A stretch of 64,000 nt of DNA from assembly GCA_032718475.1 (NCBI GenBank), contig JAUCBJ010007727.1:1-64000 (forward strand), given 5' to 3'. Position 1 is the stretch's first letter; every line of letters begins with the position of its first letter. Source of the stretch: Nemertoderma westbladi. Taxonomy: Eukaryota > Animalia > Xenacoelomorpha. The notes below the pieces were generated by a model, which had not been told where the DNA came from, made no database searches, and worked only from the letters and a program-made list of their open reading frames with translations. Below, piece by piece: positions 1 through 64,000 of this stretch. The translations under genes were made by a program, and so were the position numbers.

Positions 1-2842
1 AGATAAAGCGCCACGTCCTAAAGGAACTGTTAATATTCCCGAAGGTGAATAATATTGTCAGAGATTAGATAATACTGTCAGTCGAATAATACATTAGGCT
101 TACATAGCAATAAAATTAAACCGTCGAACCCAATCTCCCGGGAATATCCAGCGGGTGAATGATCGCGCACAGATTGGTTTCGACTAGTGTAGTGAATCAA
201 ATACTTGTCATAGGCTAAAAAGTGATTTAATATCTAGAAGACATCTTAAGTTTGGCGGGTTAAACTGCCAAAGGTCTGAAAGCGCGAACATGTTGTTTGG
301 CAAAAGTTTGAAAATTTTCCAAGTAGAATTTGCGTGGGGCCTTCGTGCAGCATCAGTGTAACTGTTATTGTAGTTATAATATATTTATTTATCCAAAATT
401 AACATGCGTTAAATTATTATTACTGTAGGATAAATCAGCTGGTTTTCTGACAAATTTTGCAAAACATAGGGGCTGTCTGCCAATCTGCATGTACCATTTG
501 TACCGGTACTGTCAGGCTGTACTCAATTCCTGAATGGAGAATTCTGCAATCAGTCAATACTGCAATACAGGTCAGCCGGTACCATACACTGCAGACATTG
601 CCATATCATGTAATCTAAACATGGCCCCGGAAACCCCTTGCGGTGATTATAGTTTAGGCCTAATTAGCCTAGTACCGGTAATAATAATATAATAGTTTAG
701 ATAGTTCAGTAGTTACCGCTAATCATTCAGTCATTGGCACGGTACACCGTATTGCTGTACTGCCATTGTAGTGCGCACCGTAGGTACCACCCATGCGTAG
801 GCTGACTGTGCTGATTATCAGAGTACTGGTCAGACTGTGGTACCTAAGCTATATACTGTTCGGTATACTGCTGTATTGGGGTGGGGTTAGGAATAATCCA
901 TTTGTTTTAGCATTGAACTGTTGAATCCCCTTATTTATTATAAAACCATTGGAAATATTCGCAAATGCCGCTCCATTACTGTCTGAAATGCTCCCGACAG
1001 TCCGATGTATCTGGACCCGAGCAGCCGAGTTGCTTCAAGAGGTGATTAACGGGGGAATACTACGGAATTGCTTGTTTGTCAGTACGATTCTATTTGGGTA
1101 TTTACTACACACACTCAGACACTGGGAATACGGCGGTCGGTCAGATCGTAATGCGGGCCACTGCCAAGTTCCTCATGCCTCACTCCGGTCACCCACCTTG
1201 GAGTGCGGTGGGAAGAGTCCCACTTACTGACTTACGTCGACGACTGGACGAATCGACGAGGATTGCGATCTGGGTTTAGCGGCGGCCCGGATCCTGGTAT
1301 CGCCTGGGGGAAATGGTTGAACGTCGGGCATACTTGTATCGCACTGGATTACGTTCTCTGCGACGTGAAAGTGTGAAGCGAATTCGTTGTCGAATTGGGT
1401 CGAAAGCTGCGGGAATTCTACTGTTCTACGGGAGTAAACCGCAGCGGTCCGGTGACTACGGACGGATACTACTGGGATAAGCAGGTATTTCGATCGAGTT
1501 TCTCGTATTCTCGATGCTCGACAGCTCGAGGCGGATAGAGAGTTGGTTGTGTTGGGCGGTGTTGTTCAATTCTATCAAACGTATTAAATAATTGGTAAAA
1601 TAATAAAAACACACCAGATAAAGATACTGAGCTTATGGTAAAGAGATAGGCCGAACTTACAATTTCCAAATAGATTGTTCATATAATAAATATATTTTTG
1701 GTATTTGATTTCAAGATAGGGGGGGGGGGGGGGGGGACTGGACGCAATAAAAATTCATCCCTCTCCAGGGGAAATTGGACGCAAATAACAACAGCTGATT
1801 ACTCTCAAAAATAAAACTGTAACCTGTTCTATTGTGTTTACTTTATTGTTTTGGTTAAAATAACGTGCCACTGTAACCTGCTCCTTTCCCAAAATTGAGA
1901 AATTAATATTGAGGCGGGATATTAATTCGCCAAGATGGGATTTGCGTCCAGTCCCACCCCCCTCCTGTCTCTTGATTTTACTAAAAAATAGAATACATTG
2001 CATTTTACTGTTATAATTACTGTATTGAATAAAATAATTAATTTATTGTTTATTAAACCGTGCTAAGCACGTTGAACTGGAGCTCTAACAATTCCCCACT
2101 AGCGGCAGACAGGAACTGTAAAAGTCTCTGTAGAATTTCTAATTAAGCAATGCTCTTAGGTAACTACTACTAAATTTCAGATGAATCTGATCGTTGGTTC
2201 TATAATTACAGCTATTTTTACGTTTCTGTTAATTCGCCCCCTAGCGGCAGACAGGGGAACTGTAGAAGTCTGTCTGTGTGTAGAATTTCAAAATTTTTTA
2301 TAGACTACATGTGTACCAAGTTTGGTTCCATTTCATCCTTGATTGACTGACTTATAAGCGTTCAAACATTCCTGCCACAAACATAGCCAGAGGCAGCCAC
2401 AAACAAATAAAAGCTGCAGGAACTCTAGCGATAATTAATTAATTAATTATTAAATACTGTTTCAATTAAATTACTTACGAAAATCTAGTCATCTTCTTTT
2501 AAATATGGACCCTGCATTCGTGGAAAATATAATATTTGATAATTCAGCAGTCAGCCTACGCTAATTTCACAGCAAAGTCCTTGTCATGGCCTGTGTGTAG
2601 TAGGCCATGGTACCACCCTACTACCGGTACCGGCTGACCGGTGGCAACTAGCACTTCAGCACTTGCACAGCAACAGCACTACCGGCGATACACAGGTTGG
2701 AATTTATGTAGAGTTTGCTCAACAGTACAGATATAAAATAGTTATCTAAATTATATATATTACTATTGACAAGTATTGAAATATATACCGTTATTCGTGT
2801 TATCAGTATTTGCAACATCTGACATTGAAGAGGTGAGAGAAG

Positions 2843-3180
2843 ATGAATACCGGCACTCAACAAAACCAACGCTTATCACAGGTCGGTATGGTTACCTCGA
2901 AACCGGCGCGACTGTCCACTCGAATACAACTTCAAAACACAAACGCCAACAATAAACTGAAAGCGAATCGAACGTCTTCAGAAGAATCTGTCATTGGGAC
3001 GAAGAAAAGGAAGCCGAAACCACGGGAATGGACCACAGCTAAGATTGAATGCTCCCATTGTCAGAGTTCCTGGACCGAAATTGAAACACCAATTGCCGAT
3101 GGGCTTGATCTCTCAAACCAAAACTTCCTCTGCGGGGTTTGCGCGGCAGTAAAGATTGAAAGTCTGGAAGCTGGCATCCC
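2843..3180 (+). pseudogene. Possible LINE ORF1 N-terminal fragment (CxxC...CxxC zinc finger), truncated by a dispersed repeat
   Basis: ATG-initiated basic N-terminus followed by CSHC-x23-CGVC and the start of a helical segment, an arrangement like CR1/L2-type ORF1. The frame runs into the 3190-3575 repeat. Confidence 0.35.
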
Positions 3181-3189
3181 TAGGTATTA

Positions 3190-3575
3190 TTATTATAAAG
3201 AGCGTCAGCCTGCGTTTAATAAATATATTTTAATACAAAACAGGTCGAACGCAAAGAGGCTTATAATGAAGACGAGTACTGCATTGATTATATTCCTATA
3301 AACCACCTGGCTTTGCATATTGAACGTGCGTTTGGAAATAAGTTCGTGCTACCCTTCCGTGGGTGGTAGATGTCGCGGTTATGTATTGGTGGGTGGGGGG
3401 AGGGGGGGGGGGGGGTGCAGATTAAAAGGGGTGAACACGTACTGTCCCCCTTTCTTTGATTAATTGGTGGTGTGGGTTAATCTCTCATAACCTGATTTTG
3501 TGATACAGTCGCACAATTTTAATTTGTATCTCATAACTGGGCCTCGTGCTGCGCGAAGGCCCCACGAACGTGTTC
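3190..3575 (+). mobile_element. 3' part of a non-autonomous dispersed repeat (Helentron/HINE-like), same family as 49343-50695
   Basis: Near-identical to 50300-50695, including the terminal GGGCCT...AGGCCC hairpin. Confidence 0.55.
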
Positions 3576-4410
3576 GTAGGACCTCGTTTAGTTACGGGTT
3601 GTTTGTCTGTTTTGTTAAACTTGTTCTTATTATTAGGTCAATAAACACATACATACATAATAAATAATTATTTTTAAACCACCTTATGTTATCGATCGAC
3701 CCATATACCAAATATTATTTAATTCGGACATAGCCTTCCCTCCTGTTACCTTTGATTTTCATTGAATGTGTTGAAGTAGCGCTACCCCCCCCCCACCCCC
3801 CCACCCCCCCCCCCCCCCCTTAAAATTGAAAAATAAATTTACTTTTGTCTAATTTTAAAGATTTAATTTCGAACTCCAATGATATTAATACAACTGTCGT
3901 TTAATTCATAATTAAAGCACCATATTTATACAGTACGTACTAATTGAACAATATATGCGTATAGTACATTATGTATCTTGCAACTAAATTAATTTGTTTC
4001 ATGTTATAACCATTTCTGCACAGGATAACGGTGGTACTAATATTATGGTAACACTAAAGAGATTTATATTAAATAAAAATAGGTAATAATTATATTAGAT
4101 AAAATATATTATTATTTTTAAGAAATTATTGATTTAATCAATTGATATATTGATTTAAATTATTGATTAAATAAAACCATTGCGCTCAAATTCGACTGTT
4201 CCTATGCGCTGAAATTAATCTCTCACTAGTTCAACTTGTGCACACAGTAGAAATGTTCCCACAAGATATGTGATTCCACGACCTATTAATACATTAAGGT
4301 AGTATAGTAGGAGCATATAAATTGCTAATAAGAAAGTAGACAGGGATTTGCTGCACGTACTTTACCTAAGAAACCTAAGTCTAAATTAGTGTAAACAATA
4401 ATTATATTGT

Positions 4411-4571
4411 AAAATAATGTGCATACAGTTAACAGTATGCATGTTAACCAAAGTTATCAACTATAAAATAATGTGCATACAGTTAACAGTATGCATGTTA
4501 ACCAAAGTTATCAACTATAAAATAATGTGCATACAGTTAACAGTATGCATGTTAACCAAAGTTATCAACTA
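4411..4571. repeat. 54-bp tandem repeat, 3 copies
   Basis: Unit aaaataatgtgcatacagttaacagtatgcatgttaaccaaagttatcaactat starts at 4411, 4465 and 4519. Confidence 0.95.
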
Positions 4572-5122
4572 AATAAATAACTATTTACGTCATTATGTGA
4601 AATATAGCATGGAGCGTCACGATCTGAGTGTATTTATGTACCGAGCGAGCAAAGCGAGTCGAAGGTTTACATAAATTAACAAGTGAACGCAACGCCTTTT
4701 ATATACTAACACTCGTCATTGTTCATAAAATAGCACTTTATAGCGTTACGGCACGAGTGATAACAAAAAATGACGAATCTAATTTTATTTATTTGAGGGG
4801 AATTATTTGTAACTATGCACTTAAACTTTCTAGAACAACCTTGTAACAGGAAAGCATTACATGTTAATTATACACACTTTCAACTAGTACCAAATATCCT
4901 TAAATAAAGACAAGGAGGGATCAAATCAAAATTCATCCTTATCAGGGGCAAATCGACGCAAATAACCGATGATTACTCTCCTATATTGGACTGTAACCTG
5001 TGTTATTAACATTAGTGTATTATTTTGGTTATATTAACGTGCCACTGTAACTTGCTACTTTCCCTTAAATTGATATCTAACATTGAGATCAGATATTGGT
5101 GAAACTGAGACCTGGTCTCAAT

Positions 5123-6033
5123 CCTAGCTGAGTGCTGCAAGGTGACACATTGGCGCCATTACTATTTGTATTTGTACTGGATTATGCCTGAGGACGGCTA
5201 CAAAGCATCTGGGATTCACACTACAACAACGCAGAAGTAGTAGATATCCGGCAACTACAGTCACAGACACCGACTTTGCGGATGACATCGCCCTGCTCTC
5301 TAATACGCTAGCAGATGCACAGCTTCTACTAAATAAAGTGGAGAGGGCTGCTAAGGAGGTTGGATTGCATATAAATGCTACCGAGACCGAATTCATGACC
5401 TTTAATGTTGATGGGAACTTGACAACCATTGATAATAATCAACTAAGGAAGGTCGTCGACTTCCAGTACCTTGGATCATGGATAGAGAGTAGCAAAAAGG
5501 ACATAGAAGTTAGGAAAGCAAAGGCTTGGGTAGCTTTATCAAAAATGGATACCATCTGGAAATCAGATCTCTCCAGGCACCTGAAGATTAAGTTCTTTCG
5601 AGCCACAATGGAAAGTGTATTTTTATATGGGGGTGAGACCTGGACACTGACGAAATCACTTGAACAACGAATTGATGGTTGCTACACAAGACTACTAAGG
5701 GCAGTCCTAAACATCAGCTGGAGACAACACATGACAAACGCCGAGCTTTATGGTACAATACCACCTGTATCAACCACCCTCCGTGAACGCAGATTAAGAT
5801 TCAGTGGGCACTGCTGGCGAAGTAAAGACGAGGTCATACCAGATCTACTTTTCTGGCAACCAACTCATGGAAAGCGTAGTCGTGGACGACCGGCCATAAC
5901 ATATATAGATCAACTTGAAAGGGATACTGAACTTGGGAGAAACGAAATTGCGACAACTATGGAGAATCGGGAAGCCTGGAAGGATCTCATTTCCACTGCC
6001 CGAGTTCGCTCGACCTAGTAGTAGTAGAAGTAG
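5123..6033 (+). mobile_element. 5'-truncated RTE-like non-LTR retrotransposon (RT C-terminal half) with (TAG)n tail
   Basis: GVLQGDTLAP, TDFADD, FQYLGS, RLRFSGHCWR and RGRP motifs. ORF 5338-6018 ends ARVRST* and is followed by tagtagtag. Confidence 0.9.
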
Positions 6034-6127
6034 TTCGTCCCGGATAGGCAATTTTTTTCAGAAGAATCACTTAGACTTGTCCATGACTAAGTTATAAACG
6101 TTACAACTATTAACTAAACATTTTTAG

Positions 6128-6543
6128 TGCGTATAGCGCTGGTTCAACCCCCGGTGACGCGCTCCCATTTTTTCCACTTCTGAACAAACCCACAATATTA
6201 CACCTTTAATTACAGTTGCAACAGCTCATCTCCAATTTATTTAATTAATATCACCTGGCAGCAATACCGAGCTGAATATTTATTTATTTGTACTTCCCTC
6301 CTGTTTCACTCTAGCATACTTGAGGCCGTTAGGTCCGCTGTTAGAGATAGAATATTTGCAACTTAAGACTGCCCGTTCAATAGAAGTGGATTAGGTGGGA
6401 CTGCGAGTGTCAGGGGCTAGTGGCTGAGCTGGTTAGCGCTACTGATGAGGCCTGTTAGGCCGAAACGTGCGTATAGCGCTGGTTCAACCCCCGGTGACGC
6501 GCTCCCATTTTTTCCACTTCTGAACAAACCCACAATATTACAC
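6128..6543 (+). mobile_element. Penelope-like/retrozyme non-autonomous insertion: 340-nt monomer plus terminal direct repeat
   Basis: About 78-bp direct repeat at 6127 and 6467; flanked by a 14-bp duplication ctaaacat(t/a)tttag (6114-6127, 6544-6557); contains a hammerhead ribozyme. Confidence 0.75.
6435..6480 (+). ncRNA. Type I minimal hammerhead ribozyme
   Basis: Stem I agcgcta/tagcgct, core CTGATGA, stem II ggcct/aggcc, GAAA, very short stem III, cleavage triplet GTA (cut after 6473). Confidence 0.9.
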
Positions 6544-6749
6544 CTAAACATATTTAGACCGTCACCCTACAACAATTAATTAGTAGTCTGACAGTACCTA
6601 CACTTAGTAATTAATCCACTCTTAGTTGCTATCTGGCTAATTACTTAATTATTAAATAATAATTAATAATCAGTCTCTAATTAACAGCCTGAACCGTATT
6701 ACGATTGCACCAAAAAGTGTTTCTTATTGACATTTAAAACTAACTAACT

Positions 6750-7014
6750 TCAGAAATGGTCAACTAATATAGGATTATCTTTCAAAGTTTCATCGATATT
6801 CGATAAGTTAGTAAACGTGTCTGTTATGCGTCCAATATCGGACACATTCGATTTGGACTTGGTAGTTACTGCCTTTGATAGTTTACGCTTCCCATTGTTT
6901 AATGACCAATCATATTCGTTATAAATTATAGTTACTCCGCCCTCGTCTTCCCATTGGTCCAATAAAAATTTCAATCCGTAAAGTTTATCTTCGCAAACGT
7001 AAGGTAAAACCCAC
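6750..7014 (-). CDS. DUF547 gene exon 6 (last)
   Basis: ttttag acceptor at 7016-7015, phase 2; translates WVLPYVCEDKLYGLKFLL...YNEYDWSLN...HF*. Confidence 0.85.
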
Positions 7015-10000
7015 CTAAAATAAATACAAGAAGAATTTAAATATAAACCTCTAAATTCGTCTTTACATCACATACGCACCAAGTCAAAAGGAAATGTATT
7101 CAGTTCAGATAGTGTGGGGGGGGGGGGGGGGATTTTCTGGCACGAAGGAAGCACAACACAGCTAGAATTATCATTACGGGTTTTTAGGGGTCGTTGATAT
7201 AATTACCGACGTCGATAACTCGAGAACTTAAAGAGATCTCGCCAAGTCGTTTTAGATTTGAAATCCTCCATAATTTATGCTCAAGGTGAAATCAAAAAAA
7301 TAAAGTACGTAATTTAGAAAAAGTGTCATTTAAAAGTAGTAAAAAGTATTTCAATATTGGACATAAATAAACAGGCCCACCAATTTGCAATTTGGCAGAA
7401 AATGGACCATTACAAATAAATATGCTATTATTGAAACTAAAACTCTATTACCAACATACTACTACTACTACTAGGTCGAGCGAACTCGGACAGTGGAACT
7501 GAGATCCTTCCAGGCTTCCCGATTCTCCAACTACTACTAGGTCGAGCGAACTCGGACAGTGGAAATGAGATCCTTCCAGGCTTCCCGATTCTCCATAGTT
7601 GTCGCAATTTCGTTTCTCCCAAGTTCAGTATCCCTTTCAAGTTACCAACATTACCAACATATGGTGTATAAATGGAACAGGAACATGAAATCAAGTTAAT
7701 GTAGGTATATGGTAGGAATCACACATATAAAATATTGTAAATATAATGTTATGTAATTGTAAATATACGTGTAAAGTGCTATTAGTTGAGTTAAATTAAA
7801 TTATCGTTGTAAAATTTAAAAAAAAAGTTTTAAAAGGGTGGTGCAATGTAATGAAATAAAAGAGAAAATATGTATATTTTTTTTTTTATTAAAATAGATA
7901 TCGATTCAGTTAAAAGTCGTTTAGGGCGTAAAGGAACAGGGAACGTTTAAATGTTGTTGAGAGAGTTGGGATGCCAGTACAACTGAGGCCGTGGTCCTTG
8001 TCTGTCGCCGGACCGTCGCAGAGACGGCAGATACATGTGGGCGTCGGTCTCCAGCACCCTTTGTTGCGGCATAGCTTGTGGTGCGAGCCGTTAGAAATGA
8101 ATTGGGCTTCCGCACGGCGTCTGTAGCCGGTGAGTTCGAGGAGGGAGAGCTCGCCGTTCTCTGAAGGGTGATCGACCGCGTTTAGTATTGCCGTGGTGGA
8201 GGCGTATTTACTTACCCCACACCACAGTTTCCAATAGAATGCTCGAACCGCTACGACGTGGTTCAGTGAGTCAGCATTCGATGGAACTACGCCGAAGACC
8301 GCGCAGCCGTAGGTCGCCGCTGGTAGAATAACGAGCTTCCATAGACGCTGGGCTGTTGTCATGGAGATCAACTTGAAATTGACCTTAGTTGCCAATCGCA
8401 TACAGGCTGATATCCCACGCTTGTGTAGGTGTTTGTAGTGACCTGTGGCGCAGTTCTTTGTCGTGAGGACAACCCCGAGGTACTCGAAGGAGTTGACGAA
8501 CTCCAGGGGGGATCCATCGTATACTTGGACGTCGGTTCTGCAGAGGCGGCCACCACGGCGGAATTTCATCGCCTTCGTTATTATCCATATTATCGTTATA
8601 TATGTTATTATCCAATTTACATCAATAATAATAAATTACATTTGAAAAATAATTAAATATTATCCATTGTTATTTTATGTACCGGTACTAAAATTATCCT
8701 AACATATCTTTTTTTTACAATTAACTTACGTGCCCAGTATAATTAATAGTTGAGACCTGTTTTTATTAATTAACCGGAAACCTACCCAGATAATTATTAT
8801 GAAAAATACCGGAGACCAGAGCCGGAGATCAGAGACTTTGCTTATTTTTTAACTTACAATAATTTATTATAGCACAAACGTCGAACAGGTACGTATGAAC
8901 TGAGAACGGAAAAACTGAGCGCAAATACAGTTTGGATTATTGTTGAAGTTACATTAAATTTGTTTTTGACTACATCTAGAAAATTTTTTAATTAAAAAAG
9001 GCGTACTTATTTTACAATTGTTCAAATAAATTACATTTCAATGTACTATTTAAATCTTTATCACTTATGAATAGTTGGTGCATAGGTGTTAGTAGTACTC
9101 TACTCGACTCCTTCACAAGCCTCGTTACCCTCGTTCTCATCATTTGTTCGACGTAATATATAGTAATTTTCAATACCCCGGAACCGGAGACCTATCCAGA
9201 GACCAACAAATTTCCCGATGAACCCAGAGATCACAGATCAGTAACAAGTCTCTGTTTCAAGCTTTCAACTCTAGTGTCCTCTTTACATACAGATACAGGT
9301 TGTACAATGCAAAAACACCCGGAAGTCAAAATATTAATGGAAAGATAAAAATAATCACGTAGAAACATTTCCCACCCCCAATTGCGTTGGTTATAAACAA
9401 ATTTTAAACCAACAATCTGAAGGCAAACACTAATTTGCGTTTTACTCAAATGACTTTTTGTGACTTGCGGTCTTTTTACATTGCACGGCAGAGTTCCGGT
9501 AACAGAACTATCACACTTCCACTGTTTCTCAGAGATTTCAACGGTTCCGTAGCTTTTTAGATCCTATTGCTGCTGTAGGAGATATAATAATAGATGATTG
9601 GTGGTAATTTTTCGCCAACACGGAAATTATTTATTAATTTGGCTAGAAACACTATCAATTTTGACAAGCTTTTCCCTTTTCTAATGTACTAAAATTATGT
9701 GTCATATTTTAGGGGGTTCTTTCCATTTCCCTTTCCGAGAAGCATACAACCCTTACCTGGGTTCGAACCCGCGGACTACCCGGACTTACCTAACGACATC
9801 AAGCGGATTATTTCCGAAATCCAAACGGTACCAGTTGAATATTTTACTCAACCAAATCTTCCTGGTTGTCATATTAACGGCGACCCCATCCAAACAGAAG
9901 CTTTTAGTTGCGCCATCTAGTGCCGCGTTAAGGTTACTAGCTCGGTACACACGTATAGCCGGACACGACTGCAAAATATGAAAGTAGATAACATATAGTC

Positions 10001-13000
10001 TACAGTACCTTGGCGTATTAGGTAAATCACATCTTATCATAGGTCGTGGGTTCGATCCCAGCACGCGGGCCAGTGCAGTTTTCGTTTCGGTACAAATGCT
10101 TTAAAGGAACTAGCTGTCTTATTTGCATCCTTAAATGGTAACTAAATGAGTACAAGTTTCCGCTGGGGAGTATAGTTCTGGGGGGGGGGGGGGGGCAATC
10201 GCAATGGAAATAAGTTATAGGACTTAATTGGCATAATCGCTGGCCTGATGGCTGAAGAAAACTGCTTTATTAATAAGTAGCGCCGTTCGAGTTCGGAATA
10301 TTAAAACAAGAGCTATAAGCGAAATACTTATTTTTAAATTGATGATATGTTGTAAGCGACTTCCCAGTATACTTATCAGAGGGTCTTAGTGAGGCGCCCC
10401 CGTTAAAATTCATTTATGATGGATCGTGACAATTCCCCACAGCAAACTTTATCTCCAGGGTTTTCCCAAGTTAGACATAGACAGTCTAAACAATATAACC
10501 GGATATTGAGGACCCCCCTCCCTCCCCCCCTCTGACTCGGACGTCCTTTATGGACGACCCATTTCCCAATAGGATCTCTCAATAGGATTTCCAATCAATA
10601 AATATCAGATAACTTAATATGGTACAAATAAAGTGTAAGAATGATGTTGTAATCCATCTCTGTACTTGTTAAGATAATGCACACAAATACATTAATGAAA
10701 ATGCTGATAAAGTGTATTTTTAATTTTTTGCTCAAACAATTATTTGTAACTTCTCACATACAATATATAGACATAGATGTACCACGTCGATATTTCAACG
10801 CGCGAAAGGTTCTTTCCACCCGCTTCATTGTTGTGGGGCGAGCCACGAATTAAGGTGAGTCTTAGAGTAGGTGTATCATTAAATCAACCTGTCGATCTGT
10901 TGGTGTGTCGAGTCCAATATTTAATCGTTAATAACTCGATTAATCTATCTCGATAACTAACCAAATTTGGTACACACGTTGTCTGGCAAAAGTTTTGGAA
11001 TTTTCAAAGTAAAATTTACGTGTGGCCTTCGAGAAGCTAAGATAAAAACAGTTATTTAGGTAATAGGTTGATTTCGGTAAAAAACGGCATTTTCAGGGTG
11101 CCTTTCATGGAAATAAATTATTTTCAACTATAAAATTTAAATAATAGTACTTAAATAAAACTCATACAGCTTGAATCCCCATACCCCATTCCTTAAAAGT
11201 TTATTAATTTAAGAAATGTGTTTTTAATTGATACTGTTGTTAATATTTGATTGCTTAGTAGTCGAGTCAATCTAGCAAAAAACCCGTAAGAAATTCGCAA
11301 TCAACCAAAACCAAATTTTTTAGGTTCTATATTATCTTGTTATTGCCCAAAAAAAGTCTATAAAAATATATGTTGCGTAACACATTAAATTTCATGCAAA
11401 CATATGACCTATTTTTGCAATACCCAAAAATTGCTCTTTTTTGATAATTGAGCTATTTGTTTGCTTTATATTATAACAAGTTGCTTGGTAACTGCTCTCT
11501 GCTCAATAGAACAATTTCCTATTGTTAGTGATGTACAGCAGCTAGCTACTTTTTAGACTAACTTGCTACAACCATTTTAATATTATGTAGCATTTTTAAC
11601 CTTCAGTTCTGTTTATAAAATAATTTGCAGGTACTTTCAAAATTAAAATATATTCTAATCTTTTATGATGGCTTTACAATTTTACAATATGGGTAGTTGG
11701 TGTGATTTAGGAAAAAATTGTAAAGCCATCACAAAAGATTAGGATATCTTTTAAAGTACCTTCAAATTATTTTATAAACAGCACTGAACGGTCAAAAAAG
11801 TCGCATTGCTAATACAAACCCATAAAAAGTGTTTAAAGAAAAATACTACATAATATTAAAGTGGTTGTAGTGATTTGTCTATAAAAAGTAGTTAGCTGCT
11901 GTACATCACTAGCAATAGGAAATAGTTCTATTGAGCAGTTACCAAGCAACTTGTGTTATAATTAAGCAAACAAATAGCTCCATTATCAGAAAGAGCCAAT
12001 TTTTGGTATTGCAAAAATAGGTCATATGTTTGCATGAAATTTAATGTGTTCCGCAACATATTTTTTTATAGACTTTTATTTGGGCAATAACAAGATAATA
12101 TAGAACCTAAAAAATTTGGTTTTGGTTGATTGCGAATTTCTTATGGGTTGACCCCCTTTTTTGGCTAGATTGACTGGACTATAGGTTCACAGGTAAAAGA
12201 CAGAATATTGTCAATAACATTACCACTAGAGAAGGTTTATATCCAAAATAGTTATTCCTCAAAATATTGGGCTGATTTTTTTATGGGATTTCTGTGATAT
12301 ATTCTTAAAAATTATATTATTATTTTTGTATGTCCTTTTTAGGGATGTCCCGGAATTCCGGCGGTTTTTGCCCGATTCCGGTTCCGGCCGGAATTGTCGG
12401 AATGGGGTCAATTCCGGCCGGAATTTTACCGGAATTACAAGGTTCATATCTAGTTTAATAGCTGCAATTAGTTTGTTAAATTATTATCAACATTTATATA
12501 TTTTTTAAACAATATTACCAATTAGTTTAAGATAGTTTAAGATTTGTCGTTCTGAAGATATTTTATGAAATGCATCGTTAGGCCCGTGCTACACTGTTAA
12601 GTCGCTTAGTCAGAATGTCAAAATGAATGGCTCCTGGCTCCATTGGTAACATAAGTCATTTGTATAAGTCATAAAAATATGGTGCGACTCACATTTACTG
12701 CATATTTATTATACCCAAAGTAACCAATCAGGGGCATCTTGCCGGATATTACACATGATTCATATGTCAAAAGATGGAACATGGGACATAATCACAGTCG
12801 TAACTTACGATTTACCATTGGAGACGCTAACATTGAAACCAATGTGTTCCATAATTTATTCTGACTAAGACTTTATAAGACTTACCAGTGGAGCACGGGC
12901 CTTAGCGGGTGGTTTTTCCAATTTGCTTATAAAATGGCGTTTTTTAGATTGATTTTACATTATTTTACATTGATCTTACATATTGTTGAATTATGTTTAC

Positions 13001-16000
13001 ATTGAATTTAAATTATTTTACATTGATTTTATATTATTTTACTTTGCATTAATTATTAAATAATATGATAATTACAGGAGGCTAAATAAATTGCTAACCT
13101 TCTAAAAGTTAGCAATGAAACTCGATTAACGATTAACACAATTACAATTACTACTTTAACCTAAAACTAATATAAATATATAACGTTATTAATACGTACA
13201 GGTCCTGAGAGTGGTCGTTAGTTTAGTCCTGCGTCGTAGGTGCTGCATAATATAGTAGTTTAATTTCTATTTACAGCAAATCCATTTCTTACCATAAATA
13301 TAATTATTCCCAGCGATAATTAAACTGTAACATGTACTATTGGCCTCGTTTATTGTTTTGGTTCGAATAACATGTCACTGTAACATGCTCCTTTTCCTTA
13401 AAGACACCAGGATATTGCACCAAAGGACCTAATGACGCGATAGGCCGTAACAAACAGCTCAGGTCATTCTCCACTCCACCCACCTTAATTCCCCCAAGGT
13501 TCTGATTCATCTCATTAACAAACTTACTGTAGAAATTAAAAAAATTCATTTGTTTCATAAAAAATTATAAAATTTCCTAGGTCATTTAGTGTATTTCACT
13601 AATTATAGAAAATTCCGGTTCCGGCCGGAATTCCGGCCGGAATATTCCGGCATGTTGAATTCCGGTTCCGGTTCCGGCCGGAATCAAAATATCGATTCCG
13701 GGACATCCCTAGTCCTTTTAATTGTCTAAATTTTTACACCGAGGCATAACAGGATAAATTAACTTAATTACATTTCAATATCATTATTATAATATCGTAT
13801 ATGATAATTTTTAATATTTCTGACGAATTGAGTCGCCCACAATCTTTAACTATATAACACAAATTCAATGTGAACACCTAAACCCTACCTGCGGTCATCA
13901 ATCTTGTAGATTAAAAAAAAAGGGGGGGGGGGCTGTTCCTATGTGGCAACTGTAATAAGTATAAGTAAGTTATTGCACATAATGTTTACACAGGATACCC
14001 ACTAACCTTAGCTCCACACACCAAGGCAAAGTGAATGCGAGGGTCAAATCGACTGCAACTGTAAGCAAGCCGGGGGTCCGATGCAGAAAACGGTCGCTGG
14101 GAGGAGGACGGATGGTGGCGGTTACCTGGAAACAATGTAAACAAAGAGCTGTGTTAATTAATCTAGTACAGTAGTAATGATGGTTTAACAAGTCGTCGAA
14201 GGTTAACGTAAGAAGCCGTAAGCAGGATTGATATCACGGGGGTTCCATAGATTGGCCGTACGGTAAGGGCCGTGCATAAATTATGTCACGGTCGAAGGGG
14301 GTGGAGGGGGTTTGTAATTTTATGACATGGGGGGGAGGGGGGGGGGGGGGAGTAGCTATACTTGTGACGCCACAATAGCACTTTGGTGGCACAATAGTCG
14401 GTCGTGTACCTGGTCCACTTCAGGTGATCGATGTCGAAACTCAGATGTCGTCATTCCCATGGGAGTGAATATGTGGGGAGTCTTCCTTGTTTAGTCATTG
14501 TAAACAGCTGAATTAATGAGTATTAACATGTAATTTTAATAACATAATAATTTCAAATTTAACATTTTTTATTAACTATACAGGGTATTTTTTGTGACGT
14601 GACGATAAAGGGGGGAGTTGGGTTACAAAATTCGTGACAGATTGTGACAGAGGGAGGATAGGGGGGGGGGGGGGGGGGGGGGGGGGTTTCAATAATTTCC
14701 ACATTAGAGTTTGCTGAAATGCTTTGGTATTTCGTAGTGCTACCTCCTTTAAAAACCGAGACCTTTTAATGAGCGTTGGGAATGGACATAAAGCTAAGCT
14801 GTTAATGGTGAGTTGCTAACACCAGAGAGTATGTTCTAGTAAGGTGGCTAAGGGATGCAACTGATCAAAGAATATATTTCGCAAGGGATTTAATTACTTT
14901 GATCCTCACAGAGTGATGGCAACAAAGCATTTATCTTATAAGTAGCATATGGCTTGGTTTTGGTAGTTCGATACGTTATAACTATTCCCAACAACAACTT
15001 TGAAGTACCTTGGATTTCAGCAGCAAGACTTTCTAAAATGTAATAACTTGTGTCCAGGGCAGTCCACAATGCGCAATAATGCGTCCACATTCAGCGTTAC
15101 TGAAACACCAGGACTAAAACCCCTATGATTTGATTTTGATCAAATTACAAAAAACCAGACGGGGACAGTATATTTTGATCCATTTCTCTATACGAGGTAG
15201 GAAATGAGAGATTTACGAGAATTATATTGTATTTTATGATAAAATGAACATCCTGCGAACAAGAAATGAGTAACCAAACCACTAAACTAATTAACTTATA
15301 ATTTGTATTCTTCCTTAATTAGAAGCTTCTATATAACTACTACTACTACTGTACTACTAGGTCGAGCGAACTCGGACAGTGGAAATGAGATCCTTCCAGG
15401 CTTCCCTGTTCCCCATAGTTGTCGCAATTTCGTTTCTCCCAAGTTCAGTATCCCTTTCAAGTTGATCTATATATGTTATGGCTGGTCGTCCACGACTACG
15501 CTTTCCATGAGTTGGTTGCCAGAGAAGTTGATCTGGTATGACCTCGTCTTTACTTCGCCAGCAGTGCTCACTGAATCTTAATCTGCGTTCATGGAGGGTG
15601 GTTGATACAGGTGGTATTGTACCATAAAGCTCGGCGTTTGTCATGTGTTGTCTCTAGCTGATATTTAGGGCTGCCCTTAGTAGTCTTGTGTAGCAACCAT
15701 CAATTCGTTGTTCAAGTGATTTAGTCAGTGTCCAGGTCTCACCCCCGTATAAAAATACACTTTCCAATGTGGCTCGAAAGAACTTAGTCTTCAGGTGCCT
15801 GGAGAGATCTGATTTCCAGATGGTATCCATTTTTGATAGAGCTATCCATCCAAGCCTTTGCTTTCCTAACTTCTATGTCCTTTTTGCTACTCTCTATCCA
15901 TGATCCAAGGTACTGGAAGTCGTCGACCTTCCTTAGTTGATTATTCTAAATTGTTGTCAAGTTTCCATCAACATTAAAGGTCATGAATTCGGTCTTGGTA

Positions 16001-19000
16001 GCATTTATATGCAATCCCACCTCCTTAGCAGCCCTCTCCACTTTATTTAGTAGAAGTTGTGCATCTGCTAGTGTATTAGAGAGCAAGTCGATGTCATCCG
16101 CAAAGTCGGTGTCTGTGACTGTAGTTGCCGGATATCTACTACTTCTGCGTTCTTGACGTGTGAATCCCAGATCTTCACCCTTTGTGGCCGTCCTCATTGC
16201 GCAATCCAGCACAATTACAAATAGTAATGGTGCTAATGTGTCATCTTGCAGTACGCCAGCCAGGATTGAGAAAAACTCAGTTTCACCATCTGGTGAGAGT
16301 ACCTGCGCTTCTGTGTCACAATATAACAATCCAATGCCAGCAACAATTACTTCTGGTATTCCATAAGCTCTTAGGATTTCAAGCATTTTACCTCTATTGA
16401 TGGAGTCGAATGCCTTCTTGAAGTCCACAAAAGTCATGACTGCTGGGAGATTCTTTGACTTAATTCCTTCAATCAGTCTCCGTAGTGCAAGTATCTGAGC
16501 TATTGATGACCTATTTGGTCGAAATCCGTTTTGGTTCTTACGCAGTAGTTTCTCTATGTGAGGCCTAATCCTATATAGAATCATTTTATTGTATATTTTG
16601 GCAGCTACCACAAGCAGACAGATCCCACGATAGTTAGTTGGTATACCGAGGTCTCCTTTCTTGGGGAGAGGCTTTAGTTGACCTTTAGTTCAAATTGGTG
16701 GTGGCTTAACCCCTTTTAACATCCGGTTGCAAACATTCAATAATGGTCTGTTTAGCACTCCTGTTTTCCATACCTCCGCTGGGATTTCATCTAATCCACT
16801 CGCATTATTATTGGACATGCTTTTAATGCTTCTTTGGAGTTCGGCAGGTGTGAAGTCCCCTGTTTCTATAAGTAGTGTCTTGTCATATATTTTCCTTGTA
16901 GGGCTGACCTCGATGTTTGGTGGCTGCCCAAGCAAGTTGCTGAAGTGATTTTTCCACTTCCCAACACGTTCTTCAGGACTATCGGCTTAGAGGCGCCCCT
17001 TTGCACAACTTTTCCGACCAGATACCACATTTACAGTTTGCCAGGTTAGTCTTGATTGTTGCTGTATGTGAGCAGTTGTAATTGCTTCAATTTTATCCTG
17101 TATGTACTTTCCTGGCTGATGTTGTAGGCCAATTTAAGATCGTCCTTAGCTTTCTCAACCTTGTTAATGATTTCGGTTGTTGGTTATTCGGATTTTACTT
17201 TGTAGGCTATCTTAAGATCTTCTCTCTTACAAGTAACCTCGGAGTTTTGCCATGGCACATACTGTTTTCGTTTGGGTTTCTGGGGGATATGCCTCTTAGC
17301 TGATTCCTTGTGGGCTTTTATTATATTCTGGTATATTGAATCGGTAGAATGGTCTTCATCTTCATCCATTGACTGAAGTGCTTCAAAGCGGCTTTGAACT
17401 TCTACTGTGCAAGCATCCTACAGTGAAATGTTAATCTACAGTGACTAGGGTGACTACATATACAGAAATGTTACTCTGCCGAAAACAATAAACTAAAGTC
17501 AATAGAACAGGTTACTCAGATGTTATTTAACTGGGATGAATTTTTATTGCGTCGAGATTATATCCTATATATGCAATTAATTGCAGTTACTGTAACAACT
17601 GCACGGTAAATGATCTTACACTTACCCTACTACAATGGCTATCATTATTGGAGAATTCGCCACCAGCGGTGGCGAATTCATTTTTTCCGCTCCATTTGCT
17701 ATAGAGTTGGATCATCCTTAGTCCTGTTTAATTACTTAATAATTTATACAATCTATGAATGTTAAACACATATAAAATACAAATCATTGTTTTGTATTAA
17801 TAAAATCCACTACCTCAGGATAATAAACGTAGCAGTGCAAATAATAATTAGAAGTACAACCATGAATTAAATATTAATTATTAATGAATTTGCATGAAAT
17901 GGAATCCAATTACCAACAACGTAACACGGCAGTTTATTGCAGTCGTTTACGAGTGCAATCTTCCATGTACCAGCTGAATTCGCACATCAGTATATTTATT
18001 GTTCGTATAAATCTGGATTTTTATGTTGTTACCACTAAAGAGATAACAGCAGCCCAATGGCTACATTCTCACACCAGGAGATCTCGTATCTTTATGGCGT
18101 AGTAGTTAGTGAAACTTTGGTGTGCAAACAAATTATTTGCATTGAAAAATATTTCATACCTTTAGTAAACAGAGTGGAAGGGTTTAATGTGGAAGATCAC
18201 CCATGGTGGTGAAGAGGCATTCCTTTAGTAAACAGAGTGGAGGGGTTTAATGTGGAAGATCACCCATGGTGGTGAACAGGCATTATTGGAAGAGACGGTA
18301 ACAATACCTGCAATATCCTACTGTAAAGTTTGTAAATCAAATCATAAATCCGACCTTCTCACCAAAACAGTAAACTCTAAGTAAGCGAATATATTGCAGT
18401 ATCGATCTCTTATAACCGGTGAGGCAGAAAACAGTCTACGAGCAGACAAACTTCGATAAAACAAAATCCCGCGCAGCGAATCCTAAAATCAGGCTGACTC
18501 ACTGACGGACTAAGGGGCTCGTATACTTTGCCGCGGTGTGATTTATATGGTTTGGGCAAAGGGACGCTAGCTAGGTACAGAGGCAGATATTTGGAGATGT
18601 CTAACTAGCGGGCAAAGCACAGTACGGACAAAGTTAATTTTATATATTTCGAGGTGTAAATAATTTCTAACGCGCGTGTGTTAATTCTGAATGGTCAAAA
18701 CAGTTTTGCTCCTTCACATATATAATTACTGGGTACGGTGTGCATTTTACGAATATTCTAATTTTGTAACTTGTAGGTCCAATACTCACGAATGATAAGG
18801 TTCCTTCCCCTCTTGCGTATTTCCAGGACTCAAATTCAGGCATAAGGTTAATACTACGCCCAGAATTCGGCAATTTTAGGTACCAGGTCCCTGATACTAA
18901 GAAGAGATGTGTTAGTTTACTACTGTAGGCGTACAGGTACTAATAGCTATCCTAGCTCCTATCTAGAATTTTAGTCACCCAGGTAGTCCGGGTAACTTCC

Positions 19001-22000
19001 TATTAGGGCGTTGGCGGGGACACGGTAGATGTTAGTATATCCCTGATAGCCTCAATTTATTTGCGCCTAGTGTAAACTGCCCTACCGCCCGAACGGTACA
19101 ATCCCAATTCAGGTGAAAACACAGCAACCCCCCTAGCCTACAAGTTCTGATGTAATGGACACCGTTGTACGGCAAATAGTCGCACACACACCTGTACTTA
19201 GCAAGAGTTAAGCGTACAGTTTGCTGCACCCTAACCAATGTGTATGCCTTGTACCGGTGTGCCTACGTCCTATCTGCGTACTAGTATCTCTGCTCTCTCT
19301 CCCTCCCCCCGTAGGAATGTGAAGGTCTACTGTGGGTTTTCCTGAATCAAGACAGTACAGTCCCTATGATGTAATTTTAGGCTTGCAGCGTGTCACTACG
19401 TCTACCTTTTGATCTTTTGGTCTTACACTTAGGTAGCAAGGATCGAACGCTGTCTAACCTTTCAGGCGATGGGCGAATAACTCCAAATGGTATTGCGGGT
19501 TGTCTCTCGTCTACATTCCCGTGATGTTCCCGTTCATTGCTGCGGCCCGATCTCTAGCCGGCCATCCTGTCCCTGAGTTTGTTCACCGTAGTGAATCCAT
19601 AGTAAAACAGATAGAAAAGCTGAGAGAATATTCTGACTTTATTACAGAAGATACAATACAATGTAATCTGAGAATAAACTAAGCACGGAATAAACAAATA
19701 TCAGATAACTGAATAACTGAGAGAATAATAACTAATGAACAAATCGCACCCTTTTATAGCCAATTTGTGCCGCAATCAATCGAGAAAATTCTCGATTGTT
19801 CTATGGGTTCTAACAAGGTTTTAAAGATAGCTATTGGTCCAGCTAATATATAACTTGCACGACATTGGTTACAATCAAATAACTACAGCCTCATTGGTAC
19901 AGACAAATGCAATTAATTTGTAGCGGTTAATTTAAATGAGTTGAAATTCTGCACAAAAAATAATTCGCACTTACTAGGATTCGAACTCGATACCTACTAC
20001 ACATATAATTTCCAACGCTCTACCAACTGAGCTACTGAACCACTTGACCGATAGATGTACAAATGATAGAACCAATACGAATGAGAACTCAAAGCAATCT
20101 TTACAAAGTTAATTCGAATAAAATAAAATTTTGAAAATCCACGGCATTTAGGGAATATAATTCTATACCGCTCCATGAAAACAGGATATTATCGTGCATA
20201 AAATATACGGTTTTCACCAATAATCAATCAAACTATAGAATACTTAGGGCGTACTTACATATTTACAATTAAATTTCAAACGATACTTCCTTTCTACGTA
20301 ATGATTCGATACAAAAATAATTACAAATTCAAACTTTACGTATTTAAGGCTTTACTAAGTAAGTACAATATAAATCTAAATTAAATTCACCAATATAAAT
20401 CTATTGCATCTCAGATATTGCATAAATTCAAACAATTACAAATACAAATAAATGAAAACAATAAGAAAGGCTCGCGAGTCTTCCATCTACTATTGCATCC
20501 CAAATATTGCATAAATTCAAGTAATTACAAATACTTTCGTACCTAAATGTAGATTGCATAAGTTTGGAATAATTACAAATATGAGTCTTTCTGAGCACAA
20601 AATTTTCTATCTATAAAACTTTCTATTTCACTGTAAATACAAATACTGCTTATAAAATATAAATTGCATAATATTCGGAACAATATAAATTGCATAAGTT
20701 CGGAATAATATAAATTGCATAAGTTCGGAATAATATAAATTGCATAAGATCGGAATAATCACAAGTATAAAATATAAATTCTTACAAATATAAGTCTTAC
20801 TAAATATAGATATAAACTGCATAAGTTTAGAATAATATAAACTCCTTTGCATCTTCAAATATGAAACATAAATCTTTCAAATATAAGTTCCTTCTAAATA
20901 TAAACTCTCTAAATTTCATAAATTCGGAACAATACAAATTGCATAAGTTCGGAATAATATAAATTGCATAAGTTCGGAATAAACACAAATATAAATATAA
21001 ATTCAAATAAATCACAAATCATAAGAAAGGCCCACGAGTCTTCCGTCCACCCTTGCCCTCCCCTTTATCGCTTAGTGGATCGAGCCCTGCCGCGTCCTCG
21101 AAAACTGCGCACAGGTGACTTTGCTCGCGATATGGGACTAATGGGGCGAGTCACTGATTTACTTGGGACGTTGAGGGACGGTGCGACTATTTCCTCGCAA
21201 ATTCGTCTGTTTGGCATCCCAAAACCTCGACCGATTCCTCGTGACCGATCAGTCGTCACTACAGTTGGTAGAACGTCTGGGAACGCGCGAGAAGTGGACG
21301 ACGCAGACCCAAGAGTAGCTTGCGCCCCCTGTTGATCAGCTGGTGTATGTCCCGATCCTCCTACCGGTTCTCTTGGAAGTGATACCGTATCCCGAGTAAC
21401 TCGAATAGTCGGCTCAACTCCCTTGCGTTCTTCTACATTAATAATTTTCTTCAATTGTTGGCCCACCTTCTGGACCCGTATGATCCTACCCTGCCCGTCC
21501 TCCCGAGGGTGACGTGCAGACGGCGCAACCGGAGTGGCTGGTATATTCGTCGCCTCTAGGACCTCTTCTTCCTCGAATACGCTCGCTCGTATACGTTTGT
21601 GGTAAAACGCGGCTCGGTACGCCCATGCGACGGTTAACCAAGCTCCCTTGTTCCGCTTTTCAGTTCGGAAACGATCGAATTCACCATACGTAATCCGATT
21701 AACGACTTTCTGAAAATTCCACGTGTTTTTGTTATCCGGGTGAATTTGTAACAGATACTCGCGCACCACTCGGAATCCGCTGTCGTGGGGCAAAATATCG
21801 ACAACCTCGATAAGTTCGTCATATTGGGGCATAGCGGAGATATATCCTTCTGACATCATCGTCTGAGGATTTACCGCCCAAAATCCAAGATGCGCTCTCA
21901 TCGGAAACCGTCTTCTCTGTGCTGATACATGTTCGTCGGCTAAATCTTCCCACTCATCAAATAACTTCCTCACGAGTTTTACAGATTCGTGTTCATAAGG

Positions 22001-25000
22001 TATGTCTCTTAGTTGGCATTCAGATGCTCGATGTCCCTTTATATTGCAGTAAGTACATTGAGCCATAAATCTCCAGCAAGTATAAAAGGTATGAGACCCT
22101 TGATCCCCACACCATCCACAGATTAGCTGAGTCGTAGTAATGTGCTTTCCACTGCACTTTGCCATATGATGTCCAGCGACGCCACATTTACTACACATCG
22201 TATTGGCAGGGTACCACACTCGTTCGTATATAAGATCTCCAATCGGTCGAGCGCTTCCTCCCACACTATAATCGTAATCATCTGGGTCTATGGGTTGGTA
22301 GGTTTCTGAAGGTTGTATACAAACTATAGCATCTGTTGCTTCAAGTTGTCGAATCTCCGTCTGAGATTTCTTCGGGAGGTTCCTTTCTATCTCAAGAAGT
22401 TCCTCTAAAGGATCGTCGGCGATCGTAGTAGTTACTTCGAATTCATCACCAAGGTGACCGATAGGCGCGCGCGTCTGCCGTGATTCATCCGTAATTTCCA
22501 CGATACGTTCTCCTTCATAGGGTAACAATGTAAACATAGATGGTCTTTCGATAAGAGATCCCGCACAGCGAAGATACACGTCTCGAAATATGCTAAATCC
22601 TGCTCGAGTAAAGGCATTGCTGTCTTTGCGAGCTTCGCTGTACTTTCTGATAATTCCTTTATACCAAATATAGTGTAGTCTTTTGCTCCAAATCGTTCGA
22701 ATGAAGCTGCCGCCTCCTCTTGGATATCATATCCCCATCTCGGCTCTCCTTGTATCCCTTTCTCCATAATTAGAGGTGTAGTTACATAATCATTACTACT
22801 AGAGGGAATACAACAGAGTTTGTGGTTAGTTGTGAGGAGACGTGAGAGTTTCGTCTGCCTTTTGGGCTTCGACAACGCTCTAACCTCCTACCCATAGCCT
22901 AAGATCTAGGGTTTCTTTAATGACACGCTGCTTCTTATCTAAAATTTTTTGCCGAAATAAAAACGAATTTGGGCTAAACTGGCCGTGAGTCTAAAATACT
23001 CACTTTTTGATCCCAAACTATTATCAGAAAATAAGCAGTCAAGAATTAGTAATAAATATAGGGGAGTCTATTTATTGACGTAACTTATTGAAACAAGACC
23101 GTGTAAAATTTAATTAAAAATTTTAAGAAAGGCTCGCAAGTCTTCCTCTCTTATTTCTCTAATTTTAAGTTCCACCCGACTGTACCCTGAAATCTATTCA
23201 CTGGAGAAAATTTTAAAAATTTTCAAATCCAAATGGATTGTCTAAAATTTCGAAAATGTCTCAATATTGTGAGTTCCAAGTAGAATTCCATTTCTTATAC
23301 CTACAAATCCCGCTCCTATGTGACACATAAGGGTACCACCCTCAATGTTCACATATAAAGACAATGGAATTCTACCGCTGTCCTTACTACGGTGTACAGG
23401 TACGTGGAAATCTATTTTTAAACTCCTAATTATTTACTAGTATTAGGTGGAGATTTGTAGTCTCCAGACTCGTTACGAGTCTCTTCAAGGAGTACGAGAC
23501 GTTGAGTCGGTCTGTCTACTGTACGACCGTCAATTGTCCGTACCGTCACAGTTCTTGTCGCTCCATCCATAGATGGATGTGTGGCTAAAATGACACCTGT
23601 TATCCAGAAGCGTCTTTTTAGATTCACTTCTGCCAACAGCACGTGATCTCCCGGCTTTAATGCGCGGGTGTTATTATACCAAGTTGTTCTGGCAGAAATA
23701 GAGGGCAAATAATGGTTTTGCCATATTTCCCAGAATTTGTTAGCCAGTAGTTGCGTGATTTTCCACGCTTTTCTACCGTAGCTGTCGCTTTCTATTGGAA
23801 TAGAAATCGGCGTTAATGTCGTCGGTGCCTGCATAAGCAGGTGTGCCGGTGTTAAAGCAAACTGGGATTGTTTGTCATCGGGTACTAATACTATTGGTCT
23901 AGTATTTAGTATTGCCTCGATTTCAACAAACAATGTTGTCAGTTGGTCGTCTGTTAATATGTGGTTTACTGGAATGACCTTTGCCATGGCTGTCTTTATA
24001 GATCTAATCAGTCTCTCCCAGACTCCGCCTCTCCAAGGACTATCTGGAGGATTAAACTTCCAAACAATCTTGTGAGGTTGTAGTTCGTTCGAGATTTGAT
24101 CATGATCTAATTTCTTAAAGGCTCTAGCAATCTCATTCCGAGCACCAACGAAGTTTGTCCCTTGGTCTGAGTACAAGCATTTTACTAGTCCGCGTCTAGC
24201 GATAAATCGCCGCAGTGCTAGTATAAACGCGTTGGTGGAAAGATCCATCACACGTTCAATGTGAACTGCCCTACTGGACATACATGTGAAAATCAGTCCC
24301 CAGCGTTTTACTAGTATACGTCCACGTTTCGTATGTATGGGACCAAAGCAATCAATTCCAGTCTCTGTAAAAGGTGGTCTGAATGCTTGAAGTCGTGCTT
24401 GTGGTAGTTCACTCATTTCTTGGGTACCTATTCTAGAATGTACCTTTTTACAAATAATACACGTACGTGTCACTGAACTTAATGCTTTACTGGGTCTAAT
24501 TAATACAAATCTAGTACGTAAGTAGGAAAGACAGTGGTGTCTTCCAGCGTGTTTCAGATGTAGATGTGCGTCCAGTATCATTGCACGTTGTAGTTCGTGG
24601 TGTTGCGGTATTATTATTGGGTACCTAAAGTTCGTGTTAAAGTCAATGTTTTGAAGCCGAGATTTATGACAAATTAAGCCATTATAAATAATCGGACTCC
24701 AACTCAGTATTGGTGACGACTTGATTGGTTGACCTTGATTTATAGATGTGAATTCGCGCGCGAAATATCGCAGTTGGTAATGGCGAATTAATTTAATCTC
24801 ACACCTGTCAATCTCAGCCAATGTAAGTCGACGTGTAAAGTAACGTTTGCCTTTAACGTATTGTACAAAACGTACAATCCACGCTAGTTTTCGGCAAGCG
24901 TTCGACCAAGAATCTGTTAGGTTTACAATACGGTCGACATGAGTATTTGTGACGTCATCAGGTAAGTCAATGGAGAACTTGGAAGGTTTTGATTTACTAG

Positions 25001-28000
25001 AAGGGCCCACGGGTCCGCCGGTAGGTATTCCCTTGTTGACTGTTGATCCGTCCGGGTCTACAAGTAATTTGTCCTTCTTTGTCTTCTTACCTTGATTGTC
25101 AGTACTTTGTAAGTCGATCGTCAATGGTGGTTTGAACTCTATGGGATCAGTGGGTTTCGGTAAACTTATTTTTCTGCCGACATTAATCCCAGGTCTCACC
25201 ATAGGTTGCAAGTTCGGTATGTCTCTTGAGCGCAGAGTAACACCTGTATTTACATTAGCGTAGGTACTACCCACATCTGTAATACATGAGGTTTCACCGT
25301 GCTTATGGTTGCTCAAGTGTGTCAAAATTGGTAGTTTGTCAATACAAGGCCGCTCCAATAGGGAAACTGCGGCTTTATCGTTAGTCAATACATTACTAGT
25401 GTCTAGTCGACTGTCTAGTAATGTGTCTGGCGATACGTCTGGTAACGTATCTGGTTGTTTGTCAATAGAAGGCCGCTCCAATAGGGAAACTGCGGCTTTA
25501 CTGTTTGTCAGTGTGTTACTAGCGTCTGGTGGAACATTTTGTGATATGTCTGGCAAAATGTCTGGTTGGCTGTCTAGTAACATGTCTGGTTGACCGTCTG
25601 GTAACGTGTCTGGTTGACCGTCTGGCGATATGTCTGGTGTAGAAAGGCTCGCAAGTCTTCCTCTCTTGACCTTTGAAGTTATATCTTTCCATTTCGCCTT
25701 CGGTTTTTTCTTGAGTTTCGCCGCCGTCGTCTTTTTCTTTGTCTTCCCCTTTTTTGGTTTCTTGATTTCGGCGTCCTTGGGAATGGTGTTGGACTTGTTG
25801 TCGTATAACGGAGGCCAATCTTGTGTCGATTTCTGCAAGAATTGGGGTCCGTGTTGCCAAAATTCTTTGTTCTCCGGTTTACAGAATTCCTCAGGCATCA
25901 TTCCTCGCGACGCAATATCAGCTGGGTTTTGTGGTCCGGGACAATGTCGCCAATCCCCTTTTATTGAACGGTCTAGAATTTCCGCGCGACGGTTAGCAAC
26001 GAATGTCTTGAATTCGAGTGTGTCGTTGTTTATGTAAAATAAAACCAACGTCGCGTCAGTCCAATAAAATATCTGTAAACTCGACTGTAGTTCTGTCTGT
26101 ATGAGGTTCACGATGGTGGTTGACAGGGTTGCGGCTTGTAGCTCGGCTCGTGGTGTCGTCATATACTTAGTAGGCATGGTCTTAGCCTTAGAAGTAATGA
26201 GCGAAACATCGAACTCGTCTGATTCTACTTGTCTGCGCAAGTACGCTGCCACACCAAAACCGTTGTCACTGGCGTCAGAAAAGCAGTGTAGTTCCAAGTT
26301 GTCAGGAAATGTACTTTGTAATGGAAAGTAAACCCTGGGTATGAAATAATCCTCTAGCGAAGATAATTCCGCCTCCCAGGTCTTCCATAAGTCCACTTGG
26401 TCTGATGAGATCGGCTCGTCCCATGTTAGTCCATCCTTCCATATACTGCGCATATAAATGCGGGCTTGCAGTATCACTGGACTGATGAATCCTAACGGAT
26501 CGAACAATCGGCTCAATTTTGACAAGCATGATCTCTTGGTCAGTGTGTTCTCTTGACTGTCCAGTCTCACTTTCACTCGAAAGTTGTCTGTGTTTGGGTC
26601 CCAAAAGAGCCCCAACACCTTAGTCGTCGGTAGTGGTTCGAACTCTAGGTCTATGTCACCACCTCCACGCTCAGTAGTTCCGAATGAGTCTACTAATTCG
26701 GCACTGTTTGAGGCGAATTTGGTGAGGTTAAAACCTCCGCCCGCCAAGCAGTCCCGTAATTGATGTGCTACTGTTGTAGCACGTTCTACTGTGTCGCAAC
26801 TCTGTAATCCGTCATCAACGTAAAAGTCACGCTCCACAATTCTAATTATCTCTGGGTCATATAGATGTTTCTGATCTCTAGCGGCCTGCTTTAGGGCGTA
26901 CATCGTACAATTTGGGCTGTCTCTGGCACCGAAAACGCGAACTTGCATTTGGTAAGTCGCCGGTGGTAGACTTAAATCTCCTTCCGGGTACCAGAGGAAC
27001 CGCAAACTGTCTCTGTCTCGCTCTAACGCCTTTACTTGGTGAAACATCGCTTCAACGTCACAAGTAAAAGCTACTTGACGCTGACGGAAGCGCATAATCA
27101 CCCCCATAAGATAATTATTCATGTTCGGTCCATCCATCAACTCACTATTGAGGGACATTCCCTCAAACAGAGCCGCACAGTCATTGACTACACGTACTTT
27201 GTCTGGTTTGTCGGGGTGTCTCACGTAGTGATGTGGCAAGTAATACGTTTGGTCGGTCACTCGCTCCGGGTTAGTCATTCGGATAGCGTATCCCTTTGTC
27301 AAATACGTCTCCATCTGAGTGTTATACTGCAGATGGGCTTTCTCGTCTTTTAATAGACGTTGTCGGATTGAGTGTAGACGTCTTAAAGCCAGTGGATAGT
27401 TGTTTATAAGTTTAGGACTTTGGCTACGCCATAACATCCCTACCTCATAATGTCCGTCTTTCGTCTGGTGGATAGTATCTTCCATGATCTTCAGAGATTG
27501 TTTCTCCTGTTCCGACATACAAGGTTCATAGCTACCAGGTTCAGCTGTATCTTGTTCTAACCACCTGATAGTCTTCTCCGTTAATTCTTTGTCCAAGGCG
27601 GCTTGTTCCAACTGATGATTTCTCAACGCGTCATCATCGATATCGACGGGCACTGTTGAGGTTATTGGGGTAGGTAGACTCGCAAGCCTATCATCTGTCG
27701 TCGATGGAATCTCTAGCTGACTCGTCTTCCCCCCAAGTTCTAAACTCACCTTGTGGGTTAGCTGCTCCTTGTGACTTATCATACTAGTTACACGTCTGTC
27801 ATGTTTTGTCGACTGTAGTGTAGTATGGTTCACGTCGTGTGAAAAGGAATGAATTGAATTTGTAGTTAATAAACTACATGCAGGGCCGGATTAACCAGTA
27901 GGCTAATAAGGCTGAAGCCTTAGGGCCATTGAAAAAAGCGGTCACTTTCCTACAAAAATGTTGAATTGTAATGAGTTGAATGTAATGAGAGTTAATAGGA

Positions 28001-31000
28001 AGCCTATAAAATAGTCTGTAAAAGGGGCACTTTACATCATTAGTTTCTTAGTATATGGACCCGTCCGCGTCCGTCCATGTAGTCTACATGTACTCTGTAC
28101 ATCGTCTTCCTCGTCACTTACGTCTAGTGTGCGCACAGGCGCTCGAGTATACCACCCTATCGGCGTTCTGCAGGCGTATGCGTTTCCCGCTACAACTGCC
28201 GATGGTCTGGTTTCCCACACCTGATGTAGGTTGAATTGGTCCGTCCCGATCAGCATTGCTACCGATCTATAATTGACAGGACATTCTGGTACACCAAGGT
28301 GTCTGAAATACTTACGGTCCTCTAGAGATTGTTCCGGCACTGGACCTAGTAGGTTACTAAAGTCCTTCGTGGCCGCAAAGGTTAGATCTCTAAAAGGTAA
28401 CAAAGACCTCTCCCTCTCGCTGTGCTGCGATTTCGGAAGAAGAGAGTCTAAGTCCAACTTAACTCGTGTCACTGGTATTGCACGCTGTCCGTGCATACTA
28501 CTTACTGTATAACTGACGTGCTTACCTTGTTTTAGATCCGTCACGACGTCAGCTATCTTTTCGTCCACGTAGCTATGAGATGAGGCTGAATCTAGAATCG
28601 CATAGATCCTCTTGCTCCCCTTTGTGCCAGTAACCTTAATCGGGATTACACTGAATCCCTTCAGTTGATCAGTGGTCAGAAGCGCGATCGACGGTTGTTC
28701 GTCTCCATTAGAATATTCGTCGTCGTCTTCTGATTCTTCGTCCGACGATCCGGATTGTTCTGAGAAGCAATCCTCAATATGGGTCACGAAGGTTGGAGTC
28801 GTTTTTGATTCTCGTTTTCTATAGGCCGCATCACATCTCGCTGCTGCTTCCGGGTGTTCCCTGGCGAAGCGTTTCGTCGGCGTGTGGCTGTCTGTGTGGA
28901 GCAGACCGTCGTGGTTGCGTCCACAGGATGGACAAGTGTCAGTATTTGGGCAATCCTTACGCACGTGTCCGTGTCGCGTACACCGCCAACAAGAGTCCAG
29001 TGGCCGTATTTGCAGCCGTCGTTCTTCCGAGTTCAACTCGCGAAATTGTCGACAACCTCGTAACTTGTGACCGATATACCGCTTACCTAGATGCTCGCAG
29101 TATTGGCAGCCACTGAAGTCGGTACCAAGTTGCTGTCTCGTTTGTTTTGTCCCAATGGGCGCAGATACCCTACCTCCGTCCGAGAATTGTCGTGATTCCG
29201 TCGGTGTGGTGTAAGTGGCCGTCTTAGTGGATGTTGTCTGGGGTTTTTGTCGGTTGGAGGATGGCAATGTGATCCCTTCTGCCACGATGTGCTGGTCGGT
29301 GTAGTTAGATCGAGTTTCTACTACCGCCTCCCTGGATATTAAAAGGTACACATCTTCTAATTTTAAGAATCCTCCCCGCTCTTCTCGCTGGTATTCGACC
29401 TTCCTCCACTCCCGACGAAGTCGATGGTGGAGTCGTCCTATGATCTTTAATAGGACTGTAGGGGTATTCCCGTAATCAAGTTGTCCAATTGATCTTAAGG
29501 TAGTGATAGCGTTCTTGATCTCGTCAGCTAGTTTTAGTAAGTCGACGGGTTTAGTGATAGCCCCTCCCTTACAGAGTTCCTCTATTACTGACCTGGCCAT
29601 GCTCACTGTACCTCCGTATATCGAAGTTAAACGATCGTACGCTAGTTCGAAAGCGTCCGGTACACCGACGAAAGTCTCCGCCAAACGTTTAGGTTCTCCT
29701 GACAACGTTTGAAGCAGGTAATTGAACTTCTCCCGTGATGTAAAGGCGCACACGGCGATCTGGGATTCGATATAGTCTACGAAGGTATGCCAGTGTTTTG
29801 AGCTACCGGAAAACTTCGGTGGTTGTTGTACCGGCAATCCTTGTCTGGCTGCGAATTTCGCTATCTCCTCGGCAACGTCCAGAGTTTCGCGTCCTTGGTT
29901 GGTAGTCTGGTTGATGTTCTCCCTTCTTGGCGCTTTTCCCTGATACGATGTGTGTTTTGAAGGTACCGGTCTTTGTGGTTCCTTCGGGTGTCTATTGTGT
30001 TCGAATTCGGAATTTCTCGAACTGTCGGTGTAACCTTCCTCCAGACGTTCCTCGATCTGAGCCAACTTATTGACAACTGGTCGCAGGATGTCGGCGAACT
30101 GTTGTGTACTAATTGCGTCCGTTGGTTGTAACGCCTTCTGTGTTGGTGTATTCTGTGGAGGATTGTCTGCAAAGGAGTTGTCTGAACGCTCGCGTTTGTA
30201 TTCATCGGCCGCCCCTGTTCTAAATACCTCGCGTTTCGGGTAATCCGATTCGCTCGAAGTACTACTATCATCCGGATATGGTGGTCGACGTGCTCGCGTT
30301 CGTTGCGTCGTACGAATTCTAACGGTTCGTTTCGGAACATCGTCCACTGATCTCCGTTGTTCGGTAGGCTCACAAGTCTTCCTCGAAGTCGTAGATTGCG
30401 ATGTAAATTGGTTGAATGGTCGCGTCTCCACTGTTCTCCGTTGTTCGGTAGGCTCACAAGTCTTCCTCGAAGTCGTAGATTGCGATGTAAATTGGTTGAA
30501 TGGTCGCGTCTCCACTGTTCTCCATTGTTCGGTAGGCTCACAAGTCTTCCTCGAAGTCGTAGATTGCGATGTAAATTGGTTGAATGGTCGCGTCTCCACT
30601 GTTCTCCGTTGTTCGGTAGGCTCACAAGTCTTCCTCGAAGTCGTAGATTGCGATGTAAACTGAATCGGTGGTCGGACGACCGCGTTTGAATCCAAAGGCC
30701 TTGTAGGCCGAAATGTCATTGGGTATTCGTAGTGCGTAACGGGTTTAGGTGTCAAAGGTGGACTCACCTGTTTTGTCGTCAGTAGTGCAGGTCCGACTAA
30801 TAAACTACTACGATCTGTAATCGGTGGGTTACTTACCTTGACTTTCGGAATAGGCGACGACGTTGCTCTTGGCGGTGTAAACTTGTCCGGAATAACAAAC
30901 CTGTGCTCCGTCACACCATGGATAGGAGAGATATCGCTGCTACCAGCAATCGAAACAGGTTCCTTAGTCGTAACCGGTGCAAACATATGAGTCACCTGTG

Positions 31001-34000
31001 GGAATCGTTGACACAAGTCCTTTACTAATTGTCGTTCCCGTCCGGGTGCTCCCACGCTTCCTTCTTTCTTTCGTTCCTGAATTTGGCGATGTCTTACCTC
31101 TATCTGGTCCAAGTCATGTCCGTCTCGAGATCTCATTGATCGATCGCGGGCCCTTTGATCCAGATCTTCCTCAGCGTTCGCTAATTCTCTCGCCTTCTTC
31201 TCAAGTTCGAAATGAAGTTTAGCTGTCTTCTCTCGTTGTTCCGTTTGTCGTTGTTGCGCCTCAAATTCTGCTTGTCGTATAGCGGATTGAGCCTTTATTT
31301 GCCGTGTTTTCATTTCGGCCCGTGCTTCCGAAACTAACCTGTCTCGTTCTAATTCCGCCGCTGCCGCTGCCGCTGCCGCTTGTCGCTCTGACTCTGCCGC
31401 TTGTCGCTCTGACTCGGCCGCTGCCGCTGCCGCTTGTCGCTCTGACTCTGCCGCTGCCGCTGCCGCTTGTCGGGCAATGTCTACCTCTAACCTTTCTACT
31501 TCAGCTGCTTCTAATTCAGCTTGTTCCTGTAGATGAGAGATTCTCGCTTTATTCGCAACGCGTAGCTTCTCTTCCTCTACTGCTGCCTGCATCACTAGAA
31601 GTTGAGCTTGTTCCTCCATTTCTCGTCGTTGTCGGTAGAATTCTTGCTGTTGTCGAGCAACTTCTGACGTAACCATACTTCCCTCGCCAATTTCGCTACG
31701 AATACTTACCAACGATTGATCCAATATTCCTGGTGCCGATTCGATTTGTGCGAGCGAAGTTTCCCTCGTAGCCTCCGGCACGGTTTCCCAATCTCCGACG
31801 TCCTCGCCGCACATGCGTAAGTGATCCGTCAGGTGTTTCAATTGTCCATCCAGTCGGTACAGTTCCTGTTCTTCTTCGGGTTGTAATAATTCGTCCGAAA
31901 CTGACTCACCTAACAACTGATCCGCTTGTTCCTGTTGTATCTGTCTAATCGTCGACTTAAACTGAATCAGTTTCTCTCTAGCGATCATTAGTTTCTCGAG
32001 GATTCTAAGTTGAGCATCCATGTCCTGTCTCTGTCTAGCTAGATCTTGTAGACCAATTAGGTTATCGACGGACTTGTGTACTCTACTTTGTACTCTAACC
32101 TGGAGGGTGTAGAACTCGAATCGAGACATCGGAGCGGTCAACTCGTCTAATATGCGATGACCTTCTCCAATACTCCTGGTTATATGCGCCATATATCCTC
32201 CGACGCTTCTAACCACACTTTCTGTGCTTCCTGCTGAACTTACCATTTCCGTTTCCCTATATCTAGGTTGCGGAACAGTTAGAAAGTCCTCGGTCCTGCC
32301 GTCGCCTCGTACTACGGCATCCGGTACTCCCGTTGGATGTACTGGTGACGCACACGGTGTAGGTTCGGTAGGCTCGCGAGTCTTCCCCTGTTGTTCCTCC
32401 GCTGCTGACTTATCCGCGTCACACGAGTCATAGTCGGTAGGTGTATTCTTCGTATAGTCTTGTTTGTCACTCATTTCGGTAGTTGTAAGTCAAGTAAAGT
32501 GAGTGTCAAAGTATCGGGTTTACCGTATTTATATCTAAACGGTACTAATTACAGTCTTATAAAATTAGCCTACCGGCCGATTTTATAGCAGATGGATAAA
32601 ATTAGCCTAAACGGCCAATTTTACAGCAAATGAATGTCACGGAATAAGTATATAATAAAATTAGCCTAGCGGCCAATTTTATAACAAATAAATCGGATAA
32701 TGATATGCGTTATCAAAAGGTAAATTAAATACAATAATACGGACTAATTCAGCAATGAACAAAGAAATCATACGGAATGCATAAATACTTGAGACAGTGG
32801 AACCCACAATAATTTTTAACTAATACGGTAATGCCTAACTTATTTATGCAACTTTTCGAACTCACCCACTCCAATAATTCTCCAGAAAAACAGATTCCCA
32901 GATACAAACCGAACGTGAACCTTTCCGTTTTTAACGTTGCGGACGAAACGCGATTTTCCCAACCAAAGTTGTTGAGTTATCTATCTCCCAAACTTGCTAA
33001 ACACGGTCTTGCTCCCGTTACAGTCTAGAAATGAGTTCTGAATCCTGAAAAAACAAAAGAGTTAGGTTTTACTTTACGAAAATTTTGTACCGGTACAATA
33101 TGGTATTTAAACCCTTTTTAAACACCGGTATTCAATTCCAAAAATATTTTACACGCGGTTCAAATCAAATTTTATTTCAAAATATTAGCACTTAGCTAAT
33201 CAAATACAAAATTTTTACCTCAAAATACAAAATTTTCAAATAACTTTAGTCCTACCGAACCGTAGTTCAGTAAAACACATTCCTACTATTGGAAGAGACG
33301 GTAACAATAACTGCAATATCCTACTGTAAAGTTTGTAAATCAAATCATAAATCCGACCTTCTCACCAAAACAGTAAACTCTAAGTAAGCGAATATATTGC
33401 AGTATCGATCTCTTATAACCGGTGAGGCAGAAAACAGTCTACGAGCAGACAAACTTCGATAAAACAAAATCCCGCGCAGCGAATCCTAAAATCAGGCTGA
33501 CTCACTGACGGACTAAGGGGCTCGTATACTTTGCCGCGGTGTGATTTATATGGTTTGGGCAAAGGGACGCTAGCTAGGTACAGAGGCAGATATTTGGAGA
33601 TGTCTAACTAGCGGGCAAAGCACAGTACGGACAAAGTTAATTTTATATATTTCGAGGTGTAAATAATTTCTAACGCGCGTGTGTTAATTCTGAATGGTCA
33701 AAACAGTTTTGCTCCTTCACATATATAATTACTGGGTACGGTGTGCATTTTACGAATATTCTAATTTTGTAACTTGTAGGTCCAATACTCACGAATGATA
33801 AGGTTCCTTCCCCTCTTGCGTATTTCCAGGACTCAAATTCAGGCATAAGGTTAATACTACGCCCAGAATTCGGCAATTTTAGGTACCAGGTCCCTGATAC
33901 TAAGAAGAGATGTGTTAGTTTACTACTGTAGGCGTACAGGTACTAATAGCTATCCTAGCTCCTATCTAGAATTTTAGTCACCCAGGTAGTCCGGGTAACT

Positions 34001-37000
34001 TCCTATTAGGGCGTTGGCGGGGACACGGTAGATGTTAGTATATCCCTGATAGCCTCAATTTATTTGCGCCTAGTGTAAACTGCCCTACCGCCCGAACGGT
34101 ACAATCCCAATTCAGGTGAAAACACAGCAACCCCCCTAGCCTACAAGTTCTGATGTAATGGACACCGTTGTACGGCAAATAGTCGCACACACACCTGTAC
34201 TTAGCAAGAGTTAAGCGTACAGTTTGCTGCACCCTAACCAATGTGTATGCCTTGTACCGGTGTGCCTACGTCCTATCTGCGTACTAGTATCTCTGCTCTC
34301 TCTCCCTCCCCCCGTAGGAATGTGAAGGTCTACTGTGGGTTTTCCTGAATCAAGACAGTACAGTCCCTATGATGTAATTTTAGGCTTGCAGCGTGTCACT
34401 ACGTCTACCTTTTGATCTTTTGGTCTTACACTTAGGTAGCAAGGATCGAACGCTGTCTAACCTTTCAGGCGATGGGCGAATAACTCCAAATGGTATTGCG
34501 GGTTGTCTCTCGTCTACATTCCCGTGATGTTCCCGTTCATTGCTGCGGCCCGATCTCTAGCCGGCCATCCTGTCCCTGAGTTTGTTCACCGTAGTGAATC
34601 CATAGTAAAACAGATAGAAAAGCTGAGAGAATATTCTGACTTTATTACAGAAGATACAATACAATGTAATCTGAGAATAAACTAAGCACGGAATAAACAA
34701 ATATCAGATAACTGAATAACTGAGAGAATAATAACTAATGAACAAATCGCACCCTTTTATAGCCAATTTGTGCCGCAATCAATCGAGAAAATTCTCGATT
34801 GTTCTATGGGTTCTAACAAGGTTTTAAAGATAGCTATTGGTCCAGCTAATATATAACTTGCACGACATTGGTTACAATCAAATAACTACAGCCTCATTGG
34901 TACAGACAAATGCAATTAATTTGTAGCGGTTAATTTAAATGAGTTGAAATTCTGCACAAAAAATAATTCGCACTTACTAGGATTCGAACTCGATACCTAC
35001 TACACATATAATTTCCAACGCTCTACCAACTGAGCTACTGAACCACTTGACCGATAGATGTACAAATGATAGAACCAATACGAATGAGAACTCAAAGCAA
35101 TCTTTACAAAGTTAATTCGAATAAAATAAAATTTTGAAAATCCACGGCATTTAGGGAATATAATTCTATAGGCATTCCTTTAGGAAACAGAGTGGAAGGG
35201 TTTATTGTGGAAGATCACCCATGGTGGTGAACAGGCATTCCTTTAGGAAACAGAGTGGAAGGGTTTACTGTGGAAGATCACCCATGGTGCTGAACAGGCA
35301 TTCCTTTAGGAAACAGAGTGGAAGGGTTTACTGTGGAAGATCACCCATGGTGGTGAAGAGGTATTCCTTTAGGAAACAGAGTGGAATGGTTTACTGTGGA
35401 AGATCACCCATGGTGGTGAACAGGCATTCCTTTAGGAAACAGAGTGGAAGGGTTTACTGTGGAAGATCACCCATGGTGGTGAAGAGGTATTCCTTTAGGA
35501 AACAGAGTGGAATGGTTTACTGTGGAAGATCACCCATGGTGGCGAACAGGCATTCCTTTAGGAAACAGAGTGGAAGGGTTTATTGTGGAAGATCACCCAT
35601 GGTGGTGAACAGGCATTCCTTTAGGAAACAGAGTGGAAGGGTTTACTGTGGAAGATCACCCATGGTGCTGAACAGGCATTCCTTTAGGAAACAGAGTGGA
35701 AGGGTTTACTGTGGAAGATCACCCATGGTGGTGAAGGGTATTCCTTTAGGAAACAGAGTGGAATGGTTTACTGTGGAAGATCACCCATGGTGGCGAACAG
35801 GCATTCCTTTAGGAAACAGAGTGGAGGGGTTTACTGTGAAAGATCACCCATGGTGGTGAACAGGCATTCCTTTAGGAAACAGAGTGGAGGGGTTTACTGT
35901 GAAAGATCACCCATGGTGGCGAACAGGCATTCCTTTAGGAAACAGAGTGGAAGGGTTTACTGTGGAAGATCACCCATGGTGGTGAACAGGCATTCCTTTA
36001 GGAAACAGAGTGGAGGGGTTTACTGTGAAAGATCACCCATGGTGGTGAACAGGCATTCCTTTAGGAAACAGAGTGGAAGGGTTTAATGTGGAAGATCACC
36101 CATAGTGCTGAACAGTCATTCCTTTTGGAAACAGAGTGGAAGGGTTTACTGTGGAAGATCACCCATGGTGGTGAACAGGCATTCCTTTAGGAAACAGAGT
36201 GGAGGGGTTTACTGTGAAAGATCACCCATGGTGGTGAACAGGCATTCCTTTAGGAAACAGAGTGGAAGGGTTTACTGTGAAAGATCACCCATGGTGGTGA
36301 ACATGCATTCTTTTAGGAAACAGAGTGGAGGGGTTTACTGTGAAAGATCACCCATGGTGGTGAACAGGCATTCCTTTAGGAAACAGAGTGGAAGGGTTTA
36401 CTGTGAAAGATCACCCATGGTGGTGAACATGCATTCTTTTAGGAAACAGAGTGGAGGGGTTTACTGTGAAAGATCACCCATGGTGGTGAACAGGCATTCC
36501 TTTAGGAAACAGAGTGGAAGGGTTTACTGTGAAAGATCACCCATGGTGGTGAACATGCATTCTTTTAGGAAACAGAGTGGAGGGGTTTACTGTGGAAGAT
36601 CACCCATGGTGGTGAACAGGCATTCCTTTAGGAAACAGAGTGGAGGGGTTTACTGTGAAAGATCACCCATGGTGGTGAACAGGCATTCCTTTAGGAAACA
36701 GAGTGGAAGGGTTTACTGTGAAAGATCACCCATGGTGGTGAACATGCATTCTTTTAGGAAACAGAGTGGAGGGGTTTACTGTGAAAGATCACCCATGGTG
36801 GTGAACAGGCATTCCTTTAGGAAACAGAGTGGAAGGGTTTAATGTGGAAGATCACCCATGGTGGTGAACAGGCATTCCTTTAGGAAACAGAGTGGAGGGG
36901 TTTACTGTGAAAGATCACCCATGGTGGCGAACAGGCATTCCTTTAGGAAACAGAGTGGAAGGGTTTAATGTGGAAGATCACCCATAGTGCTGAACAGTCA

Positions 37001-40000
37001 TTCCTTTTGGAAACAGAGTGGAAGGGTTTACTGTGGAAGATCACCCATGGTGGTGAACAGGCATTCCTTTAGGAAACAGAGTGGAGGGGTTTACTGTGAA
37101 AGATCACCCATGGTGGTGAACAGGCATTCCTTTAGGAAACAGAGTGGAAGGGTTTACTGTGAAAGATCACCCATGGTGGTGAACATGCATTCTTTTAGGA
37201 AACAGAGTGGAGGGGTTTACTGTGAAAGATCACCCATGGTGGTGAACAGGCATTCCTTTAGGAAACAGAGTGGAAGGGTTTAATGTGGAAGATCACCCAT
37301 GGTGGTGAACAGGCATTCCTTTAGGAAACAGAGTGGAGGGGTTTACTGTGAAAGATCACCCATGGTGGCGAACAGGCATTCCTTTAGGAAACAGAGTGGA
37401 AGGGTTTACTGTGGAAGATCACCCATGGTGGTGAACAAGCATTCCTTTAGGAAACAGAGTGGAAGGGTTTAATGTGGAAGATCACCCATAGTGCTGAACA
37501 GTCATTCCTTTTGGAAACAGAGTGGAAGGGTTTACTGTGGAAGATCACCCATGGTGGTGAACAGGCATTCCTTTAGGAAACAGAGTGGAAGGGTTTAATG
37601 TGGAAGATCACCCATAGTGCTGAACAGTCATTCCTTTTGGAAACAGAGTGGATGGGTTTACTGTGAAAGATCACCCATGGTGGCGAACAGGCATTCCTTT
37701 AGGAAACAGAGTGGAAGGGTTTACTGTGGAAGATCACCCATTGTGGTGAACAGGCATTCCTTTAGGAAACAGAGTGGAAGGGTTTACTGTGGAAGATCAC
37801 CCATGGTGGTGAACAGGCATTCCTTTAGGAAACAGAGTGGAGGGGTTTACTGTGAAAGATCACCCATGGTGGTGAACAGGCATTCCTTTAGGAAACAGAG
37901 TGGAGGGGTTTACTGTGGAAGATCACCCATGGTGGTGAACAGGCATTCCTTTAGGAAACAGAGTGGAAGGGTTTAATGTGGAAGATCACCCATAGTGCTG
38001 AACAGTCATTCCTTTTGGAAACAGAGTGGAAGGGTTTACTGTGGAAGATCACCCATGGTGGTGAACAGGCATTCCTTTAGGAAACAGAGTGGAGGGGTTT
38101 ACTGTGAAAGATCACCCATGGTGGTGAACAGGCATTCCTTTAGGAAACAAAGTGGAGGGGTTTACTGTGAAAGATCACCCATGGTGGCGAACAGGCATTC
38201 CTTTAGGAAACAGAGTGGAGGGGTTTACTGTGAAAGATCACCCATGGTGGAGAACAGGCATTCCTTTAGGAAACAGAGTGGAAGGGTTTAATGTGGAAGA
38301 TCACCCATGGTGGTGAACAGGCATTCCTTTAGGAAACAGAGTGGAAGGGTTTACTGTTGAAGATTTTTACTGTTATTATTTATTTAATGAAAATCGGTTG
38401 CGATAAACTTATGTATATTCGTGTACCTTTACCTTTATATTCGTGTACTTTTAGAGAAAAAAACATACTTCTATCAAAATACACTATAAAAATATACGGG
38501 ACAATAGTAAAGTGTAAAGAAGAAAAAAAAAGGGGGGGGGGGGGGGGGGGGGTGAAAGTTCACTCTTTAGTATGCGTAATACCTTTTTAGAAAAAATGTA
38601 TCATGAAAAAAAGTGAAAAAGAAACACTATGAAATAAAGTGAAAGTGACATAGTTTAGTTGCAAGGTGATGCTGAGTCTTAATCTCACCTCTTAAAATAC
38701 CGTGTTCTATGTCATCTAAAGTGAAGACCATGCCGCCGATATTGTAAGCGTTACATCTCCAGAACTGTTTAATATCGAGTACAGACTTGGGAAGACTTTG
38801 TTGGCGAACCAGACTATGTAAAGTTAAACTATTATAGATATCTATAAAAAATATTAGTAAAATAATGTTAAGGAAAATATTAGCAAGATATAACAATAAT
38901 TGGAATGAACACATATCATATGACGTCACAGGAATAAATACCCCCAGTCACAAAGAGTTACTGAAGCTCGAGATTTACAACCACTATTTCTAGATTCGCG
39001 TTACTTTATTTTATCCACGATTGTTGTCGTGCATGAACTGCATAACGTTTAGGAAGAAATCTCATTAATCATAAGAAATTCGAGGGATTATGAAACCCAT
39101 AGAGTAGAAGGTTAGTAATTATTACCGAAGCCTCAAACGACTACTACTATAACTGTACAAGATACCAACCAAGGCCACTATAATAATCATCTCGCAGAGA
39201 TAGCACAGCTTGTAGTCGGTTTTCTATCTGGAATTTTCTTCTCAGATTCCCAGAATAAAATAAATTATTATAAGTCAGTATGATTTATTCGCCTAATTAT
39301 ATTGGGTTAATTTAGATTTTTATAATTTACAACTGACATTGTTCGTTGGTATATATAGAGGTTGGTGGATTCGATATAAGGGCCGTGCACAAATAGTGAT
39401 GTCACGGTTGGGGGGGGGGGGGGGGGGGGGGTGGTTTTGCCAACACTTTTCACTTTTTAGCTGATAGTTCATCGTTATAATAGCGAATTTATCGCATCTT
39501 TGAGTTTAACTCATATTAATTTAATATCCATTTTGTGTTTTAAAATCCTCCAGAACTAATAGAAAGAATATAATTTTATAATATAATATTTATAATACTA
39601 AATACTGTATATAAATATATATTATAAATTATAATAAAATATTACTAAATAATACCGGCACCAGAATTAACATATACGGTATTAACTTAATAATTTCAAA
39701 TTTAACACTTTTTATACCGATTATTTTTGTGACGTGATGTTCAAAGGGGGAGGGGGTGTTACAAAATTCGTGACAGATTGTGAAAGAGAGGGGCGGGGCG
39801 GGGGGGGGGGGGGGGGTTCGTCAAAAATAGCGTGACATCCTTAACGCATTTAATTTGACGCATTTAATTACAGTTGCTATTGTTACATTATTAAGAGGAG
39901 ATTGAACGAAAGCACCAATTTAATTGAATTAAAAGGTCACCATCACGGCTCACTCTATAACTAAACTCCAAAGTTGCGAAGAACTCCAGAAAATAATCGA

Positions 40001-42963
40001 TAATACAATAAGTACCACAGAGAAAGGAAGTGGAGAGCCATGCAAAGGTAATAAATAATTTATAATGCACCTGTTAAATAAGAATTGGTTGTACAGGCGA
40101 TCGATTACCTAAAAGGAATGGAATTAACAACTAAGTAACCTTCAGTGTAGTTGGGGATGCAGATGCAGGGTACGCCTTGCGATGCGAATAAGGTATCGGA
40201 AAACAGAGGGTGTAGAAAGCATTGAGCTCTGTGTAGCGCTCTGCTACCAGGTATTACCATAAGGCCAATGGGACATGGGTTGCACGCCGCAGTATCTTCA
40301 AACAAACTGCTAGTTCTAAGAGTAGAAACTAATTACATTTCACAAAGAAATCGCATAAAGGGCGAATTAACCTGTTACAGGGATTCCATTAGATCAATCA
40401 TGCAGAAGCGGACAGTTACTTATAATCCCGAAGGAAATTAAGCAATATAAAAAAGGAAGTCATTAGCTTTAACTTTATTGGCGTCTCAGCTCGGTACATT
40501 TCCGTAACAGTCAGTGTCTATACTGTCTATAGTCACATAGAAACAAACGATTAAAGTGAAAGAAACCGGGTAGTGAAAAACAAGTAAATTCTGTCGAGGA
40601 AAATAATTTTAAAATCAAAACGACATAGAAACTACGTAGAACAGCGCAGACCGCGGCAGTTGCCGATAAAAGGATACTAATAAAGAAAGCGACTCGTTCA
40701 TCTTCCTTCATATCGGCGAGATTGACGCGTCGCAAGTCGCCACAGAGATTCACGTAGGAAGCGTACTCGCGACTCGCTGCCATGGCAACGTAGTCCACAC
40801 TGACGCCATCCGAGCCGATAAACGACCCATCCAACCTATATAGGGCGATAATGATAAGTAAATATATCAATATAATATAATAAAGAAAATTAAATCTATA
40901 TAGTAACAAATCACAATCAGCACATAACAAACTGTTCTATTAATTAATATTATATTATATTATAATTATATTATATCTATTAATTATCTATTAAATATAT
41001 TACATATTCAAAATTATCTAATACATGTACGTACATTTGTTTGCGGTGTTAATACGAAGTAAAGTAAATCTATTAGTTAATATAATAAAGTAAAGAAAGA
41101 TATAAAGTAAACCATAAAATTGACCTGGGAACCAGAACAATTGCACCAAATATACAACAAAATTAGCATAGAACATAGTAAGTAAGGCCCTTAAACATAG
41201 AGTAAATCAAATTGCTGCGAAAGAACCAAAATGGACTTCTACCAAAAATAGATCAATAATAGCTCAGATACTTGCGTTACGGAGACTGGTTGAGGGAAAT
41301 AAATCAAAGAATTTCCCCGCAGTCCCGACATTCGACTCCATCCATAGAGGTAAAATGCTGGAAATCCTAAGAGCTTATGGAATACCAGAAGTAATTGTTG
41401 CTGGCATTGGATTGTTATATTGCGACACAGAAGCGCAGGTACTCTCACCAGATGGTGAAACTGAGTTCGTCTGAATCCTGGCTGGCGTACTGCAAGGTGA
41501 TACATTGGCGCCATTACTATTCGTAATTATACTGGATTACGCAATGAGGACGGCCACAAAGGGTGAAGATGTGGGATTCACACTTCAAGAACGCAGAAGT
41601 AGTAGATATCCGGCAACTACAGTCACAGACACCGACTTTGCGGATGACATCGACTTGCTCTCTAATACGCTTGCAGATGCACAGCTTCTACTAAATAAAG
41701 TGGAGAGGGCTGCTAAGGAGGTTGGATTGCATATTAATGCTACAAAGACCGAATTCATGACCTTTAATGTTGATGGAAACTTGACAACAATTTATAATAA
41801 TCAACCAAGGAAGGTCGACGATTTCCAGTACCTAGGATCATGGATAGAGAGTAGCAAAAAGGACATAGAAGTTAGGAAAGCAAAGGCTTGGGTAGCTCAT
41901 GAAAAATACATACCATCTGGAAATCAGACCTCTCCAGGCACCTAAAGACTAAGTTCTTTCGAGCCACAGTGGAAAGTGTATTTTTATACGGGGGTGAGAC
42001 CTGGACACTGACGAAATCACTTGAACACCGAATTGATGGTTGCTACACAATTATACTAAAGGGCAACCCTAAACATCAATTGGAACAATACATGTTAAAC
42101 GCGTTTATGCCTTAGGGTATTACTTACTATTTTCCGTGAACGTAGAGGGCACAAAAGGAGAAGTAAACAAGAGGTCCGTTATACCGGCAGTCATCTACAT
42201 TTCTGGCCACCAACACAAGGAAAGCGTAGTCGTGGACGACCGGCCATAACATATAGACCAGCTTGAAAAATATACTGGACTTGGGAGAAACGAAATTGCG
42301 ACAACTATGGAGAATTGGGAAGCCTGGAAGGATCTCATTTACACTGTCTGAGTTCGCTCGACCTAGTAGTAGTAGTAGATGCAGATGGTAGTAATAAGTA
42401 CAGTAGAAAATCAAACCTTGCAGCCTTGTGGCTGTGGGCGTGGGTATGTCTTTGAGCACTGTGAAGAATGAAAATGAGGTGAAGATGAATTGCCTGCCAT
42501 GCACATGCAGCCATGCCGCAACTTTCACTGGCGGTGGCGCCAGATCTGCGATTGGTGTCCTGATTGACAACCTGATTATCTGAGTAAACCTTTGATACAG
42601 CCTTTAATGTATCCTTGTCGCAGTCCCAATGGAGGGAATGATGTAATATTTCATCTTTGAACAGAGATGAACGGTCGCACAGTCTCATAAATGTATATAT
42701 AACAATTTAATTTATAATTTAATTTAATTATAAATAATGGTAGGCAGAGGCACTATGAGCATAGCTCAATCTACAAAGCGTCCGAGTGCGTACACATTCA
42801 ACATTCATATCATTAATTTCCTACTTTAAACTTACAGCAAGGCGACACAGTTTAGCCTCTCAGAGAGACGAGGGGCGCTTGTTGGCTGTTCTAGAACACC
42901 AGAACGTCCACCTTCATCGTCAGAGTTTTGGTTTAATATCTGGACTTCTTCGAGCGGAAACAT
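6750..42963 (-). CDS. DUF547 domain-containing protein, 6 exons, 333 aa (spliced gene span)
   Basis: Exons 42836-42963, 40678-40835, 38689-38841, 14007-14125, 9790-9968 and 6750-7014 join in frame (1002 nt) through GT-AG introns. Hallmark DUF547 motifs: DGxxVDY, AFFINIYNxLxxH, TLDDIEHGILRGN, DPRIHFALVCGAKSCP, LSKIFNWYRxDFG, YDWSLN. Confidence 0.9.
7458..7641 (-). mobile_element. Short 3' fragment of the RTE-like LINE with a duplicated 3' end
   Basis: Reverse complement of the 3' end of 5123-6033; the last ~70 nt occur twice; flanked by a ttaccaacat duplication. Confidence 0.85.
7877..8570 (-). mobile_element. 3' fragment of a second non-LTR retrotransposon family (RT thumb + C-terminal Cys/His finger, poly-A tail)
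   Basis: KFRRGG...LEFVNSFEYLGV, ILPAATYG, CICRLC-x8-H-x3-C; AATAAA and an A-tract follow the stop on the minus strand. Confidence 0.8.
9790..9968 (-). CDS. DUF547 gene exon 5
   Basis: ttttgcag acceptor; SCPAIRVY...LSKIFNWYRLDFGNNPLDVV; gtaagt donor. Confidence 0.92.
10015..10280 (+). mobile_element. Possible degenerate tRNA-derived SINE
   Basis: B-box-like ggtcgtgggttcgatccc followed by a SINE-core-like taaatgagtac...gctgggg segment. Confidence 0.35.
11259..12181. mobile_element. Foldback-type MITE, near-palindromic over ~920 bp
   Basis: tagtcgagtcaatctagc... and ...gctagattgactggacta; the inverted arms extend >400 bp to a centre near 11700. Confidence 0.85.
12340..13711. mobile_element. 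hAT (Ac-like) non-autonomous element
   Basis: TIR TAGGGATGTCCCGGAAT, perfect 8-bp TSD GTCCTTTT (12332-12339, 13712-13719), subterminal CCGGAATTCCGG repeats. Confidence 0.92.
12581..12901. mobile_element. PIF/Harbinger MITE nested in the hAT element
   Basis: TIR GGCCCGTGCT(A/C)CACTG(T/G)TAAGTC with TTA TSD. Confidence 0.85.
14007..14125 (-). CDS. DUF547 gene exon 4
   Basis: tttccag acceptor; GNRHHPSSSQRPFSASDPRLAYSCSRFDPRIHFALVCGAK; gttagt donor. Not shown in the ORF track in this frame. Confidence 0.92.
14264..14695. mobile_element. G-tract MITE remnant (Harbinger-like); second copy at 39378-39845
   Basis: taagggccgtgca(t/c)aaat...gtcacgg start and ttacaaaattcgtgacagattgtga...G-run end are shared by both copies. 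Confidence 0.55.
15337..17408 (-). mobile_element. 5'-truncated, disrupted RTE-like LINE (RT domain)
   Basis: QNGFRPNRS, FVDFKKAFDS, GVLQDDTLAP and TDFADD motifs spread over several ORFs broken by stops and frameshifts; (TAG)n tail on the minus strand. Confidence 0.92.
18155..18283. repeat. Two units of the 63-bp satellite left of the LTR element
   Basis: Same unit as 35171-38357; interrupted at ggcat by the LTR. Confidence 0.9.
18284..20167 (-). repeat. 3' LTR
   Basis: Direct repeat of 33287-35170 at offset 15003; only one substitution noticed by eye (18307 c vs 33310 a). Confidence 0.96.
19955..20041 (-). promoter_or_regulatory. tRNA-derived Pol III A-box/B-box cassette in the LTR (second copy 34958-35044)
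   Basis: Minus strand TAGCTCAGTTGGTAGAGC ... GAGTTCGAATCC ... TTTTTT; the D-arm pairs but the acceptor and T stems do not. Confidence 0.7.
20168..20175 (-). other. Short PPT-like tract (TGGAGCGG) abutting the 3' LTR
   Basis: Lies immediately 5' of the 3' LTR on the element strand. Confidence 0.5.
20400..21010. repeat. Degenerate ~24-bp tandem repeat in the element 3' UTR
   Basis: Recurring ataaattgcataagttcggaata units. Confidence 0.85.
21065..22579 (-). CDS. Accessory ORF3 of the Bel/Pao element: triple CCHC zinc-knuckle protein with Arg-rich C-terminus
   Basis: 504-codon open frame; CSKCGVAGHHMAKC, CGWCGDQGSHTFYTC, CTYCNIKGHRASEC; ends RSFRGRGRARSTKR; no signal peptide or TM segment visible. 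Start codon uncertain (first ATG about 22537). Confidence 0.8.
   Translation of the reverse strand: MYLRCAGSLIERPSMFTLLPYEGERIVEITDESRQTRAPIGHLGDEFEVTTTIADDPLEELLEIERNLPKKSQTEIRQLEATDAIVCIQPSETYQPIDPDDYDYSVGGSARPIGDLIYERVWYPANTMCSKCGVAGHHMAKCSGKHITTTQLICGWCGDQGSHTFYTCWRFMAQCTYCNIKGHRASECQLRDIPYEHESVKLVRKLFDEWEDLADEHVSAQRRRFPMRAHLGFWAVNPQTMMSEGYISAMPQYDELIEVVDILPHDSGFRVVREYLLQIHPDNKNTWNFQKVVNRITYGEFDRFRTEKRNKGAWLTVAWAYRAAFYHKRIRASVFEEEEVLEATNIPATPVAPSARHPREDGQGRIIRVQKVGQQLKKIINVEERKGVEPTIRVTRDTVSLPREPVGGSGHTPADQQGAQATLGSASSTSRAFPDVLPTVVTTDRSRGIGRGFGMPNRRICEEIVAPSLNVPSKSVTRPISPISRAKSPVRSFRGRGRARSTKR
22432..22875 (-). CDS. Small ORF overlapping the 5' end of ORF3, unknown function
   Basis: 147-codon frame (ATG at MEKGIQ...), overlapping ORF3 by 148 nt; protein-like composition only. 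Confidence 0.35.
   Translation of the reverse strand: MSKPKRQTKLSRLLTTNHKLCCIPSSSNDYVTTPLIMEKGIQGEPRWGYDIQEEAAASFERFGAKDYTIFGIKELSESTAKLAKTAMPLLEQDLAYFETCIFAVRDLLSKDHLCLHCYPMKENVSWKLRMNHGRRARLSVTLVMNSK
23430..27880 (-). CDS. pol: Bel/Pao pol region: RT, RNase H, integrase
   Basis: YYLPHH, KVRVVNDC, VFGARDSP, YVDD; LHCFSDAS, TPRAELQAA, WTDAT, NPADIASRG; H-x4-H...CIIC, GIDCFGP, YSDQGTNF, GGVWERL. The frame is open from 27880 and continuous with gag once the 27881-28083 insertion is removed. Confidence 0.95.
27881..28083. mobile_element. Small hAT/Tip100-like insertion splitting gag-pol
   Basis: CAGGGCCGGATT left end, degenerate TCCGTCCATG right end, flanking duplication ctacatg (27874-27880, 28084-28090), in-frame stops inside. 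Confidence 0.75.
28032..32474 (-). CDS. gag: Bel/Pao gag-protease region
   Basis: Coiled-coil N-terminus, DUF1759-like PPKFSG..W..F segment, CQYC..H..C / CWRCTRHGHVRKDC / CPSCGRNHDGLLH array, protease AILDSASSHSYV. The stop codon lies inside the inserted MITE. Confidence 0.93.
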   Translation of the reverse strand: MSDKQDYTKNTPTDYDSCDADKSAAEEQQGKTREPTEPTPCASPVHPTGVPDAVVRGDGRTEDFLTVPQPRYRETEMVSSAGSTESVVRSVGGYMAHITRSIGEGHRILDELTAPMSRFEFYTLQVRVQSRVHKSVDNLIGLQDLARQRQDMDAQLRILEKLMIAREKLIQFKSTIRQIQQEQADQLLGESVSDELLQPEEEQELYRLDGQLKHLTDHLRMCGEDVGDWETVPEATRETSLAQIESAPGILDQSLVSIRSEIGEGSMVTSEVARQQQEFYRQRREMEEQAQLLVMQAAVEEEKLRVANKARISHLQEQAELEAAEVERLEVDIARQAAAAAAESERQAAAAAAESERQAAESERQAAAAAAAAELERDRLVSEARAEMKTRQIKAQSAIRQAEFEAQQRQTEQREKTAKLHFELEKKARELANAEEDLDQRARDRSMRSRDGHDLDQIEVRHRQIQERKKEGSVGAPGRERQLVKDLCQRFPQVTHMFAPVTTKEPVSIAGSSDISPIHGVTEHRFVIPDKFTPPRATSSPIPKVKVSNPPITDRSSLLVGPALLTTKQVSPPLTPKPVTHYEYPMTFRPTRPLDSNAVVRPPIQFTSQSTTSRKTCEPTEQRRTVETRPFNQFTSQSTTSRKTCEPTEQWRTVETRPFNQFTSQSTTSRKTCEPTEQRRTVETRPFNQFTSQSTTSRKTCEPTEQRRSVDDVPKRTVRIRTTQRTRARRPPYPDDSSTSSESDYPKREVFRTGAADEYKRERSDNSFADNPPQNTPTQKALQPTDAISTQQFADILRPVVNKLAQIEERLEEGYTDSSRNSEFEHNRHPKEPQRPVPSKHTSYQGKAPRRENINQTTNQGRETLDVAEEIAKFAARQGLPVQQPPKFSGSSKHWHTFVDYIESQIAVCAFTSREKFNYLLQTLSGEPKRLAETFVGVPDAFELAYDRLTSIYGGTVSMARSVIEELCKGGAITKPVDLLKLADEIKNAITTLRSIGQLDYGNTPTVLLKIIGRLHHRLRREWRKVEYQREERGGFLKLEDVYLLISREAVVETRSNYTDQHIVAEGITLPSSNRQKPQTTSTKTATYTTPTESRQFSDGGRVSAPIGTKQTRQQLGTDFSGCQYCEHLGKRYIGHKLRGCRQFRELNSEERRLQIRPLDSCWRCTRHGHVRKDCPNTDTCPSCGRNHDGLLHTDSHTPTKRFAREHPEAAARCDAAYRKRESKTTPTFVTHIEDCFSEQSGSSDEESEDDDEYSNGDEQPSIALLTTDQLKGFSVIPIKVTGTKGSKRIYAILDSASSHSYVDEKIADVVTDLKQGKHVSYTVSSMHGQRAIPVTRVKLDLDSLLPKSQHSERERSLLPFRDLTFAATKDFSNLLGPVPEQSLEDRKYFRHLGVPECPVNYRSVAMLIGTDQFNLHQVWETRPSAVVAGNAYACRTPIGWYTRAPVRTLDVSDEEDDVQSTCRLHGRTRTGPYTKKLMM
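30352..30659. repeat. 84-bp in-frame tandem repeat (about 3.7 copies) within gag
   Basis: Encodes QFTSQSTTSRKTCEPTEQRRTVETRPFN repeats. Confidence 0.95.
33276..33286 (-). other. Primer-binding-site position, non-tRNA type (GTAGGAATGTG)
   Basis: Immediately 3' of the 5' LTR; no TGG start; exact reverse complement of LTR-internal CACATTCCTAC (34324-34314 on the minus strand). Confidence 0.7.
33287..35170 (-). repeat. 5' LTR
   Basis: See 3' LTR; element-strand termini TATAG...CAATA. Confidence 0.96.
34718..34900 (-). promoter_or_regulatory. Putative LTR Pol II promoter
   Basis: Three CCAAT boxes about 30 bp apart (34896-34900, 34867-34871, 34836-34840), TATAAAAG at 34761-34754, TTAGTT/TCAGTT initiator-like sites at 34738-34718; AATAAA at 34646-34641 and 34064-34059. 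Confidence 0.6.
35171..38357. repeat. 63-bp satellite array, about 50 units
   Basis: Unit ggcattcctttaggaaacagagtggaagggtttactgtggaagatcacccatggtggtgaaca with recurring variants. Confidence 0.98.
38689..38841 (-). CDS. DUF547 gene exon 3
   Basis: (N)IYNSLTLHSL...FTLDDIEHGILR(G); gtgaga donor. Confidence 0.93.
38842..40677 (-). other. U12-type (minor spliceosome) GT-AG intron
   Basis: 5' splice site GTATCCTTT at 40677; branch site TTCCTTAAC at 38875-38867; removing it restores AFFINIYN. Confidence 0.88.
39378..39845. mobile_element. G-tract MITE remnant (Harbinger-like), same family as 14264-14695
   Basis: Shared terminal and internal blocks with the 14264 copy. Confidence 0.55.
40678..40835 (-). 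CDS. DUF547 gene exon 2
   Basis: tatag acceptor; LDGSFIGSDGVSVDY...EDERVAFFI. Confidence 0.93.
41240..42378 (+). mobile_element. Degenerate 5'-truncated RTE-like LINE
   Basis: Same family as 5123-6033 and 15337-17408, with stops and indels; (TAG)n tail. Confidence 0.9.
42836..42963 (-). CDS. DUF547 gene exon 1
   Basis: MFPLEEVQILNQ...SAPRLSERLNCVAL(L); gtaag donor, phase 2 matching exon 2; in-frame stop upstream of the ATG. Confidence 0.7.
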
Positions 42964-45900
42964 TAGTCGAAATTGGACAAAGTTAAGCTGTTGCTGCGTT
43001 CAGCGTTGGTTGTAGTTGAGCAGTCTGACAGTATCAGTGTATTATTTATATTGTAGGCCTACCATTTGCTGATTTGTACATGTACTGTAAGGTTCAGGAC
43101 AGCCTCAACTACTTAAGCACTTGGCTATCTGGCTATCGCCGTTCCTTCTCCAATTCTCTATACCCAGATACCTGGATACCCACACGCGTTATTTTAATTC
43201 AAATAGGCCTAGGCCTACACCCTACAGTGCAGGAGTGGAAATCATGCAAAGCAGGTGTTTTCGCTATATCTGTATATAGCAGTAACATAGCCTATAAATA
43301 CACTAAAGAATAAGAATACACGTCTGACTGACTGAGACTGACAACCCTCCTACTCCTGCACTCAGACAGGTACAGTGAGGTGAGAGTGACAGTTACGTTT
43401 CGGGTGGGCTACCTACTGACCTACAAATGCAATTGGCAGATAGGCAGATAGGTACAGCAGAAATACAGCAATAGGCACCATAGGCCTACAAATTACTATA
43501 TAGGCCTATTTATTAATTTACGAGTTCTGGAGTTTGTACAGTGAATTTGTTGAGGATAGATGGAGGATTGTAGGCCTATATTAGGTCTATAAGCCTATGG
43601 GTATATATTTGATTAATTATTTTGGTTAGGGTTACAGCTTACAGGCAGACTGGCAGAGGCAGACAGGGTTACCTTAGGGTTTAGGAAGCCACTACTGCAT
43701 ACAGGCATACTGCTGTAAATTGTATTGAATTTGCAGGTACCACACTACCCAGCCAGCCAGCTACCATTGACAGATGATGACTGCTGGACTGGCAGACTGG
43801 TTTATCTTTTTATGAGCATGCACACGTGGAGGTGGACTGGACACTGGACAGATGTAGTGCTAGTGCAAGTGCAGTGGTGTAGTATGCTACCTACAGACCT
43901 ACCACCTACACTACGCGTCTGCCAGTACCGTCGCAGTGAAAAATTACTAAAATACCTTGCTGCCTTGCAAGTCAGCAAGTTGCCTTGCAAAATACAAGTG
44001 GCCTACCACCTGGCAGCCTGGCTGCCTGGCACCTCCGGTCCACAAACTGACAAAGAAATAAAATCTACAGGCCTATCTGCCGATCCGCCTAGGCCTATAT
44101 ATATATACACATACCTGCATACAACTGTACAACATACAGCGATACAGGTTCCGACTGTCTGATGCCAGGATGCCGGCAATAATACTGCAAGCAAGGCATG
44201 GCAGCATGGCTACAGGCTACATCCAGACATCTGTACATTGTCAGACTGTCAGATTGTCATTGTCAGACTGTCATTCTGACAGTTCAGCAGTTTCTGACAT
44301 GGTCTGATGGTAACAGTGACATAACAGTACAGCCGTAGTAGGCAGCGGCAGCCAGCAGCGCAGCCGCAACACACAGCAGACATCAGGACATGTAGGTCAG
44401 TTCAGTTCACTGTAGGATGGGATGGGCTTAGCGCTTAGACAGGCACTTGGTGCTTGCAGGTGGCAGGCTTGGCTGGCCCTGTCAAGCTGTCACTGGCAAT
44501 ACACTGACAGACTGATACACGACAATACTGCAATAGGCCATTGGCCTACTCAGATACCAGGATACTGCCATAGGCAGATCGGCCTACATCTGTATGTACA
44601 TGCTGTCATTCTGATACAGTGATATGGAGAACATAGCACATGGGGCTGTGCCTGTCTGCCTGTGGGGTGTGATTTCCGGCAGTCCGGGTATTCGGGTATT
44701 ACTGTATGTAAGTTTGTTTTGTACGGGCAACAGGTTACAGGGTTTCCTGGTTGGTTACAGCTACCGGTAGACCTACTCACGCTACTACCTGACTACAGGC
44801 AGACAGGACTAGTCTACGGATCAGCTGTTTCAGGCCAGGACTGCATCGGTACCGGTACCGGTAGCATATTACTGTATTCCCAATTGGAGTGTCGTTTCAG
44901 CTTATTTTAACATATTAACTTAATTTCGCGAATATTTAATTTCGATATTCACCATTTAAACGCACCTTTTAAAGGAAAGTAGCAGGTTATAATAGCAGGC
45001 TTTTCTAACCAAAACAATAAACTAAATTTGGGAACACAGTTTACAGTAAAATTGTTACTTCTAGGCACAAATTTTTCAATATTAATTTAACATTAACCCT
45101 ATAAGAAGGCTGAAACGACACCCCAATTGGTTTTTTGCGTACCGGTATGCGACGTATTAATACCTGAATTATGTATTGGATACAATGGCAGTTGGCATAT
45201 TCCCCTACTTAACAAAAGCTTTGAGTAGGTAGGGAGTAGGGCGGCGGGAGTGCGTATCGACAGTAGTTTTATTAGTTGTCCGTTGATGCTGGTTTGATGG
45301 CGTGTCACTTACAATTTTCTATCATGTTACAGTAACACAGTTTCTAGGGCAGTTTGTAGGCGTGACAACTTTACTTGTTCAGGGAAAGCACTGAGGGAAA
45401 ACAGGGATTAGAGTAGCTCACACTTCCTTATTTTATTGCGGCGATCGCATCGTCTGGTATAAATATCCCAAAATGAATAGCGACATGGAAAATTATTAAC
45501 CAATCATTGACGAGTGCGAGGTTACGGTATCGAATCCACACAAATGATACTATGTTAGTGGCAACATCATTCATACCTTGCTAGCATATACCCAGGATCA
45601 TTATTACACGGAAATTCATCGTATCATGTTAGAGATTACAATTGAATTTTACCATTATTTTGGAAATGAAACAACCGTAATAGAAACAGTTGAAACATCG
45701 ACTCGTGAAATATATTAGTGCGACTGTTTGAGGCCCCTTTTCCTTTTTTGTGGGGCGGTCAAAACTGCGATATCAGAGCGAACCTTTATCTGTTTATAGA
45801 CGAGCCGTTATACTACATAGCTGTTTTATATATTTATTCTGTGTGTGACGGAAGCCAATAAAACTACGTAGAAACAGCGCTAGTAATCATAACGTTTGCA

Positions 45901-47571
45901 GCAGCCAGCAGATAATGTAGGGGGTGGGGGTCAAGAAAAATCGAGGCGAGATTTGTTTCCAGTCCAGTCCAGTTGTTTTTGAACGAACTCGAATAAATAA
46001 CACATCGTTTGAATGTTTACCCAAGTAATTGAAGAATCATTAATTTATTAAAGTAACATTGCAGCATTGATCAATAAAGAATGGCTAAAGTGCATTACTG
46101 TGTTGTAGCTTAAATGACAAATAAACAAACAAGCTTGCCAGTGGAGAGCTGGCAAATCATAAAAAACAATTCTTCAAATTACATTCGATAATTTAGAACA
46201 GACTCATTCGACCTGCAATGATCTGAAAAGTTTGTGTAAAGTGAAAACGCCTTCAAAAAAGGTGCTTGTGGTACCTTAGATGTCAATTAATTTTTCCAAA
46301 ATTTGTCATGATCCACTTGTTTAGCGATAAAGGAACAATGTGTAACTTATATACAAATCTGAGAGAAAAAATGTTTGCCTATATTTTTGGCCGTCTACCT
46401 CTAATAGGCCTACCGCATACAATGACAGGAAGACACATTGACGTATGACATCTCTCCTTTGTAACTCCTACTGTATTTATTCGACCGACAACTATGATTA
46501 ACTTTTTACCGAATACTTGATAATAATAAATTCTAACATTCTTTAATCAACATTCACGTTATTGCTATTATGTTATCACAATGTTTTTGGTCATTAAGAT
46601 TAAATCACGCATAACTTACAGAATCAGAGCGATTTAAGGAAAAAACGCTCACACGGGGCAGCATAATACGAAACATTGGGCAAAGTACCGGCTGTACAAT
46701 ATACACAAAGTACAGTAGTATACTGTATTGTATGATAAAAAACCATTGTTTGTAGGAAATGTACAGTAACTTCTCCTACAAAACGAAATGAAGCGAAATT
46801 TTGCAGAAAGCATGTCCATTACAGTAGATGTTCCCCATGGGGTGTCGATAGAATTTTGATTGAGTGAATTCTACAATTATTATCGGTTATTCTAGTATTA
46901 ATTTCACTGTTGCTAGGCAACCAACATGTCCCTCGCAACCAAAACCTTGCATACACAACTACAGTACTGAAGGTCCGACAATGAATCCATCATCAATGTT
47001 TCATCCAATTCCATCACCATTAAGTGTAAGAAGTTGTGTGTACAAACAGACACACAAGCACCCCCCAAAGATGAGTGAGAAATAAGGACATCCAAATATT
47101 ATTAGAGCTTGGTACTCTAATGTCTACCAATATGATAATAAATACATAGGGGGCCTACTGTGTTCTGGTAAGATTGTAGATGTTAGTTGGTGGGTTACAG
47201 GTCTGCTACACCAAACAACCCCAGACCTGTCTTTTTCTGAAACTGAAATCAGTAGCTACATTACGCCAAATAATAAACTCAAATTCAATTGTGAGGCGAG
47301 ACACTAAGTTGGCGTTAGCTTAGCGAACTGACACTGTTAGGGTTGAGTCGATAATCGCAAATACTGTAGTTGTCGTCGTCGTTGTCTGCGTTACCATTTT
47401 GACATGCTAATAACTTTGTCGCATTTAAAGCTGTCGAGTTGAAAATTTGTAGGCAATAATAAGACAAAGTTGTGATTTTTTAGAGAATTCAAGTCTCTAT
47501 CAGTTCAACAGTCTTCCGCTAGAGGGCTAAAAGACTGAACATTAAATGTCCTCCCATTTCTTCGCCTTTAA

Positions 47572-48350
47572 CCCCTTAGAGCCTATGACGTCCACTGCAC
47601 GTCACCATGGACAGCACTAAGACGTGCAGTGGACGTCATGCTGGAATACATGTTTTATTGGAAGGCTCTTGGTCTAGGTATACTGGTAGACAGTATTAAT
47701 GACATTTAGTGCTCTTCATGGCAAAAAAATCCATTCTGAACTGTAGATAGGCTGTATTGTAGACTGTATTATTAGTGTTAGGTATATGGCGTAATGCCAA
47801 CCACAGTACAGTAGTACAGACTGACAGAAAGACCGACAGACAGACAGACTAGATTTATGTAAACGTGTAAACTGACATTAGAATTGAAATCAGCAACCCT
47901 TAAAACCCCCATGGCGAGAATGTTAGTTAGTTTGTATACTTTCTTAAGTTTTGACAGACTGACTGACAGAAAGACCGATAGCCAGACTGACTAGATTTTT
48001 TTAAACGTGAAAACTGACATCTGAAATTAAATCAGCACCCATTAAAACCCCCATAGCGAGAATGTTAGTCAGTTTGTATTATTTTTTAAGTTTTGACAGA
48101 CTGACTGACTGACTGACAGAAAGACCGACAGACCGACGAACAGACAGACTAGTTTTATGTAAACCTGAAAACTGACATCAGAAATGAAATCAGCACCCCT
48201 TACAACCTCCATAGCGAGAATGTTAGTTAGTTTGTATTCTGTTATAAGTTTTGACAGACAAACAGACAGAAAGACTGATAAACTTCAGATTTGTGATTTT
48301 AGTTTAGGAATATGGGGCACAAATAAAATCCTGCTTTAGGTGCTAAAGGG
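47572..48350. mobile_element. piggyBac-type MITE with internal ~150-bp tandem repeats
   Basis: TTAA TSDs; CCCCTTAGAGCCTA / TAGGTGCTAAAGGG imperfect TIRs; three internal repeats at about 47820-48280. Confidence 0.8.
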
Positions 48351-49026
48351 TTAATCCGTTCAAGCTGAAACTTGGCATATTTATCATTAGTATATTACTA
48401 TTAGTAAATTAGTATATACTGTAGTATAGTATATTAGCATATTTATCACCATTAGCTGTGTCCTACAAAGGAGGTTAGTCCTTTTGCAGTTCTCCAGTCT
48501 GCCGGTAGATGACGAAATATCTGAAAGTGAAATCCATGACGGGACCCTTGGTAGGAATAATTGGGGTATCCCAGTAAAGTGGTTGCCGGGATATGACCGG
48601 GATCATTTTTGATAAAATGGTAACATAGTTTAGGGGATTGCAAATAACTATACAATACAAACCGGGATAATTTATTATGGAAGATTTATGAACCTTTGTT
48701 ATTAGAATAAACTGTAATACTGTAAGATTTGACAAATTCAATGCTTTTGATTTGCTAACGCAGTCGTTATTAACCTAGATCAATCTTCTTCAACCTTATG
48801 ATGATTTGGTGGAGAACTGATAGAAAACTGACCATGTTAGAATTCCAAATACATGTATGTAACACAATCGAAATCTCGTCGTAATACAGTAATACTGTAT
48901 GTAGCTGGGATATGAGCGTTCAAATGTTTCATGGTTTTGCACCAGCGCCGCGAGGCTATTTTATTCTATAACCATATTCTGGAACATTTTGTTTATGTAG
49001 GAATAGCTACGTAATAATATGATTAA

Positions 49027-49260
49027 CCACCGACGGGGTGTGGTGCAAGGAGGCCGAAATCCTTATTCGCCACCTCGCCGAGACCTTAGTCTCGCGACGG
49101 CAAAGTATGACGGAACGCGGCCTCGCCTGTGTCTTGGGTGGAGTTCGAAGGCGCCCCCAGTTTTCCTTACTCCGTTCCAACTCCCTCTGTCTGCGCGGTG
49201 GTCGTCGGCCGTGGCGGGGTCTTGGACTTGGGGACGGCGCAGGTTTGCGGGGATCTGACC
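49027..49260 (+). mobile_element. 3' end fragment of a CRE-like (RLE-type) non-LTR retrotransposon
   Basis: TTDGVWCKEAEILIRHLA...VRRRPQFSLLRSNSLCLRGGRRPWRGLGLGDGA resembles the CRE C-terminal pattern (TDG..G.EA..F.K.LA...WVR.RLSF..LR...LCLRG.R). Confidence 0.65.
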
Positions 49261-49342
49261 TACCGGATCGGTATTGATCCCCCCCACCCCCCCCCCCCCC
49301 CCCCCCCCGCTTGGTGTTGGGCCCTTTAGAGTGGTGCAATTT

Positions 49343-50695
49343 GTGGGGCGAGCCACGAAGTGAGTGAGCCTTAGCGTAGTGGTACCATTAATCAACCTGT
49401 CGTTCTGTCGTTCTGTCGTGTTCAATTTTAAACATTAATAACTCGGCCAATCTTTGATGAAATTTATCCAAACTTGGTACACATGTTGTTTGGCAAAAGT
49501 TTAGAAATTTTCCAAGTAGAATTTCCGTGTGGCCTTCGAGAAGCTAAGATAATAGCAGTTAATTAGTTAATTAAGTTGATTACGGTAATAACACCATTTT
49601 CAACCTGCCTTTTAAAGGAAATTAATTGTTTTACAGTATAAGATTTAAATAATTATAATTAAAAATTATACAGATGTAATCCACATACGCCATTCTATTA
49701 TAGTTTTTAATTAGTTCAAGTGATTTGCTTTAATAATTGTGTCTTTAATTGATCTAAAGTAATTAAAACGGCAAAAAAAATTGATTCTCATTAAATACTG
49801 CTCATTTATTGGTTAACATCCAAGTTGGCTCGGTGCTGGTACATAAGATAGGAAGGATGTTTGGTGTGTGTAGAACAGCCAGTGCTCTTCAATGGGAATG
49901 CGAATGTAAGTAACCACATGTGTACAGGCCGGTAGACAGATTGGCCATAGCTAGCTAACGAGATGGAAATCTGAATTCCCTACTATTCAGTCTATTATTG
50001 TGTTATTGTGTGTTAGACAGATCTCATTTAATAAATGTCAGTCAATAACATTTTACCACTGCAGAAGTTTATTTATATCCATACTTGTTTTTTCCTCATA
50101 AATATTGGGCTTATTATTTTTTGATGGGATTTCTTTGTAGTTGAATTGTCTAAGTTTTTACACTGAGGCATTAACAGAGGGTACTGGTATTAAATTAATT
50201 ATTTGAATATCATTACTGCATCGACTGCATTTAGTACTGCGTTCTGCATTGATTATATTCCTATAAACCATTCCTGGTTTCGCATATTGCACGTATCCAT
50301 AGTTATAAAGATTGCCAGTCTGCGTTTAGGAAATATATTTAAATACAAAACAGGACGAGCGCAACGACGCTTATAATAATTAAGACGAGTACGGCGTTGA
50401 TTATATTCCTATACACCACCTGGCTTTGCATATTGAACGTGCGATTGGAAATAAGTTCGTTCTACCCTTCCGTGGGTGGTAGATGTCGTGGTTATGTATT
50501 GGTGGTTGGGAAGGGTGGGGGGGGGGGGGGGGGGTGGAGAGATTAAAAGGGGTGAACACGTACTGTCCCCCTTTCTTGGATTGATTGGTGGTGTGGGTAA
50601 ATTTCTCAAAACCTGATTTTGTGATACAGTCGCTCAATTTTAATTTGTGTCTCATAACTGGGCCTCGTGCTGCGCGAAGGCCCCACGAACGTGTA
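49343..50695 (+). mobile_element. Non-autonomous dispersed repeat, Helentron/HINE-like
   Basis: GTGGGGC...GCCCCAC short subterminal inverted repeat, ctgtc microsatellite-like stretch near the 5' end, 3' hairpin, T-rich flanks; partial copies at about 285-350, 3190-3575 and 10833-13790. Confidence 0.55.
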
Positions 50696-52161
50696 CTTTG
50701 TGCTATAAGGTGTTTTATATCTACTTTATTTTGCTAATATACGGATTTCACTTTCTTCTTTTTTATTAAATAATATGATTAAAGATGTAATGCATTGTTG
50801 CTCAGCTACGTATGGGATAAACAAAATGTTATAGAATGTGATGTATTTATTAAATATAATAAAATAGTCTCGCGCAGATGCAAAACCATTCAACTTTCGA
50901 ACGCCTATGTCTCAGCTATTTTAACGACGAAATTCAGATTGTGTTTCATATTTGGAATCCCGCTTTCCATCAGTAAAACAAATCACAATAAGTATAATAT
51001 GGTTTAAGAATAACTGCGGTGTAACTGGAGCAATATTGACTCCTTTTCTACAGTCTACTCGCTTGTAGCTAAAAAATGAGAGCAAAAGTAACAATTCTGA
51101 CTCACCCACCCAGCACCTGGAAGTAGAGTTGCATGAAACTTACTCTGTTTCAACTTTTATGCAATGTCATTATGATTTGCAGACAAATTTGGGGGGGGGG
51201 GGTGGGTGGGGCTGGGGGTACCTGAATAATGACACTACAGTATATTCCAGGACATGGTGTAAATACAGTAGGTATATATTATATGCATTAATTAATGGAA
51301 ACATTTCGTGATTGAGTTGGGAGCGGGACATTTTCACACAACAATACTTGGTAACCGGGATATGTAGAAGAAATCCCTACCCTGCCTTGACCCATTCCGT
51401 TATTAATGATCCGTTCAAATTGAAACTTGTTAGATACAGTATGTTCTACTATACAGTCGGGATCTCAAAGTGCATCTGTTCTTTGAGATTTTCTCAAAGT
51501 TTTTCTAAAAGTGTCTAAAAAAGTCATTACATTACTCCCAACGGCCGCTTTGAATTCTTGTAGACACTTTTAGTTGGGAATCTCAAAGTGATTTCCTGCT
51601 TTTAGGCACTTTGAATTCTTTGAGAAATGTCACTTTGAGGTAGTTTGCGGCACTTTTAATTCTTTGAGAAAATAAACTCAGAGGTATTCCTGATTGACAG
51701 CTCGTGGTAAGTTAACTGAGAGGCAGAGGCATTCTCGGGGAACAATATTATGCGGGCAACAAAGTGATACTTGTGTGCTGGCCAGTTGTTGCATAGAAGA
51801 TATATTCCCATTAATTTATCAAATTGAGGTTCCTGAGGTCATTACGGGATGGGTTTTCGGTCGCAAGTACAAATTGAATTTACGGCACCCTAAAGTCTTT
51901 CTAAAAAACATTCATTCAAATAATACATGAAACATAATTAGTGAAACAAGATTAATGCTTGACAAGATTGATTATTTTAATAACATAATACAATATCAGA
52001 TTAACAATTAATATAAGAGAAACTGCACTGTAGTATCTCTGTGTATATGCAGTTTCATTATAATGACCTAAAGAAGCCCTGTTGGGAGAAAGCTTGTAAT
52101 AACATTTGTTATTCATTTCATTAGTCACCTCAGGTCAAACCGTACTACCTTAACTGTTTAA

Positions 52162-53035
52162 GGGGGGGGTATACCCCCCCTCAGGTAAAATTTTCAAATT
52201 GTTGTTTCTTTATTTCATCTAGTGCAGAATTTAATGATGATTACAAATCTGAAAACCGCTTAGTGAGACCTCTTTCAGTTCTCCAGTTATCACTGTTTTT
52301 CCGTATGACGGTCTGTCCGTCAAATTGTAAGAAAGACAGAAGACCGACAGACAGACAGACAGACTAGATTCCACCAAAAATTAAAACTGACATCGGAAAT
52401 GAAATCAGTGACCCCGAAAACCCCCGTAATGAACATTTTAGCTCGTTGGTGTGCATCCTTCGTGCCGGAAATAATTAACCAACCAGAACGCAGACAGCCA
52501 ATTTTGGCGGGACGGTTTAAACTTTGAAGGGCATTTTCTCGGAATGACATTTTTCATTTTCAAATTACTACTCCTCCGTCATTTTTTAACCAATTTACTT
52601 CGTTTATGGCTCATTCGAATGAGCTTTGGAAGCTCTTTAAAAGTTATCTTATGGAATTTTGATAAATATTACAATTTTTTCTAATTAGCCAATTTTAATT
52701 AAAAATATGATAATTAATTAATTAATTTAATTAATTAAAATAAAAATGGCTAATTAAAAATTCTATAAGATAACTTTTGTAGAGTCGATCACGCTGAGTC
52801 CAAAAAAGTTGGTTTCAAGAAATTTGGACCAAAATTGAGGGACTAGTAGCAATTTTAGTGAAATCTTTAATTCCGCCGCCAGCCGCTAGGGGGAGGCTAT
52901 AAATTTTCAAATTTTACTATAAACGCTATTTGGCCTTCCATACAGTGGTTGACCATAACAAAATAGCAGTATTATCATTTAACACAAATTGACAGCCATT
53001 TTAAAAAAAGGTTCATGGGGGGGTATACCCCCCCC
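52162..53035. mobile_element. Kolobok-like MITE
   Basis: TTAA TSD; palindromic TIR GGGGGGGGTATACCCCCCC. Confidence 0.7.
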
Positions 53036-53759
53036 TTAATTAATATGATAACTATGTTGACGAGAGCGCGAGAATTCCTTCTTAAAAACTAAGAAAGGCT
53101 TTCGACTTTCAAGTACGATAGAACGGCCACCACCTTGTGTTGTTTTAGCTTAATAGAGATATTAAAATATCCCCTGCCGCTGGCGTTTATATTTGAGCAT
53201 TATTATTTTAAATGTTTGCCTCATATTCAATTGATGTGTACCGCCTTCTGGCAAAGCGGCACCCAGTTTAAACTATCAATCACAGCTAGTGAGTAGCGAC
53301 CCACGGACGGCGACCTTCAAACAAACAGGTGCAGAGTCGGAAAGAACTGTCACATGCTTTGCTTGGCTTGTGGTACCATTTGATTACATAATAGATTTTG
53401 GCAGACTGGGCGGTCGCTCTGACCATATGCATTGCGCACCAACAATGCCTAAAACATCTATGGGAACAGCCAATTAGTGCGCTTGAATCATTTTCTTTAT
53501 TCCTGCGTTATTCTTTACTTTGTATAACACAATTTACAGTAACCGGAAAAATCTGCAAGAAAAAGTATCTGCAAAGTATGGCTGGTTGACCATTGAAATG
53601 CATTGGTAAAGGTATTCGGCGTTCACGTGGGCTAAACAAATTTAAACAGTACAGTTTTAGCACTATACATTAATATAGATAGGGCAACAGACAAACTGTC
53701 TATGACACAAATACCAACACATTCCGATAGCCCGCAATTATGGCGTCTCTAAAGAGTCC

Positions 53760-54118
53760 AAATATAAATTAATAAAATCCTCTATGAAACAATAAAAATA
53801 CCTAAAAAAAATACTGCTGTATTAAATATTAGTTACTGCAGTAACATATAACAATTACTGCAGTAACAAATATTTATTACTGCAATAATCAATATTAATA
53901 AATAATTTAATAAAAATTTATACTGCAGTAATCAATGTTAATAAATAATTGAATAAAAATTTCTACTGCAGTAACAAATTATTTGTTACTGCAGAAAAAG
54001 ACAATTTTTTATTACTGCAGTAAGTTTAATTCTTACTTTCAGTAACAAATATTTATTACTGCAGTATTTTTTGGAGGCATCTTTATTGTTTCATAGAGGT
54101 TTTTATTACTTATATTTT
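53760..54118. mobile_element. Small foldback element with internal TACTGCAGTA repeats
   Basis: aataaaatcctctatgaaacaataaa is inverted as tttattgtttcatagaggtttttatt. Confidence 0.7.
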
Positions 54119-55108
54119 AATTTTACCCTATAGTCAAAGTCAATATACCCATGACCTACTAGTTACTGTTATAGTAGGTCATGATATACCCCATACCATA
54201 GCCAGCTTCAGGCAGGACTGTATGAAATGACTGACAGTACTACTTTGAAATCTTTGAGGACACTTTGTCATTTTCTTGGACCACTTTTAGAAATTTGAGA
54301 CACTTTTAGTTCTTTGAGAAAATCTCAAAGAACAGATGCACTTTGAGACCCCGACTGTATAACACATCCTGAATCTTTGGGGGGACGGTAATCGGTTTGT
54401 AGTTCTCCAGTCTGCCGCTAAAGGGCGAAATGAATACAAGGGACAACTTCCCCATTTCCCTGATCTTAATCTATTCAAGCTGAATCTTGAAATATATGTC
54501 CCAGACCACATGCTGCGTCTTTTTGAAGAAGGTGATCCATCTGTAGCTACCGCTACCAGTCTGCTGCTAGAGGGCGAAATGTCTGAAAGTACAATAGAAA
54601 CCGTCCACACTATTTAACTGTGATTTGAATCAGTTTAAGATGAAACTTGGCAGATATGAACTAGAAAACTGGCTGCTTCTTTGTGAGATGGTACTCCATC
54701 TACACTTATTGAGTTTTCCGCTAGACGTCGAAATATCTGAAAGTGAAAACTTTTATCTCAATTCGTTATCCGTTTAAGCTATTACTTAACTAACCTAAAG
54801 ATAACTTTGCAGATATACATGATAGACCGCAGGCGCAGACCATCAACAGGCAGCGTCTTTGTTGGGGGAATAATCCCTCGGCAATTCTCCAGTCTACCAC
54901 TAGTGGGGTGAAATGAAAATATTTTAAGAATTATCTGAAATGAAAACTTACAGCCCTTTCGTAGTATTCTTTATAATCTTTCATCATCTTTCAGACTGAG
55001 TTTTTCTGAGGTCTTAAATCGACTGCAGTTACCCAGACTGCCTCTAGGTGGTAGTGATTAGGGGAAATCTGCTTAGATTTTGCTTATAATGATTTTGAGT
55101 CGATACTA

Positions 55109-55800
55109 CAGTACAGGCCACCAGAAAAAGCAGATTTCATCCAATGTGATCACATGTGAACACATTTGTTCAAGTCATCTGATTGGCAGGTTATGGCGAG
55201 TTATCTTCTAGATCACACAGCAGGAGGCTAACTTGTTGGGACCAACAAAAGCTTTGTGTGCGGTGCGCCTGTACGTCTGACATCAGGTAGATTAGAGAGC
55301 CCCCAGGGCGTTACGTTGCGGACATGGGCCTTATTGGTAGAGAGAGAACTACATACAAGACCACATGGAGGTTCATGGAGTGTATCAGAGTGGATGGGTA
55401 TGTGGATGGAGGAGCCTAGACCAGTGAATAATTAATTTTGCAGGGAGATGTCGCGCCATTAGTCTGACACCGAGAGGGCACAGAGAAACACCAGAAGATG
55501 CCTTAACATCACTAACTATAGGCCTACTAGACACGAGTAACCGCACACTATAAAGGTAAACAAAATCCTTATCGCATTTCTAGCTGCAATGAGTGACAGT
55601 TCGCGGCAAACTACAGAGAGTTTCCAGATTACTAAGCGTTTCAAAAGTATTCAAATGTATCCTTTGGTGAAAAAATTTTGGTTGTTGCCAATTCAATTAT
55701 GTTCAATTGTCCCGTTCAACAACATTACATTACACTGGTACACATTTGATAAAATGTGTTCACATTTGTACAAATCTGCGTTTTCTGGTGGCCTGTACTG
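55109..55800. mobile_element. Tc1/mariner-type MITE
   Basis: TIR CAGTACAGGCCACCAGAAAA(A/C)GCAGATTT; TA flanks. Confidence 0.8.
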
Positions 55801-56049
55801 TAACATAATGTAAGACACCTTATGCTGCGTGCTGTGCGAAGGAAAAACTCTCAGTTTGTGTATGAGATGCTATGCCAAAGCCAATCAATGCCCACGATGG
55901 ATGAATTAAAGGGAACTCGGATGTCAGAGGAGGTAGGACATGTACTTCCTTTAGCTCTCAACTCGTTTTATTGTGTCCTGCTAACTAACTAACTAGCGAC
56001 GGGCGGCGGAATGTGTTCATAAAGCCACCTCTCATTAAAAACTGTCGTC

Positions 56050-56600
56050 TATGGTTATGGTTGCATCTAATATGGACTGGCAATGGGTATACCTATACAT
56101 GCACACAGTTAGAGGTTTCTTTCTCCAACCCAACATGCGGGCGAATTACATCGGTATTCTTGATAAAGAGCTGTCTAGTTTTCAACTAATTGCAATTATG
56201 TTCTTTTGTACAGTATATCATTCTCGCAGATATTGGGAGACGTAGGATAATATTATTGAGCTAGATCCATTTGACCCCACGATAGAAAAAGGTAGTTTTC
56301 TGCTCTGTATCTTTATTGCGTTCTTGTATTAGTCCATTAATATTGCCAATATGATACTAAAAAAGCCAGCAAGCTGTCTATAATAAGACCGTCCATAGGC
56401 AAACGTAGTATATTTTGGTCAACCCCGCATTGAACATTTTTGCTTACAGTATGCGAGTGTGTAATTCCAGCCCCCTAAATGTCGTTAAACCTATAAAACA
56501 TTTGAACTGCCCAGTGCTTAAAATTCAATCATCTGGCCTCCCACCTAACATAGCAGTGAGTAACCTTATAGATATTCCCATAGGATTCACTGGGAAGAGC
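56050..56600 (-). pseudogene. Possible highly decayed LINE RT remnant
   Basis: Minus-strand GQFKCFIGLTTFRGLELHTRIL*AKMFNAGL loosely resembles the CFIDLxKAFD.V.H..L..KL...G RT motif; many stops. Confidence 0.3.
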
Positions 56601-57758
56601 TATTCAGCTGGCTGGGTAATACATTACAAACTAACAGTTGATGTTTGCTTACTGTCTGGGATAGAGTGAGAGAGTAATAAACTTGGCAAGTAATAGTACT
56701 TCTCTGCAGTTTGGGCCTATCCATTCAATCAATAGTTAGTAGCTTACTAGGCCCTCATGAGTACCAGCAGCTGGTGTTCCTATCATTGAGTCTATGGCAA
56801 TTTTCGTGTTATGGGGCTATTTTCGAAATAAAAAAAAGACACTTTAATAATTTTTTTCGAAACTTTTTTTCCACATCCTGGGGTTGAGCTGCGTCGATTG
56901 ATATAACTTTCATTGACGGACGAGCTATAGTTTCGGAGGAGTTCACCCGATATGATACTACATACATACATACATATACAACATGTCCCGTAATATAGTG
57001 TCATTTTCTGATGACACGGACCCCCCCCCCCCCCCCCCCCCGATTTTTCTACAAATCTTTATCATAATGCTTGGAACACAACTAGTTCCATTCACCGTCG
57101 ATGACCCCTTGAAGCCGGAATTTTGATTTTGCCTTTAAATTTTTTTTATAAGCGTTTTAAAAAAGTGTCTTTTGCGAAATCGAACCCTCCGTGTCGTGGC
57201 CATTCTTCACATTAGTCGTAATTTTATCATATCAATAGAAAGCCTGTGTTGCAAGGATTCTAAATATGTAACCGATCGTTGCAACAAAGTTTAGTCAATA
57301 TCGTGATGTCCTTAATCCCAGTCTCTCCGTTCACTCGATATACTTTAATTCCACTAAATACATCCCCGATCTTCTAACGTAGGTCGTTCACATTCTCTGC
57401 GTAGCGAGAAGGGAAGGTGGACTCGTACGCCACCCAGCGACCGAGTATGTTCTTGCGACCTCACCACAGTAGAACACGAGGAACATGTTTTGGTAAATTG
57501 CTGCCCTATAACTAGAAAATTACGCGAAAGGTTCGGTCTCACTAAATTCAGCTCTGTGAACGCCCTTTTCGATGGTGCAGCACATCATACTTTATGTTCT
57601 TTCTGTTTTGAAGTGGAAAAAATATTTCCGTAGGTAGTAAGTGAGACAATTAAATGTTCATATTTTAAAATTTACATAGACTTTTCTAAGAAATATAATG
57701 GAAGTAATATTATTTTGGACAATTATTGTTATGTCATCGTCATTATTTTGTATTTCGG

Positions 57759-60700
57759 ATTTGTGAGTTACCCTTATTAGTGGACTGTTATTGTGCCCGT
57801 GCTATTTGTGAGTTACCCTTATTAGTGGACTGTTATTGTGCCCGTGCTATTTGTGAGTTACCCTTATTAGTGGATTGTTATTGTGCCCGTGCTATTTGTG
57901 AGTTACCCTTATTAGTGGACTGTTATTGTGCCCGTGCTATTTGTGAGTTACCCTTATTAGTGGACTGTTATTGTGCCCGTGCTATTTGTGAGTTACCCTT
58001 ATTAGTGGACTGTTATTGTGCCCGTGCTATTTGTGAGTTACCCTTATTAGTGGACTGTTATTGTGCCCGTGCTATTTGTGAGTTACCCTTATTAGTGGAC
58101 TGTTATTGTGCCCGTGCTATTTGTGAGTTACCCTTATTAGTGGACTGTTATTGTGCCCGTGCTATTTGTGAGTTACCCTTATTAGTGGACTGTTATTGTG
58201 CCCGTGCTATTTGTGAGTTACCCTTATTAGTGGACTGTTATTGTGCCCGTGCTATTTGTGAGTTACCCTTATTAGTGGACTGTTATTGTGCCCGTGCTAT
58301 TTGTGAGTTACCCTTATTAGTGGACTGTTATTGTGCCCGTGCTATTTGTGAGTTACCCTTATTAGTGGACTGTTATTGTGCCCGTGCTATTTGTGAGTTA
58401 CCCTTATTAGTGGACTGTTATTGTGCCCGTGCTATTTGTGAGTTACCCTGATTAGTGGACTGTTATTGTGCCCGTGCTATTTGTGAGATACCCTTATTAG
58501 TGGACTGTTATTGTGCCCGTGCTATTTGTGAGTTACCCTTATTAGTGGACTGTTATTGTGCCCGTGCTATTTGTGAGTTACCCTTATTAGTGGACTGTTA
58601 TTGTGCCCGTGCTATTTGTGAGTTACCCTTATTAGTGGACTGTTATTGTGCCCGTGCTATTTGTGAGTTACCCTTATTAGTGGACTGTTATTGTGCCCGT
58701 GCTATTTGTGAGTTACCCTTATTAGTGGACTGTTATTGTGCCCGTGCTATTTGTGAGTTACCCTTATTAGTGGACTGTTATTGTGCCCGTGCTATTTGTG
58801 AGTTACCCTTATTAGTGGACTGTTATTGTGCCCGTGCTATTTGTGAGTTACCCTTATTAGTGGACTGTTATTGTGCCCGTGCTATTTGTGAGTTACCCTT
58901 ATTAGTGGACTGTTATTGTGCCCGTGCTATTTGTGAGTTACCCTTATTAGTGGACTGTTATTGTGCCCGTGCTATTTGTGAGTTACCCTTATTAGTGGAC
59001 TGTTATTGTGCCCGTGCTATTTGTGAGTTACCCTTATTAGTGGACTGTTATTGTGCCCGTGCTATTTGTGAGTTACCCTTATTAGTGGACTGTTATTGTG
59101 CCCGTGCTATTTGTGAGTTACCCTTATTAGTGGACTGTTATTGTGCCCGTGCTATTTGTGAGTTACCCTTATTAGTGGACTGTTATTGTGCCCGTGCTAT
59201 TTGTGAGTTACCCTTATTAGTGGACTGTTATTGTGCCCGTGCTATTTGTGAGTTACCCTTATTAGTGGACTGTTATTGTGCCCGTGCTATTTGTGAGTTA
59301 CCCTTATTAGTGGACTGTTATTGTGCCCGTGCTATTTGTGAGTTACCCTTATTAGTGGACTGTTATTGTGCCCGTGCTATTTGTGAGTTACCCTTATTAG
59401 TGGACTGTTATTGTGCCCGTGCTATTTGTGAGTTACCCTTATTAGTGGACTGTTATTGTGCCCGTGCTATTTGTGAGTTACCCTTATTAGTGGACTGTTA
59501 TTGTGCCCGTGCTATTTGTGAGTTACCCTTATTAGTGGACTGTTATTGTGCCCGTGCTATTTGTGAGTTACCCTTATTAGTGGACTGTTATTGTGCCCGT
59601 GCTATTTGTGAGTTACCCTTATTAGTGGACTGTTATTGTGCCCGTGCTATTTGTGAGTTACCCTTATTAGTGGACTGTTATTGTGCCCGTGCTATTTGTG
59701 AGTTACCCTTATTAGTGGACTGTTATTGTGCCCGTGCTATTTGTGAGTTACCCTTATTAGTGGACTGTTATTGTGCCCGTGCTATTTGTGAGTTACCCTT
59801 ATTAGTGGACTGTTATTGTGCCCGTGCTATTTGTGAGTTACCCTTATTAGTGGACTGTTATTGTGCCCGTGCTATTTGTGAGTTACCCTTATTAGTGGAC
59901 TGTTATTGTGCCCGTGCTATTTGTGAGTTACCCTTATTAGTGGACTGTTATTGTGCCCGTGCTATTTGTGAGTTACCCTTATTAGTGGACTGTTATTGTG
60001 CCCGTGCTATTTGTGAGTTACCCTTATTAGTGGACTGTTATTGTGCCCGTGCTATTTGTGAGTTACCCTTATTAGTGGACTGTTATTGTGCCCGTGCTAT
60101 TTGTGAGTTACCCTTATTAGTGGACTGTTATTGTGCCCGTGCTATTTGTGAGTTACCCTTATTAGTGGACTGTTATTGTGCCCGTGCTATTTGTGAGTTA
60201 CCCTTATTAGTGGACTGTTATTGTGCCCGTGCTATTTGTGAGTTACCCTTATTAGTGGACTGTTATTGTGCCCGTGCTATTTGTGAGTTACCCTTATTAG
60301 TGGACTGTTATTGTGCCCGTGCTATTTGTGAGTTACCCTTATTAGTGGACTGTTATTGTGCCCGTGCTATTTGTGAGTTACCCTTATTAGTGGACTGTTA
60401 TTGTGCCCGTGCTATTTGTGAGTTACCCTTATTAGTGGACTGTTATTGTGCCCGTGCTATTTGTGAGTTACCCTTATTAGTGGACTGTTATTGTGCCCGT
60501 GCTATTTGTGAGTTACCCTTATTAGTGGACTGTTATTGTGCCCGTGCTATTTGTGAGTTACCCTTATTAGTGGACTGTTATTGTGCCCGTGCTATTTGTG
60601 AGTTACCCTTATTAGTGGACTGTTATTGTGCCCGTGCTATTTGTGAGTTACCCTTATTAGTGGACTGTTATTGTGCCCGTGCTATTTGTGAGTTACCCTT

Positions 60701-63166
60701 ATTAGTGGACTGTTATTGTGCCCGTGCTATTTGTGAGTTACCCTTATTAGTGGACTGTTATTGTGCCCGTGCTATTTGTGAGTTACCCTTATTAGTGGAC
60801 TGTTATTGTGCCCGTGCTATTTGTGAGTTACCCTTATTAGTGGACTGTTATTGTGCCCGTGCTATTTGTGAGTTACCCTTATTAGTGGACTGTTATTGTG
60901 CCCGTGCTATTTGTGAGTTACCCTTATTAGTGGACTGTTATTGTGCCCGTGCTATTTGTGAGTTACCCTTATTAGTGGACTGTTATTGTGCCCGTGCTAT
61001 TTGTGAGTTACCCTTATTAGTGGACTGTTATTGTGCCCGTGCTATTTGTGAGTTACCCTTATTAGTGGACTGTTATTGTGCCCGTGCTATTTGTGAGTTA
61101 CCCTTATTAGTGGACTGTTATTGTGCCCGTGCTATTTGTGAGTTACCCTTATTAGTGGACTGTTATTGTGCCCGTGCTATTTGTGAGTTACCCTTATTAG
61201 TGGACTGTTATTGTGCCCGTGCTATTTGTGAGTTACCCTTATTAGTGGACTGTTATTGTGCCCGTGCTATTTGTGAGTTGTCCTTATTAGTTGATTGTTA
61301 TTGTGCCCGTGCTATTTGTGAGTTACCCTTATTAGTGGACTGTTATTGTGCCCGTGCTATTTGTGAGTTACCCTTATTAGTGGACTGTTATTGTGCCCGT
61401 GCTATTTGTGAGTTACCCTTATTAGTGGACTGTTATTGTGCCCGTGCTATTTGTGAGTTACCCTTATTAGTGGACTGTTATTGTGCCCGTGCTATTTGTG
61501 AGTTACCCTTATTAGTGGACTGTTATTGTGCCCGTGCTATTTGTGAGTTACCCTTATTAGTGGACTGTTATTGTGCCCGTGCTATTTGTGAGTTACCCTT
61601 ATTAGTGGACTGTTATTGTGCCCGTGCTATTTGTGAGTTACCCTTATTAGTGGACTGTTATTGTGCCCGTGCTATTTGTGAGTTACCCTTATTAGTGGAC
61701 TGTTATTGTGCCCGTGCTATTTGTGAGTTACCCTTATTAGTGGACTGTTATTGTGCCCGTGCTATTTGTGAGTTACCCTTATTAGTGGACTGTTATTGTG
61801 CCCGTGCTATTTGTGAGTTACCCTTATTAGTGGACTGTTATTGTGCCCGTGCTATTTGTGAGTTACCCTTATTAGTGGACTGTTATTGTGCCCGTGCTAT
61901 TTGTGAGTTACCCTTATTAGTGGACTGTTATTGTGCCCGTGCTATTTGTGAGTTACCCTTATTAGTGGACTGTTATTGTGCCCGTGCTATTTGTGAGTTA
62001 CCCTTATTAGTGGACTGTTATTGTGCCCGTGCTATTTGTGAGTTACCCTTATTAGTGGACTGTTATTGTGCCCGTGCTATTTGTGAGTTACCCTTATTAG
62101 TGGACTGTTATTGTGCCCGTGCTATTTGTGAGTTACCCTTATTAGTGGACTGTTATTGTGCCCGTGCTATTTGTGAGTTACCCTTATTAGTGGACTGTTA
62201 TTGTGCCCGTGCTATTTGTGAGTTACCCTTATTAGTGGACTGTTATTGTGCCCGTGCTATTTGTGAGTTACCCTTATTAGTGGACTGTTATTGTGCCCGT
62301 GCTATTTGTGAGTTACCCTTATTAGTGGACTGTTATTGTGCCCGTGCTATTTGTGAGTTACCCTTATTAGTGGACTGTTATTGTGCCCGTGCTATTTGTG
62401 AGTTACCCTTATTAGTGGACTGTTATTGTGCCCGTGCTATTTGTGAGTTACCCTTATTAGTGGACTGTTATTGTGCCCGTGCTATTTGTGAGTTACCCTT
62501 ATTAGTGGACTGTTATTGTGCCCGTGCTATTTGTGAGTTACCCTTATTAGTGGGCTGTTATTGTGCCCGTGCTATTTGTGAGTTACCCTTATTAGTGGAC
62601 TGTTATTGTGCCCGTGCTATTTGTGAGTTACCCTTATTAGTGGACTTTTATTGTGCCCGTGCTATTTGTGAGTTACCCTTATTAGTGGACTGTTATTGTG
62701 CCCGTGCTATTTATGAGTTACCCTTATTAGTGGAGTGTTATTGTGCCCGTGCTATTTGTGAGTTACCCTTATTAGTGGACTGTTATTGTGCCCGTGCTAT
62801 TTGTGAGTTACCCTTATTAGTGGACTGTTATTGTGCCCGTGCTATTTGTGAGTTACCCTTATTAGTGGACTGTTATTGTGCCCGTGCTATTTGTGAGTTA
62901 CCCTTATTAGTGGACTGTTATTGTGCCCGTGCTATTTGTGAGTTACCCTTATTAGTGGACTGTTATTGTGCCCGTGCTATTTGTGAGTTACCCTTATTAG
63001 TGGACTGTTATTGTGCCCGCGCTATTTGTGAGTTACCCTTATTAGTGGACTGTTATTGTGCCCGTGCTATTTGTGAGTTACCCTTATTAGTGGACTGTTA
63101 TTGTGCCCGTGCTATTTGTGAGTTACCCTTATTAGTGGACTGTTATTGTGCCCGTGCTATTTGTGA
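57759..63166. repeat. 45-bp satellite array, about 120 near-identical units
   Basis: Unit atttgtgagttacccttattagtggactgttattgtgcccgtgct; only scattered point variants. Confidence 0.99.
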
Positions 63167-64000
63167 AATATTTGTCAATAAATTTATATATATATAACAA
63201 TATCTGAATTTCGTTAAGAAACAGCCTAGATATAGGCGTTCAAAGATTGCAAGAACTATTGTTCCTGAAAAACAATCGTCAAATTACTCCCCAAACCAGG
63301 GTTTTTTTTTCTAAATATGTTAGTGAAATTTATAAATAAAAATAGTGATTTGTAAATTTTTTAAACTTGTTTAGAAATATTTCTAAAATTAAATATTGCA
63401 AACAACGAATTGAAAAATATAAACTTTACTACAGCGTTTGAAATAAAAACACCTGTAAATCAAAATAACCATTTTAATTTATTATTAATGTTGTTTGTTC
63501 GTTATTCATTCACCAGAATCGAATATTTGATCATCTAAATCTGATTCATCTCCATCAGCTTCATTTGTACCAACTTCTATAATATCGAATAAACTCCCCC
63601 ATTTCTCGAGGTATTGTTTATTTCTAAGAACATTGACATCGACTGTGTTATTCGGTGTTTTTTGGTTTTCTAAACAAATTAGAGATTTTCTAAATTTTTA
63701 CTCGCCGTTTAGAAACTTTTCACAGCGGACATTTTGAAAAAAAAAACCCTGCCCCAAACGTACAATAATAATATGAAAAAATTACAAGAAATAAATATTA
63801 TTTCAAAATATTAAATTATAAATTAATATTACCTTTTTGGTCGCTATACTGTTTATCAGTGAAGTAAAATTTTCAAATCTAAATATTATATTATTATGAA
63901 CTGAAATTCATTCATATCTTTAATTACAGGATAGGCGTACACTGTCAAAAGTACCTCAATAACCAAACTGCACAATAATAATACAAATTAATTAATAGAA

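Follow-up and report, generated by a model that had tools for sequence, protein, structure and literature searches.

The 64-kb stretch of Nemertoderma westbladi DNA analysed here (the window: contig JAUCBJ010007727.1, positions 1 to 64,000) carries a young, 16.9-kb BEL/Pao LTR retrotransposon that probably primes its minus-strand DNA with 11 nt lying within its own LTR and not with a host tRNA. [quoted passage not shown] All the features described below lie on the minus strand and are given in window coordinates.

The two LTRs (5' LTR, 33287..35170; 3' LTR, 18284..20167) have TA...TA termini and differ by 1 mismatch over 1884 bp. They are bracketed by a 5-bp target-site duplication, ATGCC, the upstream copy of which (35171..35175) falls within a 63-bp satellite, with the downstream copy at 18279..18283. 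Other flanks are joined to the 5' LTR edge at 33287 in run X4, and an internal-LTR junction is found at the 35170 edge in run X5; the family is high-copy and apparently transcribed. ORF1 (28032..32489) encodes a Gag with DUF1759 and Cys/His motifs followed by an aspartic protease motif, and ORF2 (23430..27890) a reverse transcriptase (RT; YVDD), a Pao RNase H with its acidic motifs, an integrase and DUF5641, giving the order PR-RT-RH-IN. Pfam recognised DUF1759, PF05380 (E 5e-42), Integrase_H2C2 and DUF5641 in the element's proteins, but no chromodomain. The third reading frame, ORF3 (21065..22726; 553 codons), has CCHC zinc knuckles and no Pfam match, and the only leads to its identity, all below 0.9, are to CCHC proteins. 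A weak, short purine-rich tract (20168..20176) adjoins the 3' LTR at the polypurine-tract position. By eye, U3 also contains a degenerate tRNA-like piece with A- and B-box-like motifs (34966..35045), which within the window is confined to the two LTRs and is called by neither ARAGORN nor Rfam; across the whole window ARAGORN predicted no tRNA at all.

No TGG follows the 5' LTR. The PBS that directly abuts it, GTAGGAATGTG (33276..33286), is, as the preliminary description had claimed, the exact reverse complement, over 11/11 nt (33286-33276 against 34324-34314), of a candidate self-primer inside the LTR, CACATTCCTAC (34314..34324). The further claim that this duplex ends precisely at the LTR boundary also held up: among 8 offsets (-4 to +3) the longest match is at offset 0, and base 12 is mismatched. 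None of 2000 dinucleotide-shuffled LTRs reached this match at offset 0 and 1 of 2000 did so at offsets 0-4; with spliced forms also permitted, the figure was 1 in 60. A primer built by splicing was considered for this element and rejected, its best spliced match being 8 nt as against the 11 contiguous. In an Rfam search of 32400-35200 no ribozyme or credible family was found, the 3 matches all being far under the gathering score; a known self-cleaving ribozyme is thus not the origin of the primer end.

Just beyond the primer, and separated from the first duplex by a 3x4 internal loop, a purine tract (34303..34310) pairs with a pyrimidine tract at the LTR end (33291..33298) to give a second helix of 8 bp (34310-34303 with 33291-33298), a pairing that had likewise been proposed. 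Of 1824 LTR 20-mers, only 5 pair equally well with the end of the LTR; the start of 4 of these lies right after the primer. Might the match nevertheless be an accident, or a vestige that the element does not now use? This is one element out of many scanned, LTR matches of at least 11 nt occur at 13 of 13089 internal positions, and the primer is far from the TATA box. However, the exact boundary register, the second helix in register with it and the sharing of the feature by relatives all speak against such an explanation, as does the very recent insertion of an element with open reading frames, which required priming of some kind; we regard it as most improbable.

Self-priming, the reading that we prefer, is modelled here on Tf1. 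Positions 34324-34314 of the unspliced genomic RNA would anneal to the PBS, and the purine tract to the LTR end; cleavage by the element's RNase H between 34314 and 34313 would follow, after which the RT would extend the freed 3'-OH across 33287-34313. The acidic motifs of the RNase H and the RT and integrase motifs are all present. The strong-stop DNA would then transfer to the 3' copy, for which an RNA ending beyond 34313 is needed; that end is probably at the AATAAA at 34064, which would give the terminal redundancy required for self-priming. Since plus-strand synthesis would copy the primer and so rebuild the PBS, the two should stay in step.

That the primer lies internally poses a real difficulty for this scheme. 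The preliminary description had placed a TATA box well upstream of the primer and an AATAAA at 34064-34059, and both are there: TATAAAA (34755..34761) lies 437 nt above the primer, has initiator-like TCAGTT motifs after it (34721 and 34713) and is a putative promoter, while the AATAAA (34059..34064), also of putative use, lies 250 nt past the primer end, in the same primer-then-AATAAA order as in relatives. The difficulty comes from two features found between TATA box and primer: a second AATAAA (34641..34646), overlooked in the preliminary description, and a splice donor that is in use (34461). First strand transfer would be impossible for RNAs that end at the upstream AATAAA (34646), above the cut. 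The donor belongs to a GT-AG intron of 1417 nt (33045..34461) that runs from the LTR to an acceptor in the leader and holds the primer, the LTR end and the PBS; it has a branch point and a pyrimidine tract, and its spliced joint is present in one contig of run X4 and absent from runs X1, X3 and X5. Splicing from 34461 to 33044 would discard both primer and PBS, so that the spliced RNA would be a messenger only.

Run X4 is likely to represent RNA, and the RNA-like contigs are continuous through the primer and past it. Those of X4 span 34324 from upstream with no sign of a start there, though contigs cannot reveal starts; their summed depth is highest above 34600 and drops below about 34600, a weak hint at best, given that contig depth is uninformative on RNA starts, ends or levels. 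The primer's 5' end coincides with a weak initiator-like TCACATT (34319..34325, A at 34323), a motif with 18 matches across the LTR. No TATA box stands 30 nt above the primer of the window element; the relatives L037 and L083 do have a TATA-like box 30 nt above theirs. We consider the chances about even between a genomic RNA that starts at the primer (TATA-less, near 34323 and Tf1-like) and one driven by the TATA promoter, whose leader would measure about 410 nt.

Predicted RNA folding depends on the start that is chosen. With a start at any point between 34461 and 34324, the predicted probability of primer:PBS pairing is ~1, across a 1027-nt loop; when the folded RNA begins at 34735 or 34600, a local hairpin involving 34130-34147 is favoured and the primer:PBS values are 0.00 and 0.06, respectively. 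A separate element-derived RNA ending at 34314, cut either from a second packaged RNA or from LTR transcripts, could instead prime an intact template in trans; the strong-stop DNA would then extend as far as the start driven by the TATA box, and the true RNA end would be at the AATAAA at 34646. The TATA box, initiator and AATAAA at 34761-34646 do resemble an ordinary U3-R border, and the unfavoured cis duplex in the full-length folds and, weakly, the X4 depth peak above 34600 point the same way. Yet the second helix links the post-primer sequence to the LTR end just as a substrate cut in cis would, and the primer-then-AATAAA order is kept in relatives, which 34064 fits. Priming in trans seems to us unlikely.

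Immediately 3' of the PBS there is a 12-bp hairpin with a cUACGg loop (33249..33276; z -4.7, 0/200 shuffles). At this strength it was not found in 13 relatives, among which only L024 comes close (2/200 shuffles). The ACAGTAG at 33327 could pair with the post-PBS bases as a candidate third duplex of the 'pretzel' type, but this is doubtful in the window element because the stronger hairpin occupies those bases.

Support from other elements comes from relatives with about 40% protein identity to the window element. The latter is a long branch, with a best identity of about 44%, in a quick tree restricted to fetched loci (47 loci, from which 3 dropped out, including L049 and L085). Relatives closer than about 44% protein identity were not found, with nothing in viral contigs and no close relative in a single-protein search of genome contigs. 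PF05380 is present in nearly all of the 120 homologues listed, and not one of 95 loci contains the window element's own primer motif. Relatives with an ordinary TGG site, which the preliminary description had held to be at odds with its reading, did not appear: TGG follows the LTR end in 0 of 19 readable relatives. In 13 of 15 relatives tested, the PBS has a 10-15-nt match in the LTR of the same element, 3 times contiguously and 10 times across a GT-AG intron, and each match was equalled by 0-3 of 200 shuffles; the test failed in 2 of 15, in the 3' LTR copy. Of the 13 matching relatives, 10 have a primer ending in AC, as in the window element, and 10 have A[A/T]TAAA after the primer. The second helix is mostly weak in relatives, -10 kcal/mol being reached by L084 only. 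These 15 leave out L028, L040 and L048, from the same families as L030 and L035, and L041, whose 3' LTR is cut off. Nine further loci with an undefined LTR end were kept out of the counts, the null there being uncalibrated; 5 of them (L014, L018, L042, L044, L085) have plausible spliced matches, but chance hits occur too.

The co-variation check that had been suggested was run on distant relatives: a match of at least 10 nt to the own LTR was found in 14 of 16 elements, as against 22 of 240 cross-family pairings, many of those 22 being between sister families. This evidence spans distant families and not the window element's own; within that family, no primer/PBS difference was seen among the 40 rows listed per comparison (94 and 75 further rows were unlisted). 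Such complementarity in distant relatives makes it likely that self-priming marks a wide BEL/Pao lineage and not this element alone. Of the original suggestion that this lineage evolved self-priming independently, the self-priming itself is supported by co-variation, whereas an invention of its own is contradicted by the occurrence of the feature in relatives across the whole tree of fetched loci.

The same comparison bears on the idea that the primer is a fragment of a host tRNA, or another small RNA, and that the LTR match is a structural stem or a relic. Half-tRNA primers are known in Ty1/copia, according to the available part of one report (PMC6317226), and the ICTV account of the family is of tRNA priming (PMC8742986). 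The PBS, however, lacks TGG, and about 10 unrelated primer-site sequences among the relatives each find their match in the LTR of the same element, in several cases only once the intron is removed; host RNAs, being a fixed set, would not account for this variety. Host-RNA priming is quite improbable.

More tentatively, and with some doubt on our part, one may picture a large, old, tRNA-free branch of marine-animal BEL/Pao elements in which splicing governs the primer in opposite ways: most relatives would build the primer by intron removal, while the intron of the window element, holding both primer and PBS, would act as a switch from genome to messenger, the primer being cut from mid-leader and not from the RNA 5' end as in Tf1. 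Were self-priming confirmed, a major animal retrotransposon family would include a tRNA-independent branch, and a further origin of self-priming would stand beside the Tf1/sushi and plant copia cases. It would also explain those BEL/Pao elements in which tRNA-based annotation yields no PBS, would attribute to a second, unrelated RNase H the ability to cut an RNA duplex, and might allow these elements to escape tRNA-fragment control. The window element predicts a cut at 34314/34313, a strong-stop product about 1027 nt long and, side by side, an unspliced genome and a spliced messenger. No description of self-priming in BEL/Pao was found in the literature searched, although Repbase notes, subscription journals or supplements may hold one; the ICTV profile describes these elements as tRNA-primed and their replication as poorly understood (PMC8742986).

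By its Gag and Pol domains, their order, its LTRs and its duplication, the window element belongs to BEL/Pao. Like the ICTV Belpaoviridae (Semotivirus), it has a DUF1759 Gag, PF05380, the order PR-RT-RH-IN, DUF5641, LTRs and a 5-bp duplication (PMC8742986). In the family's profile the PBS is 18 nt long and is for tRNA-Arg or tRNA-Gly, the LTRs measure 0.2-1.2 kb and the genome 4.2-10 kb, with one or two overlapping ORFs (PMC8742986). In contrast, the window element has an 11-nt PBS (a tRNA match being judged absent by the missing TGG), 1.9-kb LTRs with TA...TA ends, a length of 16.9 kb, and separate, non-overlapping gag-protease and pol ORFs plus a third, CCHC ORF. We treat the 18-nt tRNA PBS as descriptive; judged by TGG, neither the window element nor any of the 19 relatives has it. 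For the TAR elements (Houba, Osr-1) of Ty1/copia and for Tcn1 in plants, the available part of the source bases its prediction of self-priming on a complement, at least 10 nt long, that begins 0-5 nt after the LTR (PMC6317226). The window element has such a complement, but belongs, unlike them, to another superfamily and host, and an intron around or inside the primer goes unmentioned for them in that part of the source. Closest in design are Tf1/Tf2 of Schizosaccharomyces pombe, Tj1 and the Tf1/sushi group, for which the available parts of the sources describe a short PBS complementary to the own LTR, an extra duplex between the post-primer sequence and the PBS-adjacent LTR end, and a primer cut credited to the element's RT/RNase H (PMC4600332, PMC5341516, 10.1101/2022.12.06.519325). 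The window element shares the own-LTR PBS and the second duplex. Their 'pretzel', as described there, has three duplexes whereas two are seen here, and the Tf1 primer is the RNA 5' end whereas this one lies 437 nt below a TATA box, inside a spliced intron. Tf1/sushi elements are Ty3/gypsy chromoviruses; the BEL/Pao element of the window, with no chromodomain in Pfam, is not a member of that group but would appear to work alike.

Immediately after its 5' LTR the element has a putative 11-nt primer-binding site (PBS, 33286-33276) that is exactly complementary to 34324-34314 in the element's own LTR, and of the eight offsets tried the longest match lies at offset 0; this confirms the complementarity at the LTR boundary reported in the preliminary description. 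Chance is one possible source of such a match between PBS and LTR: shuffled LTRs reproduced the 11 nt in 0 of 2000 trials at offset 0 and in 1 of 2000 at offsets 0-4, and 13 of 13089 internal positions have an LTR match reaching this length. The predicted pairing of the purine tract behind the 11-mer with the LTR end (34310-34303 with 33291-33298) was likewise borne out, with 8 bp and, where the cut would fall, a 3x4 internal loop; only 5 of 1824 LTR 20-mers pair equally well with the LTR end, four of them beginning at 34313-34310. We also observed a new feature, a hairpin (12-bp stem, cUACGg loop; matched in 0/200 shuffles) that begins at the final PBS base and would limit the primer helix to 10-11 bp. 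The sequencing runs X1, X3 and X4 contain many variant copies of the element. One variant, at 33279, resembles a tandem second LTR end after 8 PBS nt (5, 4 and 2 contigs in X1, X3 and X4, respectively), and in X1 and X3 there is also a deletion of 62 nt within the LTR, next to its end.

The element is a minus-strand LTR retrotransposon of 16.9 kb, and the match joins its 5' LTR to its leader. It is a young BEL/Pao element whose LTRs (35170-33287 and 20167-18284, both minus strand) are 1884 bp each with 1 mismatch between them. The target duplication ATGCC flanks both LTRs, and the insertion site is a 63-bp satellite (35171-38364). The LTR termini are TA...TA (35166-35170, 18284-18288) rather than TG...CA; the relative L029 has TG...TA. 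On the minus strand, ORF1 encodes DUF1759 and a protease motif, and ORF2 an RT (YVDD), a Pao-family RNase H (PF05380), an integrase and DUF5641. ORF3 (553 codons, in the region 21065-22887) follows pol and carries CCHC zinc knuckles; it is not env-like and has no Pfam hit, and a 151-codon ORF overlaps its start. Identity to the best homologues reaches only ~44%; those that are named come from mussel, sea urchins and cnidarians. Many homologues consist of one polyprotein of 1700-2100 aa, whereas here gag-protease and pol share a frame but have between them a spacer of 141 nt that contains several stop codons (27891-28031). Each of the two ORFs is open throughout, and there is only the one mismatch between the LTRs; gag-protease and pol may naturally be two genes, with pol expressed separately. 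In U3, a degenerate tRNA-like piece (34966-35045) has A- and B-box-like motifs with a T run behind; it may represent a Pol III promoter or the remnant of a SINE. Elsewhere the window contains a nearly perfect 45-bp tandem array (57624-63200), whose plus strand reads as a 1581-codon open frame, and three pieces of a different repeat that encodes an RT (RVT_1; 5146-6018, 15946-16689 and 41475-41945), ~95% alike and in both orientations.

Scans for relatives gave 95 loci with 36-45% identity. Inspection of 38 of them that have direct repeats identified 19 in which the 5' LTR end could be read. A host RNA fragment is a less likely primer than the LTR segment; TGG directly follows the 5' LTR in 0 of these 19. 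Setting aside three family duplicates and one truncated LTR left 15 relatives, and when a GT-AG intron was allowed inside the primer, 13 of them matched their own LTR over 10-15 nt, each match being equalled by 0-3 of 200 shuffles. The primer is contiguous in three of the 13 (L029, L060, L084); the other ten match only across an intron, with GTAAGT donors and pyrimidine-rich acceptors in most. Two of the matches (L082, L083) are weaker, the upstream primer part being just 3 nt. No own match was found in the 3' LTR of L058 or L064, but the 5' LTR of L058 retains the downstream half of the primer and the L064 primer site is 1 base off that of its family mate L003. The primer ends in AC at its 3' end, as in the window element, in 10/13. 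Co-variation of PBS and LTR, proposed earlier as a test, was assessed here across distant families: with the window element included, pairing of at least 10 nt occurs with the own LTR in 14 of 16 elements, versus 22 of 240 cross pairings, many of which fall among the sisters L009, L024, L049, L058 and L064. Counting sisters singly leaves about ten distinct primer sequences. This sequence co-variation supports self-priming as the reading of the window element. A quick RT-RNase H tree intersperses contiguous forms among spliced ones and gives the window element a long branch of unsure position. The elements L082-L095 lie within bacterial MAG records, most likely through contamination of the bins by animal host DNA.

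In the reading preferred here, by analogy with Tf1, the primer (34324-34314) would pair with the PBS on the same RNA, a cut at 34314/34313 would free its end, and the AATAAA at 34064 would set the end of the genomic RNA; an A(A/T)TAAA likewise follows the primer in 10 of the 13 matching relatives. Priming in trans is a less likely alternative to such pairing in cis. Folds of 1.1-1.5 kb, a length at which they are unreliable, gave a primer:PBS duplex probability near 1 for RNA starts from 34461 to 34324; equally unreliable folds from 34600 and 34735 gave 0.06 and 0.00, a local hairpin with 34130-34147 prevailing. The genomic RNA may thus either carry a long leader or begin at the primer, from a second start that lacks a TATA box; of the 18 initiator-like matches in the LTR, one, TCACATT, falls at the primer 5' end, with no TATA upstream.

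We infer that run X4 is RNA, its DNA label being a guess, because a GT-AG joint in it is missing from X1, X3 and X5 and because of its T>C excess. The joint, thinly documented by one contig with 26 letters on the shorter side, removes 34461-33045; its donor lies in the LTR, and its acceptor has a branch point and a pyrimidine tract. The joint indicates that transcription comes from above 34461, in agreement with the TATA box at 34761. This intron encloses the primer, the LTR end and the PBS; whichever start applies, the spliced RNA cannot be reverse-transcribed by the self-priming route. Two further X4 contigs (34192-34381 and 34135-34502), whose 5' or 3' LTR origin is not separable, span the primer, so some RNA passes the AATAAA at 34646 and the predicted cut, although contigs mark neither starts nor ends. 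In another, the LTR sequence stops precisely at the splice donor (34462) and foreign sequence follows, which suggests LTR-driven chimeric transcripts. Across 33430-34502, X4 has 77 T>C places (A>G on the element strand), most of them in a few contigs, while no other kind of change exceeds 7; the pattern resembles A-to-I hyper-editing of LTR transcripts.

In Tf1-type priming, a primer at the RNA 5' end pairs with the PBS, two duplexes flank it and RT makes the cut (PMC4600332, PMC5341516, 10.1101/2022.12.06.519325). Tf1/sushi elements are reported to self-prime, and the same is predicted for Tcn1 and TAR copia (PMC6317226); the literature searched, which excludes Repbase, subscription journals and supplements, yielded no paper on self-priming in BEL/Pao, and term searches of two BEL/Pao surveys found neither PBS nor tRNA (PMC554778, PMC3118150). 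Since BEL/Pao forms a separate, well-supported clade (PMC12440569), self-priming likely arose there independently, although the tree used here has no tRNA-primed members for rooting. The preliminary description's proposal of an independent origin thus stands as likely, but not its restriction to this element's lineage: the own-LTR matches in 13 of 15 relatives make self-priming a likely feature of a wide lineage, with the window element a divergent, contiguous-primer member. According to the ICTV, BEL/Pao elements are primed by host tRNA at an 18-nt tRNA-Arg/Gly PBS, whereas the window element has an 11-nt PBS complementary to its own LTR (PMC8742986 for the former).
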